Source: Promethearchaeota archaeon (GTDB taxonomy: Archaea > Asgardarchaeota > Lokiarchaeia > Sigyniarchaeales > SOKP01). Taken from it: a stretch of 64,000 nucleotides of DNA. The stretch is taken from NCBI GenBank assembly GCA_016840085.1, contig JAEOTA010000012.1:132847-196846 (forward strand). Direction: 5' to 3'. The notes below the pieces were generated by a model that did no database searches, was not told the DNA's origin, and worked only from the letters and a program-made list of their open reading frames with translations. Within the stretch, counting starts at the first letter, position 1. The number at the start of each line of letters is the position of its first letter. Of the stretch, positions 1 to 64,000 are shown piece by piece. Both the position numbers and the translations under genes were made by a program.

Positions 1-156
1 TTATATAAACTACATGAAAAGAGGAGGTTCTAGACTCGGATGATACAAGGGCGAAGGATAACAGCTATAATAGACGTAGAGAACCAATATGTAACACATA
101 ATTATCCCCTTTAATACATAATTAGAAAAAGTGAAGGCATTGATCATCCGAATTAT

Positions 157-363
157 CTACTCCTCTTTTATTGTGCGTCTGCTTTGATTCTCCTCAAACT
201 CCTTATCTGTTTCTATGTTGAAGTCTAAATCACCTCTTAATATGTCTCTAGTCACTACTTCTTGAGTAAGTAAACCTGCATTTGGAAAATCTTCTAATGC
301 CCTTTCCCACGCTTTCTCACACTCTTGATGAGTAAACCCTAAATTATATATCAGAAAAATCAA
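157..363 (-). CDS. Hypothetical protein, probably the C-terminal part of an interrupted gene
   Basis: ORF track. The reading frame continues upstream across a TGA into hydrophobic codons up to ~500. Confidence 0.35.
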   Translation of the reverse strand: MIFLIYNLGFTHQECEKAWERALEDFPNAGLLTQEVVTRDILRGDLDFNIETDKEFEENQSRRTIKEE

Positions 364-595
364 AAATGGAGTTCTTATTTCTTTTTTTTTTAACCAATTT
401 TTAAACTCTCACCTAACTTTTGTTGTTAAAAGCTGATACAATTCATATATGAATAAAGCAACAATAAATACGACAAAATATATTACATATATTAGATCCA
501 TTTTGTTATTCCTCTAACTTGAATAATTTTTCCTCATAATACATCAACATTTCATAAAACCAGAGATACTTATCCTTATATTCGCCCCGATCTAA

Positions 596-796
596 TTATG
601 CGAGGACAATATACATCGTATCGGCATAATACACTTTTCTTTTCCATTTTCTTACTTTTTTCGCGTTATATTTACGCGTTTCCGAAGGATCAGTCATATA
701 TCCTCTTTCTGAGCCACAATGACTACATTCAAATCTCTGGTTCTCGCCAACCCAAGTAAGTTTATAGCAGTTATGACATTTCCATAAATTTTTCAT
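596..796 (-). CDS. Small zinc-ribbon protein
   Basis: CHNC...CSHC (two CxxC); closely packed with its neighbours. Confidence 0.6.
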   Translation of the reverse strand: MKNLWKCHNCYKLTWVGENQRFECSHCGSERGYMTDPSETRKYNAKKVRKWKRKVYYADTMYIVLA

Positions 797-800
797 TTAT

Positions 801-1103
801 CTAACCGAAAGGGTCATTTTTTTTATTATAAAATTTAAGCAAAATCGTATTCTTAGTATCAAGGTTATTGAAATATCTCGATTTGAAATTATAGGTAAGG
901 AACAATTTTAAAAACTGTTGAGAACTCTCTAATTTAGCCTCATACCCAGAATTACATTTTTCAAAAACCAGACCTGTATTTTCTGTAATATGGTCTATTG
1001 CGGCAGAATTAATATTTTTAGCAAGGATAAAGACTTTGGGTAAATCTATGGTATATTCCCTTCCATTTCCATTAATTAATTCTATTTTTTCTGGATTTTC
1101 CAT
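801..1103 (-). CDS. Hypothetical protein
   Basis: 100-aa ATG ORF in a co-directional cluster. Confidence 0.6.
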   Translation of the reverse strand: MENPEKIELINGNGREYTIDLPKVFILAKNINSAAIDHITENTGLVFEKCNSGYEAKLESSQQFLKLFLTYNFKSRYFNNLDTKNTILLKFYNKKNDPFG

Positions 1104-1136
1104 TTTAATACACTTACTTCCAAATATTAAAATTTA

Positions 1137-1451
1137 TTAAAACAGTTTTGTAATCCCGAATCTTCTCAGCCATCGCTCGATTGTACCGAAATATACACCT
1201 TGATTATCTGCAATTTCTTGCCTTGACTTATTTTTGACCACATATTCATTATAAAGCCATTCCTTATTTCGATAGTCGAAATGAGTTTGGATTTTTTTAT
1301 GGAGCTTGAATTTAGAAACCCATGATTGAATAGTTCCAATGCTCGCGTCACATTTTTTTGCTATATCTTTAAGAAATAGATTATTTGTAATATATTGTTC
1401 CGTGAGCCATTCTTTATTTCTATATGTTGATTCTGAAAGATCTGTACTCAT
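1137..1451 (-). CDS. Tandem helix-turn-helix protein (two YRNKEWL-HTH repeats)
   Basis: Internal repeat YRNKEWL..Y.......(D/E)IA......GTI..W...F occurs twice. Confidence 0.75.
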   Translation of the reverse strand: MSTDLSESTYRNKEWLTEQYITNNLFLKDIAKKCDASIGTIQSWVSKFKLHKKIQTHFDYRNKEWLYNEYVVKNKSRQEIADNQGVYFGTIERWLRRFGITKLF

Positions 1452-1588
1452 TTGTCTTTTTCGCCCTCTTTATCTTTATTTGGTTTTACTAACGTCATAA
1501 CGAAATCGTGCCAAGAAAGTTTGCCTTTAGCCTTTTTTAACCTTTCATAATCTTTATTTTCCAGATGGATTAATATTGTCTTTACCAA
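1448..1588 (-). CDS. 46-aa ribbon-helix-helix/antitoxin-like regulator (not in ORF track)
   Basis: Manual translation from TTG: (M)VKTILIHLENKDYERLKKAKGKLSWHDFVMTLVKPNKDKEGEKDK*. Stop overlaps the next ATG (ATGA). Confidence 0.6.
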   Translation of the reverse strand: MVKTILIHLENKDYERLKKAKGKLSWHDFVMTLVKPNKDKEGEKDK

Positions 1589-1635
1589 TTTTATGTCTCT
1601 CGATATTTTTTTATTCAATTTTTAGTTAGATAGTT

Positions 1636-1685
1636 TGATAGATAGAAAGTAATCATTTTAGTATATAAATGTATGCTATCTATCA
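1636..1685. promoter_or_regulatory. Inverted repeat TGATAGATAG...CTATCTATCA flanking a TATA-like box; putative operator
   Basis: 10-bp arms at 1636-1645 and 1676-1685 around TATATAAA, upstream of the RHH gene. Confidence 0.45.
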
Positions 1686-1844
1686 TATACTCGCCATATG
1701 ATCAAAATAAAAAAGATTAAAAAAAAGAAAGTTAGGAATTAATTATGTTATCTAATTTACTTTTTGTGTTATTTTTCGCGAAAAAGATATAGATTTATAT
1801 ACTAAAATTCTGATAAAATTGTAAGAAAAATATATGACTCTTGT

Positions 1845-2126
1845 ATGAATATGGGATGTAAACGAAATTTTGAAACTTTCAAAACACTACTCACAGAAGA
1901 AGCATTAAGGATTGTTTTAGATAAGAACAACTATATTAATTCTCAAAAATGTGCCATCTGTGGTGAAATCGACCCTTGTGGCTTTTTTAAACGTTTCCAT
2001 TTATATTTATATGAAAATACGGACCGCTTTATTACACTCCATTCTAAATGTGTATTCAGAGAAGGTATTTATGAGTCATTGGATGATCTTTTGCAAAATT
2101 TTCAATATATTACGTATATAGATTAA
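1845..2126 (+). CDS. Small Cys/His protein, putative Zn-binding
   Basis: CAICG...LHSKC motif. Confidence 0.5.
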   Translation: MNMGCKRNFETFKTLLTEEALRIVLDKNNYINSQKCAICGEIDPCGFFKRFHLYLYENTDRFITLHSKCVFREGIYESLDDLLQNFQYITYID

Positions 2127-2358
2127 ATCATATTTATGAATCAAAAATATCATTTTATCAGGGGTAGCTTTTTCGTTTACATTTAACATTACTTAGAATA
2201 GGATCTAAAGCATAAACAAAATAAAAGATAATTTATGGGGGTTTTTTAATGTTTAGAGAGACAAAATTATATGACTTGATTCCCTTCGCGAATCAAGGAC
2301 ATTTCTCTAATTATTTAATTATTGGAACACCGGCAAAATAAGGATTAGTGAATAAAAT

Positions 2359-2637
2359 ATGATAATTATAGAATATAGGATAAAAGAACAGAAATTAAAG
2401 CAAGAATATAATTTAGAGAATATATGGGAAAGAAGATTATTGGTTAGCTTTCTGAACACAGCAATTAAGGATGATAATAAAGAAATCCTAGATGTTTATT
2501 TAAAGGAAGAAGCTACTCCAACTATAGAGATTATAGATCATGCACCTGTTAAAAATACTATACTCCCAAGCCATCTACAAGATAGGTTTGATGATATCAA
2601 ACGAAAATTAAAAAATTACAGGAGTTATAACTCATAA
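2359..2637 (+). CDS. Hypothetical protein
   Basis: ATG ORF with protein-like composition. Confidence 0.5.
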   Translation: MIIIEYRIKEQKLKQEYNLENIWERRLLVSFLNTAIKDDNKEILDVYLKEEATPTIEIIDHAPVKNTILPSHLQDRFDDIKRKLKNYRSYNS

Positions 2638-2916
2638 ACCAAGATTCTCGATTTTGAATCTCATCAAATTGATCTGATAATACAGAAACTTACCATCTTT
2701 TACAGGTCTTAGAAAACCTTTCTCTACATAATCGTTTAAAGATTTAAAAAACTTCTTTTTTTTATAATTATTCCTTGTTTTGAATTTGAAGAGCTTATAG
2801 ATGTGTTCGGGCTTTATTATTAAGAGGTTGACGTTTTTTAAATAATGTAAGAAATCTAACACATTCTTATTAATTTTTTTCGACTCTAATAGCTGTTGTT
2901 TTATCGAAATCAACAA
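2632..2916 (-). CDS. Possible winged-helix protein
   Basis: C-terminal LNDYVEKGFLRPVKDGKFLYYQIN resembles a wHTH helix plus wing. Confidence 0.4.
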   Translation of the reverse strand: MLISIKQQLLESKKINKNVLDFLHYLKNVNLLIIKPEHIYKLFKFKTRNNYKKKKFFKSLNDYVEKGFLRPVKDGKFLYYQINLMRFKIENLGL

Positions 2917-3279
2917 ACACCCTTTTTTAGAAAAATATTTTTATTCTATAATAATTTGTTTAATAAGATTATTACAGCATTCCCAATATAAGAGAGGATC
3001 AATCTTATTGCCGTAAAGAATGGGAACGGGTTTGCAATGTGAAAGAAGCTTAGGTTCGATAGCGGTATAACTGATTTTTATCATTAATCCCACTATGTCC
3101 GCAAACAAACCACATGTAGAAAAAATAGACAATAACCGACAAAATAGTTGCCCCTCATTAAGATTGAATGAAGTAAACCAATAAAAACTATAAACCAAGC
3201 GGTTTAAATTCTTATATACAGATATATAATACCACAAAATCAATAGAATTTAAACACCATTTATTAGGTAATTAGAACA

Positions 3280-4509
3280 ATGCATTTACAAAAAAAGTCA
3301 TTTATATTGATCTTTATTGTGGTTATAACTGCTAGTACTGGATTAATTTCCTTTTCTACCGCATGTAATAACAGTGATAACAATACTAATTATGCTGAGT
3401 GGCGCGTCTCTAATAATCAACCATATCTATATGCAAAAGCAGACGATTATTATACTCTCGGTTATTTAGAAGGTCAGAACTTAGCATTTCAAACCGCATG
3501 GATGAAATTAATGATCATGCTTCAGGCTCAAGAGCTTGGTCTCTCATATGATATAGCCGTGTATTATTCGTTAGAGTATCTTGATTATATCCCTGAAGAA
3601 TATATACTTGAAATACAAGGAATTGCCGATGCAATTGATGTTGTATATGTTCCATTTATGGGTCAGCTATATGAAATATCAATTGATTTTATGGATGTTC
3701 TAGCTCAAAATTGCTTCTGGGACATCTATTATGGCAAGATTATTCCTATACTCACAGGATATCCTCAACCACCCTTGATCGTTGGGGGTTGTACCGGTAT
3801 TGCCTCAAAAACAAGGAGTTCTACTGTATTAGGACAGACTCTTGATTTTTCACTTCTTATGCAACCTACAGCCTCTTGGGTATATACCAAAATCAATGGA
3901 AAGAAAGCCTTCTCATTTAGATTGGGAAGCATGTTAGCTATGGGGGGTGTTAATAGATATGGTATATCGGTTTCAGTTAACTTACTCGAAGTGCTTAATG
4001 TAGGATGTGCAGGAAAACCTCTTTCAATAGTGTATAGGGACGTATTAGAAAACGCTAATACTGTAAGAAAAGCTGAGAATATTATACTTACAAACGATTT
4101 CACACTAGGTTGGAATTATATTATAAGAGGAATAAGTTCTATAGTAGCAATCGAGACAATTCCAAACGCTTATAGTATTGAAAGAGTGAAACGAAATCAG
4201 TATGCTTTTGATGCCAATATCTACGAAAATGAACTATTTAAAATGTTTATGATCTTTCCTACTAAATATGTTGAACGCTATAACAGAGTATCTGAGCTAT
4301 GTCAAACCTATAGTCAGGACGGACGATTAACCTATAAAGACATATCCGAAATATACACAGATTCATTAATCTCACGGAGATTTACCTCACCAGATCCTTT
4401 AAGTGTAGGTACAGTAGGCTTTTTCTTTGTCAGAGGCATACGGAGTGTATACTTCGGCTTAGGAAATCCCGCAGACTCACCTTTAGGAGTTATAACCAGA
4501 TTTAACTAA
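3280..4509 (+). CDS. Secreted Ntn-hydrolase, peptidase C45 / acyl-CoA:6-APA acyltransferase family
   Basis: Signal peptide; YTLGYLEG, EIQGIADA, GGCTGI (nucleophile Cys), GQTLD, GGVNRYGI motifs. Confidence 0.85.
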   Translation: MHLQKKSFILIFIVVITASTGLISFSTACNNSDNNTNYAEWRVSNNQPYLYAKADDYYTLGYLEGQNLAFQTAWMKLMIMLQAQELGLSYDIAVYYSLEYLDYIPEEYILEIQGIADAIDVVYVPFMGQLYEISIDFMDVLAQNCFWDIYYGKIIPILTGYPQPPLIVGGCTGIASKTRSSTVLGQTLDFSLLMQPTASWVYTKINGKKAFSFRLGSMLAMGGVNRYGISVSVNLLEVLNVGCAGKPLSIVYRDVLENANTVRKAENIILTNDFTLGWNYIIRGISSIVAIETIPNAYSIERVKRNQYAFDANIYENELFKMFMIFPTKYVERYNRVSELCQTYSQDGRLTYKDISEIYTDSLISRRFTSPDPLSVGTVGFFFVRGIRSVYFGLGNPADSPLGVITRFN

Positions 4510-4720
4510 GAATTAAATATGATTTGGGATTTCTAAAATCTTAAATCCTTTTTTTTTATTTATTATTACTTTCTCAGGAGAAAAATTGAGATTATTAAAG
4601 TAATCTTATAACTATATAATAATGTCTGATATAGAAGAAATAATCAAATTCAAAAATCAAATATCTGATTTTTGTAAGAACTATCGTCAAGAAAAAGGTG
4701 ATTGTTATAATTGCCCTTTA

Positions 4721-5929
4721 TTAATTTAATTTCATTTTTTTTAACTCTACTCTTTTTTTTAAATTCCTTTTTTTGATGATATAATGAACAACTATGAAAT
4801 AGAAAAACATAATTCCTACCACGCTCATTGTAGTAATCGGGATAAGATCCTCAAAATCGAACTCATTAGAACCTTTAATGACTGATATTACCGTTATTTT
4901 AATCTTGTAATCTATTTTTAAATCAAAAGAAGAAGAATAAAAAGGTGTTGTGAAAAAACTATATAAAGTGAGATTGTCAGGGAAAAAAAATCTTGAGCCG
5001 ATGACTTCAGTAAATCGAAGATAATCGATTGTGTTAAAATAATCAAAATATTCTCCGTGCCACGTGGGATCACATTGAATCCACCCAATATTATTGATAT
5101 AATACTCTACCCATGCATGCCTCATAATATCTTTATTGGTATAACTCCACACGTCTCCGACTTTTGGTTTCAGAGTTGGATCATTAGATACCAAGAATCC
5201 TATCACACGTCTAGCGGGAATTCCTTGTATCCTTAATAATGTCACTAATAAACTTGAGAATTCTGAACAATCACCCTTTCTATTTCGATATGTCCAACTA
5301 GCCCCTTTATCTCCTTTGTGAATTTCATAAGTTATAGATTGACTAACCCAGTTGAATATCTTTTTAGCTTTCTCAATGGGATTATCGGTTGACCCAACTA
5401 TACTATGTGAAGCCTTTATCAGTTCAGGATCATTTATATTATAGAGCTGATCTGGTTTTCTACAATATAATTCAAATATCTTAGTGGAATAATCATAAGG
5501 AAGTATATCTTTTTCGTGAATATTGAATTTTACTTTGCTCAATCGTATTTTATATTGATATTTCATAGAGATTTTATCATATTGATATAAAACCATTTTC
5601 ATATAATCAAAAGTATTCGAATAATTATCATTATAAGTCGAGAGCGATTTAAGATTTTTTTCAGAAGGCATTATGAAATTCTTTAACTGAGATTCTTGGT
5701 ATGGGGTTTTATTATTAAGTCGAGCACATTTTAGATAGAGAGGAAAAACCGAATCTTCATTATCTATAGAAAAATCCATTTCAACTCTGTAATCAACGCT
5801 ATTTTGGATAATACCTGAGTTTCCAAGTGTGCTTTCATCATTCAAGGAAAAGAAAGTTAAAAAGCTAATATTAAACAGAATGCAATTTAGTAGTATTGTT
5901 AAGAATAAGAAAAATTCTTTAAATCGCAT
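4721..5929 (-). CDS. Membrane-anchored transglutaminase-like protein
   Basis: GDCSEFS...RIQGIPAR...HAWVEY...WIQCDPT (Cys-His-Asp triad); hydrophobic segments at both termini. Confidence 0.9.
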   Translation of the reverse strand: MRFKEFFLFLTILLNCILFNISFLTFFSLNDESTLGNSGIIQNSVDYRVEMDFSIDNEDSVFPLYLKCARLNNKTPYQESQLKNFIMPSEKNLKSLSTYNDNYSNTFDYMKMVLYQYDKISMKYQYKIRLSKVKFNIHEKDILPYDYSTKIFELYCRKPDQLYNINDPELIKASHSIVGSTDNPIEKAKKIFNWVSQSITYEIHKGDKGASWTYRNRKGDCSEFSSLLVTLLRIQGIPARRVIGFLVSNDPTLKPKVGDVWSYTNKDIMRHAWVEYYINNIGWIQCDPTWHGEYFDYFNTIDYLRFTEVIGSRFFFPDNLTLYSFFTTPFYSSSFDLKIDYKIKITVISVIKGSNEFDFEDLIPITTMSVVGIMFFYFIVVHYIIKKRNLKKRVELKKMKLN

Positions 5930-5984
5930 ACCATATTTTACGCGATTTCCTATTTAAACCCCTAAATTTTAAGAGATGTAGATC

Positions 5985-6542
5985 TTAACTATTTTCCATC
6001 TTTTTTCTCTTTCTATATTCTTTTTGGTATTGTTTCTTCTTTTCTTTGTTCTTTTGATAATACTCTTTTTGATAAGTCAATATTTTCTCTCTATTTTTAT
6101 CTCTGTATTCTTTGTCGTATTCAGCTTTTTTCTCTGTATTTCCTTTAATATATTTCGCTATACGTTCCTTATTTTTTTGGTAGTATTCTCTAAAGTAAGC
6201 CTTTCGTTTTTGGTAATAATTATTCTTTCGTTGCCTATATTTTTTTTGTTGTTTTAAGATTTTTTCCCTATTTTCTCGATAATTCTTTTTAGCACTTTCG
6301 AGTAGTTTTTTCCTGTTTTGTTGGTAATATTTTTTATTGTACTCTTTCTGATATTTTTCTGTTTTTTCCCTATTCCGTTCTTTATAGTCTTTCGTAAATT
6401 CATATGCACATTTTTTACAATAATAATTTAATCCATCTTTAGTGCTAGCTCTTTGGCAAAAATAATCTAAGGTCGTGGGATATAATTTCTTACAACCGCT
6501 ACATCGTTTTTTGTTTTCCTTTGGTTGAATCGGCAAATCCAA
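5985..6542 (-). CDS. Zn-binding protein with K/Y/Q/E-rich helical repeats (N-terminal type seen in viral HNH proteins; no nuclease domain visible)
   Basis: KRCSGC...DGLNYYCKKC followed by YQKEY.KN repeats. Confidence 0.65.
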   Translation of the reverse strand: MDLPIQPKENKKRCSGCKKLYPTTLDYFCQRASTKDGLNYYCKKCAYEFTKDYKERNREKTEKYQKEYNKKYYQQNRKKLLESAKKNYRENREKILKQQKKYRQRKNNYYQKRKAYFREYYQKNKERIAKYIKGNTEKKAEYDKEYRDKNREKILTYQKEYYQKNKEKKKQYQKEYRKRKKMENS

Positions 6543-6829
6543 TATATATTATTCTTTATTTATAGAATTCAAAAGAACTAATAAAAACAAACCATTTTTT
6601 TAGTTTTTTATTGAATTCATATGTTTTATATCAGAAAAGAAAAAACCGTGCTTAAAGACCCCTATATTTAAGTTCATATTCGATCTGTTAAGGACTTGTT
6701 TTATGAATTATGAATAATAGGACTTTTAATTCTATTTTTAAATCTGAAATTGATAATAAAGTGGGATATTTAAATTCCTTAATTATTCAGTTCAAAAAAT
6801 ATAATTTTTCTATATTTGAACAATGTAGG

Positions 6830-6977
6830 AAAGCGAAAATTAGCAAAAGTGGAATTGCTCGTATTTTAAATATATGTATATAGACACTATACCGACGATT
6901 ATATGATCATGAAAATGAATATCAAGAAATTGAACAGAACTTAATAGAAAGTGAAGAAAATGAGCAAAAAATATAGT
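6830..6977 (+). pseudogene. Remnant of a resolvase/Fis-type HTH
   Basis: Manual translation ISKSGIARILNICI*TLYRRL with an internal stop. Confidence 0.35.
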
Positions 6978-7149
6978 TTTAATATTTATCATGAGGAGCG
7001 GCTAAAATGAATTGGGAATATGATTGGTGGTGGTTCCTTCAATGCTATGCAATAACCATCTTTAGACCTTTTTATTATATGGAAGAGATTAAAAAGATTA
7101 AAAGAAGTAAAAAGCATAAATTAGATATTATTCACAAAGGTGAATAGAA

Positions 7150-7611
7150 GTAGCTGAAGAATTTAAAGTAATACTTGAAAGTCTTAAGAAAGAGCCTGTA
7201 GAGAATAAAGTAAATCAGCTTTTTGACGTTATCGAAGGGATGATGCACCTATTCCTAAAAGTTGTTGAAATGGTAGAGACAAACATTATTAGGTTAGATT
7301 CGAAGATAGATGAAAAAATTAAGTTCACAGACACTCAGATTAGGAGACTTGAATTGATGGTTAAGGAAGGAGTCAAATCCGAGATTACCAAGAAGACAGA
7401 GTCAATAGTAAAGGAAATAAAGCCTGAGATCAGAGATATTGAGCCAAAAATAAATCTTGATCAACTTAAACCTCCACCCTCTGTAATTCATGCAAATTCC
7501 TCTATGGTTCAACCAAAAGCCTCTACGAATCTCGTAAGCGGTCATGCTTCTATTCGAGGAGCATTAATAGGAGAATTAAAAGAACTGTTTAAATCGAGAA
7601 GAAAAGAATAA
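7150..7611 (+). CDS. Coiled-coil protein with a PPP linker and a C-terminal WH2-like helix
   Basis: ORF 7240..7611 is open upstream to 7144, with SD-like AAGGTGA before it. C-terminus is LKPPPS...IRGALIGELKELFKSRR. Confidence 0.65.
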   Translation, partial: VAEEFKVILESLKKEPVENKVNQLFDVIEGMMHLFLKVVEMVETNIIRLDSKIDEKIKFTDTQIRRLELMVKEGVKSEITKKTESIVKEIKPEIRDIEPKINLDQLKPPPSVIHANSSMVQPKASTNLVSGHASIRGALIGELKELFKSRRKE

Positions 7612-9037
7612 TATCAAATCTTTTAAACCTTTCACTCAATATCCCTTTCGAGCTGTATTATATAGTTGTTTATTTACTCGTTAATAAAATTATAAGATTA
7701 ATACTAAGCATTATAAAATATCTTGAAAATATTTCTCTTAGTATGTTTAAAATTAATTTAGAAATAGAATTTATGAGAAGCCCTAAAGATTTAAAAAAAA
7801 TAACTTTAGGCTTTGATGACCAAAAAGAATTAACTAAATATGTAGTAAAAAGAGAAAAGCGATTGGATGAATGGTTATAGGGCTAACCGATATGCACACA
7901 ATCACCTTTTTCTTAATTACTATATTACTTTTTTTTTTAAAAATGTTTTTATCAATCTATTTCAATCCATTAATATGCATTAAAATCGATATTTTACGGG
8001 TTTGTATATCATTTAAGATAAAATAATATATTTAGATGATAAAAAACTGCTATAGACCTCCTTTTTATATCCTTAAGAAATGATGTTACATTTTAATGAG
8101 TATTAAGGAAGATGAAGCTCAAATAAAAAAAGAGCTCATTGAGCATCTGAAGAAATATATAAAGCAAGAAGTTAAGGCTCAACTTGAAGAGCTCAAAAAC
8201 CGATACAGAAAAGAGCTTTCTTATTTTAGTTTTCTTTAGTTTTTGTTTTCTGCTAATGATTATAACTCCAAATCTCTGTTATATAACTAATTACACCGAT
8301 TCCTATAAAAGACATTCCTAACTTGTTGATATCCATAATAAGCATTGTTCGTAATTCGAGCGATAGAACCTATACTGATTACTTTTCCTACATCTACCAC
8401 TTTTTCAAATTCACCTTATTATTTCTTTATAATATATTATAAATATTTATGATGATCTATAACTCTTTGCATCTGAAAATATAGAATATCACAATGATAA
8501 ATATATCATAAATATCTTTTATATGTTTATGAAATACCATAATGATATTTGGATATAAAAAGAAATAAATTGAAAATACATATAACAGACCATAAAAAAA
8601 GTTCCCCTATTGTCTTTCATGTTTTATGTTATAATAATAAAACAAGCAAAGATTACTGATTTTTATGATAGCACACTCAATTCTATCGGTCTACACCCTC
8701 TTTTTTTTAGAAAATTCTTAAACAGGTGGCGTAAAAGTTTCTTAATGAATTAAAAGAAGATAATGGTGATCTAAATGATTCGAAAATTACTTATGATGAT
8801 TGATAATTGCTACTATTCATCATCCAAAAAAGTTTGAATCTGTTTTGGTGTTAAGATGTCATACATTTCAGGATATAGTTCTTTTATTTTTTCAAGAAAG
8901 AAACGAAATAAAAAAAGAAAAAGAACCTTATTAAGAAAGAGAAAACTTGAAAATGTGTGTAATTTAAATATCAAAATTCGTATTCTATTTCACATCTAAG
9001 ACCTAATTTCTAAAACACACTAATATAATGCATACCT

Positions 9038-9265
9038 TAGGGGGTTTATAATTTGCCCCCTACTCTTTCTTAAGTATGGTCTTTTTGGTATCCAATAAGC
9101 AAAATGCACATAAAAATCGTGTTCTTTAAATATTAAATTTCGCATCCTATATCAGTTTCAACTTGGTTTATTTCATTTTTAGAACCTTTTAGACTGGCAT
9201 CTAAATGTTGAATATATACAAATCTCAGGGGGGTTTTCAATCATTTCCCCCCTTACTCTTTCTTT
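9038..9265. repeat. Two related G/C-stem hairpins, each followed by TACTCTTTCTT
   Basis: TAGGGGG-N11-CCCCCTA at 9038-9062 and AGGGGGG-N13-CCCCCCT at 9227-9253. Confidence 0.6.
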
Positions 9266-9354
9266 AATACATATCTCGATATTCTTGAGGTTTAAAATAT
9301 TAAGTTTAAATTATATTTCACGAATAAAAATATCTACATGTATATTATCTAACT

Positions 9355-9669
9355 ATGCTTCTCGCTCAGAAAATCTGTATTTTTCCTTCAAATGACCAAC
9401 AAAAAGTATTATGGGGTTTATCCGAGAAGTGTAGATTGCTCTATAATTTTTCTCTTCAAAATAGAAAGCTAAACTGGATTCAAGAGCAAGTGAAACCTAA
9501 GAAAGAAAGAAAATATATAACCTATAATGAGCAGAGCGCAACATTGTCATTATTGAAACAAAAATATCCGCAATATAAGTGGGAATATTCAAAAGTTCTT
9601 CAGCAAGTATTAAAGAAATTAAATGAAATATTATTCAAACTTTATGAATCAGATTTAAGTAAGGAGTAG
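9355..9669 (+). pseudogene. tnpB: Truncated IS200/IS605-family TnpB (N-terminal part only)
   Basis: KICIFPSNDQQ..L...CRLLYN...Q...L..LK..YP.YK..YSKVLQQVL. No RuvC or Zn-finger region follows. Confidence 0.85.
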
Positions 9670-9677
9670 ATAAAAAC

Positions 9678-10115
9678 ATGAGTGAAGAAATAAAGCAAAT
9701 TACTAAGAAATTTTTTCTCAATCTTTCTGAAAAAGAAAAGTGGAACTTCATTGAAACAATGAAGAGGATTATAGAAGATTTGGAAATAAGAGCTAACAAA
9801 AACTGTGAAGAGTGTGAAAAGACAAATCTATCTACACACGATATTAACATCGATCTTTTCTTTGAAGATTGGCGAGAGTGTTCTAACCACTGCGATAACT
9901 GTAGTAGAGAAGATCAGAAACGTATGTGTGATCTTCAATTCCAATTATTCAATCATTTAGCTAATTCCTTTTTAGAATTACACAGGAGACATAATGTTCT
10001 TACTAAAATAGTGCTTAAAAAAGATGAGAGAGGCTCAGAATTATTAGAAGAATTTAAGAAGTTGCATGAAAAAAAGAAAAAATCTGATAAATTAGCAGAT
10101 GACCTTTATCAATAA
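9678..10115 (+). CDS. Cys-rich helical hypothetical protein
   Basis: SD AAGGAG; CEEC and CSNHCDNC motifs. Confidence 0.65.
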   Translation: MSEEIKQITKKFFLNLSEKEKWNFIETMKRIIEDLEIRANKNCEECEKTNLSTHDINIDLFFEDWRECSNHCDNCSREDQKRMCDLQFQLFNHLANSFLELHRRHNVLTKIVLKKDERGSELLEEFKKLHEKKKKSDKLADDLYQ

Positions 10116-10232
10116 GTCTATTGAACTGAAAAATTGCTTTATCTTCTTACCTAATTTGGTGAATACTTCCATTTCTCCATGAGTTCATGTAGAATCTTTG
10201 ATTTATCAATGAAAATAGTAGTACACAGGATA

Positions 10233-10991
10233 TTAGTCATTTTTCTTCGTGAGATTTTCAAAAAGCCTGTCCTGGATTTTGTTATCTATTTCTCGTGATA
10301 AATTATCTAGTATGTCTTCCGGCGCATTGGGTAGATATTCAAATAATTCCTTATGAATTATTGAATTGAATCCATCAACTAAATCATCAATAATAAGATG
10401 TCTTTGTAAGCAATTTGTTCTATGTGATTGAATTAAACTTTCATTTAAGTTTTTAAGCCAATATTTTCCATTTTTCTCTAAAATTTGAATTATTTCTCTA
10501 GATTTTGCTGCGTTAAAATGCTTAAATTCAGTTTCATATTTTACTAACTTTTCTTCGAAATATTTCATAATACCCGCCTTCCTTCTTGAACTCAAATCTA
10601 TATTGGAATTGAGAAAGATGATAATCATGTATTGGTCAAACAAAAAATGTATTTGAACTTTAATATTGGATCCCCCGATTTCTAAATTTTCTAAGTTTTG
10701 AATATTAATTTCTCCCGAAAAAGATTTAAAAGCACTTAAATAACCTGAAATCAAATTGATGTCTATTTCTATTTGATTATCATTTTCAGATTTCAAATAA
10801 GATTTAATTGGCCCATAACTACTTTCTTCTAAAGAGTATTCAAAAACCATTAATGCATTTCCGTATATATCCGCCAATATAATACCAATCACTGGCGGAG
10901 TTTTATTAAAATCATATGAGAAGTATGCGATCTCATTTATTTTCTCATGTATGACATTAACATCATATTGAACTTTATTATAGGTTTTCAT
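10233..10991 (-). CDS. Longin/roadblock-like domain protein (paralog of 33808..34635)
   Basis: GIILAD..GN...D.NLISGYLSAF.SF.GEI pattern typical of Asgard longin-like domains; clearly colinear with 33808..34635. Confidence 0.6.
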   Translation of the reverse strand: MKTYNKVQYDVNVIHEKINEIAYFSYDFNKTPPVIGIILADIYGNALMVFEYSLEESSYGPIKSYLKSENDNQIEIDINLISGYLSAFKSFSGEINIQNLENLEIGGSNIKVQIHFLFDQYMIIIFLNSNIDLSSRRKAGIMKYFEEKLVKYETEFKHFNAAKSREIIQILEKNGKYWLKNLNESLIQSHRTNCLQRHLIIDDLVDGFNSIIHKELFEYLPNAPEDILDNLSREIDNKIQDRLFENLTKKND

Positions 10992-11412
10992 AAACTAAGT
11001 GATCTGAAATAATTTAAAATTTGTATTTCATATATTTTCTCAATAATTATAAACATAAAAGAGGGTGCCGGTTTTAACAAGAGGAGGATTTTGCCTTTAT
11101 ATAGGGCGCCGACAAAAACAACCCAGCAATTAGAAATCCAATTTACGGCTTACTACTTATTTTTTAATATATGAGTTCAAAAAGATATACCAAATTTAAT
11201 TACTCTTTCAAATGAATTGGAATACTCATTTCTCTTTTAGGGCATTCTAGAATCAAACATTCAAGGCAAGTCCAAAAGGGTTTCATTTATTTGGTGATAA
11301 TACAAATTTCTATAAAAGGATGTTCTAGAGGCCTCAACCGATCAAGAAGTAACAGATACCATTCTTAGATTACTAAAAAATAGAATTATTAAAAAAGAGT
11401 TTGAAGTTAAAT

Positions 11413-12117
11413 TTATATTAAAGTCTTTAATATTTTTATTTTATTCTCTGCCTTCTCATCGTACGGATCCATTTTGATAATAGTATCATAACAACCAAAA
11501 GCTTTTTTAAAATGTTCCAATTCAATATATATTTTACCCAGCTTATTTAATAGAATCTTATCATCTAAGAAAATATCTACTGCTTCTTTTAGAATTTTGA
11601 TGGCATACTTTAAATCTCCCAATTTCTCATAGCATTTTACTAAGTTAAAGTAAGAATCGAAATCAAACATATCAACTGACAATGCTGCTTCATAATATTT
11701 AATCGCAATCTGATACTCATATAAATTCATATAGCAATTACCTAAATTAAAAAGGGCAAAAGCGTTTAGTGGATCCATTTTTATTACCCTTTCAAAACAC
11801 TTGATAGCTTCATTATATTCTTCCAATCTAAAATAAAGCGTTCCCAAATAAAACCAGGTATCTAAAAATTGAGGTTTAATTTCTATACATTTTTTCCAAT
11901 ATTTAATTGCTTTTTTATTTACTCCAATTGTTGCGTAAATTACTCCCAAATTAAATAAAACTCTAAGATCTTGAGGGTCTATCTGTAAAGTCTCTTTATA
12001 TTTTTTGATAGCAAATCCATAATCTTCTATATCAACACACAAATCCCCCATTTTCATTAAATCTTTGATTTTTAACCAATCTTCTTTCTCTTTTTTTTTT
12101 TCATCTATTTCTGTCAT
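11413..12117 (-). CDS. Tetratricopeptide repeat protein
   Basis: About six 34-aa repeats (FNLG..Y...AI.Y...). Confidence 0.9.
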   Translation of the reverse strand: MTEIDEKKKEKEDWLKIKDLMKMGDLCVDIEDYGFAIKKYKETLQIDPQDLRVLFNLGVIYATIGVNKKAIKYWKKCIEIKPQFLDTWFYLGTLYFRLEEYNEAIKCFERVIKMDPLNAFALFNLGNCYMNLYEYQIAIKYYEAALSVDMFDFDSYFNLVKCYEKLGDLKYAIKILKEAVDIFLDDKILLNKLGKIYIELEHFKKAFGCYDTIIKMDPYDEKAENKIKILKTLI

Positions 12118-12450
12118 TTTTTACCACCTCGCCTTTTTTAATAAAAAAAATTTATTATAGTTGAAATGGAATTTATTGATAAGTCTATTTAAAGAAAAAA
12201 TGGTGTTATGAACGAATTTACTAAATTGGGTTTATTTAAAGTAAAATACTCTATCTCCTTTTTTTAAAGAAATTTTGATCATTCTTATGAGGAAGATGTC
12301 TATTTAGCCAATTTCTTAAATATAGACGAAAAAACTGAGGATTTAGACCAATGGAATTAAGCTTGATATTTAAAAAATCAGAAATTTTTGTTTGTATTAT
12401 CCTAAATTTAGTTTTTTCATATTTCCTGATGGTAAGGAGATATTTTAAAA

Positions 12451-13356
12451 TTATTTATCTGAAAATTCAATAGTATATCCTTTTTTAGGTTCCAGAGATT
12501 TTATCATATCATTTAATCCTAAGTTTGAAAAGATTTCTTGTGTAATGAATGTAAAATATTTAATCATATTTTCTTTTAAATTTGCAATGTAAATCTTATC
12601 GTTAAATAATTCTTACCCTGAATCATCTATTATACATTTCATCTTTTTAATATAGGTATCTGAGATTTTCCCACCATTATGAACAATGATATTTCGTCTA
12701 TAATAACTTTCTCTTAGATCATTCCATTCTTTAAATTTTTCTGTAATTTCAATTTGAAAAAATTTTTTTAAGAACTTTTCTGCAAAATCATCAATATCCG
12801 AATAAAATATATCATTCATCTTTTTATAAGCTAAATATCTGTTGAGATCTTCCATTTTAGAGAAATCTATGATTTCCTGATAACTAACCAGATGTTTACT
12901 CTTCAACTTTTCAGGTTTAAAGCAAAAAACTTCAGTAAAGAAATCTTTATTAAATGCTTCAAATTGACAAATTAAATAGATATGTACCATATTGTAAAAC
13001 CATTTTTTATATCGTTTTTTATTGAAAATTCGACTAATTTGCATTATTAGCTCAGAAAAAAGTTCTCCAGATTTTTTACTAAACTTTGTTTTAGAACCTA
13101 TCTGAGTTTTATTTTCATTTTTTTCAATAAAGTTATCTATTAAACTCACTAAGTGTTTCAACAAATCTATAAAATCTCCTTTCTCCTCATCTTTTTTGAC
13201 AAGATCACTAATAGGAAGATCTTCAAGCGAATCTTCGATATCCAGCTCGATAAAATTTGAAACATCTTTAAAAAAGTTAAATAAATTTAAGATATCATCT
13301 CTATATTTATTAAATATACTGATCAATGGTTGAATAAAATTAGTATCTGAATTCAT
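12451..13356 (-). pseudogene. HEPN-domain protein (RiboL-PSP/MAE_28990-like) with an in-frame TAA at 12613
   Basis: RRNIIVH (Rx4H). The frame continues 53 codons past the TAA to a stop at 12451. Confidence 0.65.
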
Positions 13357-14232
13357 CTTAATACAATATAAACATTTAAGACTATAATATATATAAAATA
13401 TTTTTCAAGAATTTAATTAACAACAATAGATATGGATAATTCTTTAATCATAATACAAATTTAATTATTATTATATTTTGGGTAGAACCATCTATTTTTG
13501 GATAAATTATTTTATTTGAATAGATTTATTTACATCATAGTTCTTTTCTTTTGAAACTAATTAATTTTTTATATTTATAGATAGTGGATTTTAGGATTAA
13601 CAATTAATATTATAGAAAGCTGAATATAAAAATGAAATACCTACATATGAAATTGAAATGGAACTACTGATAGAGGGGTTTTATCAGTATCCAAATTTTA
13701 AAAAAGTCGTCAAGGAGAAAAGTATAGAAGCAGATAAAATAAGAAAAAAAAAGAATCTATAAAGGCTTTCAAGATAAAAAGCCACTCCTGCTAAAGCAGA
13801 TGGTTAGGAATACTGGTTGTTTTGTCAATATTCTTTATTAAGAATAAATATTCTGTTCCAACAAAATATATAGAATAGTGGGTATATATTTTACAACTGC
13901 TTATTCAAAAATTTTTCCTATAAAATAATCCAATAAAATAAAACTATTTTTGCCATAATGATTTTCCAAAACCATTTGTTTTCAATTGATACCATCTAAA
14001 ATTACTGCCAAATCTGTGATACAGAAAATTAATGAATCCAAATATTTATTATCTGTATTTTTTATGATTATTTTTCTGAATATGCCCTTAAAAATCAAAA
14101 AAATATATGAAATTATAGTATCACCTTTACTGGATAGATCTCACTATGTAAAGGTATACTTTTATTTATGATACGATTTGTTGATATTGAGTTAAAATGA
14201 ATAATTTTGTTCAAATATAAATCATAAATAAG

Positions 14233-16644
14233 ATGTCGTTTCTAAAACAATTAATAGCATATTCAAAAGAAGAGTTTAATGGAAATGAATTAAAAACTTT
14301 AAAAGAATGTTTCAATCATTTCCTAAATGCCATATCAGATTGCCATAAGACATTTATTATTAAAAATACAATTGAAATACCAAAACAAGTATTTAAAGAC
14401 GGAGAACTATTTAAAGGGTTTAAATGTCTTGAAAAAAAAGGTCTAACTCAAGATAAATACCTATTACCAAAAGCTTATTTATATTATGAAACCCTTATAC
14501 AAAAATCACATAGATACTCCAATTATATATGCCAATTTCTTGAATATTTCAAGAAGAACTTGCGAGGTATAATTAGTGGAATGATTTATTATAACAATGC
14601 GTTTATGGAACAGTTTAAAAGAAAGGGATTAAATGACAATGAGATTGTATTTTTACTATTCCTATTAAATGATTTAAGATATATTAAATTATCTTGGGGA
14701 AGCCCAAATCCTCCTCATCCAGATGACCCCTTATATGGGAATTTAAAAGTAAATGAAGTTACTGAAAAAGGATTTTCACTTATAAATAATATATGTATTA
14801 TTAAAAAGCATAATGATGTAATTCGCTTTATAAAAAGAATAGTAAATGATTATTTAGACGAGAATTATTTTGGAATTCATTTGAAAATCTTGGCAAATAA
14901 AATAGAACAAAATAAAAATAAGTGGCTAATTAATTACATAAGAATGGATTTGATAAAAGAAAAGAGTGAAGGATATTCTAACGAAGCATACTCAACAGAT
15001 AAAAAAGCAATTTTTTTTCAGGATATAGTAGAAATTGATAATATTTTTGCCAAATTTTCAAATAATGGATATATTTATGAAAATGAAGGACACCAATTCT
15101 TTTTTAATGAAAATTTATCAATTCCAGGAGATTATGAAACTTTTAAAAGTAATTTTAACACAAATTTTTATCAATATTCTTATATCAAGTGTAATAAAGA
15201 AGTTAATCTAATATTTCAAGATGCTCTCTATTCTCCTAATTTGGATTCTTACTATCAAAAAGTTGTCGATAAAAAATATTTTTACAATGAAAATCCTTTA
15301 AATGGCATGACTATAATAAAAAGATTTATTGGATTTTCTTTCCCTATGGATAATATTCCAAGTCCACTTATATTAATTGTATTTCCAATCAACTCATTTA
15401 TATTTAAGCTGAATAAGGATGTATTTAATATACATCAAGATTTGGAAGTAAATTGGGACGTAAAAGGAAGGATTAAAGACTTAATTTATTTAACTTATAA
15501 AAAGGGGAAGAGTGATCCTATAAGAATTAAGAATATTATCGCAAAAATAAAGATCGAGGATAACTTATCAGGAATTTTGCAATTTGAAGTGTCTTGGTTA
15601 GGAACTGATGATTTATTACCAAATGGGTGTATATTATATAAAAAGGAAATCTCTTATATGAAGAATAATCAAATAAAAAGAGAGAAAGCAGATGATAAAG
15701 AATCCAATGAGGAATTTTTTAAATATTTAGAAGAGTGTCTTTCTGAACCCACTCCAAAGCGTGCTGAACATGGTAAGTATGATACAGGAATCCTAATAAT
15801 TTCTCAAAAATTAAATAGTGAAACTGAAAACTTTTCTATTGTCGATTTTGGATGTGGAAATGGCAGACTTATATATGGCCTAAACAATTTAGACCCAAAG
15901 GTGCTCGAAAAATTGACCTATTTTGGAATAGATATCAATCAAAATTATCTTGATGAATGCAAAAAGATAGCAACAGAATTACAATTTAAAAAAAAAATAA
16001 AGGAATTTCATATTTTAACTCCAGATAAATTTTTCGAATTAGAAATTGAAGTAGAATATATTTTTTTAATTCATGTTATACATGAATTAAAGGTTTGTGA
16101 TCTCCTTGGAATTATGTATGATCTTTTATACAGATTAAAAAATGGAGGTAATGTAATGATACATGAAATGGTAGAACTTATAGAAGGAGAAAAGGATTTC
16201 ATTTCTTATGATAAGGATGACTATTATGAACTCTTTGATAATAAAGGATTAACTATCCATTGTTATTCATACTCATCTAGAAGGATGCATAATCCGTTGA
16301 TAACAGTTAATTTAATTAAAAAGGAAGATATTACAGAGATATCAAAATTTATTAATTCAATAAAATCAGCACTAACAAATAAAAGACAAAGAATCAAGAA
16401 TGAAATAAAAAGTCTTCAAGAAAAAACTAATATTCTAAAAACAAAAGAATACGCACGATTAATGGCTTTATTTAATAACCTTATATTTCAATTAGACGAA
16501 TATGATGAAATAATTCAAGGGAAAGGAATTCCTATTCATTCAAAAAAATGTCCTAAATGTGGATTCAATGAAATGTTTATTTTACGTGATACAAATACTT
16601 GGAAAATGAGATGTGGAAAGTGTAGTTTGATTGTCTCAATTTAG
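14233..16644 (+). CDS. Large protein: unknown N-terminal region + class I SAM-dependent methyltransferase + C-terminal Zn ribbon
   Basis: IVDFGCGNGRL, YFGIDIN, LKNGG; terminal CPKC...CGKC. Confidence 0.75.
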   Translation: MSFLKQLIAYSKEEFNGNELKTLKECFNHFLNAISDCHKTFIIKNTIEIPKQVFKDGELFKGFKCLEKKGLTQDKYLLPKAYLYYETLIQKSHRYSNYICQFLEYFKKNLRGIISGMIYYNNAFMEQFKRKGLNDNEIVFLLFLLNDLRYIKLSWGSPNPPHPDDPLYGNLKVNEVTEKGFSLINNICIIKKHNDVIRFIKRIVNDYLDENYFGIHLKILANKIEQNKNKWLINYIRMDLIKEKSEGYSNEAYSTDKKAIFFQDIVEIDNIFAKFSNNGYIYENEGHQFFFNENLSIPGDYETFKSNFNTNFYQYSYIKCNKEVNLIFQDALYSPNLDSYYQKVVDKKYFYNENPLNGMTIIKRFIGFSFPMDNIPSPLILIVFPINSFIFKLNKDVFNIHQDLEVNWDVKGRIKDLIYLTYKKGKSDPIRIKNIIAKIKIEDNLSGILQFEVSWLGTDDLLPNGCILYKKEISYMKNNQIKREKADDKESNEEFFKYLEECLSEPTPKRAEHGKYDTGILIISQKLNSETENFSIVDFGCGNGRLIYGLNNLDPKVLEKLTYFGIDINQNYLDECKKIATELQFKKKIKEFHILTPDKFFELEIEVEYIFLIHVIHELKVCDLLGIMYDLLYRLKNGGNVMIHEMVELIEGEKDFISYDKDDYYELFDNKGLTIHCYSYSSRRMHNPLITVNLIKKEDITEISKFINSIKSALTNKRQRIKNEIKSLQEKTNILKTKEYARLMALFNNLIFQLDEYDEIIQGKGIPIHSKKCPKCGFNEMFILRDTNTWKMRCGKCSLIVSI

Positions 16645-16975
16645 TTGTAATATTTTTAATTAATTAGTACCAGACTTATCCCTAATTATTTAAATTTTCC
16701 TTCTTGTTAAGAGTATTCAAAGTAGGTCATTTTATAGTTTTTTATCAAACCGAAGTTTAGAATTATTTGCTATTAAAACATAGAGAAATGATAAAACAAC
16801 GTTTCGATACTATTTTTTTCAAGATAATTAATAGTAGAATTCATTTTCTCATTATTCAATCAATTTTTAAAAATTGATATAAAAATATAGGAATTAAATA
16901 TAAGTTAGGAAATCTTTATTTAATAGGAGTATTCTATATAAAGAACTCCTAATCATAAAAGTGAGATGAAAAATA

Positions 16976-17242
16976 ATGGTTATAATTGAACATACAGAAA
17001 ATGAATGGCGAGATTTATGTAAAGCTTTAATTGAAAAAGTACGTAGTATATCTATAGGTTTATTTGAATGGACAAATAAACCTGATGAGGATTCGGGGAA
17101 AAAAATACATCATATTAAGGAATATTTTGTGGAAAAAATTCTTTTTGGTCTTGAGAAAAATAGTATATTTTCAGGTATAAATTTCATAAGTATTAAACCA
17201 CCATATGAAGATATTATCGAGAAGTTATTTAATAACTTGTGA
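16976..17242 (+). CDS. Hypothetical protein
   Basis: ATG ORF. Confidence 0.45.
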   Translation: MVIIEHTENEWRDLCKALIEKVRSISIGLFEWTNKPDEDSGKKIHHIKEYFVEKILFGLEKNSIFSGINFISIKPPYEDIIEKLFNNL

Positions 17243-17338
17243 ATAAATTTAAAATCTTATTAAAAATATGCTAAAAAAAAGTTGTCAGTGAACTAATAAG
17301 TTGTTTTTGCGTCATTAAAAAGTTGTCGTACAATGTAT

Positions 17339-18367
17339 CTACCTTATTGATTGTCTAAAAATAGGTTTTAAAACATTAACATAATGGTCTCTTATAGAAT
17401 ATTCAGCGATATTAGTAGCTTCAGAAATAATCCATTGAGCTAAGACAGGTTTTTGAAAAAATTTTTTAGCTAATAGTTTGTCTGCCAAATAAATAATCCC
17501 CCCTGTTAAAATAAAGGGATTTCTACCTCCACGCTGTTTCATAGGTAACTTTTTTAATATCTCACGACTCTGTATAGTCAATTTATTCTGAAATTCTCTT
17601 TTTGACCAAAGTACATATTTCTTTTTCAATCTCTCTTCCAAATCTTTATGATTTATGACTTGATTAATTAATCTCATGAGATAATCTTCACTTTTATGAG
17701 GGAAATTCTCATCTTTAATATGATGTTTATATTCTATTCCATCTCTTAAAATTAATCTAGGATTAACTCGATGACCGTAGTTTTGAAAAGCCTCAGAGAT
17801 CTCCTTTATTGTAATAGGTGCATTATGATATTCTTTCCTCGCAGCATAAAATATACAAAACCCTATTAATGAGATGTTATTTACAACCTTAACCTCATTC
17901 TTGATTATTTTCCTATAATAATACGCTGCATTGTCTCTAATATTTTTATTGAGATTTAGATATGACGAAATTTTATTTAAAATATTGAAAATCCTGTATT
18001 CTGTTTCATGATTTTTAAGCCTTAATAATTGATCATAATTTTTTTTTAATCTTCTAAATAACTTTTGCTCATTCGGACGTAAAAGTCTACCAGCTTTATC
18101 TTTTAAAAACATAGAATTTTCGTAATCTATATATGAACCTAATCCCCCAATAAAATCAATACGCTCCCCTAAAGCTATATATTGTTTGCTTAAAGTTCTT
18201 TCATTATTCTTATTATTTTCAGTAGAAACAAAAGATGATTCCTTAAAAAAAATATCAATCACTAATCCACATTTAGTACAAATCTTTTCAAAGCTATTAT
18301 GGATTAAATTTCCACCACATTCAGGACAAGATTCATTTTCATTATTATTTATTTTGTCGGTTACCAT
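17339..18367 (-). CDS. tfb: Transcription initiation factor IIB (TFB) family paralog
   Basis: CPECGG...CTKCG Zn ribbon, GLGSYI linker, two cyclin-like repeats (GRNP...IYLA; IAEYSIRDHY). Confidence 0.9.
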   Translation of the reverse strand: MVTDKINNNENESCPECGGNLIHNSFEKICTKCGLVIDIFFKESSFVSTENNKNNERTLSKQYIALGERIDFIGGLGSYIDYENSMFLKDKAGRLLRPNEQKLFRRLKKNYDQLLRLKNHETEYRIFNILNKISSYLNLNKNIRDNAAYYYRKIIKNEVKVVNNISLIGFCIFYAARKEYHNAPITIKEISEAFQNYGHRVNPRLILRDGIEYKHHIKDENFPHKSEDYLMRLINQVINHKDLEERLKKKYVLWSKREFQNKLTIQSREILKKLPMKQRGGRNPFILTGGIIYLADKLLAKKFFQKPVLAQWIISEATNIAEYSIRDHYVNVLKPIFRQSIR

Positions 18368-18703
18368 TATCCCCCCATATTTTAAATCTAAAGAATAAAA
18401 ACAGCTCGGATTTTATCTTAATTTTGTGAAAAGTGAATTCACTCACAGAGAATTCTATTTCATATTAATAGAATAAAAAACTTCAGAGAAGGAGAGATAA
18501 TTAGAAGTAAAATTTAGGTTATTTTGCAAAATATCTTCTAAAAAGATTAAATTAATTCATTAAATCTTTGATAAGTCTTAAAATGTCGTCAATTTCTTCA
18601 CAATTTATTAATCAGGTCCCACACCTCTATTTAAGATAGTATTTGATTATTCCAAATCCAAATATGCATCAACAAGTAATTCCTTTATGAAATACTTCTG
18701 AAA

Positions 18704-19007
18704 TTAAATTTCTCTTTTTCTGTATTTTTTCTTAAATAATTTAATCAATTGCTTTATATCTTTTTTAATTTTATCTTGATCTTTTTCTGATTTAGCTGAT
18801 TTGAATTCAATTTCACCAATAACATCAGTGTTTTTAAAAACATCTCGGATCAAATTATTAGTATCTTGTTTGATTACTAATATAATAGGCTTTTTCAAAC
18901 TCTTCGCGTAAAGAACTTTTTCTATTAATTCCACCCTTTCAAAAAATAGGTTCGAGACCAACGAATATCCAATATGATGATTCTTCTAAATCTCTTTTCC
19001 AGCTCAA
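18704..19007 (-). pseudogene. Frameshifted small TIR-like/flavodoxin-fold protein
   Basis: TTG at 19007 after GAGGGAG gives MSWKRDLEESSYWIFVG; a 1-nt shift joins it to SNLFFERVELIEKVLYAKSLKKPIILV. Confidence 0.4.
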
Positions 19008-19606
19008 TTTATCTCCCTCTTTTCCCTAGGAAATACTTTTAAAAAATTATCTCCCTCAATTTGGATAATCTGTATTTTTTTGTCTTGAAAAAGGATAACT
19101 TCTTTTTCTTCTAATCCATATGCTAATTCACAATTTTTTAATAAAGTTAAGGACCAATTAATATATTCTTTGTATGCTATTCCTGTTATTTTATACTCAT
19201 CAGTAACATTTTGATTATTAGGAGGACCATAAAAATCTTTATCCCATGTCCAAAATTCTGGGAATTCACCACCACTCAAGACAGAGAGATCTTCGTCTCC
19301 TTTATGATTCTTAAGAAAACCGTGTTTGCCAGATATTTCCCAAAAAGTATAAATTTTAAAAGGATCTGGAAAAGATTGAAATGTGTTTATCAAAAAATTA
19401 AATTGACTGGTAATTTCCTCCTCAAATTTTTTCATTGCTTCTAATTTATGGATTTTCTTAGTTTCAGTGAGGGTTTCAATATGTGTTTTAATCTGATCTG
19501 GATAAAACTTCTTCCATTCTTTCAAAAATAAATTTAGATACTCTTTCAATTCTTCTGATCTTAGCACTTTTAAAGAAAGGAAATTTAGTTTCAAATATTC
19601 CATCAA
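19004..19606 (-). CDS. Hypothetical protein
   Basis: 200-aa ORF whose stop overlaps the downstream start. Confidence 0.65.
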   Translation of the reverse strand: MMEYLKLNFLSLKVLRSEELKEYLNLFLKEWKKFYPDQIKTHIETLTETKKIHKLEAMKKFEEEITSQFNFLINTFQSFPDPFKIYTFWEISGKHGFLKNHKGDEDLSVLSGGEFPEFWTWDKDFYGPPNNQNVTDEYKITGIAYKEYINWSLTLLKNCELAYGLEEKEVILFQDKKIQIIQIEGDNFLKVFPREKREIN

Positions 19607-19722
19607 AAAGAGTAAGGATAATTTTTAATAAATTTGAGCTAAATGATTAAAGGAAACTCCTAATCGTTAACAAAAGAACGGGAAATAATTAATATATATA
19701 AAAATATCTCCCAGATCCTCTT

Positions 19723-20046
19723 TTGGCTAAAGAATTAGCAGAGGAATTAAATACTAATCTTAAAAACATTCATGCTTATATTTCTATTTTAAGACAAAAG
19801 GGAATAATTATTCGTATTTGTAAAATAGGACGAACGGCGTTATATGGGTTAAAAGAATCAAAATATCACCAACTCATGCATGAAAACGATAAATTAACTA
19901 ACGAAATAAAAAAATTAAAGGAAAAAAATAAAAAATATAAGGCTTATATAAATCAATTGGGTAGATTTCTTGTCTCATTAATTAAAAATGATTTAATTAG
20001 CGACACAATTAAAACGAAACTCATTTCCTCTCTTAAAGATAAGTAA
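19723..20046 (+). CDS. Winged-helix transcriptional regulator with coiled-coil
   Basis: AKELAEEL...IHAYISILRQKGII...YGL. Confidence 0.7.
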   Translation: MAKELAEELNTNLKNIHAYISILRQKGIIIRICKIGRTALYGLKESKYHQLMHENDKLTNEIKKLKEKNKKYKAYINQLGRFLVSLIKNDLISDTIKTKLISSLKDK

Positions 20047-20552
20047 TATACAAAATTGTTTCTTTTAACCTCTATAAAATAAGGAACAATCTCAAATTTC
20101 CATCCTAAAAAAAACGTCAATTGGATTTTATTTTTCAACTCTTTTTTTAATAGTATCTTCAAGTAATTGAATTTATAATTGTTAATTTTGAGGTGCTACA
20201 AAACTTAGTAATAAGGTTTAAAAAATGATGGATAATGAATAAATGAAGATATTTATAGAATCAATGTTATCTACGTGCCTTAAATAACTCTATTTATTTC
20301 TAAAAATTTTATCACTAAACAAATTGTCTATTTTTCTTTCTATTAAATGTATTTATTTACTCTTATAAAACATATTTTTCTTTAAATACAAATGATTTAC
20401 ATTTTGTTTATTAAATATGTAATAGATACTGATAAAAAATTTAATAACGTTTTTCAATTTATGTTTTATGACAAAAATATTATGAAAAGTTAAAAATTTT
20501 TGAATAGTTTTTATTAAAAATCGAATTATAATTTTTTTACTTAATAAAAGAA

Positions 20553-21368
20553 ATGCAGGTTCACGAAATTCGCAATATAACAAATAGAATAAAAGAAAAA
20601 TCAGAAATCAAGACATTTGCAGAATCAGAATTATTTTTAAAAGAATTTCCATTAGATTTAAGAGAAATTATATTAAAACATATTAATGAATCTTTCGAAA
20701 AATTAAAAAGATCTTTATTTCAAGCACTAAAAATTATTCTAGTAAAGTATTCAAATCAAGATTTGATATCAAAAACAGCAGATTTCTTTCAAAAACCAAA
20801 AAGTCAGAAATCTAAACCTAAAAAAATAATTTTTACTGAGGAAGAAATTGATGATTTTGAACAATTAAAATCCGATTTAAATGATTTTTTTTTGGTAATA
20901 AGAGATATGTATACACTTAAAGATCATCTAATTATCGGTTGGAATGAATTCTGTGTTAATCAAGGAATAACTCGTGAGATTCCTTTAGACTCAAAAATCA
21001 GAAGAATTTTTAAAATAAATGAATTTTTAGAAGAAGAATTTGATTCCCCAACTTACAATATTCTAGATCCAATATATAATTTTTTTAATGTTCTTGAGAA
21101 AGAGGATATTGCTAGCTTATTAATAGGAAATTCAGTGTGGAATTTATCAATTGATTATTTTAATAAAATAACTCGTTATAAGATTATGCCTCATAATGGA
21201 GCATTAATAATACTTATTTATTATGAAGGAATATTAGTAGTTATGAAAACATTGAGCATTTGTAAAAACATTCAAGACGTTAATACTTTAGCATCAACAT
21301 ACTATAAGATTTCACAATATGAAGAATGCATTAATTTTATAATAGAACCTTGGAGGGAGATTTTTTAA
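20553..21368 (+). CDS. Hypothetical helical protein, gene 1 of five-gene operon
   Basis: 271-aa ORF; its TAA overlaps the next ATG (TAATG). Confidence 0.75.
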   Translation: MQVHEIRNITNRIKEKSEIKTFAESELFLKEFPLDLREIILKHINESFEKLKRSLFQALKIILVKYSNQDLISKTADFFQKPKSQKSKPKKIIFTEEEIDDFEQLKSDLNDFFLVIRDMYTLKDHLIIGWNEFCVNQGITREIPLDSKIRRIFKINEFLEEEFDSPTYNILDPIYNFFNVLEKEDIASLLIGNSVWNLSIDYFNKITRYKIMPHNGALIILIYYEGILVVMKTLSICKNIQDVNTLASTYYKISQYEECINFIIEPWREIF

Positions 21369-23158
21369 TGTACAGATTTGATAATGTGCCACTTTCAATA
21401 ACCTACCCATCTATAAGCCAAATAAAAGAATTTAAACCTTTTACGCTAAAATATTATCCAATCCTACAATTGGAAGATATTGCCGAAAATCCTTGTTTAA
21501 GAACACCTTATCTGAGAATCTTAAAAGGATACGACACTTATATCTCAAAAAATAATATTATAATTCCCTGGGATTCAAGAGAAAATATTTATCATATGTA
21601 TTCACAAGATAGTAAAATATTCGAAGAAATAATTCTTTGGATGATACAATATAGTAATATTGAATTAGGGTTAGAGGAAGAGGAATTTGAAAAAGAAATA
21701 TGGGAAAACCGGATAAGAAATGAGATCAATGAAAAACATCATGCTATTTCTGATATAGTAATCGAAACATTTAAGAAATTTATACGTTTTGAAGGTGGAT
21801 TTGAAAAAATTAAAGAAAACAAATTATTATTTAATGTTTTTGCATTTTCACCTAGTATTCCTGTCCCGAGAGATATCAATAATGTTTATTATACTTTAAG
21901 GGAATATGTTAATGAAAAATTAATAAATCATCCAGAAATTAATTTTAAAAATATTCATCATTCTGAATACTTTATAGATCCAAGAGCAGATCTTTTTCCT
22001 GCATTTGGAACAGTTCCACTAATAGATTTTACAAAGAAGAGCATTATTTCCTTTAAGTATTTATCCTTAAATTGGTTTAAGAATTATAATAGTGAAGTTG
22101 ATATTGATGCTGCCTTTAAATTAGCTTATATATTTCCTGATCTATTTCATTTATGGCTATGGAGATATGCTGTACAAAATTTACCAGATAATTTATCAGT
22201 AAATTTCAAATTAACTTATATGGACAAACAAATATTTAAAGCAAATGATTTTCCAGAAATTGAGAATTTTTCAGAATTTTCAAATTACTCTATAAATGTT
22301 ATAACTCCTGATGGAATATTTAATGATACATTAATTAATGATTTAGATATTAATATATCAAAACTTCTAACAGAGAAATTAATTATTACTACATTAGCAA
22401 ATAGTAATAAACCATATCGAGCTAGAAAAATAGATGATATTTGTCCTTTTCACGATTTTAAAGAATATAATTTATGTTGCCATCAACATTTCGGATATAG
22501 ACGATGTATGATGAAGGATGTTATCAAATTTCCTCCAAGTAGATTTGAGAGGAATGTTGCCTTTTTTCAAAAATTTCTTAGAAATGAATATAATCATTTA
22601 TCTAAACATTACTATTGGTTGTATCTTACCATGAAAGCTGATGATATAGATCAATGTATTGAGCAAATCGATATGTATATTGGGCAAATCTATCGAAATA
22701 TTGATTTAAAATTTATATATCATGATAAATCATATGAATTTTTTTTCAAAGATGCTCCTGTTGATGCAGAACCCGTTACAATAATACCATGGTCTCCTTT
22801 TATTTATTCAGAAGATTGGAATCTTAAAGGTATAATAAGAAGAATTAATGAGAATCAATATCAATTTGAAAATACAAATAGCTCTTTCATAAGAAGTATG
22901 AATCTTCTATTATCTTATTTTCCACAGAATACTCCATTAAATGTTATCCTAATGAAATCATTAGAGGAAAAACCTTTACATTTGATTCAAAAAGAGAAAA
23001 GAGCTTTATGGAGTATTGTGAAACATCGGCATGACAAAAATGAAGATGAAACAGATGATCAATTTGAAATAAGAAAAATGCAAGATAAATTAGAAAATAA
23101 TTCTAAAAGAGCGGGAGTTGCTATATTTGGAGATAATGATGTAAAATATTTAGAATAA
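21368..23158 (+). CDS. Cas4/Dna2-nuclease-like protein with putative Fe-S cysteines and a degenerate PD-(D/E)XK site, gene 2
   Basis: LEDIAENPCLRTPYL (Cas4-like N-terminal CxR), SEYFID...GTVPLIDF...IISFK, KLAY, CPF...C cluster. ATG at 21368 follows GGAGGGAG. Confidence 0.55.
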   Translation: MYRFDNVPLSITYPSISQIKEFKPFTLKYYPILQLEDIAENPCLRTPYLRILKGYDTYISKNNIIIPWDSRENIYHMYSQDSKIFEEIILWMIQYSNIELGLEEEEFEKEIWENRIRNEINEKHHAISDIVIETFKKFIRFEGGFEKIKENKLLFNVFAFSPSIPVPRDINNVYYTLREYVNEKLINHPEINFKNIHHSEYFIDPRADLFPAFGTVPLIDFTKKSIISFKYLSLNWFKNYNSEVDIDAAFKLAYIFPDLFHLWLWRYAVQNLPDNLSVNFKLTYMDKQIFKANDFPEIENFSEFSNYSINVITPDGIFNDTLINDLDINISKLLTEKLIITTLANSNKPYRARKIDDICPFHDFKEYNLCCHQHFGYRRCMMKDVIKFPPSRFERNVAFFQKFLRNEYNHLSKHYYWLYLTMKADDIDQCIEQIDMYIGQIYRNIDLKFIYHDKSYEFFFKDAPVDAEPVTIIPWSPFIYSEDWNLKGIIRRINENQYQFENTNSSFIRSMNLLLSYFPQNTPLNVILMKSLEEKPLHLIQKEKRALWSIVKHRHDKNEDETDDQFEIRKMQDKLENNSKRAGVAIFGDNDVKYLE

Positions 23159-23169
23159 AGGTATTAATT

Positions 23170-24804
23170 ATGTTAGATAAATATGGTAAAACAGATTTTC
23201 AGAGAGAGGTATCTGAAATAATAAAACAGAGACTTAATACAAACTTCTTTAATAAATATCAAGAAAAAGCAATAAAAATAATTTGGGGGCTTTCAAGGGA
23301 ACAAAAGAACCAGAAATTTCAAAAAAATAAAGAAAAAGATACTAAAAAGTATATACAAAAGACTTTATTTCAACTAAATCAAAAATCTAACCCCGAACCG
23401 AATTTTGGTGTAATCCCAGAAAATCTTAAATTTGATCCAAATTTAATAATGAATTCACACCAATATTATTCATCTTCGGTTATAATTGGTCCACCTGGAA
23501 CTGGAAAAACGATTGTTATTGTTAATGGAAGTTTATTATTTATTTCTGCTCCAGTATATCACAGATCAATGCCAATAGTCTACATAGGAACACCTACTAA
23601 TGAATCAGCAAATCGTATATTGGAAGCATTTCATGAATTTTTTGAAAATAATGATATAAATGATGGATATAAATATGTTAAGAGAGTCTTTCCCAAAAAG
23701 GACAAAAATTTTTTTAGATTACCATTAAGGGACAATATAATTGAAAACCCTCGTCCTCCTAATTATCTTCTAAAGGAATATCAATCGATGATCTCGATGG
23801 CTTGGATCTATATAGGAACTGTATTCCAACTTCAATTATTATCTAATAAATATTCTATTAAACCCCAAGTAATCCTTTATGATGAAGCTTCACAATTAAC
23901 ACCACCTGAGATGTATTTACCTTTTTTTTATGAAAATAATCTTTCACCTAATATCAGAGGTTCTTGTCTAGTAGGAGATAATTGTCAATTATCACCTATT
24001 ACATCATTTACAGAATTAAGTACTAATGCCATAGATTTTGCAATTAGGAAGCTTCATTTTGGACAACAAAATGTTCCTACCAAAAGACAAATTATGCTTA
24101 GAAAGCAATATAGGATGCATCCAGCAATACGAGACTTATCAATGAAATTTGCTCCAGGGCGACATATTATAAAAGATGGAGATAATACAAAACAATTGTC
24201 ACATCTTTTACAAAATTTTAAAGGATATAATGGTGATTTTTCAAAAAAAATAGACAATATCCTGAATCCTCAAAAGACAGTTGTAATTATTGATACTTCT
24301 AATATTGACAATGCGATTAATCGAAGAATCGGGAGTTCTCGATATAATATTGGAGAAGTAAATATTGTTAGAGGTTTATTTAAACTAATTCAACATACTT
24401 ATAATTTCGATGAATCTAATGAAGAATTTTTAAAATTAATTACACCATATAAAAATCAAGCTATACGATTAAAATCGATCTATGAAAAAGCAGGCACAGC
24501 AGATAGTTTCCAAGGTCAGGAAGCAGATATTGTGTTAATTAGCTTAACATTAACCGATTGTGTTCCATCACCTCATATAAGAGATAATCACCGCCTGCAT
24601 GTTATGTTTTCAAGAGCAAAAAAAAAAATGATAATTATAGGGAGAAAAAGTACTTTTGAATCACCCAAAACAAGTGCGCCCCATATACGAGATATTTTTC
24701 ATTATAAATATATTCCTTCAATTCGAAATATTGATTTAGGATATAAACCTGAATACATTATTTCTCTAAAAAAAGATTTTTATGATTTTTTATCAAAAAT
24801 TTAA
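23170..24804 (+). CDS. Superfamily 1 helicase, Upf1/Dna2/NAM7-like (AAA_11/AAA_12), gene 3
   Basis: GPPGTGKT, TPTNES, DEASQ, GDNCQLSP, QYRMHP, DSFQGQE and SRAK all present. Confidence 0.92.
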   Translation: MLDKYGKTDFQREVSEIIKQRLNTNFFNKYQEKAIKIIWGLSREQKNQKFQKNKEKDTKKYIQKTLFQLNQKSNPEPNFGVIPENLKFDPNLIMNSHQYYSSSVIIGPPGTGKTIVIVNGSLLFISAPVYHRSMPIVYIGTPTNESANRILEAFHEFFENNDINDGYKYVKRVFPKKDKNFFRLPLRDNIIENPRPPNYLLKEYQSMISMAWIYIGTVFQLQLLSNKYSIKPQVILYDEASQLTPPEMYLPFFYENNLSPNIRGSCLVGDNCQLSPITSFTELSTNAIDFAIRKLHFGQQNVPTKRQIMLRKQYRMHPAIRDLSMKFAPGRHIIKDGDNTKQLSHLLQNFKGYNGDFSKKIDNILNPQKTVVIIDTSNIDNAINRRIGSSRYNIGEVNIVRGLFKLIQHTYNFDESNEEFLKLITPYKNQAIRLKSIYEKAGTADSFQGQEADIVLISLTLTDCVPSPHIRDNHRLHVMFSRAKKKMIIIGRKSTFESPKTSAPHIRDIFHYKYIPSIRNIDLGYKPEYIISLKKDFYDFLSKI

Positions 24805-24822
24805 ATAAAAGGAGGTAATATT

Positions 24823-25524
24823 ATCCCCTCATATAAACTGTATAAAATTAGACCTGATTTTAATATTAAAACTTACATTTCAAATAATTGGATAGAGGAC
24901 GCTGTTTTACCTAAAGGATTATCGGAAAACATAAAAAGAAAATTTACTCAAATTAAAAATAATATTCAGAAATCATCAATTTCTCAGGATGATTCCTTTA
25001 AAATAGGATATAAAGCAAAATTAAACTGTGAACATAAATTAGTTTTTGGTAATCAAGAAATTTGGATTCCAAAATCTATTGAAATAATAAAAAATGAAGA
25101 TTTGCTGCTCATTCAAAAATTATCCTCTAATATAAACATGGTAATTGAAAGATCATTGGATATTAATATTGTTCCTATATCTTTTCCAGAAAAGGATTTA
25201 CTAGGTTTATGGGGAAAATTGAAGAAAAGTGTTGAAAATGATGGAAAACATATTTCTTTACATAGACTAATTATTGAAAAGACTTTTTTGGAATCAGATG
25301 AAATAAATGAATTGAATATTAGTACTAAAGATGTTTCACAATTGGGATATTTTAAAGATTTAACTTCCAACGCAAAAAAAATTAAAGTTATAACCATACG
25401 AATTAAAGGATTAACAGAATCAAAGAAAGTTTTTACTGTTAGAATTGCACGTAATCAAATGCAAATCTATGGAAATCATCCAACATCGGCAATAATTAAA
25501 TTCTTAGAATATTTTCAAAAATAA
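24823..25524 (+). CDS. Hypothetical protein (~233 aa), gene 4; longer than the ORF-track call
   Basis: The frame of 25102..25524 is open back to 24805. GGAGGT at 24811-24816 lies 6 nt before ATC-CCC-TCA-TAT (MPSYKLYKI). Confidence 0.7.
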   Translation: MPSYKLYKIRPDFNIKTYISNNWIEDAVLPKGLSENIKRKFTQIKNNIQKSSISQDDSFKIGYKAKLNCEHKLVFGNQEIWIPKSIEIIKNEDLLLIQKLSSNINMVIERSLDINIVPISFPEKDLLGLWGKLKKSVENDGKHISLHRLIIEKTFLESDEINELNISTKDVSQLGYFKDLTSNAKKIKVITIRIKGLTESKKVFTVRIARNQMQIYGNHPTSAIIKFLEYFQK

Positions 25525-25526
25525 TA

Positions 25527-26288
25527 ATTAGTGATTTAAAGATTTCTATTAATAAAAAGAAAAATGTTAAATTAATTTATTTTCCTCAAGATAATTCAAT
25601 CATTGTAGAAAGCTGGAATTTAGATAACCCTTTCAAATATGGAATTCCAGGTCGAAATATTAATTCTTGTTTAGTCTGTGGGCGTAAATCACAAGATCAA
25701 GATTTATCTTCCTGTAAGTTCCATCAAATTGGAGAAAATAAAGACTTTAAATTGATTTTTGGAGGTTATTTCCAGACAGATGCAAATTTTAATCCTTTAA
25801 ATCCATTAACCAGACGATTTTTAGAAATGGAAAATTATAGTACAACACTATCAATTAGAGAATTTACTGAAATCTTAAAGACACGTTATAAGAATGAAAA
25901 AGGTAATGAAGAATATTTTTGGGGATCATGGGTTCCAACAACAAATACAATAATGATAAAGATTGCAAAATTACTATTACAAGAAATAGAATTATCAATT
26001 ATAAATCCAGAGATTTATTGTAATTTCGCTCCGCAAATAAAGATACATAATCAAGATAGAAAATTAATGGTAATTAAAAAATATCACCCAAAAAAGATAA
26101 ATTACGAATTAAAATATTTAATAGAGAATAAGAATGGTATTATAATTGATGACTTATATCATCATGGTTATACAATAGCAAGAATAATGGAATTACTATC
26201 TTCTTATAAAGTTAAGAAAATATTAGGAATCGTTATTGTGAGGACGACAGGTAGGAAAGGAATAAAAATAAAATACTTCCCTAAATAA
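25527..26288 (+). CDS. Type I phosphoribosyltransferase-fold protein (ComF-like) with an N-terminal Zn finger, gene 5
   Basis: GIIIDDLYHHGYT PRPP-binding loop. The frame is open back to 25500 and encodes CLVCGR...CKFH. Confidence 0.75.
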   Translation: MSDLKISINKKKNVKLIYFPQDNSIIVESWNLDNPFKYGIPGRNINSCLVCGRKSQDQDLSSCKFHQIGENKDFKLIFGGYFQTDANFNPLNPLTRRFLEMENYSTTLSIREFTEILKTRYKNEKGNEEYFWGSWVPTTNTIMIKIAKLLLQEIELSIINPEIYCNFAPQIKIHNQDRKLMVIKKYHPKKINYELKYLIENKNGIIIDDLYHHGYTIARIMELLSSYKVKKILGIVIVRTTGRKGIKIKYFPK

Positions 26289-26416
26289 ATTCTAGGGTGT
26301 ACTAAAAAAGAAAAATCAGAAATTTCTTCGTTGTAGATGTAATAATAGCTTAAATTATTCTTTAATTATATATATGATTGTAATTTTGTGATACAATGAG
26401 TTGCTATTTTTATACT

Positions 26417-26779
26417 TCACATTAGAGTTTGAGAATTTAAACAATTATTACATAGCATGTCGCATTTTTGAATATAAGGATTATTTCTCCCAACATAAAA
26501 AAACTCAGCCTTCTTAAACTTTTCACATGGATCATATATTTTATCGCGCAAATTTAATAAATATGATTTATTTACTCTATATACTCCATTTATTTGACGC
26601 ACAACAAGCTAGCTATCAGAAAATAATGTTCTTCCAACAGTACTATCTATAGATTTCAATGTTTCTTCCTTTTTAAAAAAAGAGAAAAGATATTTTACAG
26701 AAGTTGTTTTTCCTGACATTGCAGGACCGTAATAAACAATTTTTACCTGTAATGTTTTATTTTCATAATCTAAAATCAT
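26417..26779 (-). pseudogene. Truncated MglA/Arf-like small GTPase (G1-G2 only) joined across a TAG to a wHTH-like/Cys-rich tail
   Basis: KIVYYGPAMSGKTT...RTLF, then SDS*LVVRQINGVYRVN...C..C in the same frame. Confidence 0.75.
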
Positions 26780-26787
26780 AGTTAATT

Positions 26788-27684
26788 CTAACCCCATAAT
26801 GAAACTATTTTATCACCAATAAATGCCTTTTTACCATCTTCAATCAAATCAGAAAAATTTTCTCTCCATTCCTTCGTTATAAATGAAATAATTCTCTCTA
26901 TTGGTGTATCTTCGTAGTCTATAGTTTCTAAAAGAGTTTTACTTCCTATTTTTGCATGATTTTCGATATTATTTAATAAACTCAATCTTGATAAGATAAA
27001 AAAAGCACGTTTTGAACCGGAATAGAAATTTTGAATCTCTCTTTTAAAAATGTTTTTCTTTAACTCAGTTTTTTCTATTTCAAAATCTACTAAAGTTTTA
27101 ATTAAATCTTTATCAAGGTTACTCAGTTTTATCTTATCATTTAAAACTCTTTTCATTTTTATGATGGATTTTTCTGTATCTTGAGAAATCTTTTTAAATA
27201 TATTTTGTTCCAATATTAGATCTCCTGATTTAAAATCAATTCCCTCTAATTCAATGGATATATCACCGGCTGAGAAAATTATGAACAGGTATTTATTTGT
27301 TTTTTTTTTAATCGTTTTTCTTAAATCAGAGAAATGTTCTCTTTTTTGAGGAATTTTCATTCCAATAAGCCAAGAATTGATATTTTCGATTTGACTAATG
27401 CCTTTTGTTGATATATTGCAAGGGCATCTGACATGTACTCTCTGAGAATTAATATCAATATTTTCGTTTAAAATTAGATTATTGTATTCAGAATTTGAAA
27501 TAAAGTCAGTATAAAAAACGTATTCTTTTCTAAAATGAATAAGGTCAGATAAATCAATTAAAAAATTATCAATTTTATCTGAATTATCACCAAAAACGAA
27601 TATTGGAATCCGATCTAATAAACAATAAAGAATTACAGAGGCATCGTTTTTTTTAAGATTATCTAATATTTTGAAGAATTTCAT
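26788..27684 (-). CDS. Hypothetical protein with a possible DENN-like core
   Basis: ILYCLLDRIPIFVFGDNSDKIDNFL..L..LIHFR resembles the cDENN helix-strand-helix; lies between roadblock and GTPase genes. Confidence 0.5.
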   Translation of the reverse strand: MKFFKILDNLKKNDASVILYCLLDRIPIFVFGDNSDKIDNFLIDLSDLIHFRKEYVFYTDFISNSEYNNLILNENIDINSQRVHVRCPCNISTKGISQIENINSWLIGMKIPQKREHFSDLRKTIKKKTNKYLFIIFSAGDISIELEGIDFKSGDLILEQNIFKKISQDTEKSIIKMKRVLNDKIKLSNLDKDLIKTLVDFEIEKTELKKNIFKREIQNFYSGSKRAFFILSRLSLLNNIENHAKIGSKTLLETIDYEDTPIERIISFITKEWRENFSDLIEDGKKAFIGDKIVSLWG

Positions 27685-27697
27685 CTTATCACCAAGA

Positions 27698-28699
27698 TTA
27701 TTTTATTATTAGTTCACCCAACATCCTCTTGATATCAAAGGTTTCATGTTCTTGAATTTTAGATGCTTCTTTTATAAGTTCATTAACTTTTTTTGTAAAT
27801 TGGGGCAAGATTAGTCGAATTAATCCTAGTTTTTGTTTCATTTTTCCAATAACAGTACTAAATATTATTTTCCCCATTCCATCAATGAAATGAAATGTGT
27901 TATCACAATCTAATAGAATTCTTTCCGCGCGCATTCTTTTTAGTAACCACGCACACCTATTTGCAGTCTGAAAAAGGGAATAGCTCATTGCGGATATCTT
28001 ATCTAATTTTTCTGAATTCATTTCAACTTTTTTTAATAACTAAGAAGCGGTAAATCCACCTTCAATGGTTATAAAAGCATAATGTAAATCAGGGATAGTG
28101 AGCGAAATAGTATTTAACACTTTTTTTAATTCTAATGACGTCTTTTTTGAGAAACTTAAGGAAAAAGGAGATAATTTTAGATTGAATACTTCATTTTCTT
28201 TAACATTAAATCCTTCGATAATACTTTGAATTTTCTGACTATTGAATTGAATTAATGGGGGTTTAAAAGACTCTCCTGATGTTATTAGGCTGGTTTTAAT
28301 CTTTCTTAGACAGTCTTTAGTTTGTAAAAATATACCTCCTAAATTAACATTTGGTTGGGCTGTAATTGCCACAAAAAATTCATGTTTCTCATCTAAAATG
28401 CCCTGGGATTCTAAAATCCTATTTAAAGAGGTATCTATAGAGCTTTTTAAAGGAGCAATCAGAATTTTTGCTTTCTTCCCTTCTATTAGGATGTATTTTA
28501 AATCTTTAGGGTGTAAATGAATTCCTACATTGAATATAGCACTAGTAGCGGAACTTACATTAAAGATTTCATCTTTAGAAAACCATACTCCTGTTGATTG
28601 AATTGGATTTCCGTCTCTTTGTGTTAAAACAGCATTTTCTACGCCCTTTATTTGCTTTATTTGGTCTAAGTGAATACCTATTTTTTCATTTAAATTCAT
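27698..28699 (-). pseudogene. Tandem roadblock/LC7 (MglB-like) protein split by an in-frame TAG at 28040
   Basis: Domain 1: GVENAVLTQRDGNPI...PNVNLGGIF. Domain 2: YAFITIEGG...ISAMS...KLGLIRL. The two ORF-track pieces are in frame (FTAS*LLKKVEM). Confidence 0.8.
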
Positions 28700-29229
28700 T
28701 CTACTCTACGTCCTTGAGTTGGTTCATTTTTTAAACTTATCTGCAAATGAATTTTTTATTAAACTATTTATATTCCGAGAAAATTCCAATTGAAAAATTG
28801 ACTTTTGAAATAACCAATATTTCATTGATTCAATATCATAACTAAAGAAATTATTTTTTTGTAAGTCTTACAAGGAACAAAGGAACGCCATTTGAGACTT
28901 CTTTATCGATTAAATAAGGTCTAAATCCTAATTTTCTACACAGATTGAAAAAGTAAGGAAGGTTTAGATAAGATCATCTAAAGGGAGTTCTAAAATACCC
29001 CCCATATTCAAATGCAAAAACTATATTAAAGGATTTTAGAGATTGGACATATCTCATTACAGTTAAAATTTGAAATCCCTTGTTAAGTAGCGTATATAAT
29101 TTCTTTAAAAGTTTTTTCTATTTTCTTACATTTCCTGCAATTCCTATTTCACATTCTTTTAAAGTGTGGGTATTGAATTTTTTCTTCTATTTCAATTTAA
29201 AGATATCAGCAACATAACAATTAGAAATT

Positions 29230-29631
29230 TCACGTGACGATTCGAATCATCTCTTTTGAAATATCTATGCCAATTACATTATCATTTTTATTTAGATCCC
29301 TCATATAATATCCAGTATTGCCTCCTAAATCCAAGATCTCTTCCTTAGACAGTTCAATAAGCTTTTTTTCCACATTATCTAAATCTGCGAAATCTTTAAA
29401 ATATTGACCAATTTCTGCCTCAAGCTTAATTCTATTATACTTTCTTTTGATTTTATTCCCATTCGGGCTATAACAATATTTTTTCATCGAATACAAACAA
29501 TGTTGATGAATATATAATTTGGTCTCTTTATTTCCCCTCCAATAATTATATATTGCGCTAGCAAAGAAATTCATAGCCCTTTCCTTTGGACGTTTTACAA
29601 AAAATTGTAAAAAGCGAACAAGATAGTTCAA
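29230..29631 (-). pseudogene. Truncated class I SAM methyltransferase
   Basis: ILDLGGNTG...VIGIDIS..MI, then a stop. Confidence 0.7.
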
Positions 29632-29874
29632 TAAACTTGCTTGGTTGGAGAGTTTGCTTAAACATTGATATCCTTTATTATTATACTTTTGCAGACTATA
29701 TCATCCGATTATTTATTGAAGTTTAAAAGAATTTGAAATTAAGTTTTAATGTTATCTAGAAATAGCTATTTAAAGTTAATCGAAAAGCAGGATTATCTAG
29801 ATTCTAAAAAAGAGGATATGTATTAAGTTCTCAGAAAGAAGCACATTATTTAGAATAGCTTTAAAAGAGAATGT

Positions 29875-30468
29875 TTAATTTATCACTGAGACCAATTTAT
29901 AATCAAAATAATTTTTCAAAATTAATTTTAAGATGTCTTCAAAACATTCTAATATACCTTCTCCGTTTAATGCAATGGTATATCTTGAATCTATTCTTTT
30001 ATATTTATGAAAACCAATCTTTTTTAAAAATTCTGTAGGATTAAATTTATCTGGTAAATCTTGTTTATTAAATGCAATTATAATTGGAATATTATCAAGC
30101 GTCTCTTTAAAATATGAGATCAATTCGTTCCAAGAAATCAAATTGCGTTCATAAACTTCTTTTTGTGAATCAATTACAAATATTATGCCATCAACCGCTC
30201 TTAAAGTAATTGGCCGAGTAACAATATAAAAATCTTGACCCGTTGTAGTATATATGTTAATTTTTAAAATCCACTCATCATTATGGAATGTCACAACACC
30301 ATAATCAAAAAATAATGTCCTTTTCACAGTACTTTCAATAGAACTTAAATCTTCTTTTTTGCCAAAATGAGAAAATAGAGATTTTATTGAAGTAGTCTTC
30401 CCCGATAAAGCAGGACCAAAATACACTATTTTAATGCTTATTGTTTTATCACAATGATCTATAATCAA
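29875..30468 (-). CDS. MglA/Arf-like small GTPase (intact)
   Basis: GPALSGKT (G1), RTLFFD (G2), TTTGQ (MglA-type G3), NKQD (G4), IALNGEG. Confidence 0.92.
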   Translation of the reverse strand: MIIDHCDKTISIKIVYFGPALSGKTTSIKSLFSHFGKKEDLSSIESTVKRTLFFDYGVVTFHNDEWILKINIYTTTGQDFYIVTRPITLRAVDGIIFVIDSQKEVYERNLISWNELISYFKETLDNIPIIIAFNKQDLPDKFNPTEFLKKIGFHKYKRIDSRYTIALNGEGILECFEDILKLILKNYFDYKLVSVIN

Positions 30469-30818
30469 TATTTATCAACTCATTTTTAATTGAATTGAAT
30501 TTCTTTGATTATTCTATAGAAAACTATAAAAACTTATTAAAAAAAAGCAAAAGTTTGAATATTATTTTTAATATGATAAGAATATCGATCTAAGAAAGAA
30601 TTTATAAATTTTGAACTAAGGTAATGGTAAATCGACTATAAGTTTAGTCGATCTTAAATTCTTTTTTCTCTCGATATTTTTATCATTTTTGCCTATATAA
30701 AACGAGAAGATATCTGATTATATAAAAATTTCTAAATCATTACCATTAAAAATATTAAATTTTTAATGCTCAAAAATAAACCAATAACGAGTTAAACAAG
30801 GAGAAGATGTCTATAAGT

Positions 30819-32315
30819 CTAAAGAGATTCTTCTAAATTAAAATATATCTCTAGGATTATCTCATTTATAGCAGAACATAAACTGAGCATTATTGCAGCA
30901 TTTTTCGATGTGATTTTATAGAATCTAAAAATTCTTCTTGAATTTAAGATAGATATATTGTCTTTAAAAAAATTAAATAGAGATTTAACATCTCTTTCCA
31001 TTTCAGAGTTTTTTCTCAAATATAATACCAATCTATAACCTTTATTTTTCTCTCTTTTTATTTTTAATTTAAATTTCATTTTATGTATTTTATCTATAAG
31101 TCTTGCTGATAAAATGAATAATCCGGAAATTCCGATTAAGACACACGCGATCACCATTAGAGTTTCTACAATAATAAAATCATATAAGATAATCCCGAGG
31201 GGTGTGAATATTATGCTTGCCACGACAGAGTAAGTTTGAAATAATTGAAATTTAAATGTTTTATATTTACTATTACTAGAAAAATCTGTTATAAAAGAGG
31301 TATAAGAAACTATAATAATGTATCCTAAAATGAAAAGACTAAAATTTAAGACCATAAATAGTGGAAAATTAGAGATAGTTAGTAAAAATAAAAGAGGGAT
31401 ATATGAAATGAGAGATACTAATATAATACTTTTTTCATTAAACTTTTTGCATAGTAATTTAGCAGAATAAAGGCCTATAATTTGTCCTATAATAAAAATA
31501 AAATATAAAGAACTATAAATTCTAAATCCTGTTTCAGTAAATTTATCCAAAATCCATGAACTGAGCGGATATGTGTATATTAAATCGGAGGATGCTAGAA
31601 TGAAGGCTATATACATGATTACCATAATAATAATCTTATTTTGACTAAACCTCATTGGTGTTTTGTCAATTTCATGATTTTTTGAGGGATCTTTGTTTTT
31701 TAATTTTATATCATAAAGTCGTATTCCTTTACCAAAAATGAATATAATCATAATAATCGGAAAAGAAAGAAACGATCCTAGAATAAAGAATGAATCCCAG
31801 TGTGATAATGTAAAAATGCTTAATACATTAAAATGAAACAGTAATGAAATACCTAAATAACCTAGTATTGAGGCTAAATTGACTAATGTGATAAAGATTA
31901 GTTTTATACCCCTTGAATCTCCAACTATTTTTAAGTATAAACCGCTCATTACTGTTCTTATCATAGATTTAGAGAAAAAATAGACAAATACAAAAATACC
32001 ATATAAAATCAATATTTCCTTATATAAAATAAAAATTAGAAAGCAACTACATAAACTAATACAAGAAATATATAGTATAATCTTACTCTGAATTTCTTTT
32101 TTAATATACTTATCATAGAGAAAACCTAAAAATGGAGTTACAAATAAAGTTAAATAAGTTAAACCTTGTATGAATGCTAATTCAACACGGTTAACATTTA
32201 ATATATTTAAGTAGTATAATGGAATATAAATAATGAAATAAGCATCAAATATACTAAGTGTAAAATAAATCAAAAAAAATCCGGAATAAATCCTATTTTC
32301 TCTTAAATTCATCAA
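30819..32315 (-). CDS. Major facilitator superfamily transporter
   Basis: About 12 hydrophobic segments; GFLYDKY motif A; soluble C-terminal tail. Confidence 0.85.
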   Translation of the reverse strand: MMNLRENRIYSGFFLIYFTLSIFDAYFIIYIPLYYLNILNVNRVELAFIQGLTYLTLFVTPFLGFLYDKYIKKEIQSKIILYISCISLCSCFLIFILYKEILILYGIFVFVYFFSKSMIRTVMSGLYLKIVGDSRGIKLIFITLVNLASILGYLGISLLFHFNVLSIFTLSHWDSFFILGSFLSFPIIMIIFIFGKGIRLYDIKLKNKDPSKNHEIDKTPMRFSQNKIIIMVIMYIAFILASSDLIYTYPLSSWILDKFTETGFRIYSSLYFIFIIGQIIGLYSAKLLCKKFNEKSIILVSLISYIPLLFLLTISNFPLFMVLNFSLFILGYIIIVSYTSFITDFSSNSKYKTFKFQLFQTYSVVASIIFTPLGIILYDFIIVETLMVIACVLIGISGLFILSARLIDKIHKMKFKLKIKREKNKGYRLVLYLRKNSEMERDVKSLFNFFKDNISILNSRRIFRFYKITSKNAAIMLSLCSAINEIILEIYFNLEESL

Positions 32316-32397
32316 AATCCACGCTTAAATTTCTTATAAATATAAGTTATAAATTATCCATATAAAATCCGAATTAATTTCTTGTTTGTAAAACAAG

Positions 32398-32862
32398 TTA
32401 ATAACTCTCTAATTCCTTTTTCATTCTAATAAGAGGCTTTATCAAATTTTTTATAGTTGCATCTAAATTGTTTAATTTAGGAACAGGTATCTTAGAATCT
32501 TGATTTAAATCAAAGTTCGTAAAAAATATAAAATTTACTTGAGAACATAAATTTTCAACAAATTTAATCTCATTTTGAGGATTTTTGTGTTGAAATTTGG
32601 GAAGAATACTCATATTTTGTAAATCCTTCTCACATACTCTATTCAACCGATTGAAAATGCCAAATAAAGCTCCTGTTAAGTATGCTAATAAAACTTTTTT
32701 ATTAAGAATAGTTTTATTGAAAAAAGTAATATTTTCTAATCTTACTCGTAAATCTTTAATAAAATCTTTAACATTGATAATTTGCTTTCCATATATTGTC
32801 TTTTCATTAGCAATATTCATAAAAAAACCAATATAATAAATTGATTTATCGTTTGATTTCAA
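32398..32862 (-). CDS. Hypothetical protein
   Basis: 154-aa ORF. Confidence 0.45.
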   Translation of the reverse strand: MKSNDKSIYYIGFFMNIANEKTIYGKQIINVKDFIKDLRVRLENITFFNKTILNKKVLLAYLTGALFGIFNRLNRVCEKDLQNMSILPKFQHKNPQNEIKFVENLCSQVNFIFFTNFDLNQDSKIPVPKLNNLDATIKNLIKPLIRMKKELESY

Positions 32863-33036
32863 TTTTCCAATTTCTTTAAAAAAAAGTTATAAATCACATA
32901 TAAAAAGGTCAATTTTTTATTTTATGTGAGTAAATGGTTTTAAAAAAAGTGCATTTTTAATAGTTAGGTTTTAACTTATTCTCAACTCTAAAACTATAAT
33001 CTAATTAGAATTGTATTACGAAAAAATGAACAAGCT

Positions 33037-33354
33037 ATGGAAGAAACAATTTTAAGCTGCCCTTTATGTGGTAGTCAAGATATAAAGAATTACGATAATA
33101 AAATCAAATGTCTTGATTGTAATAAAACCTACGATAATGCCATCATTCAACTTATTCATGAAGTATGGGATATTATATCAATTGAAAAAAGGAATGATTT
33201 GTATAAACAAATATTAGATGCCAAAGATTTCACATCATTTATCAGTTTATTAAAGGCAATTAAAAATAAGAAATATTTCTGCCCATATTGTGGTGAAGAA
33301 GTTGATTTAAAATGTAAAATATGCCCCTCATGTGGGATCATTATTAAAAATTGA
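33037..33354 (+). CDS. Double zinc-ribbon protein
   Basis: CPLC..CLDC and CPYC..CPSC. Confidence 0.75.
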   Translation: MEETILSCPLCGSQDIKNYDNKIKCLDCNKTYDNAIIQLIHEVWDIISIEKRNDLYKQILDAKDFTSFISLLKAIKNKKYFCPYCGEEVDLKCKICPSCGIIIKN

Positions 33355-33360
33355 ATTACT

Positions 33361-33825
33361 ATGTTAAATCAGATTTTATTAAGCTTAGAAAAAATCGCAA
33401 GATCTTTGGGGGGAGATGAGGATCAAAATATCTTTTTGGTTGAGGACAACCAAAAAATAATTATAACAGAAGAAAAAGCACCAACAAATTCGAGTAATAG
33501 AATAGCGATTTGGGTATTAGAATCCTACGAAAATGAAAAGTATATATCTTTAAAGGAGGGTAAAATCTACAATAATAATTTAATTCAAAAAACTATGATT
33601 AATAGAAAAGAATTCCTAAAATACCCAATTGAGATTGAATTATCACGTGTTTTTAATGATATTGCTGAGGATCTAAAAGAAGAACATGGAATTAGGTTAG
33701 GAGATCTAACAGAAGAAGAATGGGAGAGAATCCAGGATACAGAGATATGGAAAAAATGTGAAGTTCAAGTCGCAAGAGAAATTATAGCTAAAGGTCTCAT
33801 TGAAAATCTAGAAATTATCAAATAA
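33361..33825 (+). CDS. Hypothetical protein
   Basis: ATG ORF 6 nt after the previous stop. Confidence 0.6.
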   Translation: MLNQILLSLEKIARSLGGDEDQNIFLVEDNQKIIITEEKAPTNSSNRIAIWVLESYENEKYISLKEGKIYNNNLIQKTMINRKEFLKYPIEIELSRVFNDIAEDLKEEHGIRLGDLTEEEWERIQDTEIWKKCEVQVAREIIAKGLIENLEIIK

Positions 33826-34635
33826 TGCTTTCTGAGTAATTTTTTCCTTTAGATTTTCAAATAATTTATCCTGAATTTTATTTTCTATTTCTTTTGATAT
33901 ATTTTTTACAATATCTTCAGGAATATTTTCTAAATTCCCATATAATTCATCTTGAATTATAAATTCAAATCCAAATGATAAATCATCAATAATTTCATGT
34001 TTTTGTAAATATCCTTCTCGATAAGCTTGGATATAATTTCTATTTAATTTCTTGAACCAAATTTTTGCATTATGTTCTATCATTTTAATGAGTTCTCGAT
34101 GTTTTGGTACATTAAAATGTTTGAATTCAAATTCATACTTAACGAATTTTTCCTTGAAATATTTTAGAATATCTCCCTTCTCCTTAGAATTTAAATCGGT
34201 ATTAGAATTAAGTAATACTATAATCATGTAATACTCAAAAGTGAAATATATCTGGACTTTAATATTGGAACCGTGAATTTCTAAATGACTTAAATTCTTA
34301 ATGTTAGTTTCTCCTGCAAAACTCCTTAATGAACTGAAATACATTGTAAGTAAGTCAATTTCTATAAGACTTTTATCATCTTCTGAAATATAAGATTTAA
34401 TTGGTCTATAATTATTTAGATTTGTAGTATCATACTCTAAAACCATTATTGTGTTTCCAAATTTGTTTGCCAGGATGATACCTACAATTGGTGGAATCTT
34501 ATCGAAATTATTCGTTCTGTAAGCAACATCTATAACGCTTTTCTCAATGAGATTATTAGTTTTTTTTTGTCGATTGGGGGTCTTAACATATCGGTTTTTA
34601 TTTGAAAATTGGTTTTCATCTTGAACTTCTAGCAT
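33808..34635 (-). CDS. Longin/roadblock-like domain protein (paralog of 10233..10991)
   Basis: PPIVGIILANKFGN...FAGE.NI.NL..LEI.GSNIKVQI shared with the paralog. Confidence 0.6.
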   Translation of the reverse strand: MLEVQDENQFSNKNRYVKTPNRQKKTNNLIEKSVIDVAYRTNNFDKIPPIVGIILANKFGNTIMVLEYDTTNLNNYRPIKSYISEDDKSLIEIDLLTMYFSSLRSFAGETNIKNLSHLEIHGSNIKVQIYFTFEYYMIIVLLNSNTDLNSKEKGDILKYFKEKFVKYEFEFKHFNVPKHRELIKMIEHNAKIWFKKLNRNYIQAYREGYLQKHEIIDDLSFGFEFIIQDELYGNLENIPEDIVKNISKEIENKIQDKLFENLKEKITQKALFDNF

Positions 34636-34687
34636 ATAACAACAATAACAAAATTTCTTTAAAAGGAGACGAGAGTGAAAATTTTTT

Positions 34688-34912
34688 TTAAAAAAAGATC
34701 TTCAGGAGTAAATTATAGGAATTATTGTTTTGGTACATAAGCTGTCTAGAATCATTTAAAGCTAGTAAATCTAATTTATCTTTAGTATCCCAAGCAATTA
34801 GGTCACTTCTTTCTTTTAAGGTTAATTTATCTCTTTTATTGTTACCAGAAGCTATAAATTCCAATCGCAGTTTTCTATTATTATACATCGTTTTATCATT
34901 CATTATCACCAA
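34688..34912 (-). CDS. Small hypothetical protein
   Basis: Overlapping co-directional cluster. Confidence 0.45.
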   Translation of the reverse strand: MVIMNDKTMYNNRKLRLEFIASGNNKRDKLTLKERSDLIAWDTKDKLDLLALNDSRQLMYQNNNSYNLLLKIFF

Positions 34913-35102
34913 TCAACTCTGAGTTATCGTACTCTTTCATGAATTTATCGAATATATTAACTGCTTGGATTGTTGTAATAATTTTTTCTCTCTCAGGAAT
35001 AGAAAGGTTCGAAATCCATTCAACCAACCTTTTGATTTCAGCAATATTATTGTCTCTACGTTTTATAAGTATCTCCTTATCCATTAGTATCCTCAACTCC
35101 AA
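34896..35102 (-). CDS. Small hypothetical protein
   Basis: Overlapping co-directional cluster. Confidence 0.45.
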   Translation of the reverse strand: MELRILMDKEILIKRRDNNIAEIKRLVEWISNLSIPEREKIITTIQAVNIFDKFMKEYDNSELIGDNE

Positions 35103-35106
35103 GTTC

Positions 35107-35211
35107 TCATTTAAGGATCTCCTTTAACTCTGCTTTTAGAGGTTTAACCTTTTTGGTAGCTCTAATTTTTAATTTTTTATGAAGTTCTTCTTCCACTTCA
35201 AGATGTTTCAT
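35107..35211 (-). CDS. 34-aa ribbon-helix-helix (Arc/FitA-like) protein (not in ORF track)
   Basis: MKHLEVEEELHKKLKIRATKKVKPLKAELKEILK*. Confidence 0.55.
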   Translation of the reverse strand: MKHLEVEEELHKKLKIRATKKVKPLKAELKEILK

Positions 35212-35321
35212 TTTTTTTTCATCTCATATTTCTTAATTAAGATTTTAAGTTCTTAATCATTAATGGGGAGGTTTTATATTTAAAGTTAGATACCCCAAAA
35301 GATTATCTGATTAATAAGATT

Positions 35322-35438
35322 ATATTTATGTTATTTATATGTATAACAAATAAATGATTTGTTGTTTAACATAAAGCTTATATGCATAAAAATAAAAGGA
35401 ATATCATATTTATGTTATTTATATGTATAACAAATAAA
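35322..35438. repeat. Perfect 33-bp direct repeat with internal dyad symmetry; putative operator
   Basis: ATATTTATGTTATTTATATGTATAACAAATAAA at 35322-35354 and 35406-35438. Confidence 0.8.
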
Positions 35439-35499
35439 GAATTAATTGATATACAAGAAATATGATTTTTTTTATACCGTATAGAATAAGAGAAAAGTA

Positions 35500-35590
35500 G
35501 TTTTTTACCCATGTATGTGGGGATCAAATGAAGGATTGGTTGTGAGGAATTATGAAATCCGCATTTTTCCCATGCGTGTGGGGATTAAAT
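35500..35590 (+). CRISPR. Orphan mini-array: two degenerate type I-E-like repeats and one ~31-bp spacer
   Basis: GTTTTTTACCCATGTATGTGGGGATCAAAT and GCATTTTTCCCATGCGTGTGGGGATTAAAT, period 61 bp, CCCA(T)...(G)TGGG stem. Confidence 0.6.
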
Positions 35591-35658
35591 ATGTGGACAT
35601 GTGTTTCATGTGGGCAAAATTTTTAAAAATTTTACAAGCATAATAGATACATACATGA

Positions 35659-35850
35659 GACAATCTAATCTATCGGTTATCTGCTCTGGGATGGACTCAA
35701 GAGGAGATCGGAAAGAAAGTGGGATTAAATCAAAAACATATTTCAGAAATTATCGGTAATAGTAATTTTACTAAAATTGATAATGATTGGAAAAACGGCA
35801 AACCAATTCCAGAAATCGCAGAATATTACGGATTCGATATTATTTATTAA
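35659..35850 (+). pseudogene. HTH-domain fragment
   Basis: DNLIYRLSALGWTQEEIGKKVGLNQKHISEII...IPEIAEYYG; no start codon in frame. Confidence 0.55.
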
Positions 35851-35943
35851 TTAATAATTCAAAAACTTGTCAACCCTAGAAACTTATAAAGAGAAAAGAA
35901 GAAAGAGTTTACCATGTAAAATTAAAATTAGGTATAAACGATT

Positions 35944-36138
35944 ATGTGTGTAAAATTGATTCCATATTCATATACAATGGATAAAACCTGTCCTCTATGT
36001 AAAAAACAAGTAAAAGCAATTAAACTTAATAGTGTAAGTAGTAATATTAAAGGTTCAAATCCACCTACAGCCTTTCAGCTATTAGGATGTCCAGAATGTC
36101 ATAATGTTTTTTATCATAAGAATGTTCGCAGAATTTAA
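35944..36138 (+). CDS. Small zinc-ribbon protein
   Basis: CPLC...CPEC. Confidence 0.6.
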   Translation: MCVKLIPYSYTMDKTCPLCKKQVKAIKLNSVSSNIKGSNPPTAFQLLGCPECHNVFYHKNVRRI

Positions 36139-36181
36139 AAGGGATTATTATTATATGAGACTTTTATAATTGAGTTAAGAT

Positions 36182-36787
36182 ATGATAAGTTATAAAGAAT
36201 TACTAAAGAATAAATTTGTTTTTTCTCTAATTATTGTACTAATACTATTAGTAATACTTTCTATAATTTTTCCTATATCCTTGTTTCAAAACTTAACAAC
36301 TCAGTTGAGTATTATAACAGCACTTATTATTCCTTTTATAATGAAGGGAATTGAAAGAGAAGAGAAAGAGAGGGATGAACAGGATATTATTATTCAAATA
36401 ATTAACAGGATAAAGGATTACCTTAAATACATTATGAATACTGAAAAGAGAGGTCAATATTATAGATTTTCAGGCTCAATGTCTTTTATTCACTTTATAT
36501 CTCAAAAATTTCCTGAGATTTTGATTAAAATTGGAATTGAAATCAATCAAAAAGAAGAAGAAGAACCAAGTCTTATTGAAGGTAAAATAATATATAGATC
36601 TTCGGAACTTTATATTCTGGATAAATACCTTATTGGATTAGATCCAATTTGCAAATTAATATCAATAGATCAGAATAAAGAAATTACACCAAATAAGAAA
36701 GAATTTGAAAGAATTATGAGAGAATTAATAGAGCATGCAAATAGAGTTTTTCCATTTAAATTAAGTAAAGATTTAGCGAAGTTTTAA
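36182..36787 (+). CDS. Membrane-anchored hypothetical protein (related to 55285..55818)
   Basis: N-terminal TM segments, coiled-coil, RGQY motif. Confidence 0.65.
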   Translation: MISYKELLKNKFVFSLIIVLILLVILSIIFPISLFQNLTTQLSIITALIIPFIMKGIEREEKERDEQDIIIQIINRIKDYLKYIMNTEKRGQYYRFSGSMSFIHFISQKFPEILIKIGIEINQKEEEEPSLIEGKIIYRSSELYILDKYLIGLDPICKLISIDQNKEITPNKKEFERIMRELIEHANRVFPFKLSKDLAKF

Positions 36788-36984
36788 TCTGAAGGTAATA
36801 AGCTTTTAAATTTATTGATAATATCTTGTTTTCTTTCTTTTCTACAGTTTATACAGAGATTCAAATCAATTGGATCAATATAATTAATACTTACTTGAGA
36901 TCCCATTCTTTCTCCTATTTTTAACCGAAAAGTAGTAATAAAAGATTCCTTATATTCTTCCTGACAAATATTACATTTCTTCAT
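36784..36984 (-). CDS. Small zinc-binding protein
   Basis: CNIC...LCINC. Confidence 0.6.
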   Translation of the reverse strand: MKKCNICQEEYKESFITTFRLKIGERMGSQVSINYIDPIDLNLCINCRKERKQDIINKFKSLLPSD

Positions 36985-37012
36985 TTTAATCGAAATTATT
37001 TATTTATTTCCT

Positions 37013-37678
37013 TTATTCTTTCTTCATAGATCCCTTTCTATGATTTTGTATAAATTCTCCTGTTGTAAATATCATATGCCAATGATTTCGATAAGGGGGT
37101 TCATGATGAAATGAATATTTTGACATATTTGCATCTTCTGGTAAAATTCCTTTTAATTTATCTAGTTTTTCTCTCATATTTAATCCTAAAAACCAAATTT
37201 GAGTATGTTGTAATTTATAATATCTTTTATCGTATTGTAAAACTCCTTTTTTTGAAATATATTGCCAAGCAATTAAATTTAATTGCAAAAGCCATTTTTC
37301 CAAAAGATTAATTAATTCTATATTTTTAGTAAAAGGTTTTATTTCTTGTATATTATATAATTCTTTAATTAAATTTATAATCTCGAGTCTTAATTCTTGG
37401 TATTTGATAATTAATTGAATATCTTTTAAAACTCCTTGATTTTCACTTTTAATTCTTAATTGTGCATATTTAAAAATCTTATCAGATATTATTTTCTGTT
37501 TTATATCTCGCAATTTAATCTTTTTTTTAATATTAGGTTCATTTGATATTATTTCTTCATAAAATTTAGATACTAATATTTTTGAACTAATACGTAATTC
37601 ATTCCGACTAGTAGCATTTACAATTTCTTTGTAATGTTCTTTATATTTTTCTTTCATTAATTCTTTTTCATTAGGCAT
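37013..37678 (-). CDS. Basic hypothetical protein with a His-rich C-terminus
   Basis: SD GGTGA before ATG; FHHEPPY..H.H...H. Confidence 0.6.
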   Translation of the reverse strand: MPNEKELMKEKYKEHYKEIVNATSRNELRISSKILVSKFYEEIISNEPNIKKKIKLRDIKQKIISDKIFKYAQLRIKSENQGVLKDIQLIIKYQELRLEIINLIKELYNIQEIKPFTKNIELINLLEKWLLQLNLIAWQYISKKGVLQYDKRYYKLQHTQIWFLGLNMREKLDKLKGILPEDANMSKYSFHHEPPYRNHWHMIFTTGEFIQNHRKGSMKKE

Positions 37679-37709
37679 TAGTTATCACCATTTTATTCAC
37701 TTCCTTTAT

Positions 37710-37949
37710 TTATTCTCCTTTGAAAATATCCCATTTTATGAAAAGAAATCTTTTATTTTTTAAATTTAGTTTATTACTTGGGCATTGGGGATTCATACAA
37801 TATTCAGGAATATTACTATAATAAGGATAAATCATTAATTCAAATTTAGTTCCACAGTGTGCACATCTCCACACTCCTGAAATAATAAGATCTTCTTTTT
37901 CCTTTTTTTCTTCTTTTATTTGATTTCCTAAATCAGATATTTTTGGCAA
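37710..37949 (-). CDS. Small zinc-ribbon protein
   Basis: WRCAHCG...CMNPQC. Confidence 0.6.
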   Translation of the reverse strand: MPKISDLGNQIKEEKKEKEDLIISGVWRCAHCGTKFELMIYPYYSNIPEYCMNPQCPSNKLNLKNKRFLFIKWDIFKGE

Positions 37950-38757
37950 TTAATTCACTTCTTTTTCTCTGGAATTTTTTAAAACCTTAAAATTACTATA
38001 AATATATTTTTTTCTTTAAATTTAAATTTTGAAAGAAATAGTACTTTTCAGGAGAAATTTATATAAAAACTGTTAATAAAATTTTTGAAGATTATATTAA
38101 GTTCAAGGAAAATCCTGTTAAAATAAGGTGTGAAGTTATTTATTCTTTCTAAAGATATAATCTCTTTGCTTTTTTGATTTTTGATGCAAAATAAATTAAT
38201 AAAACTAAGTTAGCAGAATATAATTTTATACCTATATCTGTACAGATACATAGTATGTTTAATCAATTTTTTTAAAGAATTTTAATCATATAATTAAAAA
38301 TTAATTTGTTTTGGTGATTTTTATTGAAGAAATTTGATTTATCCATTTAAAAAGCATTAATTTCGGTTACTCTCCCTTTCTTATAATTTAATAATACGTT
38401 TCTTTCATTTTCTTTTTTAAAGATCCCACCAATTTCTTTCGTCCTTATTAGTTTATGCTTTCTTGATATATAAGATTTTAATGTGAAATATACTTTTCTT
38501 TTCCGACAATCTTGACAACTTTTGTTTCGACATTTAGCACAAAAGACAAAAAACATATTGCTTTCAATATTATTGAATAGATATTTGGTTGTATATTCTT
38601 CTTATTCTGGGTTTTTAAACAAAACATTTTTTAATGATTCAATAAGGAGTGTATTTCTTTTCTTTTCAAAAGATTAATTTTTAAGTTTTCCTTTCCAATT
38701 TTACCTTTTACTTATCATCTAAAGTAACTCGATAATCTTTTTATTTAACTTATCCTT

Positions 38758-40017
38758 CTATAGAAAGATTGGTTTATAATTCAAAATTCCTTGAATTCTA
38801 TCAATCTTTACCAATGCTTTTTCAATAAGTTTCATTCTTATATCAAATTTAATTATTTTAGTTCTTCCATAATGTCCCATTGATTTAACCTCAGCGGAGA
38901 TTATTCCTACTAGTGATAAATCATTAATATAATCAGCAATTCTTCTTCTAGTCAATTGCCTAACACCAGGTATTAATTCTGCAACTTTAGAATGGATATT
39001 ATAAATATCCCCAGATATAATAGTATGCTCAGGATTAAATTTTGAAATTAAATATATTGATAGTAAAATTATTTGTGCTTGAAGTGGTAAATTTTTTATA
39101 TATTCTTTAATATAATCATTTTCTAATTCTTTTTGGGCTTTTCTTACATGTTTAACTGTGATAATTTTGTTTTGAGCTCTCTCCGCTAATTCACCTGCTC
39201 TTCTTAACAATTCCAGTGCCTTTTGCGCATAACCATATTTCATTGTTGCTAAAACGGTACATAAAGGAATAACTTCTTTCGTTAAAACGCCCTTAAGAAA
39301 AGAAATTTTGGATCTTTCAATCAAAATATCTTTAAGCTGATCTGTACTATATAAAGGAAAAAGTATATGTTCTTCGCCTAAATTGGATATTATTCTTGGA
39401 TCCAAATTCTCCCAAAATTTTAATTTATTCGAAATAACAATTAAACTCGTTTTACAATTGTCCAAATTTTCATTTAGTTTTATTAAATCACATAGAATTT
39501 CATTAAAACCTTTCTTATCAGCTAAAACATTTATTTCATCTAAAACCAAGAAAAAAATTGAATTTCCAAACTTTGAATCTAATAATCTAATCAAATTTTT
39601 GAAAATTATATCCTTTAGAAGGCCTGTAGGTGGAATCTTATCCTGTCTCGAAATTGTGTTATAAATATGAGCTAAAATACGATAAGGAGTTGAAAAAATA
39701 TTGCAGTTAATATAGATCCAAGATGGTTTAATTTTTGAGTTCTCTTGTGCTAATTTTTGACTCACATATCTTATGGTAACAGTTTTTCCCGTACCTATCA
39801 TCCCATAGCATAGAAAATTTTGAGGTGTATCACCTAATAGAGCGCATGCTGTCTTTTCAATAATATCTTTAATTTGAGTATCACGATGAGGTAATTTATC
39901 AGGAACATAAGACGATTCTAAAGCATCACGATTTTTAAAAATCCGTGGTCCTTTAAGATAGTTTTTATAAAATTTATCGATATTAAATTTATAATTATTA
40001 TTATGATTTTTCAACAA
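38758..40017 (-). CDS. cdc6: Orc1/Cdc6 replication initiator paralog with substituted ATPase motifs
   Basis: YVPDKLPHRD, GTGKT, YINC, LVLDEIN, LIVISN, FPLYS..QL..IL..R, C-terminal wHTH (GHYGRTK). Confidence 0.92.
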   Translation of the reverse strand: MLKNHNNNYKFNIDKFYKNYLKGPRIFKNRDALESSYVPDKLPHRDTQIKDIIEKTACALLGDTPQNFLCYGMIGTGKTVTIRYVSQKLAQENSKIKPSWIYINCNIFSTPYRILAHIYNTISRQDKIPPTGLLKDIIFKNLIRLLDSKFGNSIFFLVLDEINVLADKKGFNEILCDLIKLNENLDNCKTSLIVISNKLKFWENLDPRIISNLGEEHILFPLYSTDQLKDILIERSKISFLKGVLTKEVIPLCTVLATMKYGYAQKALELLRRAGELAERAQNKIITVKHVRKAQKELENDYIKEYIKNLPLQAQIILLSIYLISKFNPEHTIISGDIYNIHSKVAELIPGVRQLTRRRIADYINDLSLVGIISAEVKSMGHYGRTKIIKFDIRMKLIEKALVKIDRIQGILNYKPIFL

Positions 40018-40063
40018 TTTGACACCTAAATTATTTTAAAAATATCCTTGATTTCTTATTCTT

Positions 40064-40513
40064 TCATTCGGTGTTATACTCAATAATATTTTCATTATAA
40101 GGAACTTTAACCTTAACAATAACAGGATAAGAATGGCAATATTTAATCTCACATAATAAACACTTTTTTAATATAGTCTTTTTTGATTGTTCTTTACAAA
40201 AAAATTCCTTTTCAATTGAATCTAATAAAGTCTTTTTTATGAGTTCTCTACAAATAACATTAATATCATGAACAAATTCTTTCGCGAATCCAAGTTCGTT
40301 TGCAAACTCCCATTCCTCCTTTATTTGGTTCTTGGTATACTTAATTATAGTATTGATATCAGGATAAATCTCTCGTCCTTTATAACTTCTTAAATAATCA
40401 AGGTAATCAAAAAAACAAGAGAAGTGGTAATAAAAGCTTGATTTATTAATTTTTAAAATAATGTATTTCTCATTTTGAGGTATTACTTCTTTACAAAAGA
40501 TTGTGTTCTTCAT
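40064..40513 (-). CDS. Hypothetical Cys-containing protein
   Basis: FFCKE...CLLC...C; co-directional with cdc6. Confidence 0.6.
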   Translation of the reverse strand: MKNTIFCKEVIPQNEKYIILKINKSSFYYHFSCFFDYLDYLRSYKGREIYPDINTIIKYTKNQIKEEWEFANELGFAKEFVHDINVICRELIKKTLLDSIEKEFFCKEQSKKTILKKCLLCEIKYCHSYPVIVKVKVPYNENIIEYNTE

Positions 40514-40543
40514 TTTTTATTTATAATCTTAAATTTTATACTC

Positions 40544-40789
40544 TTAAATAAAATCAATCAAATCATTTCCCTTTTTAATTTGGTTTCCGCACCATCTAAT
40601 TAATTTAGTAGCCTTTTCTATTTTAATTCCTTCCTTTGAGATTAAATTGATTATGTCAGAATACATAATTTCTCTCTTTTCTCCTATTTTTTCTTTTACT
40701 CGTTGAGCATATTTTTTTAATTCTTTATTGATTTCTGATTTATTCTCTTCTCTTTCTGCTCCAATAATAGATTCTACTAATTCTACCAC
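40544..40789 (-). CDS. Small hypothetical protein
   Basis: ORF track; co-directional. Confidence 0.45.
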   Translation of the reverse strand: MVELVESIIGAEREENKSEINKELKKYAQRVKEKIGEKREIMYSDIINLISKEGIKIEKATKLIRWCGNQIKKGNDLIDFI

Positions 40790-41436
40790 CTAAAGTTAAA
40801 TTTTTATTTTATAATTTACACCCTAAATCATTCTATTTTTAAGTATAAAAATAGCAACTAATTCAATTATTTATCTTTAGGAATTCTATAACTTTTTAGT
40901 TAGTTTGATTACAACTTAGAGACAAACACGAATGGAAGTTTATAATTAATAACCTACTTGGTTGATAAGTAGCTTTTTAAGTGAAATTATAGATTTAAGT
41001 ATATATCTTTAGAGAAAGCTCATTTCATTGAAATCTTTTTTTTTCTTAAAATAATTCAATAAGGGTCTTAGTTTTAAATCAATATATTTTTCAATATTTT
41101 GAATTATTTCTTTTTTAATTTCCTCTAGTTGATCTCTGTATAGTAAAATATATCCATTATTTCCCATAACTCCATTTATTATGGAAAGGCTCTCCATTTA
41201 AATTTCTGACCTCAGCGGAAGTTTTCTATAATCATTTCATAGTACCCAGATATTATATAATAAATTTTTATTCCGAAATAGCTTCATAGGTAATATTTAT
41301 TGTTAACAGATGGTTTTTTAAATTGCTAAACCTTAGAAAAAATTAAGATTATTTCAAAATAGAAGGAAATGTAAATAATCAAGAACACTAATTTTCATAA
41401 CATAATATTATATTTTAATAAATATGATTTAGTGTC

Positions 41437-41952
41437 TTAAACAAATCTATGATATTTTTCGGGCGTAAAATTAATATTTAAATCTAATAATATCTCGGGT
41501 AATTCAATAAAAAAGCTAATAAGGAGATCCTTGTAATATTCTTCCAGTTCAGTGTAATTTAACAAATCAACTTCATTATCATTTTTTTTATGAGATCTCA
41601 AAGTTTTTTTAATATTATTTTCTTTTCTTTCATCATAATCTTTATCTCTGTATTTTAAAAATTCCTGAATCGTCTTTCTAATAACTTTTCTACCTAATAC
41701 TGTTATTGTGTATTTTAATGGACGTGAATTAATAGTCTTAACATAATTCTTAAGTCTTAGGCGTTTCATTGTTTGAGAAACTTGACTACTACTTCTGTTT
41801 AAATATTCCTTTATTTCACTAAAATAAGCGGAATCTTCTCTTCTAGTAAAATAAAACAGAATTTTAAAAGTAGTAATTGAAATTGTCCTTGGTCTATAAT
41901 CATAATTTGATTTTGTTTGATTTATATCAATTACTAGTTTATTCACTTTCAT
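41437..41952 (-). CDS. MarR/TrmB-like winged-helix regulator
   Basis: SEIKEYLNRSSSQVSQTMKRL..KNYV....RP..YTIT..GR. Confidence 0.75.
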   Translation of the reverse strand: MKVNKLVIDINQTKSNYDYRPRTISITTFKILFYFTRREDSAYFSEIKEYLNRSSSQVSQTMKRLRLKNYVKTINSRPLKYTITVLGRKVIRKTIQEFLKYRDKDYDERKENNIKKTLRSHKKNDNEVDLLNYTELEEYYKDLLISFFIELPEILLDLNINFTPEKYHRFV

Positions 41953-42249
41953 TGAGCTACATAGAATGAATTAACATATGCTATAAGTAGTTAATATTAT
42001 CATTTTTTTATAAAGGAAAAAAATTCTTCTAGACTTTCAGTAAAAATTATGGTCTCTTTTTCCATATATATTATTATTTTATTAATCTCATCGTCTAATA
42101 TTATTTAGTAGGTATGTTAAGAACGTAGCATTTGTAGTATCCTCAATACTTCTGATTTTTTAATATAATGTCCCTTTTGGGGGCATATCGTGATTTAGGT
42201 AGGCAAAAACCTTATAAAATTTATATTTAAATTGTATCTTAAAGAAATG

Positions 42250-42273
42250 CAAGAGGTATAAGTTTACCTCTTG
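42250..42273. promoter_or_regulatory. Perfect 9-bp inverted repeat with a 6-bp spacer
   Basis: CAAGAGGTA-TAAGTT-TACCTCTTG. Confidence 0.55.
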
Positions 42274-42579
42274 TGAGTTTTCAAAAATAAATCAAAATCC
42301 TTTATAAATAAATCGATATAGTAACAATCTATTTTTCAAAATATTCCAAAATTTTTCAAAAAAAATGCAAAATCATTTATAAAGATAAAAATTGGAATTT
42401 CATTTTCTTTTTTCATAAATAATACAAAAATCTTTTGATCTATTAAATGAAGAGTTTAAAAAAAAGATTCAAAATCCCTAGAATATTTGGATAAAACTAT
42501 TATAAATATATTTTAAATGAAATATAACTCTCGTTTGACTATTTTCCCGATAACCAGTGTCTCAAGCCCGTGGTGACAA

Positions 42580-42721
42580 CCTAATTAAGTAGCAAAATGC
42601 AATATCGCCTCCTGTATCGCCTTCTTAATTAGTAGGGAATAAGTGATACTAACCCTTCTCTAGCCTTCCTAATTACATAGGGAACTGCGATACAACATCA
42701 CTTATCGCCGCACAGAATGAA
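42580..42721 (+). repeat. Cluster 1 of ~44-bp degenerate palindromic units (3 units)
   Basis: Consensus TAATTAGTAGGGAAnTGCGATA-N~11-TATCGCCTTC; ends CGCACAGAATGAA. Confidence 0.75.
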
Positions 42722-42826
42722 TTATGATTAGGTAGTTTTAGTAATTTTTAATGAAAAAATATCTGGATTATTTAAGCTTTCTTACTTTAAATAACATTTA
42801 TATATCAAATTAACAATCTTTCTAAT

Positions 42827-43081
42827 ATGGGAGATATATTACCAGAAGATGAAAATAGGAATTTAAAGTGTATTAATTGTGGAGAACCCGCAATTTTTCA
42901 GTATATGTACGGATGGATTGTTGATAAGTTAATTGATGATACAGAATTTTGCTTATGTCTCAATTGTGCTAAAATGATTGGATCAAATATCGTTCAGGAT
43001 GTATTAAGAAAGGAAATCAATTTTAAACCTATAGGGAACAATAAGAAATTTATTGAGATGCTTAAAGAGAAATTTTCTTAA
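42827..43081 (+). CDS. Small zinc-binding protein
   Basis: CINC...LCLNC; lies between repeat clusters 1 and 2. Confidence 0.65.
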   Translation: MGDILPEDENRNLKCINCGEPAIFQYMYGWIVDKLIDDTEFCLCLNCAKMIGSNIVQDVLRKEINFKPIGNNKKFIEMLKEKFS

Positions 43082-43128
43082 AAGTTCTTTAAAGTATTGT
43101 GTATTATTAATAGAACTATAGTAGCTTT

Positions 43129-43223
43129 CTAATAACATAGAGTATTATGATAAAACACCATTTATCTCCTTCTAATTAATACGGAAATGCGATACGACAC
43201 CTCTTATCCTCGCACAGAATGAA
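43129..43223 (+). repeat. Cluster 2 of ~44-bp units (2 units)
   Basis: TAATTAATACGGAAATGCGATACGACACCTCTTATCCTCGCACAGAATGAA; same terminal motif as cluster 1. Confidence 0.75.
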
Positions 43224-43231
43224 TATTATTT

Positions 43232-44704
43232 TTATTTTTTTTCAATTATAAAATCTCCAATTGGGAATTTGGCATATTCATTAGGATCATTCCTATTTAT
43301 TATTATATTAGTAAAATCAAAATTGGTTTTAGTAGGTTTTTCAATTCTGATAAAAATTTTCATACGAAAATCCATTAAATCTATAATTACTTCTTTAACC
43401 TCAATTAATCTTACTAAATCTTCGGGTTGATTACCTTCATTCGTATGGGTTACAATAAGATTATATAAACTTTTTTTATAATCCATTGGTAAATGTTCCA
43501 TAATAACATAATTTTCATTTTTGGAGATATCATATAGAAATTTTCCACGAATATTATTATTACTATTTTTCCATTTTAATTCAGCTTGTTTATAACCTCT
43601 ATAAATTTTGTTTAATCTTTTTATATAATTATATATTTCCAAAAAATCATCAGTTAGCTCTATTAATTCTTCTTTTTCAGATTCGTTTATAATTTCATCT
43701 TTCCATTGAAAAATTCCTCCAACATAATCTGCATAATTGTTAATAACCCCGAAAAATTTCAAGAATTTACGATAAGTAAAAAATTTGAATTTTTCAAGAA
43801 ATTCAACGGGTTTAATACTTTCCTTTTCTCCAATATCTTGTAATGATAAACCTTTATGATATAAATCATTTCTAATCCGATTCATTATCATAATGAAATC
43901 AAGCTCTTGATCGGTAAATATATCTCCTTCTTTATCAAACATTTGAAAAATTCTGTAGGTTGCAGGACTATAATTAGCTATATCTTTGGAAAGATCCCGC
44001 TTTAGCAGACTCTTATAGTTGTATTTTCCATTTAGAATATTTTCAAGGAGAATTTCTTCAGGTTCTAATCTTTCAATGAAACAATCTGTGATTTCTTTTA
44101 ATGTTTTAATAAATTCATTATATTTAGCTTTATTAATAACATACAAATAATTCTTATCTTTTTTCCAGTATTTAGAAGCTAAATGCTCCCAAGTATTCCA
44201 TAAAAGCCCTGCACTAATTTCAAACATAGTACTTCTTAATCCCGCGTTTAATTCTGCGATAAGATGAAACAATCCATCTTTTACTTGATTTTTAAGTATA
44301 TCTTCATACCATTTATCAAAAATAAATTGTATGATTTTTATCCTAACTCCTGAAAGAGAGAAGTGGTGTTTTTCAACAAAAGGTTCTGGAATTGGATATA
44401 AATGAGCTTTTTTGAGTAATATTTTTTCTTCAAAATAAAAATGATATGTCTCTTTTGAATAAAATTGATTTCCTAAGAGTAAGGAAAAAAAAGATATAAC
44501 TAACTCTATATTATACTTTAAGTCTCTCTCATTTTCTTCTATATCTGATTTTATTAATAAATATGAATAAGAGTTAATATCAAAAAAAATGGTTCCGCCA
44601 GCTTTTTCAGATTCAGAGGGCAATAACCAGATATTCTCTTTTAACCTTATAACACTATTACATTTCAAATACAAAATCCTAAAGATATAATAGTTAATGG
44701 TCAT
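43232..44704 (-). CDS. ApeA-like HEPN-domain protein (putative RNase effector)
   Basis: LLWNTWEHLA helix and RIRNDLYHKG (Rx4H). Confidence 0.7.
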   Translation of the reverse strand: MTINYYIFRILYLKCNSVIRLKENIWLLPSESEKAGGTIFFDINSYSYLLIKSDIEENERDLKYNIELVISFFSLLLGNQFYSKETYHFYFEEKILLKKAHLYPIPEPFVEKHHFSLSGVRIKIIQFIFDKWYEDILKNQVKDGLFHLIAELNAGLRSTMFEISAGLLWNTWEHLASKYWKKDKNYLYVINKAKYNEFIKTLKEITDCFIERLEPEEILLENILNGKYNYKSLLKRDLSKDIANYSPATYRIFQMFDKEGDIFTDQELDFIMIMNRIRNDLYHKGLSLQDIGEKESIKPVEFLEKFKFFTYRKFLKFFGVINNYADYVGGIFQWKDEIINESEKEELIELTDDFLEIYNYIKRLNKIYRGYKQAELKWKNSNNNIRGKFLYDISKNENYVIMEHLPMDYKKSLYNLIVTHTNEGNQPEDLVRLIEVKEVIIDLMDFRMKIFIRIEKPTKTNFDFTNIIINRNDPNEYAKFPIGDFIIEKK

Positions 44705-44720
44705 CTTTAATCCTTAAACT

Positions 44721-44887
44721 TTTATCTTATCCTATAATACACTCTCCAGCAATATAATTCTTTCCCCTTTTTCCTAATAATTCTTTTTCAGACCTCTTTT
44801 TTTAAGTTAAATTGGGAACTGTGATATCACCCCTTCTCTCGCCTTCTTAATTAGTAGTGACAATGTGATATAATACAACTTATCGTC
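44721..44887 (+). repeat. Composite intergenic module: 'B' element + cluster 3 of ~44-bp units
   Basis: TCTTATCCTATAATACA..CAGCAATATAATT, then GGGAACTGTGATA...TCGCCTTCTTAATTAGTAG...TGTGATA...TTATCG. Confidence 0.7.
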
Positions 44888-44918
44888 AAAAAAATTAATA
44901 GGTACATCTGAAAAAACA

Positions 44919-45452
44919 TTAATGAGTTATGATCTCAGGTTTTAGATTTGGACCAGGATGCCACAATAGCAATATTTTTTCAGGATATATAAAAGTTCTA
45001 TTTTTAAAAGCTTTTATAATGCTTTTATTAAGCAAATCAACCCCGTTGGAATAAATAAGCATAATTCCGTAATGATATTCACCAACTTCAATAAAGTCAA
45101 TTATTTTATCTAAATCATCCTCTAAATTAGTGATTGAATCGAAAATACTTTTAATCGGTTTAACTTCAATAATAGCTAAATTATAATCCATCTCGCCACG
45201 AGAATGAATAACAAAATCGGGTATCTTTGGACTTAGTATGGGGTGAGATTTTTTATCTAGTTCTCCATCCAACATATAGTTATAATCATCACCCAATAGA
45301 TTGCGTAGCTGATGATATAATTCATAACAAAAAACTCGTTCTCTGTATATATTATTTGGTAGATCACTTACTGAGATATTAATGTATTCTCCATCTACTC
45401 TTGTTATTGCTTTTATTAATTGTTCTAAAAAATTGTTAAAATCATTTTCCAT
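44919..45452 (-). CDS. PD-(D/E)XK (GxxExxY-like) nuclease-fold protein
   Basis: ERVFCYELY, IPDFVIH, IIEVK, DLDKI. Confidence 0.7.
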   Translation of the reverse strand: MENDFNNFLEQLIKAITRVDGEYINISVSDLPNNIYRERVFCYELYHQLRNLLGDDYNYMLDGELDKKSHPILSPKIPDFVIHSRGEMDYNLAIIEVKPIKSIFDSITNLEDDLDKIIDFIEVGEYHYGIMLIYSNGVDLLNKSIIKAFKNRTFIYPEKILLLWHPGPNLKPEIITH

Positions 45453-45481
45453 ATAATCATTTCATATTTAAAGTAATTTTT

Positions 45482-45650
45482 TCTTATCCTATATTACATT
45501 GTACAGCAATATAATTTTTTACACATTTTTAGGAACTGCAATTGGACAGCTTTTATTATCTTCTTAATTAAACATAATTATGCAATACATCCCATTCTAT
45601 CACCTTATTAATTGAGTAAGGAAAAGGGTGATTACACCAGTTATCTCTTC
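45482..45650 (+). repeat. Composite intergenic module: 'B' element + cluster 4 of ~44-bp units
   Basis: TCTTATCCTATATTACA..CAGCAATATAATT, then AGGAACTGCAAT...TATCTTCTTAATTA...TGCAATAC...TATCACCTT. Confidence 0.65.
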
Positions 45651-45774
45651 TATTCATTATATTAAATTTCCTCTCTTGAATGATTTTATGTAAATTTTAT
45701 TATATATTTGTTTTTAAAACACATTAAATTAGGAATATATATCACTCTTATTGGGATTGAAATTTTAAATTGAA

Positions 45775-45799
45775 TTTTTTTTTTTTTTTTTTTTTTTTT
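45775..45799 (+). repeat. Homopolymer T25
   Basis: Uninterrupted run of T. Confidence 0.8.
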
Positions 45800-45822
45800 C
45801 AAATAATTCTTGTCTTAACCTA

Positions 45823-47104
45823 TAATAAATGCAACAGAATTATATCTTTTTCATTAATTCTGTAGTTTTAAATTTATAGTGGATTATTCATTATTTGCTT
45901 AATAATGACAAAAAAAATTTACAAATTTAAAGTTCGTAGCAAGCTATATTTTGAAATTGAGAAACTAAATTCTTTAAAATATTGATAAAAATGAGTACTA
46001 ACAACATAGATTTTGATATTTTAAAAACGAAGTTAAAAAATAGATTAGCTTATATTCTATTCGTAGATTTATTCAATCCAACGATACATGAAGGGAAACT
46101 TGACACTTATATTGATAATATGAAATTAACCCTTGAATTGATTGATAGCTTATGTGTTAAAAATTATGATAAGGTTTATCCTCTAATTAATATTCCAATG
46201 GAAATTCAGATTAAGGAGTACCAAACTTTTTGTCTTCCTAAGAAACCTATTGAGGAAATAGGACAATTTTATTTTGAAAATGAAGAGATATTTCAAAATA
46301 AAGGTAGATTTAGACCAGCAGTTGAATATAAAAATATAAAGATTCTTTTTGATACAAAAAACTTTCTTCCTTTAGGATTACCAGACCATGCTTTAATTGG
46401 GATAAAGAATAATGCTGGTGCGTTTTTTATTGAAGAAAAATTTGTTTTAGATGATGCATTTTATTTTCTGGCTTATACCGAAAAGTTAATTGATGATTAT
46501 AAAAAAATCCCTGAAGGAATATCTAAAGAAAAAAAGAAATCTATAAGCCGTAATTTAAGAAGTAGTATATGTAGTAATTCTCGCTCCGCAATTCTATTTT
46601 TTAATAATTTTATTGAATGTTTTGTTAGTTCTATTGGTTTTAATTACTATTCCAACAATGAAAATTTGTTGTCCAAAGAGCAAAAAAGCATATTATTAAA
46701 GGGTAAGAAACTTGGGAAAAAATTTTTACCATTAAAGAGAAAAATTGTTGAGATTTTAGATATTATTTGTATAGATGATTCATTAAAATTAGTATGGAAT
46801 AAAGATAATCCAATAGATGAACCCTATACAAGTTTTTTCAAATTTATTCGCCAACTAAGGACTTTACTTGTTCATCCAGGACCAGTAAGGAATGGTATGT
46901 TTCAATCTCCAGCAGATTGGTACCAGGAATCTTACACATGCGGGAAAATTTGTATGGAAATATCACAAGATTTATGGAAAAGATGCTATCCCCATAGAGA
47001 ATTCCCAGAATATCTTGAGTTTCTTGATTTTGATAAAAATCTAAAAAAAGGATATAAACGATTAGATTTAGATTAATAAATGTAACAGAAATATATCTTT
47101 TTCA
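45823..47104 (+). repeat. 31-bp direct repeats (2 mismatches) bracketing the HEPN gene
   Basis: TAATAAATG(C/T)AACAGAA(T/A)TATATCTTTTTCA at 45823-45853 and 47074-47104. Confidence 0.75.
45982..47076 (+). CDS. HEPN-like domain protein
   Basis: AILFFNNFIECFV helix and LRTLLVHP (Rx4H). Confidence 0.6.
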   Translation: MIKMSTNNIDFDILKTKLKNRLAYILFVDLFNPTIHEGKLDTYIDNMKLTLELIDSLCVKNYDKVYPLINIPMEIQIKEYQTFCLPKKPIEEIGQFYFENEEIFQNKGRFRPAVEYKNIKILFDTKNFLPLGLPDHALIGIKNNAGAFFIEEKFVLDDAFYFLAYTEKLIDDYKKIPEGISKEKKKSISRNLRSSICSNSRSAILFFNNFIECFVSSIGFNYYSNNENLLSKEQKSILLKGKKLGKKFLPLKRKIVEILDIICIDDSLKLVWNKDNPIDEPYTSFFKFIRQLRTLLVHPGPVRNGMFQSPADWYQESYTCGKICMEISQDLWKRCYPHREFPEYLEFLDFDKNLKKGYKRLDLD

Positions 47105-47228
47105 CTCTTAACTAACAAATAGAGAATGTAATAAGAAAAAATCATTGTCAAATTATCTCCTCCAATAAATAAGGTATTAGAACGATCTTTAAAACGCCAA
47201 ATTGCTTAATTTATTCTCATACATAAAA

Positions 47229-47936
47229 TTATCCAATTTTTATTCTTGGTGGAATTATTGACTGTGTTGTCCTTGATACGATTTGTGATATGTTTTTTTC
47301 AATAGGTCGTAAATAAAGTGGTAATGTATCTGGTTCTCCGCTACGTCCTTCTTTCATTCCATATGTTCGATCACTTTCTCTAAAAGGATGTGGCACTACT
47401 ATCGTGAACCTTCCTCCATCGCACACAAGAGCGGTATAATAATCAACTCTAGATACATTGTAATATACGTTTATACCCACTGCCCAATATCTGGGATCAG
47501 GAAAGTCGGAAGCCCAATTGAAAGTGTAATTTTGCAATTCCTTAATAAGTTGTCTTGTTTCATCATCATATTGTAAATGCTCTCCTCTTCGTTCTGCTTC
47601 GATTTCTGGATCATTTTCACAATCATATTCGTCTTCCAACCGCAACGAAACATCTTTTTTATAGATATAAACCGATTTGTGAGTATTGTGAAGACATTTT
47701 TCTCTCCGTTCGCAATTATAACATTTTTGCTTTATTGAATCAATATCACATGAGTAGTGTATCCAATCATCATAGTTTGATGTCAATAAAATGTTCTTGA
47801 TATATTCTATGCTCTTGTTTCCACCATTCATTTTTTCTTTTAGTTTCTCTTGGACGAACCAACTAAGATTTAAATTAGTTAGTTCCACATATTCAGCAAG
47901 TTCATCGGATATAGTTATTTGTTTCCTAGTTGTCAT
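47229..47936 (-). CDS. Protein with an N-terminal RHH/CcdA-like domain and a Cys cluster
   Basis: RKQITISDELAEYV...NLSWFVQEKLKE; C...CYNC....C. Confidence 0.65.
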   Translation of the reverse strand: MTTRKQITISDELAEYVELTNLNLSWFVQEKLKEKMNGGNKSIEYIKNILLTSNYDDWIHYSCDIDSIKQKCYNCERREKCLHNTHKSVYIYKKDVSLRLEDEYDCENDPEIEAERRGEHLQYDDETRQLIKELQNYTFNWASDFPDPRYWAVGINVYYNVSRVDYYTALVCDGGRFTIVVPHPFRESDRTYGMKEGRSGEPDTLPLYLRPIEKNISQIVSRTTQSIIPPRIKIG

Positions 47937-47938
47937 AT

Positions 47939-48259
47939 CTAAATCACCAGTTTTTTATTCCTAATGATCAGATTATATTTTCTCTGAAAATATTCTAAAA
48001 TCCAGTCTTCTATTTCTCTATTTGCTTTGTTGATTACTTCTTCATTAAAATCATCCGATTCAACAATGCAACTAAAGTCAATCTCGATGGTTTTATGCTT
48101 CGTTCTTGCAATAAATTTTACATGTGGTGTGCGTTGATTACGAGCTAAAAAATCATTATGGTTACCATCAATCTGGATATTGAAACCTTCTTTTTCATTA
48201 TGTGTTTCTATTTCTTGTTCTTTTATAATATTATAATACCCAGTAATTTTCATTGACAT
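47939..48259 (-). CDS. Hypothetical protein
   Basis: ATG ORF ending 2 nt before the next start. Confidence 0.6.
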   Translation of the reverse strand: MSMKITGYYNIIKEQEIETHNEKEGFNIQIDGNHNDFLARNQRTPHVKFIARTKHKTIEIDFSCIVESDDFNEEVINKANREIEDWILEYFQRKYNLIIRNKKLVI

Positions 48260-48549
48260 ATTATTATGTATTGTGAATATTTTTGTGTATTATATGTCTT
48301 TATATGTATTTAAATTTTTTGATTTATTCTTTAATTTATCAAAACAATAATCTATTTATGTTTGCTTATATGGTACTAGCATCATCATAGATCATCGTAA
48401 AGCGTTGTTTATGCAAAAGCTGTATCCCATCCTATTTGAGATTGAGTGAAGCATTCACTTCTTTTTTAAGAAAAATATCGCATTCTGGACACGCCAAAGA
48501 ATTGTTAATTTCCTATTATTTTTTATATTTGTGAGATTACACTATAAAT

Positions 48550-49011
48550 ATGAACAATTTTTTAGTCAAGGATTTCGAAAATAAAGATATTGAATATTCT
48601 CTTAATGAATATAATTTTGATGAGAAAACTCTATACATTGCTCCAATTGAATTTAAAAATGATAACCCTGTATATATGGCAGATGCATTAAACTTTTATC
48701 AAAATGTGGATAAAATCGGAGGGATTAATGCTGAAATCTTAGTAAAAAGAGATAATTATACGCGTTTGACATATGATTTTGTCTCTATTTATCTGGGAAT
48801 GTTTATTGGCGTAGGTTTGTTTGCTCTTGGTCATTTTCTCTATGATCTTTTAAAGAACAGAAAAAAGATCGATCCAAATGAAGATATCTATATTAATTTT
48901 AAATATCTTGATATAGAAGAGGGTAAGGTCTATGAGTATTCAGGTGATTTTTCTGGGCTAAAGAAATTAACTCCTGATATATTGCAGAAAATCGAACCTT
49001 TATTAAAATAA
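48550..49011 (+). CDS. Hypothetical protein with one central TM segment
   Basis: FVSIYLGMFIGVGLFALGHFLYD. Confidence 0.65.
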   Translation: MNNFLVKDFENKDIEYSLNEYNFDEKTLYIAPIEFKNDNPVYMADALNFYQNVDKIGGINAEILVKRDNYTRLTYDFVSIYLGMFIGVGLFALGHFLYDLLKNRKKIDPNEDIYINFKYLDIEEGKVYEYSGDFSGLKKLTPDILQKIEPLLK

Positions 49012-49041
49012 GACAAGGAGGGTAGCAGTTATGAATTATGG

Positions 49042-49461
49042 ATGTATGCTCAAAGACAAATGGCAAAAAAGACATGGAAATCACTCCTTAGATATTTGAG
49101 AAAAATTGATTTATCTTTTTTTTCAGAAGATATCTTTAGAAATGAAACAATTTTTAATGAAGAGATATATAAAATATTAAGAGAAAAATTTCCAAATGTG
49201 AAAATGAACGAATTTATTTCAGGGCGCATACATGTTGATGTTTCTGAAACGAAAATTGCAATTGAGATTAAAAAATTGGAATCAAATACTCCAAAAGATG
49301 AATTAATTGGACAAATCAAGGAAGATCTAAGAATCGGAACATATATTTATGGAATAATTTTTGGAATTGACTATACAAGTAATAAAGATTTAATAAAATA
49401 TAATGAATTAATATTTGAGGATGGAAAAGTTTACTGTATTATTAAACCTTATCCATATTAG
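49042..49461 (+). CDS. Small PD-(D/E)XK restriction-endonuclease-fold protein
   Basis: EF...RIHVD...IAIEIK....LIGQ; SD GGAGGG upstream. Confidence 0.6.
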   Translation: MYAQRQMAKKTWKSLLRYLRKIDLSFFSEDIFRNETIFNEEIYKILREKFPNVKMNEFISGRIHVDVSETKIAIEIKKLESNTPKDELIGQIKEDLRIGTYIYGIIFGIDYTSNKDLIKYNELIFEDGKVYCIIKPYPY

Positions 49462-49502
49462 GAAGTATAGGAGACAATATCTTCTAAAAATTTATGATTA
49501 TT

Positions 49503-50150
49503 CTAATGTGTTTGATGTAAAATAATTGATATACCATGTTTTCTTAAAAATCCAATTAATTTAGCTTCATTGGGATAATAAATATATGAATTACACAAAT
49601 GATGAATAAATCTATTCCATATAACTCCTTTTTCTTGATCATTTAATGATTTTAATTTACCTTTTCGTATAATTTTGTTACTGAGTATCTCATTTTCTAT
49701 ATTTTTTCTATTTTTAATAAAAAAATACCCTAATGCTTCATAAGAAGGAATTTCCTTCTTGAATTCTTCCTTTACTTTGATTAACCATTCAAAAGAATAG
49801 CAAATAATATAGTCAACAATTATATTATCATCTAAATATATAACATTTCCCTCAGTTTTCTGGAATCGTCCAGGTTCATTTATAACATAGCTCTCATTAA
49901 CACATAACCTATTTAATATATTGTTTATATTATTTAGATCTCCTACACTCTCATACTTAATGCCAACTTTTACATGAAAGTAAGGAGAAGAGTAATGTGT
50001 ATAATAACAACCGTTAATTAAATTTTTTAATAAACTCTCTTTTAATATTTCATAAATAATAGCTCCCAAGTAATAAATACCATAATTTGAATATTCAGGT
50101 TTCGTCTTGATGTCTCTAATTTGAAAATTATCTAGGAGATCAGCTACAAT
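49503..50150 (-). CDS. Hypothetical protein; frame extends upstream of the ORF-track start
   Basis: Open to 50165; AGGTG precedes ATT at 50150. Confidence 0.55.
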   Translation of the reverse strand: MVADLLDNFQIRDIKTKPEYSNYGIYYLGAIIYEILKESLLKNLINGCYYTHYSSPYFHVKVGIKYESVGDLNNINNILNRLCVNESYVINEPGRFQKTEGNVIYLDDNIIVDYIICYSFEWLIKVKEEFKKEIPSYEALGYFFIKNRKNIENEILSNKIIRKGKLKSLNDQEKGVIWNRFIHHLCNSYIYYPNEAKLIGFLRKHGISIILHQTH

Positions 50151-50224
50151 AATACACCTATTAATTTATACAATATTACATAAATTGAATATATAATAAT
50201 ATTGAATAAATTTTTAGCAACTTT

Positions 50225-50430
50225 TTTGGAAAACTTAGCATTTATTTGGAAAACTTAGCATTTATTTGGAAAATTTAGCATTTATTTTGGAAATTCACAT
50301 TTACTTAAATTTCGAGGTTAAAAAGGAATCAAAGTTATTGTTAAAATTAAAAAATATACATTAATTTTGGATTATTTATGAAAAATTTTGGTTTATTTTG
50401 AAAAATTCTAGTTTATTTTTGAAAATTCAC
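50225..50430. repeat. 20-bp tandem repeat (three near-perfect copies) plus a second degenerate cluster
   Basis: TTTGGAAAA(C/T)TTAGCATTTA x3 at 50225-50284. Degenerate copies at ~50378-50430; both clusters end AAATTCACA. Confidence 0.85.
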
Positions 50431-50615
50431 ACCTCTCTAAGGTGTGATCATAATATATATTATTATACTAAATTAAGATGGGTATGTCCCCCACAACATC
50501 ACGTAGGTAGGTAAAATTATTTTTATTAAAAATTATCATGCTGTTCTATTTTATATATAAACTATGAATTGAAATACATACCAATTCAAAACCAAAACTT
50601 TTACTCCCTCCAGGA

Positions 50616-52793
50616 ATGCTTTCTTTCACTATTAATGAATTTTTATCATTAAAATTAGAAAATGGACGTTCTAATGTCTATGTAAAGGGAAGACGCTTTA
50701 GTCAATGCATGTATTTATTATTGAATATTCCTGTCTCCAAGGTTGACAGATATGAAGAGATTGATTCAATTGATAAAGCAGCAGAAGATTTAAATCATGG
50801 GATGCATGGACGAAGTTTAAGTTATCATATAACACCCAAGAAAGAATTTCTTGCTCACTGTTCTAATATCCAAGCTTGGGTGGAGAATAATTATGATACA
50901 CGCATTCTTCATAGGAATATTGCGTTTCCTCTATTGAGAGAATTAACAGAAGCAGGAGATATAAAAGCGAGACGTGTATTTAAAGATGAAATTGCATCAA
51001 GATTTGCTAGTGGACATTTACCAGTTATGTTATATCTGCTTCAAGGAGGATATTTACAAGTTTTAAACCGTGAAGAACTTGCCACTCTAATGAATGAACT
51101 GGATATGTCAAAATTTTATGATCAGAGGATAGAAATGTTATTCCCAATTATTCACCAGCTCACACGACTTGGTCATTACAATAGTAAGGAGATAATAAAA
51201 GATCAAATCAGACATAGATTCGAAGATGGGAATGCTCGTGATATTAATCATCTTATCCGTTGGAGATTCTATAGGTATTTTACGCCTGAGGAACAAAAGG
51301 AACTATTTAATAAGATAAATATTAATCATTTATTATTTCAAAGAGCCAGTCAGAGTCTTCCATTATTAAAACGTTTAGAAAGGCTTGGTCATAATAAAGC
51401 AAGCAAGATGATAGAACGGAAAATAATTACTAGTTTTCAAGAAAAAAGAATTTATGATATCAGGTTTATTATAAAACGACGTTTTTTACATAGATTACCA
51501 CACTCTAGACTTGAGGGATTATTTGATGAGTTCATACTAAAGCTTATATTTGATCCATCAGATAGAAATTCATTTTCCTGTCTAAAAAATTTACCTGATT
51601 ATATTATAAATAGCGAAAGAGCTTTTAAATTCATTACAACCGCATTAGCAGAAACTTTTTATGCCTACAAACGTCCTGCTGTCATAATTCTCATTGAACA
51701 TTTTTTTGAGAGAGGATATGATCTAATTGAAAAGACCGTCAAGCAAAATCAAAAAAAAATTAATAATGCTGTAATTGAAGCCTTATTAAATAAGGATTGC
51801 AAAGAAAGCGATGAACTTCTTAAATATATTGATTGGTCTCGGTATTGGAGAAAAGTCTTCCTTATGCTAGATGATAAACGGATTAGTGTAAAGGTAGCTC
51901 ACAGAATACTACTTAAAAATGATTTTATAGTTACTGACACTCGAAAAAACTACACTATATATGAATTTTGTAGTCACAAAGCATATAAGGATCTGAGTGC
52001 TCGGATAGATAAATTTAATGAAAATCAATTGGTGGAATTTAATATTATTGAAAGGGCTCTAATTCGGGATGCTCGAATAGATATACCCTCTTTACCCCTT
52101 CTCGATGTCAACTATGGATCAAACAAAAAATTTTCCATCATGCTTCACTTTACAAACTATATAAAAGAAATTATTTTTACTAATAGAAATTATTACCGTT
52201 ATTATTATAACCGTAGTGGAAGAACACAGAATTTAGCTGATGTTTTAAAAAAAAGAAATGTACTCCTCGAAGAAGCACTAGAAAGAAAACCTCAAGTCAT
52301 ACGTGCTTTCTATTCTGAATTTATTAAATTTAAGAAAAACTTGGAAAAATATCATCACGATTGTAAAACATTAAAAACTAGCATAAAAAAATATTTAGCT
52401 AGTACACCCCAACTTTCCCTAATTAAAGATCTTCATATTGAATATAAAGAAAAAACCATAGAGACCTTTAGGAAAGTATATCCTTCAACATTTAAACCAT
52501 CGTATGATGAAAAAACAAATACTTTAATCCTCTATGAAGCACACAAATGGGGAAAATTTCATGCTGATTCAAATATTAAAATTCATGAATCTGGTGTAGT
52601 GTTAATTTTTGTGAATACATTTGTTAATTATTCAAAACGTCATAATTATCATAACGCCCAAGTTTACTTTTTCTTTCCTAAATTAAAAAGATTTTATACC
52701 CGTAAAGCGAACATAGTTAGAAATATTAAAAACATTAGCAATTGGGATATTTCTATTACAAATCTATTTGGATATGAATTTCTGAAAAGTTAA
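50616..52793 (+). CDS. Large protein with a Lokiarchaeia-type N-terminal domain and internal helical repeats
   Basis: INEFLSLKLE...QC.YLLLNIP...IDSID...HCSNIQAWVENNYDTRILH; PLL..L...G...RF..G repeated about three times. Confidence 0.8.
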   Translation: MLSFTINEFLSLKLENGRSNVYVKGRRFSQCMYLLLNIPVSKVDRYEEIDSIDKAAEDLNHGMHGRSLSYHITPKKEFLAHCSNIQAWVENNYDTRILHRNIAFPLLRELTEAGDIKARRVFKDEIASRFASGHLPVMLYLLQGGYLQVLNREELATLMNELDMSKFYDQRIEMLFPIIHQLTRLGHYNSKEIIKDQIRHRFEDGNARDINHLIRWRFYRYFTPEEQKELFNKININHLLFQRASQSLPLLKRLERLGHNKASKMIERKIITSFQEKRIYDIRFIIKRRFLHRLPHSRLEGLFDEFILKLIFDPSDRNSFSCLKNLPDYIINSERAFKFITTALAETFYAYKRPAVIILIEHFFERGYDLIEKTVKQNQKKINNAVIEALLNKDCKESDELLKYIDWSRYWRKVFLMLDDKRISVKVAHRILLKNDFIVTDTRKNYTIYEFCSHKAYKDLSARIDKFNENQLVEFNIIERALIRDARIDIPSLPLLDVNYGSNKKFSIMLHFTNYIKEIIFTNRNYYRYYYNRSGRTQNLADVLKKRNVLLEEALERKPQVIRAFYSEFIKFKKNLEKYHHDCKTLKTSIKKYLASTPQLSLIKDLHIEYKEKTIETFRKVYPSTFKPSYDEKTNTLILYEAHKWGKFHADSNIKIHESGVVLIFVNTFVNYSKRHNYHNAQVYFFFPKLKRFYTRKANIVRNIKNISNWDISITNLFGYEFLKS

Positions 52794-53135
52794 AACTAAT
52801 TAACAAACTTATTTCAAAATACCTCCCACAACCGGCTACTTCCACCTCTGGGTAGGTTAAAATATATTTACTTTTTATTCCTATGATGTCATTATTATCA
52901 AGAAGATATTAACTATTCTTTTAATAATTAAAGTGAAAACTTAATGGAATCTATAAATTATATTATGTAAGTATGGGCGCCCAGCGGGGTACCATTTATC
53001 ATTAGGTAGGTAAAAATCGAAATATAAGTTTTGGGATTACAAAACTATATAGAGAAAAAGATAGTCTTGAAAATTATAAAAGACTACTATGATTATTAAT
53101 ATTCCTTATCTTACAAGCTTATGATATAATAATAA

Positions 53136-53381
53136 TCGAAAAGAAATAAAACAACTTATCCCGATATTATTGTTCATAAAAGAAGAAAAGATGAAAATAA
53201 TCTATTAGTCATTGAAATTAAAAAATCTACAAATCGCGATTCTGGAGATTCTGATAGAGCGAAACTCCAAGCACTTACAAAAGATCCTTATAACTATAAG
53301 TTTGGTCTTTTTATAAAAGTCGATATGGATGATGAAACTGATGATCTGGAGTGGTTTTATAAGAAGAATCAGAAAGAGTGA
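53136..53381 (+). pseudogene. C-terminal fragment of a PD-(D/E)XK protein related to 44919..45452
   Basis: Manual translation TYPDIIVHKR..ENNLLVIEIKK...DRAKL...YNYKFGLFI; no start. Confidence 0.65.
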
Positions 53382-53418
53382 GCGAATCTTTCTTAAAATT
53401 GAATGCTTTACAACATTG

Positions 53419-54987
53419 GACTATATCACAAGTCCTACTTACAAATTTAATAAACGAGATATTTCCCTAATAAATTCAATATTGTTTTCTTTAACCGTGT
53501 ATCGTCTTGCTTTAAGATCTTGATAATTTTTATAAACGGTTTTTGCTGCAATCCTGATGGGGATACGATAATCTGTTTCATTTAATTTTAATTCAATGAC
53601 TTCACTAGATTGTTTAATAATTAGGATTAATATTTTTTTTGAAGTTTTTCCATTTAAGCAATTGAATTCATGGAATTTAATTAATTCACTCATATTTTTG
53701 GTATATTTATTTAAAACATCTATTAGTGAATTTTTTTTGTTTTCAATGTCATCTAACCCAATTATTTTTCGAGGTTGTTTGTCTGATATACCAATAAAAA
53801 TTACACCTCCATCGGCATTCGCAAATGAAACAATATTATTGCATATATTTATTTCATTTTTTCTTTTAGCTTCTTTACTTTCGGGAGGTATTTTCCAAAA
53901 TTGAAATGTTTGCTTGCAATCCCAATATTGCATTTCTGAGTTATTTATAGTATATTCAATAAAGAATTTCCAAAATTTATCATCTTTAATAAGCATTTTG
54001 GGATTATTTAGATCTCTCAAGTGTGTCTTTAATGAATGTCCAATGGAATAGTATTTATTTATTAAATCTTTAATTTTTAAAAAGGGCTGATGTATTGTAA
54101 TAATTTTAATTGATTTTGGATAATTATTGTTAATTTCTTCTATCTGAGAATCAATTTTATTCATATAATAATTTGTTGTACCAGGAGATCCCATTAAAAG
54201 AGGTAAAATTATCCAACAGATATGATTATTCAATTTTAAGGAGATACTATAAGAAAACTCATCATGTTGGATTTTAAGAACTATAAGTTTATGACGGTCT
54301 TTTAATTGGGATAGATTATCATATTCTTGCGTTTGAACATATTTCAGAACTACATTTAGCATATCTATGTTTGGATGGGTATAACCTTCTGGTCCTATAA
54401 AATCAATACCATCATGATCGAACCACCATTTAATTGGATCATTTTTAGTTTGTAAATATTTAGATATAGTTTCCTCCAACAATGTTGTTTTGAGGTCTCT
54501 AGATTGAGATATATTAAGATTTAAATTAGTATAAGAAAAATTTGTTAATCCTATAAATTTCTCATAAGCATAAATATAGATTTGCCCTATAAAATTTTCC
54601 CTAAATTTTTCACTTTCTTTTAATTTTAATGAAACACTCCAATCAATGCTTAATGACTCTATAAACATTTCAAGGCTAACATCCCTATCACTCACAAATT
54701 CACGAATGTCTTTAAATTGGTAGTAATTTAGCCCAATTGAATCAAAGAAAGATTTTATATATTCTTTTAATTCAGAAATATATTTATCAACAACATTTTG
54801 CATATAAAATTCTATTCCTCTATTTTTATTTATTATATTATAAGCGAATTGATTAGAATTATGAGTTTTGATGAAAATATTCTCTAATGACTAAATGTTA
54901 ATCTTACTCTTATTAATTTTTTGGAGTAAATTGAATTTTTAATATTAAATAATAGTGATCCTGTGTAGACTATATCACAAATCCTAC
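53419..54987. repeat. 20-bp direct repeats (1 mismatch) bracketing the Schlafen gene
   Basis: GACTATATCACAA(G/A)TCCTAC at 53419-53438 and 54968-54987. Confidence 0.8.
53439..54803 (-). CDS. Schlafen/AlbA_2-domain protein with an unknown N-terminal region
   Basis: SEMQYWDCK...IVSFANADGGVIFIGISD...IIGL...IRI. Confidence 0.85.
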   Translation of the reverse strand: MQNVVDKYISELKEYIKSFFDSIGLNYYQFKDIREFVSDRDVSLEMFIESLSIDWSVSLKLKESEKFRENFIGQIYIYAYEKFIGLTNFSYTNLNLNISQSRDLKTTLLEETISKYLQTKNDPIKWWFDHDGIDFIGPEGYTHPNIDMLNVVLKYVQTQEYDNLSQLKDRHKLIVLKIQHDEFSYSISLKLNNHICWIILPLLMGSPGTTNYYMNKIDSQIEEINNNYPKSIKIITIHQPFLKIKDLINKYYSIGHSLKTHLRDLNNPKMLIKDDKFWKFFIEYTINNSEMQYWDCKQTFQFWKIPPESKEAKRKNEINICNNIVSFANADGGVIFIGISDKQPRKIIGLDDIENKKNSLIDVLNKYTKNMSELIKFHEFNCLNGKTSKKILILIIKQSSEVIELKLNETDYRIPIRIAAKTVYKNYQDLKARRYTVKENNIEFIREISRLLNL

Positions 54988-55284
54988 AAGAAAATGGGAG
55001 GTGATTTTCTTTAGTTTTTAAGTTTTAATTATTTCAATTTATATATTATTATAAGAGAACCAAAATTATGTGATAAAAAATGCAGGAAAAATCTAAAGAA
55101 GAATTAACTATTTTTACAGGTCAATTAGAAGGATTAATAGCAGATCTAGATTCTAAGGTTTATGAACTTTTTGATTAATTATAAGAAAAAGTTGATGGAA
55201 TGGAAAAAAATATAAATGAATTAGACGATAGAATCACTGAACTTGAAAAAGGCTAAAAGAACAGAATCATAATGATTATCTGAA

Positions 55285-55818
55285 TTAAACTAAGTTAATA
55301 TCAAAAAATTCTTTACAATACTGTTTAATCTCTGAAATAATTTTCTGTTTTATTTTTTTATGATCATCTGGTGCATATGGTTTAAGTATTTCAAGTTTAT
55401 CATGTGTAATAACATATCTTCCATGTAATATACTTAAAGGCGTTTCTGATTGAATCCCAAAATACTTTAAATCTTCGCTGTGACTTTTTAAAAAGGCTCT
55501 CGTTTCAGTTATCCTTCTTTGATTTAAATCTATTTTAAATGGACTTTCAATATTTCCTTCAAAGCTGATCATATAACTTTTATAATTCCCTCTATCACTT
55601 GGTTCACTTATGAATATAATCTCATTAATACTTTTCTTTATAACATTAAAGATTTTCTGGATTCTTCTATTTCGGGTAATTTCGTCTTTTCTAAGTATTC
55701 TTTCTAACCTTTCATTGGCTTTTTTGATATTTTTGATGTTGAACCATATAACAATAATTATAGCTATACCTGTAAGAATTATTCCTATTATTTCTAAAAT
55801 TAAATCGATTTCTGCCAT
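55285..55818 (-). CDS. Membrane-anchored hypothetical protein (related to 36182..36787)
   Basis: N-terminal TM segment, coiled-coil, RGNY motif. Confidence 0.65.
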   Translation of the reverse strand: MAEIDLILEIIGIILTGIAIIIVIWFNIKNIKKANERLERILRKDEITRNRRIQKIFNVIKKSINEIIFISEPSDRGNYKSYMISFEGNIESPFKIDLNQRRITETRAFLKSHSEDLKYFGIQSETPLSILHGRYVITHDKLEILKPYAPDDHKKIKQKIISEIKQYCKEFFDINLV

Positions 55819-55940
55819 AAAATATAGATTGAATTTATTGTATTAATACCTTTATCTTGTTTTTTTCTGAAAATTAATACGATAAAATATGAACTTTACA
55901 AAAATTCTATGGAAAAATTAATGCTCATGAAACTTATTCA

Positions 55941-56267
55941 ATGTTCATAGTAAGTAGTATTTGGAGATTAAAGAGTGGTGGTAGATTAGGTTTTATTACC
56001 AGTGATTCATTTTTAACCCTAAATACTCATACAAAACTGAGGGAATTTATTTTAAATTCATGTAAAATAAAGGAAATTCTTCTTGCACCAAAACACTTGT
56101 TTGATAATCAAAATACCAGCACTAGTACAGTAATTATTATATTGGAAAAATGTTCTGGAAAAGAAAATAGGGTTAATAGATTAGAAAAGAAAATAAGAAT
56201 GAAAATCAATCATTCTTTTTTTAACAAGATAAATTGCTTCATCATTAATGTCTTTAGCCCCAATTAA
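55941..56267 (+). pseudogene. Fragment of an Eco57I/type IIG DNA methyltransferase
   Basis: LKSGGRLGFITSDSFL...KLREFIL...LF...TVIIILEK; motifs I and IV are absent. Confidence 0.75.
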
Positions 56268-56832
56268 CTCAAATCCAATATTATTAAAAAAATCTTGTGC
56301 TACTAAAAAATCTTTAGCAAATTTCCTCTCAAGATTCATTTCTAAAGACTTCATCAAGTACAATAAACACACATTACATATTTAAACCTTTTGGCAAATA
56401 TGTCCAAAATCAATTGAAAAAAGTAGAAATTTGCATAATTTTTTGAGAGTTGAGTAAACGCTTTAATCAAATAATTATTAATAAATTGATTTAAAAAGGG
56501 AAAATTAATACCTAACTAACTATCTATTATACTATTTAACCAGAATTTAATAAAATTTATAAAGGGTAAATATAAAATATTAAAATGAGATATATGAAGC
56601 AAAAAATTCTACGATTCTATTGAAGTGAGAAGAATGATTAGTACCTGATAAATGATAAAATAATCCTACTTTTTCTAAATTTTGTGTTTAAATTTTTTCA
56701 GAAATCTTTAATCAATCTAAGTTGTTTTTCTACTTCTATTTTTACATCCAATTTGCATTATTATAATTTTTTGCAGTCATGGATCTCAATCCATATTGAT
56801 AAAATAAAATTAATTTAAAGGAGGTGAATTAA

Positions 56833-57066
56833 ATGGAAAACTATAGATTCCACTGGAAGATTTCAGAAGAAAATAAAGAAAGATTAACTAAACCTACGGA
56901 GATTATAAGAATTGCTTTAGAAAATGAAGGATTTATTAATGCAAGAGTTTCAAATAGCCGAAGGATAGATCCTCCCGATACTCCGATTAATCTTATTGCC
57001 CTTGGTTTCATAAAAGAAGATGTACAATATAGGATATCCATTGAAATTATGGAATCTAAAAACTAG
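56833..57066 (+). CDS. Small hypothetical protein
   Basis: Strong SD GGAGGTGA before ATG. Confidence 0.65.
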   Translation: MENYRFHWKISEENKERLTKPTEIIRIALENEGFINARVSNSRRIDPPDTPINLIALGFIKEDVQYRISIEIMESKN

Positions 57067-57766
57067 TTCTTCTTAGCTTAGAAAAAGTAAAATATTAAAT
57101 TCTAATATCTTTATATTTTTTTTTAATTCTAATATATAGGTGATAAGAAGAGACTTGAGAACATCAGAATTAAAAAAAATAAATAATGGGAAATAATTCG
57201 TAGAATTAGTTATTCGTTTTTTTTATTTGTTCTTCTTTTCATTGAAGATTTTAGGTTTCAACCACAAATAAAACAATGGCCATGTTTATGAGTTAATCTT
57301 TTATATTTATTTCTTCCCTTTATATAGGTTCTAGACATATCGAATTAACTGTATTGGGTTATGAAATCAAACTTATCTCGCTTAAATTTTTCTTTGAAAT
57401 AAATAGTTCCTAGCAATAATGTTAAGTGAATTTTCTTCTATGCCTGTCTGATATTTTTTTTGAAATCAAGACAAATGTAAGGTTGGATTCAACGACAATA
57501 TTTAAAAAGTAATGGCAATGTATTCAAAAACTACATAGAGGATTATCATTTTAGTTCCTTAAAGCTAACCACTTATTGCACTGAAACAATTCAATACTTT
57601 TTTGAAAAGAAATTTTCAAAGGTGAAAATTAAAGGAAGTATATCAAAAATTAACTCTGATACATTTAAAGAGATATCCATTATTTATTTTATTTGAAGTT
57701 TACCAAAACATTTAAATCTCGGCTTAACATAATATATTATAGAAGAGGTTTTTTAAGATTTTCAAA

Positions 57767-59236
57767 ATGGTTGAAACAAAAGTAAAATATTATGAGAAAA
57801 AAGTTATTAGAAGAACTCTTGGCATGCATTTGACTTCAAAAGATATATTTAGAGATTACATTTTTCCTTCAATAAAAGATAAATATTATGATTTTCTCTG
57901 GGTTGATCTCTATGCAGGTGAGGGAAATCTGATTTTACCAATGCTTAATTCAATTCCTGAATCAAAAAAAATTAAATTTTTTTCTAAACACCTATTCATG
58001 TTTGATATTCAAGAGGAAATGGTTGATAAGTGCATTGAAAATGCCGAATCTTATGGAATCCCTCGCAATATAGCAGAAAAAAATATTCTCCAATATGATA
58101 GCCTTGCTAATTTTCCAAAATTTTTGAAAGAAAAACCGTTTCCAATATTTCATGTTACAAATCCACCATATCTATACTTAGGCTATATTAAAAAGCATAA
58201 AGAGACTCAACGGCATTTAAAATACTTCAAGGATGAAAATACAGGTTATCAAGATCTCTATCAAGTTGCCATGATGAATGATTTAAGAAATAATGTGAAA
58301 AAACTCATTTATATAATACCGAGCAATTTTATTTTTGGATCATCTGTATCAAATAAGTTCAGGTTAGATTTTCTCATATACTACGATATTTCTAATATGT
58401 ACATCTTTGAAAAGAAAATTTTTAAACATACTGGAACTAATATATGTATCTCATTTTTTGAAAGGAAGGAAAGACCAAAAAGGCAAACCGTTAGCTTTAG
58501 AGGAATTAAAATAAAGAAAAATAAAGAACTTAAAATTACATATTATTTAAAACCCGAATTCAAATATCGTGCTGGAGCGGAATTTGATGAATTTTTAATG
58601 AATTTTCGGACGAATAAGCCTCTCATCGTAAAATACTACTTGCAAAATAAAGAAGTTTACAACAATAGAGGATCATTTGGTATCGATGTGATAGATACCA
58701 GTAATTATGTTTCGAATCAATATAAATTACTTAAAATTTATCTAAACAAGAATCTTAGGGATAAAGTTAAATCAAATATCTTGTACATCCGTACTGTGGA
58801 TACAGGGGGAAATGATAAAAGAGCAGGAGTGTATGAAATTAAAAAGGATTTTAAAGTTGATGGTATTTATGTATCTAAAGCGACTTATAGGACATCACCG
58901 ATACAGATTTTTCTAGAACCCCAAATCTCATATCAAGACCAGATTATATTGAAAGATTTCTTTAATTTTATCTTGGAATATTTTAGAGAGAAATTAGATA
59001 GCGAGTTTCTCACTACTTATAAGTATTCTAATTCAAAATATACGAGGAAATATCTTGGTCTTACACAAGTAAGAAGCTTGATTGAAACATTCCCCATTTT
59101 AAGCTTAAACAAAAATTATAAGGAACATTTGAGACTCTTGATTGAGAATAAAAATTATTCAGAACTTAAAGAATTTATAAAGAGTTTTTGTTCTAATGGA
59201 AGTAGAAAAATTACTTGTTTTATTAGAAATAATTAA
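57767..59236 (+). CDS. N6-adenine DNA methyltransferase (motif I before motif IV, gamma-like)
   Basis: VDLYAGEGNL, FDI, TNPPY, DLY, YIIPSNF. Confidence 0.88.
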   Translation: MVETKVKYYEKKVIRRTLGMHLTSKDIFRDYIFPSIKDKYYDFLWVDLYAGEGNLILPMLNSIPESKKIKFFSKHLFMFDIQEEMVDKCIENAESYGIPRNIAEKNILQYDSLANFPKFLKEKPFPIFHVTNPPYLYLGYIKKHKETQRHLKYFKDENTGYQDLYQVAMMNDLRNNVKKLIYIIPSNFIFGSSVSNKFRLDFLIYYDISNMYIFEKKIFKHTGTNICISFFERKERPKRQTVSFRGIKIKKNKELKITYYLKPEFKYRAGAEFDEFLMNFRTNKPLIVKYYLQNKEVYNNRGSFGIDVIDTSNYVSNQYKLLKIYLNKNLRDKVKSNILYIRTVDTGGNDKRAGVYEIKKDFKVDGIYVSKATYRTSPIQIFLEPQISYQDQIILKDFFNFILEYFREKLDSEFLTTYKYSNSKYTRKYLGLTQVRSLIETFPILSLNKNYKEHLRLLIENKNYSELKEFIKSFCSNGSRKITCFIRNN

Positions 59237-60056
59237 TTAATCTCTCATTTTCAACATCTTCTCCTACAAATGTGGCGTTTTCACTAATTTTGAAGAAAAG
59301 TTCTTCTAACAATAAAGCACTTATAATTATTTGCGAATCATCAGATGTCTCTATAGCCATATACATTTGTTCCCCCGATCTACGCCAACAATACCCATCG
59401 ATTATTGATAGTGGTATTACACCAGCTTGCCTTGAATATCTCTCTGATATCTTCAATGCTTCCTTAAAACTTTTTCCCTGATACCCCCCTGAACTAGATA
59501 TAAATTTCGCTTCACCTACGATATATATATCATTAATTTTAACAAATACATCTATATTCTTTTCATTTCCATTATAACCAATTAATTCTTCTGCGTTTCT
59601 CTTTCTTTCCTCCCTGCTTTCTCCAAGGATTTGTATTGAAGAATTTATTGAAAATTTATTGTAAAACCATTCATTGAATGCATTTCCTAATTGCCGGCTA
59701 GATTTTATTGGTACTATACAATTCTTAATAAGTTTATTTATATCAATATTCATAAGAAGGTTTCCAATCTCTTGAATAACATTTGGATTATTTTCAAACC
59801 ATAAAGGTTCATCTCTTAAACATTTGGCATATAAACATTCTATGGGGAATTTTAATTTATTATATTTTACGACTCTATTCAACAACGAAATTAGATTTAT
59901 ATGATCTTCTTCATTATAAGCTTGTCGAATTTGTATCTCATCTTCAAATGGAATTTCTCTAAGTGGATTGGATCTTATTGGGTAAATTTCTAGGATTTTA
60001 TCTAAATATCCATTACTATAAGCTAAAGCCATAGATTTTTCTGTCCAATTATTCAA
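59223..60056 (-). CDS. Type II restriction endonuclease, Tsp45I-like
   Basis: MNNWTEKS...YLD....YP, FPI..Y, P...RQLG, D.FVK....VGEAKF...GG.Q; convergent with the MTase. Confidence 0.75.
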   Translation of the reverse strand: MNNWTEKSMALAYSNGYLDKILEIYPIRSNPLREIPFEDEIQIRQAYNEEDHINLISLLNRVVKYNKLKFPIECLYAKCLRDEPLWFENNPNVIQEIGNLLMNIDINKLIKNCIVPIKSSRQLGNAFNEWFYNKFSINSSIQILGESREERKRNAEELIGYNGNEKNIDVFVKINDIYIVGEAKFISSSGGYQGKSFKEALKISERYSRQAGVIPLSIIDGYCWRRSGEQMYMAIETSDDSQIIISALLLEELFFKISENATFVGEDVENERLINYF

Positions 60057-60803
60057 ATTCTCACCAAACTGATTATATTTTTACTATACATGAAGAAATA
60101 ATGATATAAAAGACTATCTATATAATATCTAAACCTCTATTCGATAAAACTCTGATTTAATTATGACTTTCAATATCATTCTTTTTTATAAGTATTTTGA
60201 GGTTTGGCAAAACAATTTCACAAAAAACTAATAAGTAAAGGGGAAACGAATTTTCTACCTTTAGTAACTATTGAACTAAAACAGGGACTAAATATTAATT
60301 TTGATAAATCTATATTTGAGTTAATGATTCAATAATAATTACAAGATAATAAGATCTTTAAATAAGGCAAAAAATTGGAAAATTAAACCTTATAGAGAGG
60401 AGTAACCATTATTTTACCTTTGTGCTACTAACGATAAAAATTAGTTTCCTCTCTACAGAAAGTTAACGAGTTAACTATATCACACCAAATCTCTGAGATT
60501 ATATACTCAGAATCTTCTAACTTATTGTCTATGTTTTAGGAAATTTATAGAAAAAGCTTTTTGAAAAAATTTTTTTTTACATGGTATAATAGATAAGAAT
60601 TCCGGGCTTACTTTTCTTAAATTGACCAACAAAATAAAAGGCTAAAAAAAGATTATGGATCCATAACCAAACCGTTCTACTTATGATATTACAAAACTTA
60701 GTGTAGTGGAAGAATTATTAAAAGGATTCAACATACCGTATCGACTTTTAAAAACAGGGGATTTAGATATGGACTTAGAAGAAATATTATTAAAGAAAAA
60801 ATT

Positions 60804-61189
60804 GAATTAAAAGAAGCTAAACAGAGTTTTCGTCATTTATTTGAAATCTCTCCATATTCAGTTGTATTGTTGGACTTTAAGGGAAGAATAATAAAATGTA
60901 ATCCTGCGACTGAAAAATTATTTAAATATAAAGAAGAGGAGCTCATAGGTAAAAACTTTCTTGAATTCATTACATTCCCTTCTAATTCTCTTTCTATACT
61001 TGAAGAAGCGTATAAACAACTAACAAAAGGAAAAAATTAGCACCCTTTGAAATTCAATGTTTTACAAAAGAGGGAGGATTAGTTTGGGTTCGAACTTCTG
61101 CTACTTTAATAAGATTCTACAACGAAATTTTAATTCAAGTCATATCTCAAGAAATCACTGAAGCAAAATCATTTAAAAAGGAAATATAA
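60804..61189 (+). pseudogene. PAS-domain sensor remnant
   Basis: FRHLFEISPYSVVLLDFKGRIIKCNPATEKLFKY..EELIGKNF; frameshifted before the G.LVWV part. Confidence 0.75.
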
Positions 61190-61243
61190 TCTCTGTAAAT
61201 TATTAAAAAATAGCCATCAAAGACCAGATGAATTTATATCCAG

Positions 61244-61612
61244 TCAAATTGATATAAATGTAGTTTTTATTGTTTCAAATTGATAATACTTACCTGCTGA
61301 AGGTTTAAATTCATATGTTTTAATAATTCTATTTTTTCTAATAGAATCAATTAAATTTCTATAGTTTAAATTATTAAACTTGAATACTGTAGCCTCTCTA
61401 CCTATTCTATGATAATTTGCAGAATGGCTATCTGAGTTAGAAATAATAGAAATATTATCTAAATCTGAAATACTCCTTATCATTATCGGATCTGCACTTA
61501 ATCCCATTTCTATAGTAATAATATGTTTCATTCCATCGCCTAATGCTTCTTTCAAATTATTAAATTGAAGTTTATCCCCAAATGTGCCAATATAAGATAT
61601 AATATTTTCCAA
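61244..61612 (-). pseudogene. PHP-domain (endonuclease Q-like) fragment
   Basis: EMGLSADP.M...LD...ISNSDSHS...RIGREAT...GKY; upstream part disrupted. Confidence 0.75.
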
Positions 61613-62583
61613 AACCTAAAATGGTTTAATACATCCTTCTATGTCGCTTTATTTTTCTGAAGACATAAAATATTGTTATTCCCAGAATGCAATCACCTAA
61701 AATCTCTAATATGATAAAGAAGACCGTTATTGGATAAAAACTGGTAATTCTATAAAAGATATATCCTTCTGAATTCTTTACAATAAATGTATCAATTACT
61801 CCATGTGAATTATAAACCGTTTCAATAGTATAAAGTTTTACTCCATACTTCTGAAATATAAGTGTAGTATCTTGAATTGTAACCTTCCTTCAATCAAGAA
61901 TATCTGTTAATGTGGTTAAACAATCTTTAATTGGTTTAGCGACAGCAAACCTCCTAATAATAAGCTGCTATACTAAATCATCTCAACTCATAATAGGGAA
62001 TGGAATATTTAATGATAGTAAAGTACGTATATCTCAGTTAATTCTCAGAGATCGGTTATTCAACTGGGTTAAAAGATTCAGTTTGAAATTATTCTTATCT
62101 TTCGAAATATTCAATAAAGAAATATGAAGGAGAATAATGAAATTTTAATTTTTGGAATTGATTCGAAGCAGGGAATTTTGGAAAATTGGTTAATTCAAAA
62201 AATTTCTTCTTAATTCTACTTTATACTTTTTTTAATTCATTTTATATTCCATTAACCTTACAAAAACAGTGAAAAGTTGAAATTGCTCTGAGGTCATTCT
62301 ATACAAGAACAGAAGAATATAGTTTTAAATTAGAACAAAAAAGAATGAAAAAAAAATACAGAAAAGAAGCATTAAGGCGATTCCTTTGGCGACATTTCTT
62401 TTGTTACGTTAAACGTAGGCATTGGCGTTTCAGAAAGCATTATAGAGGTAGTGTAAGAGATGGTCAATGGTAATTTCTAATGATAATAATTGAAAGTTTG
62501 TATTTTAATTTTTTATTTAAATATATTGAATAGTTTTAAAATTAAAATTTAAAATTTTAAATTAATCTAGACAATGATTAAAA

Positions 62584-64000
62584 ATGAGTGGTCAATCTAA
62601 AAGTGTTCCAAACCCTAATGTATTAAATAACCGTAACAGTGAAAATGATTACTTATATACTGAAGAACAAGAATCAAATTACTTGGATATATGGGAAAAA
62701 ATTCCGTCATATAAGGATATCAAAACTAAGTTATCAAATAGTAAGGTTATCTCAATGTTAATTATTTTACTATTTCTTTTAATTTTAACTTATATTATTA
62801 CTTCAAATTTGATTTTTTCCATTATTTTTATTTCTTTATCGTTTATTTTTTTCATAATTGCTTTTCATGATAACTTCTTTTATCTTAGAAATATCTTCAA
62901 TGAAATTTTTAAAAGGTTAAAGATAATAAATCCATTTGAGGATTTTGCATTTTGGATAGTAAAGAAAGATCCTGCTACTTTATTAATATTAAATAAAAAT
63001 GATGCAGTGACAATTGGTACTCGTATATTTAAAGTTGATATTCTTCCTGAAAATGTACATCCCACATTAAATCAGTTTCTTCAAGCCTTAAATCAAGCTC
63101 AGGTGCCATTCACGTATCAGGTTGTACAAAAGCCACTCATTAATTTTACTAAGAATCTTTCTAAAGGGAAGATTCGACAAGTACAAAGACCTCAGATTAA
63201 CAATAATAATGTATCATTTCAGACTTCTATCTATTTTAGTGTGTATAAAAACGTAAATGGTATTTTAACTAAATTAAGACTAATTGAGCTTATTAAATCA
63301 GTCCATCAATATTCTAAAGTACTAAAATCCAACTTTAGTGCAAATTTTCACCATACTAAAATTACTTTACTCACCGGAACTGATTTAATCAATTCTATTA
63401 GGACACTCTTAAGTGGCTATGATATCGATCCAGTCATAAAAAAACCCGATTCGTTTATATCCAATAGTAATTTTCGACAGGTATTTTTGAAATCACTATT
63501 TTTTACCTTTATCATGGTGTATACTTCATTGTTATTAATAGCATTCAATATTCCGATTGGATTGATAGCAATTATATACTTATCTATTCAATTTGTCATG
63601 ATCTTTTTATGGTGGCGAAGTATACTCTATTATTATTCCAATTGGAATTTTAGGAGGTATACAACCATAAATAAAGTTGATCCATTTAAGACATGTAAAT
63701 TCTATAGACTGAATAGTGTCAATAATACTATCTTTTTACACCTTGATAATTATTTACTGCTATCGTTAAAAAGTTTTAATCTGAATTTTGCTACTCATCC
63801 AAGCACAGTGTATCTTGATAAATTTGTGAGAGCATTAAATAACCATAAAATTTCTTTTATCTATACAATTAACGCTGTTCCTATCTCTTATTCTCTTTTT
63901 TGTTCAGAATGTGCTAAATATTTAAATGAAAAAACTGTAGAAGCTCTTAAAGGAATAGTTTTTATAGCGTTTGATGATCCAAATCCTAGGTACGTAAAAT
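62584..64000 (+). CDS. Large membrane protein with a duplicated TM-hairpin + alpha/beta module (3'-incomplete; absent from ORF track)
   Basis: ATG at 62584 (MSGQSKSV...) appears open to the window end. NPF.DF.FW...NQFLQALN...FTY is paralleled by DPF..KFY...DKFVRALN...FIY. Confidence 0.8.
   Translation, partial: MSGQSKSVPNPNVLNNRNSENDYLYTEEQESNYLDIWEKIPSYKDIKTKLSNSKVISMLIILLFLLILTYIITSNLIFSIIFISLSFIFFIIAFHDNFFYLRNIFNEIFKRLKIINPFEDFAFWIVKKDPATLLILNKNDAVTIGTRIFKVDILPENVHPTLNQFLQALNQAQVPFTYQVVQKPLINFTKNLSKGKIRQVQRPQINNNNVSFQTSIYFSVYKNVNGILTKLRLIELIKSVHQYSKVLKSNFSANFHHTKITLLTGTDLINSIRTLLSGYDIDPVIKKPDSFISNSNFRQVFLKSLFFTFIMVYTSLLLIAFNIPIGLIAIIYLSIQFVMIFLWWRSILYYYSNWNFRRYTTINKVDPFKTCKFYRLNSVNNTIFLHLDNYLLLSLKSFNLNFATHPSTVYLDKFVRALNNHKISFIYTINAVPISYSLFCSECAKYLNEKTVEALKGIVFIAFDDPNPRYVK

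Follow-up and report, generated by a model that had tools for sequence, protein, structure and literature searches.

The question raised by this locus is whether three closely packed archaeal genes, for a tandem Roadblock protein, a DENN-like protein and a small GTPase, form a working GTPase regulatory module or are what remains of one. The window analysed here is a whole stretch of 64,000 nucleotides of a Promethearchaeota archaeon, and the module genes all lie co-directionally on its minus strand, at the positions and in the order given in a preliminary description made from the sequence alone. The tandem-Roadblock gene (27698..28699, minus strand; Pfam Robl_LC7 3e-5), which encodes a fused MglB-like pseudo-dimer and carries one in-frame stop, is followed after 13 nt by an intact gene for a DENN-fold protein of 298 aa (26788..27684, minus strand), identified from its AF2 model and structural matches. 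This ORF overlaps by 10 nt with a 62-codon stub of an MglA-type GTPase gene (26609..26797, minus strand), recognised with tblastn against the intact paralog. The span originally described holds for the module genes and fails for a 61-codon ORF at its end (26417..26602, minus strand), which has no Pfam match and no homology to the GTPase; it is not the remainder of the GTPase, has no part in the module and is probably no gene. An intact upstream GTPase had been placed about 1.2 kb away and is indeed present, as a solo MglA-type GTPase of 197 aa (29875..30468, minus strand; Pfam and PDB phmmer), separated from the start of the Roadblock gene by 1,175 nt. Between this gene and the Roadblock gene sits a SAM-dependent methyltransferase pseudogene (28854..29631, minus strand) that is unrelated to the module; three-frame translation reveals frameshifts and stops, weak Pfam methyltransferase matches fall on a 133-aa piece, and the pseudogene has 70.7% nucleotide identity to an intact gene on contig C83.

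Comparison with the whole genome by blastn and sliding identity led to an intact paralogous operon in the same genome (C81:825-3374), which adjoins a 16S rRNA gene in divergent orientation. The window segment 26615..28703 (minus strand) is a copy of G000:C81:857-2945; the two are colinear and free of indels over 2.09 kb, with 82.7% nucleotide identity, and the homology is confined to this segment, which runs from the Roadblock start codon to the inside of the GTPase gene at codon 61/62. Upstream of the Roadblock start codon, homology to the C81 copy is absent by both blastn and sliding identity, and since it starts only at that codon, the window copy has no recognisable native upstream region. 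The tree places the window copy as sister to the C81 copy within the genus clade (support 84/92), and within the sampled genus a second copy is found in this genome only; nearly all carriers among the 201 phylum genomes searched have a single copy. Metagenome contigs searched with the window DENN-fold protein gave 21 loci of 62–74% identity, all of the canonical type, and no near relative of the window-type copy was among them.

We consider it very likely that a conserved Asgard three-gene operon was duplicated in this lineage and that the locus is the partly decayed duplicate, the working copy being the one on C81. A 2.09-kb piece, reaching from the start codon of the Roadblock gene to codon 61 of the GTPase gene, would have been duplicated into surroundings with many mobile and broken genes. 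The duplicate would have stayed for long under purifying selection, after which the Roadblock gene would have been lost through a nonsense TAG; the GTPase would have been lost by truncation, at no datable point relative to the TAG, leaving the DENN-fold gene as the sole whole gene of the window copy. Between the two copies, dN/dS is 0.06 for the Roadblock gene, equal before and after the stop (0.07 for the codons after it), 0.26 for the DENN-fold gene and 0.09 for the GTPase stub. The dS between the copies is 0.58–1.09, and the dS between species is saturated, so that any timing is rough. Stretches of 92–96% nucleotide identity are seen within the duplicate in the sliding comparison; these could be due to gene conversion, which would blur the reading of dN/dS.

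The window copy might instead be a rewired working module, in which the DENN-fold protein, perhaps together with reassembled Roadblock pieces, serves a solo MglA-type GTPase. Such a reading would be in line with the whole DENN ORF, the product of which evolves no faster than the C81 copy (dN to five outgroups is equal), with the dN/dS of the Roadblock codons after the stop and with a Met codon six codons past it. It would also be in line with a protein from another data set (P0001) that is 98% identical to the window DENN-fold protein, and with genome G138, of another genus, which carries a solo intact DENN-fold gene without the operon partners. Candidate GTPases are at hand as well, the upstream solo GTPase being one of three near-identical paralogs in the genome (the others are on C82, 83% nucleotide identity, and C46, 77%). 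It matches Thermus MglA with 4e-29 (PDB phmmer) and Pfam Arf with 3.8e-10, shares 54% identity with the operon GTPase and lacks a Roadblock or DENN gene next to it. However, the TAG, at Roadblock codon 220, cuts within the second beta-strand of domain 2, the upstream homology to the canonical copy is absent, the neighbouring genes are likewise pseudogenes and the second copy is restricted to this genome within the sampled genus, which makes a rewired module quite unlikely. That the DENN-fold gene was kept after the decay of its partners as a free-standing regulator that pairs in trans with one or other of the three solo MglA-type GTPases, is unlikely; if true, the pairing of DENN and GTPase in Asgard archaea would be exchangeable rather than fixed by the operon, and the solo gene of G138 would be a second case. 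Returning to the decayed duplicate, the window copy is mostly a relic, although this word may not apply to the DENN-fold gene in view of its intact ORF and its unaccelerated evolution; the operon itself is real but already known.

A DENN-like fold, on which the preliminary description had staked its proposal, is predicted for the 298-aa protein. Its AF2 model (pLDDT 89.3, pTM 0.86) consists of a cDENN-like alpha/beta lobe (residues 1–150) and a helical dDENN-like lobe (residues 157–297). The top match in VIA-align is folliculin (3v42_B, Z 13.2, rmsd 3.4, 186 aa), and further matches are DENND10 (8p0v_M, 11.1), SMCR8 (6lt0_B, 11.0), C9orf72 (7o2w_A, 10.2) and DENND1A (6ekk_A, 9.8), all of them covering the cDENN and dDENN lobes over residues 1–275. 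The longin/uDENN lobe is missing: the model has the cDENN-like sheet as its first element, from residue 28, and the DENN matches align from residue 1 onto the post-longin part of their targets.

Could the protein be unrelated to DENN, that is, a degenerate RecA/GspE-like P-loop ATPase domain joined to a helical bundle, the DENN matches reflecting a common alpha/beta sandwich? Secretion ATPases do match residues 1–150/220 with Z of 9–10.5, and Foldseek against the PDB places MCM and FlaI chains first, with poor TM-scores, and DENND1B at rank 22. Neither Pfam DENN nor Folliculin_C matches the window protein, no Pfam DENN match in the family is over threshold, and PDB sequence searches with the protein and its profile returned chance-level matches only (RadC and ferritin). 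We nevertheless find this reading very improbable, considering that DENN proteins take four of the top five places in VIA-align and that they alone cover both lobes (186–211 residues aligned). Among 47 family members, three match Folliculin_C on sequence (best E 4.8e-4) and one matches DENN (0.093). Neither a Walker A nor a Walker B motif is present in the 298-aa protein, its conserved residues being Arg, Glu and Trp instead of a P-loop, and the DENN-fold gene always lies between the Roadblock and small GTPase genes. As the nearest fold relative is the C-terminal domain of folliculin and the longin lobe is missing, nothing specific points to an exchange-factor role for this protein; we know of no such activity for the folliculin C-terminal domain.

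The copy had been described from the start as damaged, and two lesions are responsible, namely the premature TAG in Roadblock domain 2 (28040..28042, minus strand), located by comparison with the intact paralog, and the cut of the GTPase gene at a rearrangement breakpoint. Reading through the TAG (28042..28040) is required for a continuous Roadblock frame over 28699..27698; gene calling divides the frame into 219 aa and 107 aa. The C81 paralog has AAA (Lys) at this codon, in a column that is variable among the orthologs. Homology of the GTPase to the intact paralog ends at 26615, after codon 61, and one more codon is followed by a TAG. The stub, 92% identical to residues 1–61 of the paralog in tblastn, holds only the P-loop and switch I (GRTLF) with G3–G5 missing, and tblastn with the intact paralog found no remnant past codon 61 elsewhere. 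No terminal repeats link the breakpoint to the neighbouring five-gene cassette; the search gave a single direct repeat, 18 nt long, with copies at 20591 and 26306, and this falls 290 nt short of 26615. A TAG-bearing Logan contig of 1,038 nt is present without differences in three runs of one study, and a contig in run X1 spans the breakpoint junction; therefore, neither lesion is an error of this single assembly. In run X5, which holds a 97%-similar strain, a related contig departs exactly at 26615 and continues as an intact GTPase. No RNA run was among the sequencing runs listed for the sequence, a result that has no bearing on expression. A pyrrolysine reading of the TAG was rejected, with no PylS over the cut-off (best match 25.5 bits against 178) and no tRNA-Pyl found (ARAGORN, which found few tRNAs overall, gave none with a CTA anticodon). 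That the Roadblock gene is whole and the TAG no lesion at all, but either a mistake of sequencing or assembly or a codon recoded as pyrrolysine or read through, is scarcely credible in spite of the Lys in the paralog and the homology that goes on in frame past the stop, given the agreement of the three runs, the PylS and tRNA results and the variable Lys column.

The tandem architecture proposed for the Roadblock protein is borne out by the AF2 model of the intact 333-aa paralog, to which the window frame is 88% identical at the protein level (tblastn). The model contains two alpha-beta-beta-alpha-beta-beta-beta-alpha domains, and both match MglB with Z of about 13: domain 1 (residues 3–140) resembles M. 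xanthus MglB (6hjm_A, Z 13.1) and MK-D1 Roadblock3 (Z 13.3), and domain 2 (residues 185–314) resembles Thermus MglB (3t1r_A, Z 12.9, rmsd 1.7, 130 aa). By homology to MglB, the Roadblock protein may act as a GAP. The operon GTPase, searched against the PDB as the intact C81 paralog, matches Thermus MglA (3t12_A) with 1.4e-27 as against 1.3e-6 for the best Rab, Rab11, in agreement with its earlier designation as MglA-like, and it aligns with MglA end to end. The GRT, ATGQ and NKxD motifs are invariant in the operon GTPases (GRT and ATGQ in 23 orthologs); GRT and ATGQ align to RTLFFDF and PGQ of Thermus MglA, and the start of G3 carries Thr/Ser instead of Asp.

These motifs show the operon GTPase to be a switch of the MglA type that supplies its own arginine finger and catalytic glutamine. 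In the most likely mechanism, the fused double Roadblock would replace the MglB homodimer and, judging by homology, would boost hydrolysis by placing these two residues. A further regulatory or scaffolding role, through binding to the Roadblock/GTPase pair, may fall to the DENN-fold protein; it may be an exchange factor or may contribute the C-terminal half to a trans-assembled, folliculin-like unit of longin/Roadblock and DENN. Complex prediction with the three intact C81 proteins (23-row alignments) gave a score of 0.00 for the DENN-fold protein as partner, which speaks neither for nor against binding.

The gene order had been suggested earlier as a check on the module; of 50 distinct loci examined, 47, spread over nine Asgard families, keep the order Roadblock-DENN-GTPase. 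The DENN-fold family is present in 109 of the 201 phylum genomes searched and is near-universal in families f1, f3, f7, f12 and f15. The working copy and the 16S rRNA gene are arranged head to head in this archaeal order. The switch bears on the origin of eukaryotic GTPase regulators, and the intact operon offers a compact, testable model for the beginnings of the longin/Roadblock-DENN regulators of small GTPases. We found no bench test of the operon in the literature.

[quoted passage not shown] (bioRxiv 10.1101/2020.10.19.343400; Nature 2021), who placed it in most Asgard lineages, put its GTPase outside the Rag family, proposed a GEF/regulatory module and compared it to folliculin. Going by their text, this operon appears to be the present family, and on that account the module is not new. 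Since the significance attaches to the intact operon, already published as a prediction in 2020/21, the window adds small points only: that the operon is capable of duplication and decay, that the DENN-fold gene outlasts its partners here, that the GTPase belongs by sequence to the MglA family rather than being "Rab-like", and that the working copy has its 16S rRNA neighbour. As far as their text describes it, the operon of Liu et al. shares with ours the three folds and kinds of gene in one conserved operon, with the order here kept across the nine families. It differs in the assignment of the GTPase, in that two MglB-like domains are fused in the Roadblock protein here, and in that the window contains an additional copy rather than the working one, with two of the three genes broken.

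Compared with the bacterial MglA-MglB polarity switch of Thermus thermophilus (3T12/3T1Q) and Myxococcus xanthus, the GTPase retains both a switch-I Arg (GRTLFFDF) and the catalytic Gln, and both Roadblock domains resemble MglB. However, the two Roadblock domains are here in one chain rather than in an MglB homodimer, a DENN-fold gene lies between the Roadblock and GTPase genes, and the host is an archaeon, for which we know of no gliding motility. With folliculin-FNIP, C9orf72-SMCR8 and the Rab35 GEF DENND1, the 298-aa protein has in common the cDENN and dDENN fold (Z 13.2 to 9.8) and a partnership with domains of the Roadblock/longin type and with a small GTPase. The catalytic Arg of folliculin-FNIP and C9orf72-SMCR8, which are GAP complexes of eukaryotes, is located in the longin domain. 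The archaeal protein, in contrast to all of these, has no N-terminal longin domain and a sequence identity to them of about 9%, and its putative target is an MglA-type GTPase rather than Rag, Arf or Rab.

The genes of the window locus are all on the minus strand. An intact small GTPase of 197 aa (30468..29875; Pfam matches of Arf/Ras/Roc type) is followed by a SAM-dependent methyltransferase pseudogene with several frameshifts and stops (29631..28854) and by a Roadblock frame homologous to a 333-aa protein (28699..27698). An in-frame TAG at 28042..28040 interrupts this frame, so that ORF finding returns pieces of 219 aa and 107 aa, the former matching Robl_LC7 in Pfam. An intact 298-aa ORF without Pfam match (27684..26788) begins 13 nt past the Roadblock stop and is overlapped by 10 nt by a 62-codon GTPase stub ORF with a P-loop GTPase-like start (26797..26609), beyond which lies an ORF without any match (26602..26417). 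The preliminary description of the locus is correct, and its remark that this copy is damaged is confirmed by the Roadblock TAG and by the cut in the GTPase at codon 61/62. The G+C content of the window is ~26%, and its DNA is present in marine-sediment metagenome runs.

A whole-genome search identified a second 298-aa gene, 74% identical to the window copy, on another contig of the same genome (C81). There it belongs to an intact operon of a Roadblock gene (C81:825-1862; 333/345 aa), the 298-aa gene (C81:1876-2772) and a 203-aa GTPase gene (C81:2763-3374). Window positions 26615..28703 match C81:857-2945 with 82.7% DNA identity and zero indels, and the match is abrupt at both ends. Since homology begins at the Roadblock start codon, which forms the upstream edge, the window lacks upstream sequence homologous to that of the canonical copy. 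The downstream edge lies inside GTPase codon 61/62 and is followed in the window by one codon and TAG; a genome-wide search for the missing two thirds of the window GTPase detected no remnant. The Roadblock TAG corresponds to residue 220, within the second strand of Roadblock domain 2, where the C81 paralog has AAA and the alignment column is variable among orthologs.

Reading this TAG as pyrrolysine is unlikely, the best PylS-like match reaching 25.5 bits where the cut-off is 178; ARAGORN found no CTA-anticodon tRNA, in an assembly where few tRNAs were found at all. Only 7-13 tRNA genes, several with long introns, were detected by ARAGORN in this 4.7-Mb assembly, whose tRNAs may be intron-rich or poorly assembled. 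As for assembly error, a 1,038-nt Logan contig covering 27181..28218 occurs with zero differences in each of three runs of one study, and a contig from run X1 spans 26467..26714, also with zero differences, and so bridges the GTPase breakpoint. In run X5, which belongs to a second study, a related contig departs exactly at 26615 and then encodes an intact GTPase (FGVLQFSGT). The lesions are thus no error of one assembly but, since the sample behind the genome assembly may be among the three runs, could still be strain-specific.

The 298-aa family of conserved hypothetical proteins comprises 370 matches at 90% clustering (88 clusters at 50%), nearly all exactly 298 aa in length, and the named relatives come from Promethearchaeota/Lokiarchaeota-type Asgard MAGs. 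The AlphaFold2 model of the protein (47-row alignment; pLDDT 89.3, pTM 0.86) has an alpha/beta lobe with five parallel-type strands and a hairpin (residues 1-150) and a helical lobe (residues 157-297). When the model was searched with VIA-align against 48,161 PDB representatives, the C-terminal DENN domain of folliculin ranked first (3v42_B; Z 13.2, rmsd 3.4, 186/199 residues), followed by folliculin in the lysosomal complex (rank 2, 6nzd_H, Z 12.7), DENND10 (rank 3, 8p0v_M, Z 11.1), SMCR8 (rank 4, 6lt0_B, Z 11.0), C9orf72 (rank 6, 7o2w_A, Z 10.2) and DENND1A (rank 9, 6ekk_A, Z 9.8). Each of the six matches extends from residue 1 to about residue 275. Scores of secretion and RecA-type ATPases stayed at Z <=10.5, mostly over lobe 1 only, and a P-loop is absent from the protein. 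Foldseek with the same model gave a result that was not clear-cut. Pfam detected Folliculin_C in 3 of 47 family members (best E 4.8e-4) and DENN in one (0.093), neither being found in the window protein. Residues R25, P27, R52, E74, R82, W105, E159, R226, E272/W273 and W297 are conserved in the family. On the basis of the model, the 298-aa protein is predicted to be a cDENN + dDENN core without the longin (uDENN) lobe, the same core as in the C-terminal domain of folliculin.

By sequence, the operon GTPase is placed in the MglA family, with E-values of 1.4e-27 to Thermus MglA and 2e-26 to Myxococcus MglA against 1.3e-6 to the best Rab. The motifs GRT, ATGQ and NKxD are invariant in 23 orthologs, GRT corresponding to the intrinsic arginine of MglA. 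The upstream solo GTPase is likewise an MglA-family member (4e-29) and shares 54% identity with the operon GTPase. It belongs to a set of three solo 197-aa MglA-type genes (window 29875-30468, minus strand; G000:C82:112665-113258 and G000:C46:86155-86748 in the same genome). These are 77-83% DNA-identical over little beyond the gene and occupy three different neighbourhoods, with no Roadblock or DENN genes beside any of them. A further GTPase of 219-231 aa (G000:C81:3846-4526, minus strand; also at loci L048-L050) converges on the intact operon in the window's family; it shares 33% identity with the operon GTPase and has STLYFD in place of the MglA arginine finger RTLFFD. The intact Roadblock protein was modelled by AlphaFold2 (pLDDT 80.5) as two alpha-beta-beta-alpha-beta-beta-beta-alpha domains with a disordered linker. 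Domain 1 matches a Streptomyces Roadblock/LC7 protein (Z 13.3), MK-D1 Roadblock3 (Z 13.3) and M. xanthus MglB (Z 13.1), and domain 2 matches Thermus MglB (Z 12.9, rmsd 1.7, 130/133 residues).

Of 201 sampled genomes of the phylum, 109 have a member of the DENN-fold family, including 36/40 and 42/43 genomes of the two best-sampled families, nearly always as a single copy. At 47 of 50 distinct loci from nine families the three genes follow one another as Roadblock-DENN-GTPase, separated by very small gaps or overlapping slightly; the other three loci are a contig start, a divergent paralog and a solo intact gene. The structural reading of the preliminary description, which called for a DENN-like fold at 27684..26788 and a conserved gene order, thus holds on both points. 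The solo gene (298 aa; L076 5454-6350, G138:C139, in a genome of another genus) is flanked by membrane-protein genes and a 799-aa ORF and has neither a Roadblock nor an MglA gene as neighbour; that genome's canonical operon may be absent from the assembly. A 16S rRNA gene (G000:C81:1-522, L075) stands head to head with the working operon. At six loci of the window's and a sister family (L075, L051, L048, L050, L034, L052) about 270-530 bp separate the 5' end of the rRNA gene from the Roadblock start, the two genes being on opposite strands; a seventh locus, in the window's family, ends too early to show this, and the layout was not seen in scanned loci of five other Asgard families. The adjoining 16S rRNA gene is the reason why MAG contigs often end 1.2-1.9 kb from an operon gene, and operon and rRNA gene may have one upstream control region in common.

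A maximum-likelihood tree built from 47 DENN-fold proteins joins the window and C81 copies as sisters (support 84/92) and nests both within the genus clade. Together with the single DENN-fold copy in each of 10/10 other genus genomes searched, this placement indicates a lineage-specific duplication. Between the two copies, dS is about 0.58 and dN/dS 0.26 for the DENN-fold gene, about 1.09 and 0.06 for the Roadblock gene (dN/dS 0.054 before the stop, 0.07 after) and about 0.47 and 0.09 for the GTPase stub. These values indicate that most divergence built up under purifying selection and that the Roadblock TAG came late, a timing that is rough because between-species dS is saturated. Patches of 92-96% nucleotide identity inside the duplicated segment may reflect gene conversion, which would blur the timing. 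Against five outgroup orthologs, the window DENN-fold protein has evolved no faster than its C81 counterpart and the window Roadblock protein 17-35% faster. The surviving DENN-fold gene might still function without its partners.

The neighbourhood is consistent with a gene graveyard, the methyltransferase pseudogene (28854-29631) having an intact paralog of ~270 aa on contig C83 (70.7% nucleotide identity). Beside the GTPase breakpoint, a variant of 26300-26490 (19 differences in 190 nt) outnumbers the window version by contig depth in two runs, which suggests repeated or mobile sequence. A perfect 18-nt direct repeat, AAAAGAAAAATCAGAAAT, at 20591-20608 and 26306-26323 (5,715 bp apart) may have arisen as a duplicated target or attachment site, or by chance given the AT-rich DNA.

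The module itself is already in print, and what the window contains is an additional, decayed copy. In a preprint (bioRxiv 10.1101/2020.10.19.343400, later Nature), Liu, Makarova and colleagues describe an operon "conserved in most Asgard archaea", whose products are a Roadblock protein resembling LAMTOR1, a small GTPase of Rab-like type that differs from Rag, and a protein with a DENN domain, and propose it as a candidate exchange factor module, a folliculin analog. This is very probably the operon studied here; its GTPase, called Rab-like there, is MglA-family by our comparisons. Full-text searches turned up neither a further publication about the operon nor any experimental work on it. MglA-like GTPases are present in Asgard archaea, and in MK-D1 GTPase genes generally lie outside operons with Roadblock genes (Tran et al. 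2024). Sequences and models establish a strictly linked operon of an MglA-type GTPase with its own arginine finger and glutamine, a fused MglB-like Roadblock pair and a longin-less DENN core. From what is described of the Thermus and Myxococcus MglA-MglB switch (Miertzschke et al. 2011), the double Roadblock protein would act as a single-chain MglB that stimulates GTP hydrolysis. By analogy, the DENN-fold protein may be the exchange factor, or may combine in trans with the Roadblock protein into a folliculin-like unit.

Follow-up and report, generated by a model that had tools for sequence, protein, structure and literature searches.

Integrons occur inside transposons of the Tn7 and Tn402 groups. 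Tn7-family transposons with defence cargo have been described (Benler et al. 2021, PMC8649781), as have archaeal and Asgard members (bioRxiv 10.1101/2025.07.27.667033). Integrons and CALINs are known from a range of genomes that includes Asgard ones (Ghaly et al. 2022, PMC9668308), and accessory genes are also carried in the dif modules of Acinetobacter (PMC13141974) and in the Tn7-like element Tn6022, where an internal dif-like recombination site diversifies the cargo (Correa et al. 2024, PMC11014353). The array considered here, in a 64,000-nucleotide window (the whole stretch of DNA analysed) from a Lokiarchaeia (Asgard) archaeon, consists of genes set between repeat units, A, and promoter-like elements, B1, and is the cargo of an 8,160-bp non-autonomous Tn7-type element (42272-50431). 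Its layout is integron-like without integron parts, and a literature search found no paper on its junctions.

The likeness to the Tn7 family begins at the ends. Terminal inverted repeats of the TGT...ACA type, opening with TGTGA, stand at 42272 and 50431 and match at 19 of 20 positions, and the 5-bp sequence CCTCT is duplicated at both flanks (42267-42271 and 50432-50436; chance about 3e-4). The left end (42272-42373, plus strand) carries repeated A/T-rich subterminal sites of ~14 bp, and homology to L186, a 95%-identical sister contig, begins at 42272 once a MITE insertion is discounted. The right end (50364-50431, minus strand) is the inverted match to the left, and inside it lies a second right end (50214-50299, minus strand) with 20-bp tandem sites, of a type that also adjoins msrB in L170 and L188. 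The repeated subterminal sites, of ~20 bp, are candidate TnsB-type sites, with three to four repeats in ~20-bp steps at the right ends and a wider spacing at the left. In L186 an rve transposase gene lies beside the left end; it seems to be an IS481-type insertion of its own and has no homologue in the window's genome.

A further likeness, seen in sister elements, is the stacking of ends at the 3' end of a gene. Sister ends adjoin the msrB 3' end in L170, L188, L277 and L288, while the window copy lies elsewhere, and in L277, L281 and L285 they stand back to back, 5 bp apart, one such pair having a common 5-bp duplication. The preprint on archaeal Tn7 elements makes no mention of msrB as a target (bioRxiv 10.1101/2025.07.27.667033). 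The element's end type is present at 5 of 16 A-bearing loci, three of those five being the training set of the end model, against 0 of 63 other loci; none of the loci with B2, a junction sequence described below, had it, and ends of the same type in genus g22 are not accompanied by A. The sister element L188, 13.5 kb long, has different cassettes and the same A/B1 junctions.

The window copy departs from the family in its want of transposition genes and in a cargo divided by junctions that are not attC sites. No tnsA, tnsB, tnsC or tniQ lies within the ends and a TniQ search of the archaeon's own genome gave no match, so the element is at best a non-autonomous derivative. TnsAB-TnsC-TniQ operons are present elsewhere in the archaeon's taxonomic family, in genomes G096 and G076. 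No transposase, those of these operons included, could be tied to the element's ends, and the G076 Tn7, the sole complete one found, was rejected as the matching machine because its ends differ.

A sequence-only reading of this DNA had noticed about ten units of ~44 bp in four intergenic clusters, and ten 44-bp A units are indeed there, all on the plus strand: A1-A3 at 42582-42712 (cluster 1, to 42722 with its tail), A4-A5 at 43130-43215 (cluster 2, to 43224 with its tail), A6-A7 at 44804-44890 (cluster 3) and A8-A10 at 45523-45652 (cluster 4, the most decayed). Clusters 1 and 2 have, as that reading held, a common terminus, CGCACAGAATGAA. The units abut without spacers at a start-to-start period of 43-44 bp, with a mean column identity of 70%, and each is built on the dyad GCGATA-N10-TATCGC, its spacer measuring 10 nt where ~11 had been given. 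The units form no significant hairpins (z +0.7 to -1.7), and the covariation is matched by 418 of 500 shuffles; the dyad is kept in sequence rather than in pairing. A trace suspected at 47110-47165 was recovered by neither A profile. A profile trained on the genome's own ten units returns these as its ten best matches in the 4.68-Mb genome, with nothing further below E=1.8, and outside support comes from 14 of 135 family genomes (E<=1e-3) and from metagenome contigs L145, L186 and L188. Sequencing runs SRR14699978 and SRR14699980 contain the locus. The repeats in the window are decaying: 5.5-6.0% of positions differ from L186 in the repeat regions and 2.3-2.4% in the genes, and the changes in the repeats lead mostly away from the consensus.

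The A units are part of a larger junction module, found family-wide, in which B1 is followed by a linker and one to three of them. B1 is a promoter-like element of 50 bp directly upstream of unrelated genes. The second element that had been seen ahead of clusters 3 and 4 is this one, and it stands on the minus strand at 44721-44771, some 15 nt ahead of the ATG of a 490-aa gene, at 45479-45528, ahead of a 177-aa gene, at 45809-45859, with no gene behind it, and as a fragment at 47074-47108, at the end of a 364-aa gene whose homologue in L189 has it too. Its association with those two clusters was drawn too narrowly, since cluster 1 also opens with a decayed B1 and linker (42486-42581, plus strand) and further copies lie outside the locus (two each in C44 and C9, one each in C84 and C57). 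Within the genus, 18 of 54 genomes have B1, and 40 of 59 cases lie no more than 120 nt ahead of an ORF start, against 25% for random intergenic positions. We take its conserved blocks to be BRE/TATA, -10 and initiator-like sequences at archaeal spacing. A resemblance to the Pyrococcus dif site, which we put at about 15 of 22 positions, was also considered, but the conservation pattern suits a promoter better than a dif site.

The linker has a C-rich form, B2, which is found in 49 of 161 genomes, with up to 16 co-oriented copies per array. The decayed linker of cluster 1 has the core CCCGTGGTG in common with B2. B2 is a mirror repeat, not an inverted repeat, and a search with its profile did not detect the A units, so that the kinship of A and B2 rests on their position and on the 9-nt linker core. 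An MTase-like coding reading across B1 and B2 (GGGTT...GKRYISI) was rejected, as the spacing differs among copies by lengths indivisible by three and there are stops in every frame. The wider spread of B1, the clarity of B2 as a junction signal (the clearest of all) and the enclosure of the whole array in a Tn7-type element had escaped the earlier reading.

The genes between the modules are mostly of kinds that would act against viruses. Of the earlier gene calls, the ApeA-like HEPN of 490 aa (43232-44704, minus strand) is borne out by an invariant RNDLYH and by its Atlas top cluster, ApeA_NTD1/HEPN_Apea (0.95), and the PD-(D/E)XK-type nuclease of 177 aa (44919-45452, minus strand) by invariant E..PD..EVK residues; homologues of the nuclease at 40-49% are in several cases bacterial by name. 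The putative zinc protein of 84 aa (42827-43081, plus strand) has two CxxC pairs and no family match. The 364-aa protein (45982-47076, plus strand) is probably a second HEPN, judging by an invariant RxxLxH motif; it has no family match, and its structure model is too poor for use (pLDDT 44). Further cargo ORFs of 235, 106, 153, 139 and 188 aa lie at 47229-50069, and that of 139 aa has a weak match to REase_DpnII-MboI (E=0.011). Pfam, PADLOC and NCBIfam gave nothing significant among the cassette genes tested.

None of the grounds that the earlier reading had named for refutation holds: gene order at these junctions differs between strains, and the A units are neither dispersed over the genome nor remnants of a coding sequence. 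In L186 the gene content changes inside unit A7, with the breakpoint near 44872, and three units stand where the window has two (cluster 2). Homologues of the 177-aa gene have unrelated neighbourhoods, most of which retain B1 together with a B2 or A site. Pairs of B2 sites have one flank in common, never both, in 23 of 23 cases (the left in 15, the right in 8). Homology spans none of 58 B2 gaps, against 12 of 71 site-free gaps (p=5e-4), and the ends of homology blocks accumulate at the far edge of the B2 core. Adjacent sites are co-oriented in 74 of 76 cases. The shuffling of genes at repeats that had been proposed is supported for the junctions, but A-bearing gaps taken alone are breakpoints no oftener than site-free island gaps (homology spans 2 of 11 against 12 of 71, p=1).

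The resemblance to integrons and CALINs lies in unrelated genes and toxin-antitoxin pairs held between co-oriented repeated sites, in an order that varies across genomes, in the lack of a recombinase in cis and in a Tn7-type carrier. In contrast, the genes here run in either direction at random with respect to the site, many junctions include a promoter-like element, the 44-bp dyads are in tandem and there is no IntI. No RYYYAAC/GTTRRRY pair occurs in any A cluster on either strand, as had been noted, and with no hairpin or covariation an attC identity was rejected. Like the sites of dif modules and Tn6022, the junctions are short, double-stranded and placed between accessory modules that are shuffled; those systems are served by a host or element recombinase in trans. 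The junctions differ in that all are direct, with A in tandem and B2 a mirror repeat, and no native dif of the A type was found. REP/BIME sequences with TnpA-REP are likewise intergenic mosaics of a few short motifs, and A has GTAG before its dyad, but the present repeats are island-confined, run in a single direction and form no stable hairpin, in a genome without a Y1 transposase, and REP/RAYT and IS200-type ends were rejected on these last two grounds. A CRISPR array was excluded, in agreement with the earlier reading, by the spacerless abutment and limited identity of the units. Rfam gave no family match of note for the repeats, and exact matches to either junction motif were absent from viral contigs.

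The reading we favour, at a probability of roughly 0.55, is that the array is the cargo of a Tn7-family transposon remnant whose cassettes are exchanged between directly repeated junctions by an enzyme acting in trans. The element itself would depend for its movement on a TnsAB/TnsC/TniQ machine supplied in trans. Its cargo would consist of successive cassettes, each of one or two genes, with modules between them in which B1, as an outward-facing promoter for the left-hand gene, precedes a linker (B2 or a variant) and one to three A dyads, which proteins would bind as double-stranded sites. Cassettes may then be added, removed or replaced when crossovers join co-oriented junctions from different elements or from excised circles. 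Because a crossover is possible anywhere in the 40-90 bp that the junctions share, exchange driven by homology is the likeliest agent, through host RadA or a low-specificity tyrosine recombinase in trans.

The conservation of B2 (~90% per position, over five genera, and GC-rich within genomes of 30% GC) exceeds what plain homology-driven exchange needs. It favours a dedicated site-specific system, a possible but clearly less probable account, in which a tyrosine recombinase in trans, XerA or a 302-aa integrase, would insert circular cassettes at A or B2, integron-like on double-stranded sites. A formally fits an inverted 11-8-11 geometry, not 11-6-11, but its spacer differs among copies, and tyrosine recombinases require matching overlap regions; breakpoints, moreover, are scattered across the whole site and not confined to one base. 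A search for a native dif-like copy of A found none, and B2 is missing from 29 empty psmB sites, on which ground it was rejected as a chromosomal attB. No recombinase was found in cis at the locus, as the earlier reading had expected. The archaeon's own genome has XerA, one broken integrase and no serine resolvase, and XerA is the only tyrosine recombinase common to the genomes searched, bar one incomplete assembly. The 302-aa integrase lies with an RHH protein and an ATPase on several elements of 7-11 kb flanked by B2, and is present in 15 of 19 genomes with A or B2 against 44 of 116 others (p=0.001, the genomes being kin and not independent); as a candidate IntI it scores 51 bits on TIGR02249, where the cut-off is 265. 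The module that carries it has TGAATT repeats of its own at its borders and was not found in this genome, and the integrase was set aside as the enzyme. A bolder form of such a system may be put forward tentatively: a Lokiarchaeia-specific, attC-independent gene capture with its own recombinase, B2 and A forming one double-stranded site family, with a built-in promoter for the genes taken up, that would serve as the shared cassette currency of Tn7-type transposons and of tyrosine-recombinase elements with polymorphic toxins.

It is improbable that B1 and A are instead a portable promoter-operator block, with A as repressor or activator sites that place the cargo under one control and with shuffling as ordinary defence-island turnover. 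The blocks of B1 and its place before ORF starts agree with this, as do the conservation of the dyad in sequence and the finding that site-free gaps are also breakpoints (59 of 71). However, many A and B2 copies lie at gene 3' ends or lack B1, the genes are randomly directed with respect to the sites, no regulator gene is linked to the sites, and a regulon would neither impose their co-orientation nor make homology break off at B2's far edge. That the repeats are inert leftovers, whether inserted in the manner of MITE or REP sequences, left by the decay of a repeat-protein gene or copied from stable-RNA ends, is very unlikely and already largely refuted. Their divergence from L186 and the other small repeat families dispersed in these genomes would suit it, but the A units are not spread genome-wide, they recur at a period indivisible by three, with stops in all frames, Y1/RAYT transposase and hairpin are both lacking, and no B2 pair agrees at both flanks. 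Nor do the repeats match the 16S end or those tRNAs and 5S, SRP and RNase P RNAs that were found (A resembles the 16S 3' end to the eye, but not significantly; the 23S is unassembled).

Tn7 elements in Asgard archaea were already known; the end type and msrB target widen the known archaeal range of the family. The sites are short and defined, which makes the missing enzyme directly testable. The junction motifs also serve as search handles, since any DNA that two of them enclose is naturally bounded and a candidate defence cassette. The array shows how, in the archaea closest to eukaryotes, putative defence genes, some of them closely related to bacterial ones, come to be packaged and reshuffled.

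All four clusters of the ~44-bp dyad unit A lie where the sequence-only reading had placed them and hold ten copies of 43–44 bp, whilst a trace suspected near 47110 was not recovered. In a profile search of the source assembly (4.68 Mb, 29.5% GC; the window is C69:132847-196846) these ten were the only good matches, and the unit occurs in 14 of 135 family genomes and in none of 151 sampled across the phylum. The units fold no better than shuffles and 35 copies gave no covariation, so what is conserved is the sequence, with its core GCGATA-N10-TATCGC, and not a hairpin. The attC end pair is absent from the clusters, as had been claimed.

The second element described in that reading is also real: B1, 50 bp long, has further copies on other contigs and is present in 18 of 54 genomes of the genus. 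In many genomes the linker behind it takes a C-rich form of 28 bp, B2; it is carried by 49 of 161 class genomes, every one in a single family. A-bearing modules have a variant linker, which in cluster 1 retains the central CCCGTGGTG, its distance from B1 unchanged. Since no A unit is detected with a B2 profile, the kinship of A with B2 is one of position rather than of significant profile match. The cluster 3 module shares 75% identity over 167 nt with a module before an unrelated gene in another genome (G076). The B1-linker-A/B2 junction is a family-wide module. A second, decayed array, of three co-oriented B1/B2/A-like junctions, lies beside a hisS-like gene on contig C44 of the same assembly (32700-39250). 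The 22 nt of the B2 core form a perfect mirror repeat, with pyrimidine arms around GTGGTG (for example near 7464 of locus L096), a sequence that could form triplex or G-quadruplex DNA.

Cassettes move at these junctions. One contig (G123:C78) carries 16 co-oriented B2 copies across 44 kb, spaced by one to three genes, and includes a homologue of the window's 177-aa PD-(D/E)XK-type nuclease gene with B2 on both sides. Among 104 B2 sites the left flank is common to 15 pairs, the right to eight and both to none. Homology spans none of 58 B2 gaps; among gaps of the same islands that contain no site it spans 12 of 71 (p=5e-4). Homology blocks that reach the B2 core end at its far edge. Neighbouring sites are co-oriented in 74 of 76 cases, gene direction at the sites is random, and an nSTAND3 NTPase and toxin-antitoxin genes (PIN, DUF5615) are among the cargo. 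The sister element L186, which has three A units in cluster 2, is 95% identical to the window over 42302-44872 and departs from it inside A7, continuing with another pair of genes and, after them, a further B1-linker-A module. The proposed repeat-marked gene shuffling is thus supported at B2 junctions and by this swap, but not by A gaps alone, where homology crosses two of 11 and breakpoints are not enriched. Repeats differ between window and L186 by ~6% and genes by 2.3%, with changes mostly away from consensus, so the window copy of the repeats is decaying.

We favour exchange driven by shared sequence between directly repeated junctions, with a probability of about 0.55, because the window element contains no recombinase that we could find and a candidate integrase, of 302 aa, is not an IntI, was not found here and apparently has its own sites. 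Crossover points are scattered across the whole site. The recombinases of this genome are XerA and one broken integrase; searches of it for a serine resolvase and a Y1 transposase found none. Action of a dedicated site-specific recombinase at the junctions is a possible but doubtful alternative: B2 flanks several 7–11 kb elements encoding the 302-aa tyrosine recombinase, a NikA-like RHH protein, an ATPase and a toxin-immunity-like pair, but that integrase was not found in this genome and seems to use sites of its own. Archaeal integrases are known to recombine short identical segments (PMC8371274). Elements with the RHH and integrase genes adjoin polymorphic-toxin-like genes at L102, L103, L111, L106 and L118, and are in tandem in G025 and G110; these genes have an S24/S26 peptidase or ubiquitin-like N-terminus, a variable C-terminus and small immunity-like genes alongside. 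The RHH-integrase module has as its left edge another dispersed repeat, of ~40–70 bp with core GGTAAATTCAGAGTC; this repeat also occurs at L100, L052 and L055 and on this assembly's C53, C56, C1 and C49, and is absent from the window.

B1 points away from A, an ORF starts within 120 nt of it in 40 of 59 copies (25% for random intergenic positions), and its conserved blocks have what we take to be archaeal promoter spacing. A pure promoter-operator block would suit these features; set beside the breakpoints at B2, it is an improbable account of the junction. That the junctions are inert repeats is very improbable.

The array is carried by an 8,160-bp element (42272-50431) with TGTGA ends matching as inverted repeats at 19 of 20 positions, repeated subterminal sites, a second, inner right end at 50299, and CCTCT duplicated just outside both ends (chance about 3e-4). 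TniQ had no match in this genome. TnsAB-TnsC-TniQ operons are present in the family, and the one with defined ends has ends different from these. On these grounds the element is a non-autonomous Tn7-type transposon. The same end type occurs in five of 16 A-bearing loci and in none of 63 others; three of the five trained the model. A 13.5-kb sister element (L188) has different cassettes. In another genus such ends are stacked around metabolic genes without A, often as back-to-back pairs with 5 bp between them, and four loci have them directly against the 3' end of msrB; beside msrB at L277 (1998-17658) at least eight enclose carAB-like genes and a cation ATPase, without transposase. The left transposon end of L186 contains a MITE-like insertion of ~530 bp (5708-6240), which has short inverted ends; an IS481-type transposase lies immediately outside it. 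The Tn7 operon of L301 (1-7202) encodes a TnsA-TnsB fusion, TnsC and two TniQ proteins, of which one, of 563 aa with five C2H2 zinc fingers, is possibly an unusual target selector. A complete autonomous 8.1-kb Tn7-like element lies directly 3' of the PCNA gene at L302 (6454-14571), with a TTTTC duplication; its empty site is on contig C4 of our assembly.

Where homologues of the cassette genes carry an organism name, it is Lokiarchaeia/Promethearchaeota, which makes the host an Asgard archaeon. Just left of the transposon are a second Orc1/Cdc6 copy (38758-40017, minus strand; 72% identical to the other, on C83) and a winged-helix gene (41437-41952). To its right, further defence genes (53439-60056) encode a Schlafen AlbA-domain protein (53439-54803), an Eco57I-type MTase fragment (55941-56267), an N6 MTase (57767-59236) and a Tsp45I-like REase (59223-60056). 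A run of ~27 T (45773-45800) precedes an orphan B1; both Logan contigs of the locus terminate there, so the join past it is supported by our assembly alone. Elsewhere in this genome two RNase P RNA matches are in tandem (C66, 15325-15981).

Tn7 elements with defence cargo have been published from bacteria (PMC8649781) and Asgard archaea (bioRxiv 10.1101/2025.07.27.667033, whose text does not mention msrB, integrons or non-autonomous copies), as have attC-type integrons in Asgard archaea (PMC9668308). An internal recombination site within a Tn7-like element has a precedent in Tn6022 (PMC11014353). A literature search found no paper on the junctions described here. The junction array is a real feature whose working is similar to that of an integron cassette array on a Tn7-type element, although integron tests on it were negative.
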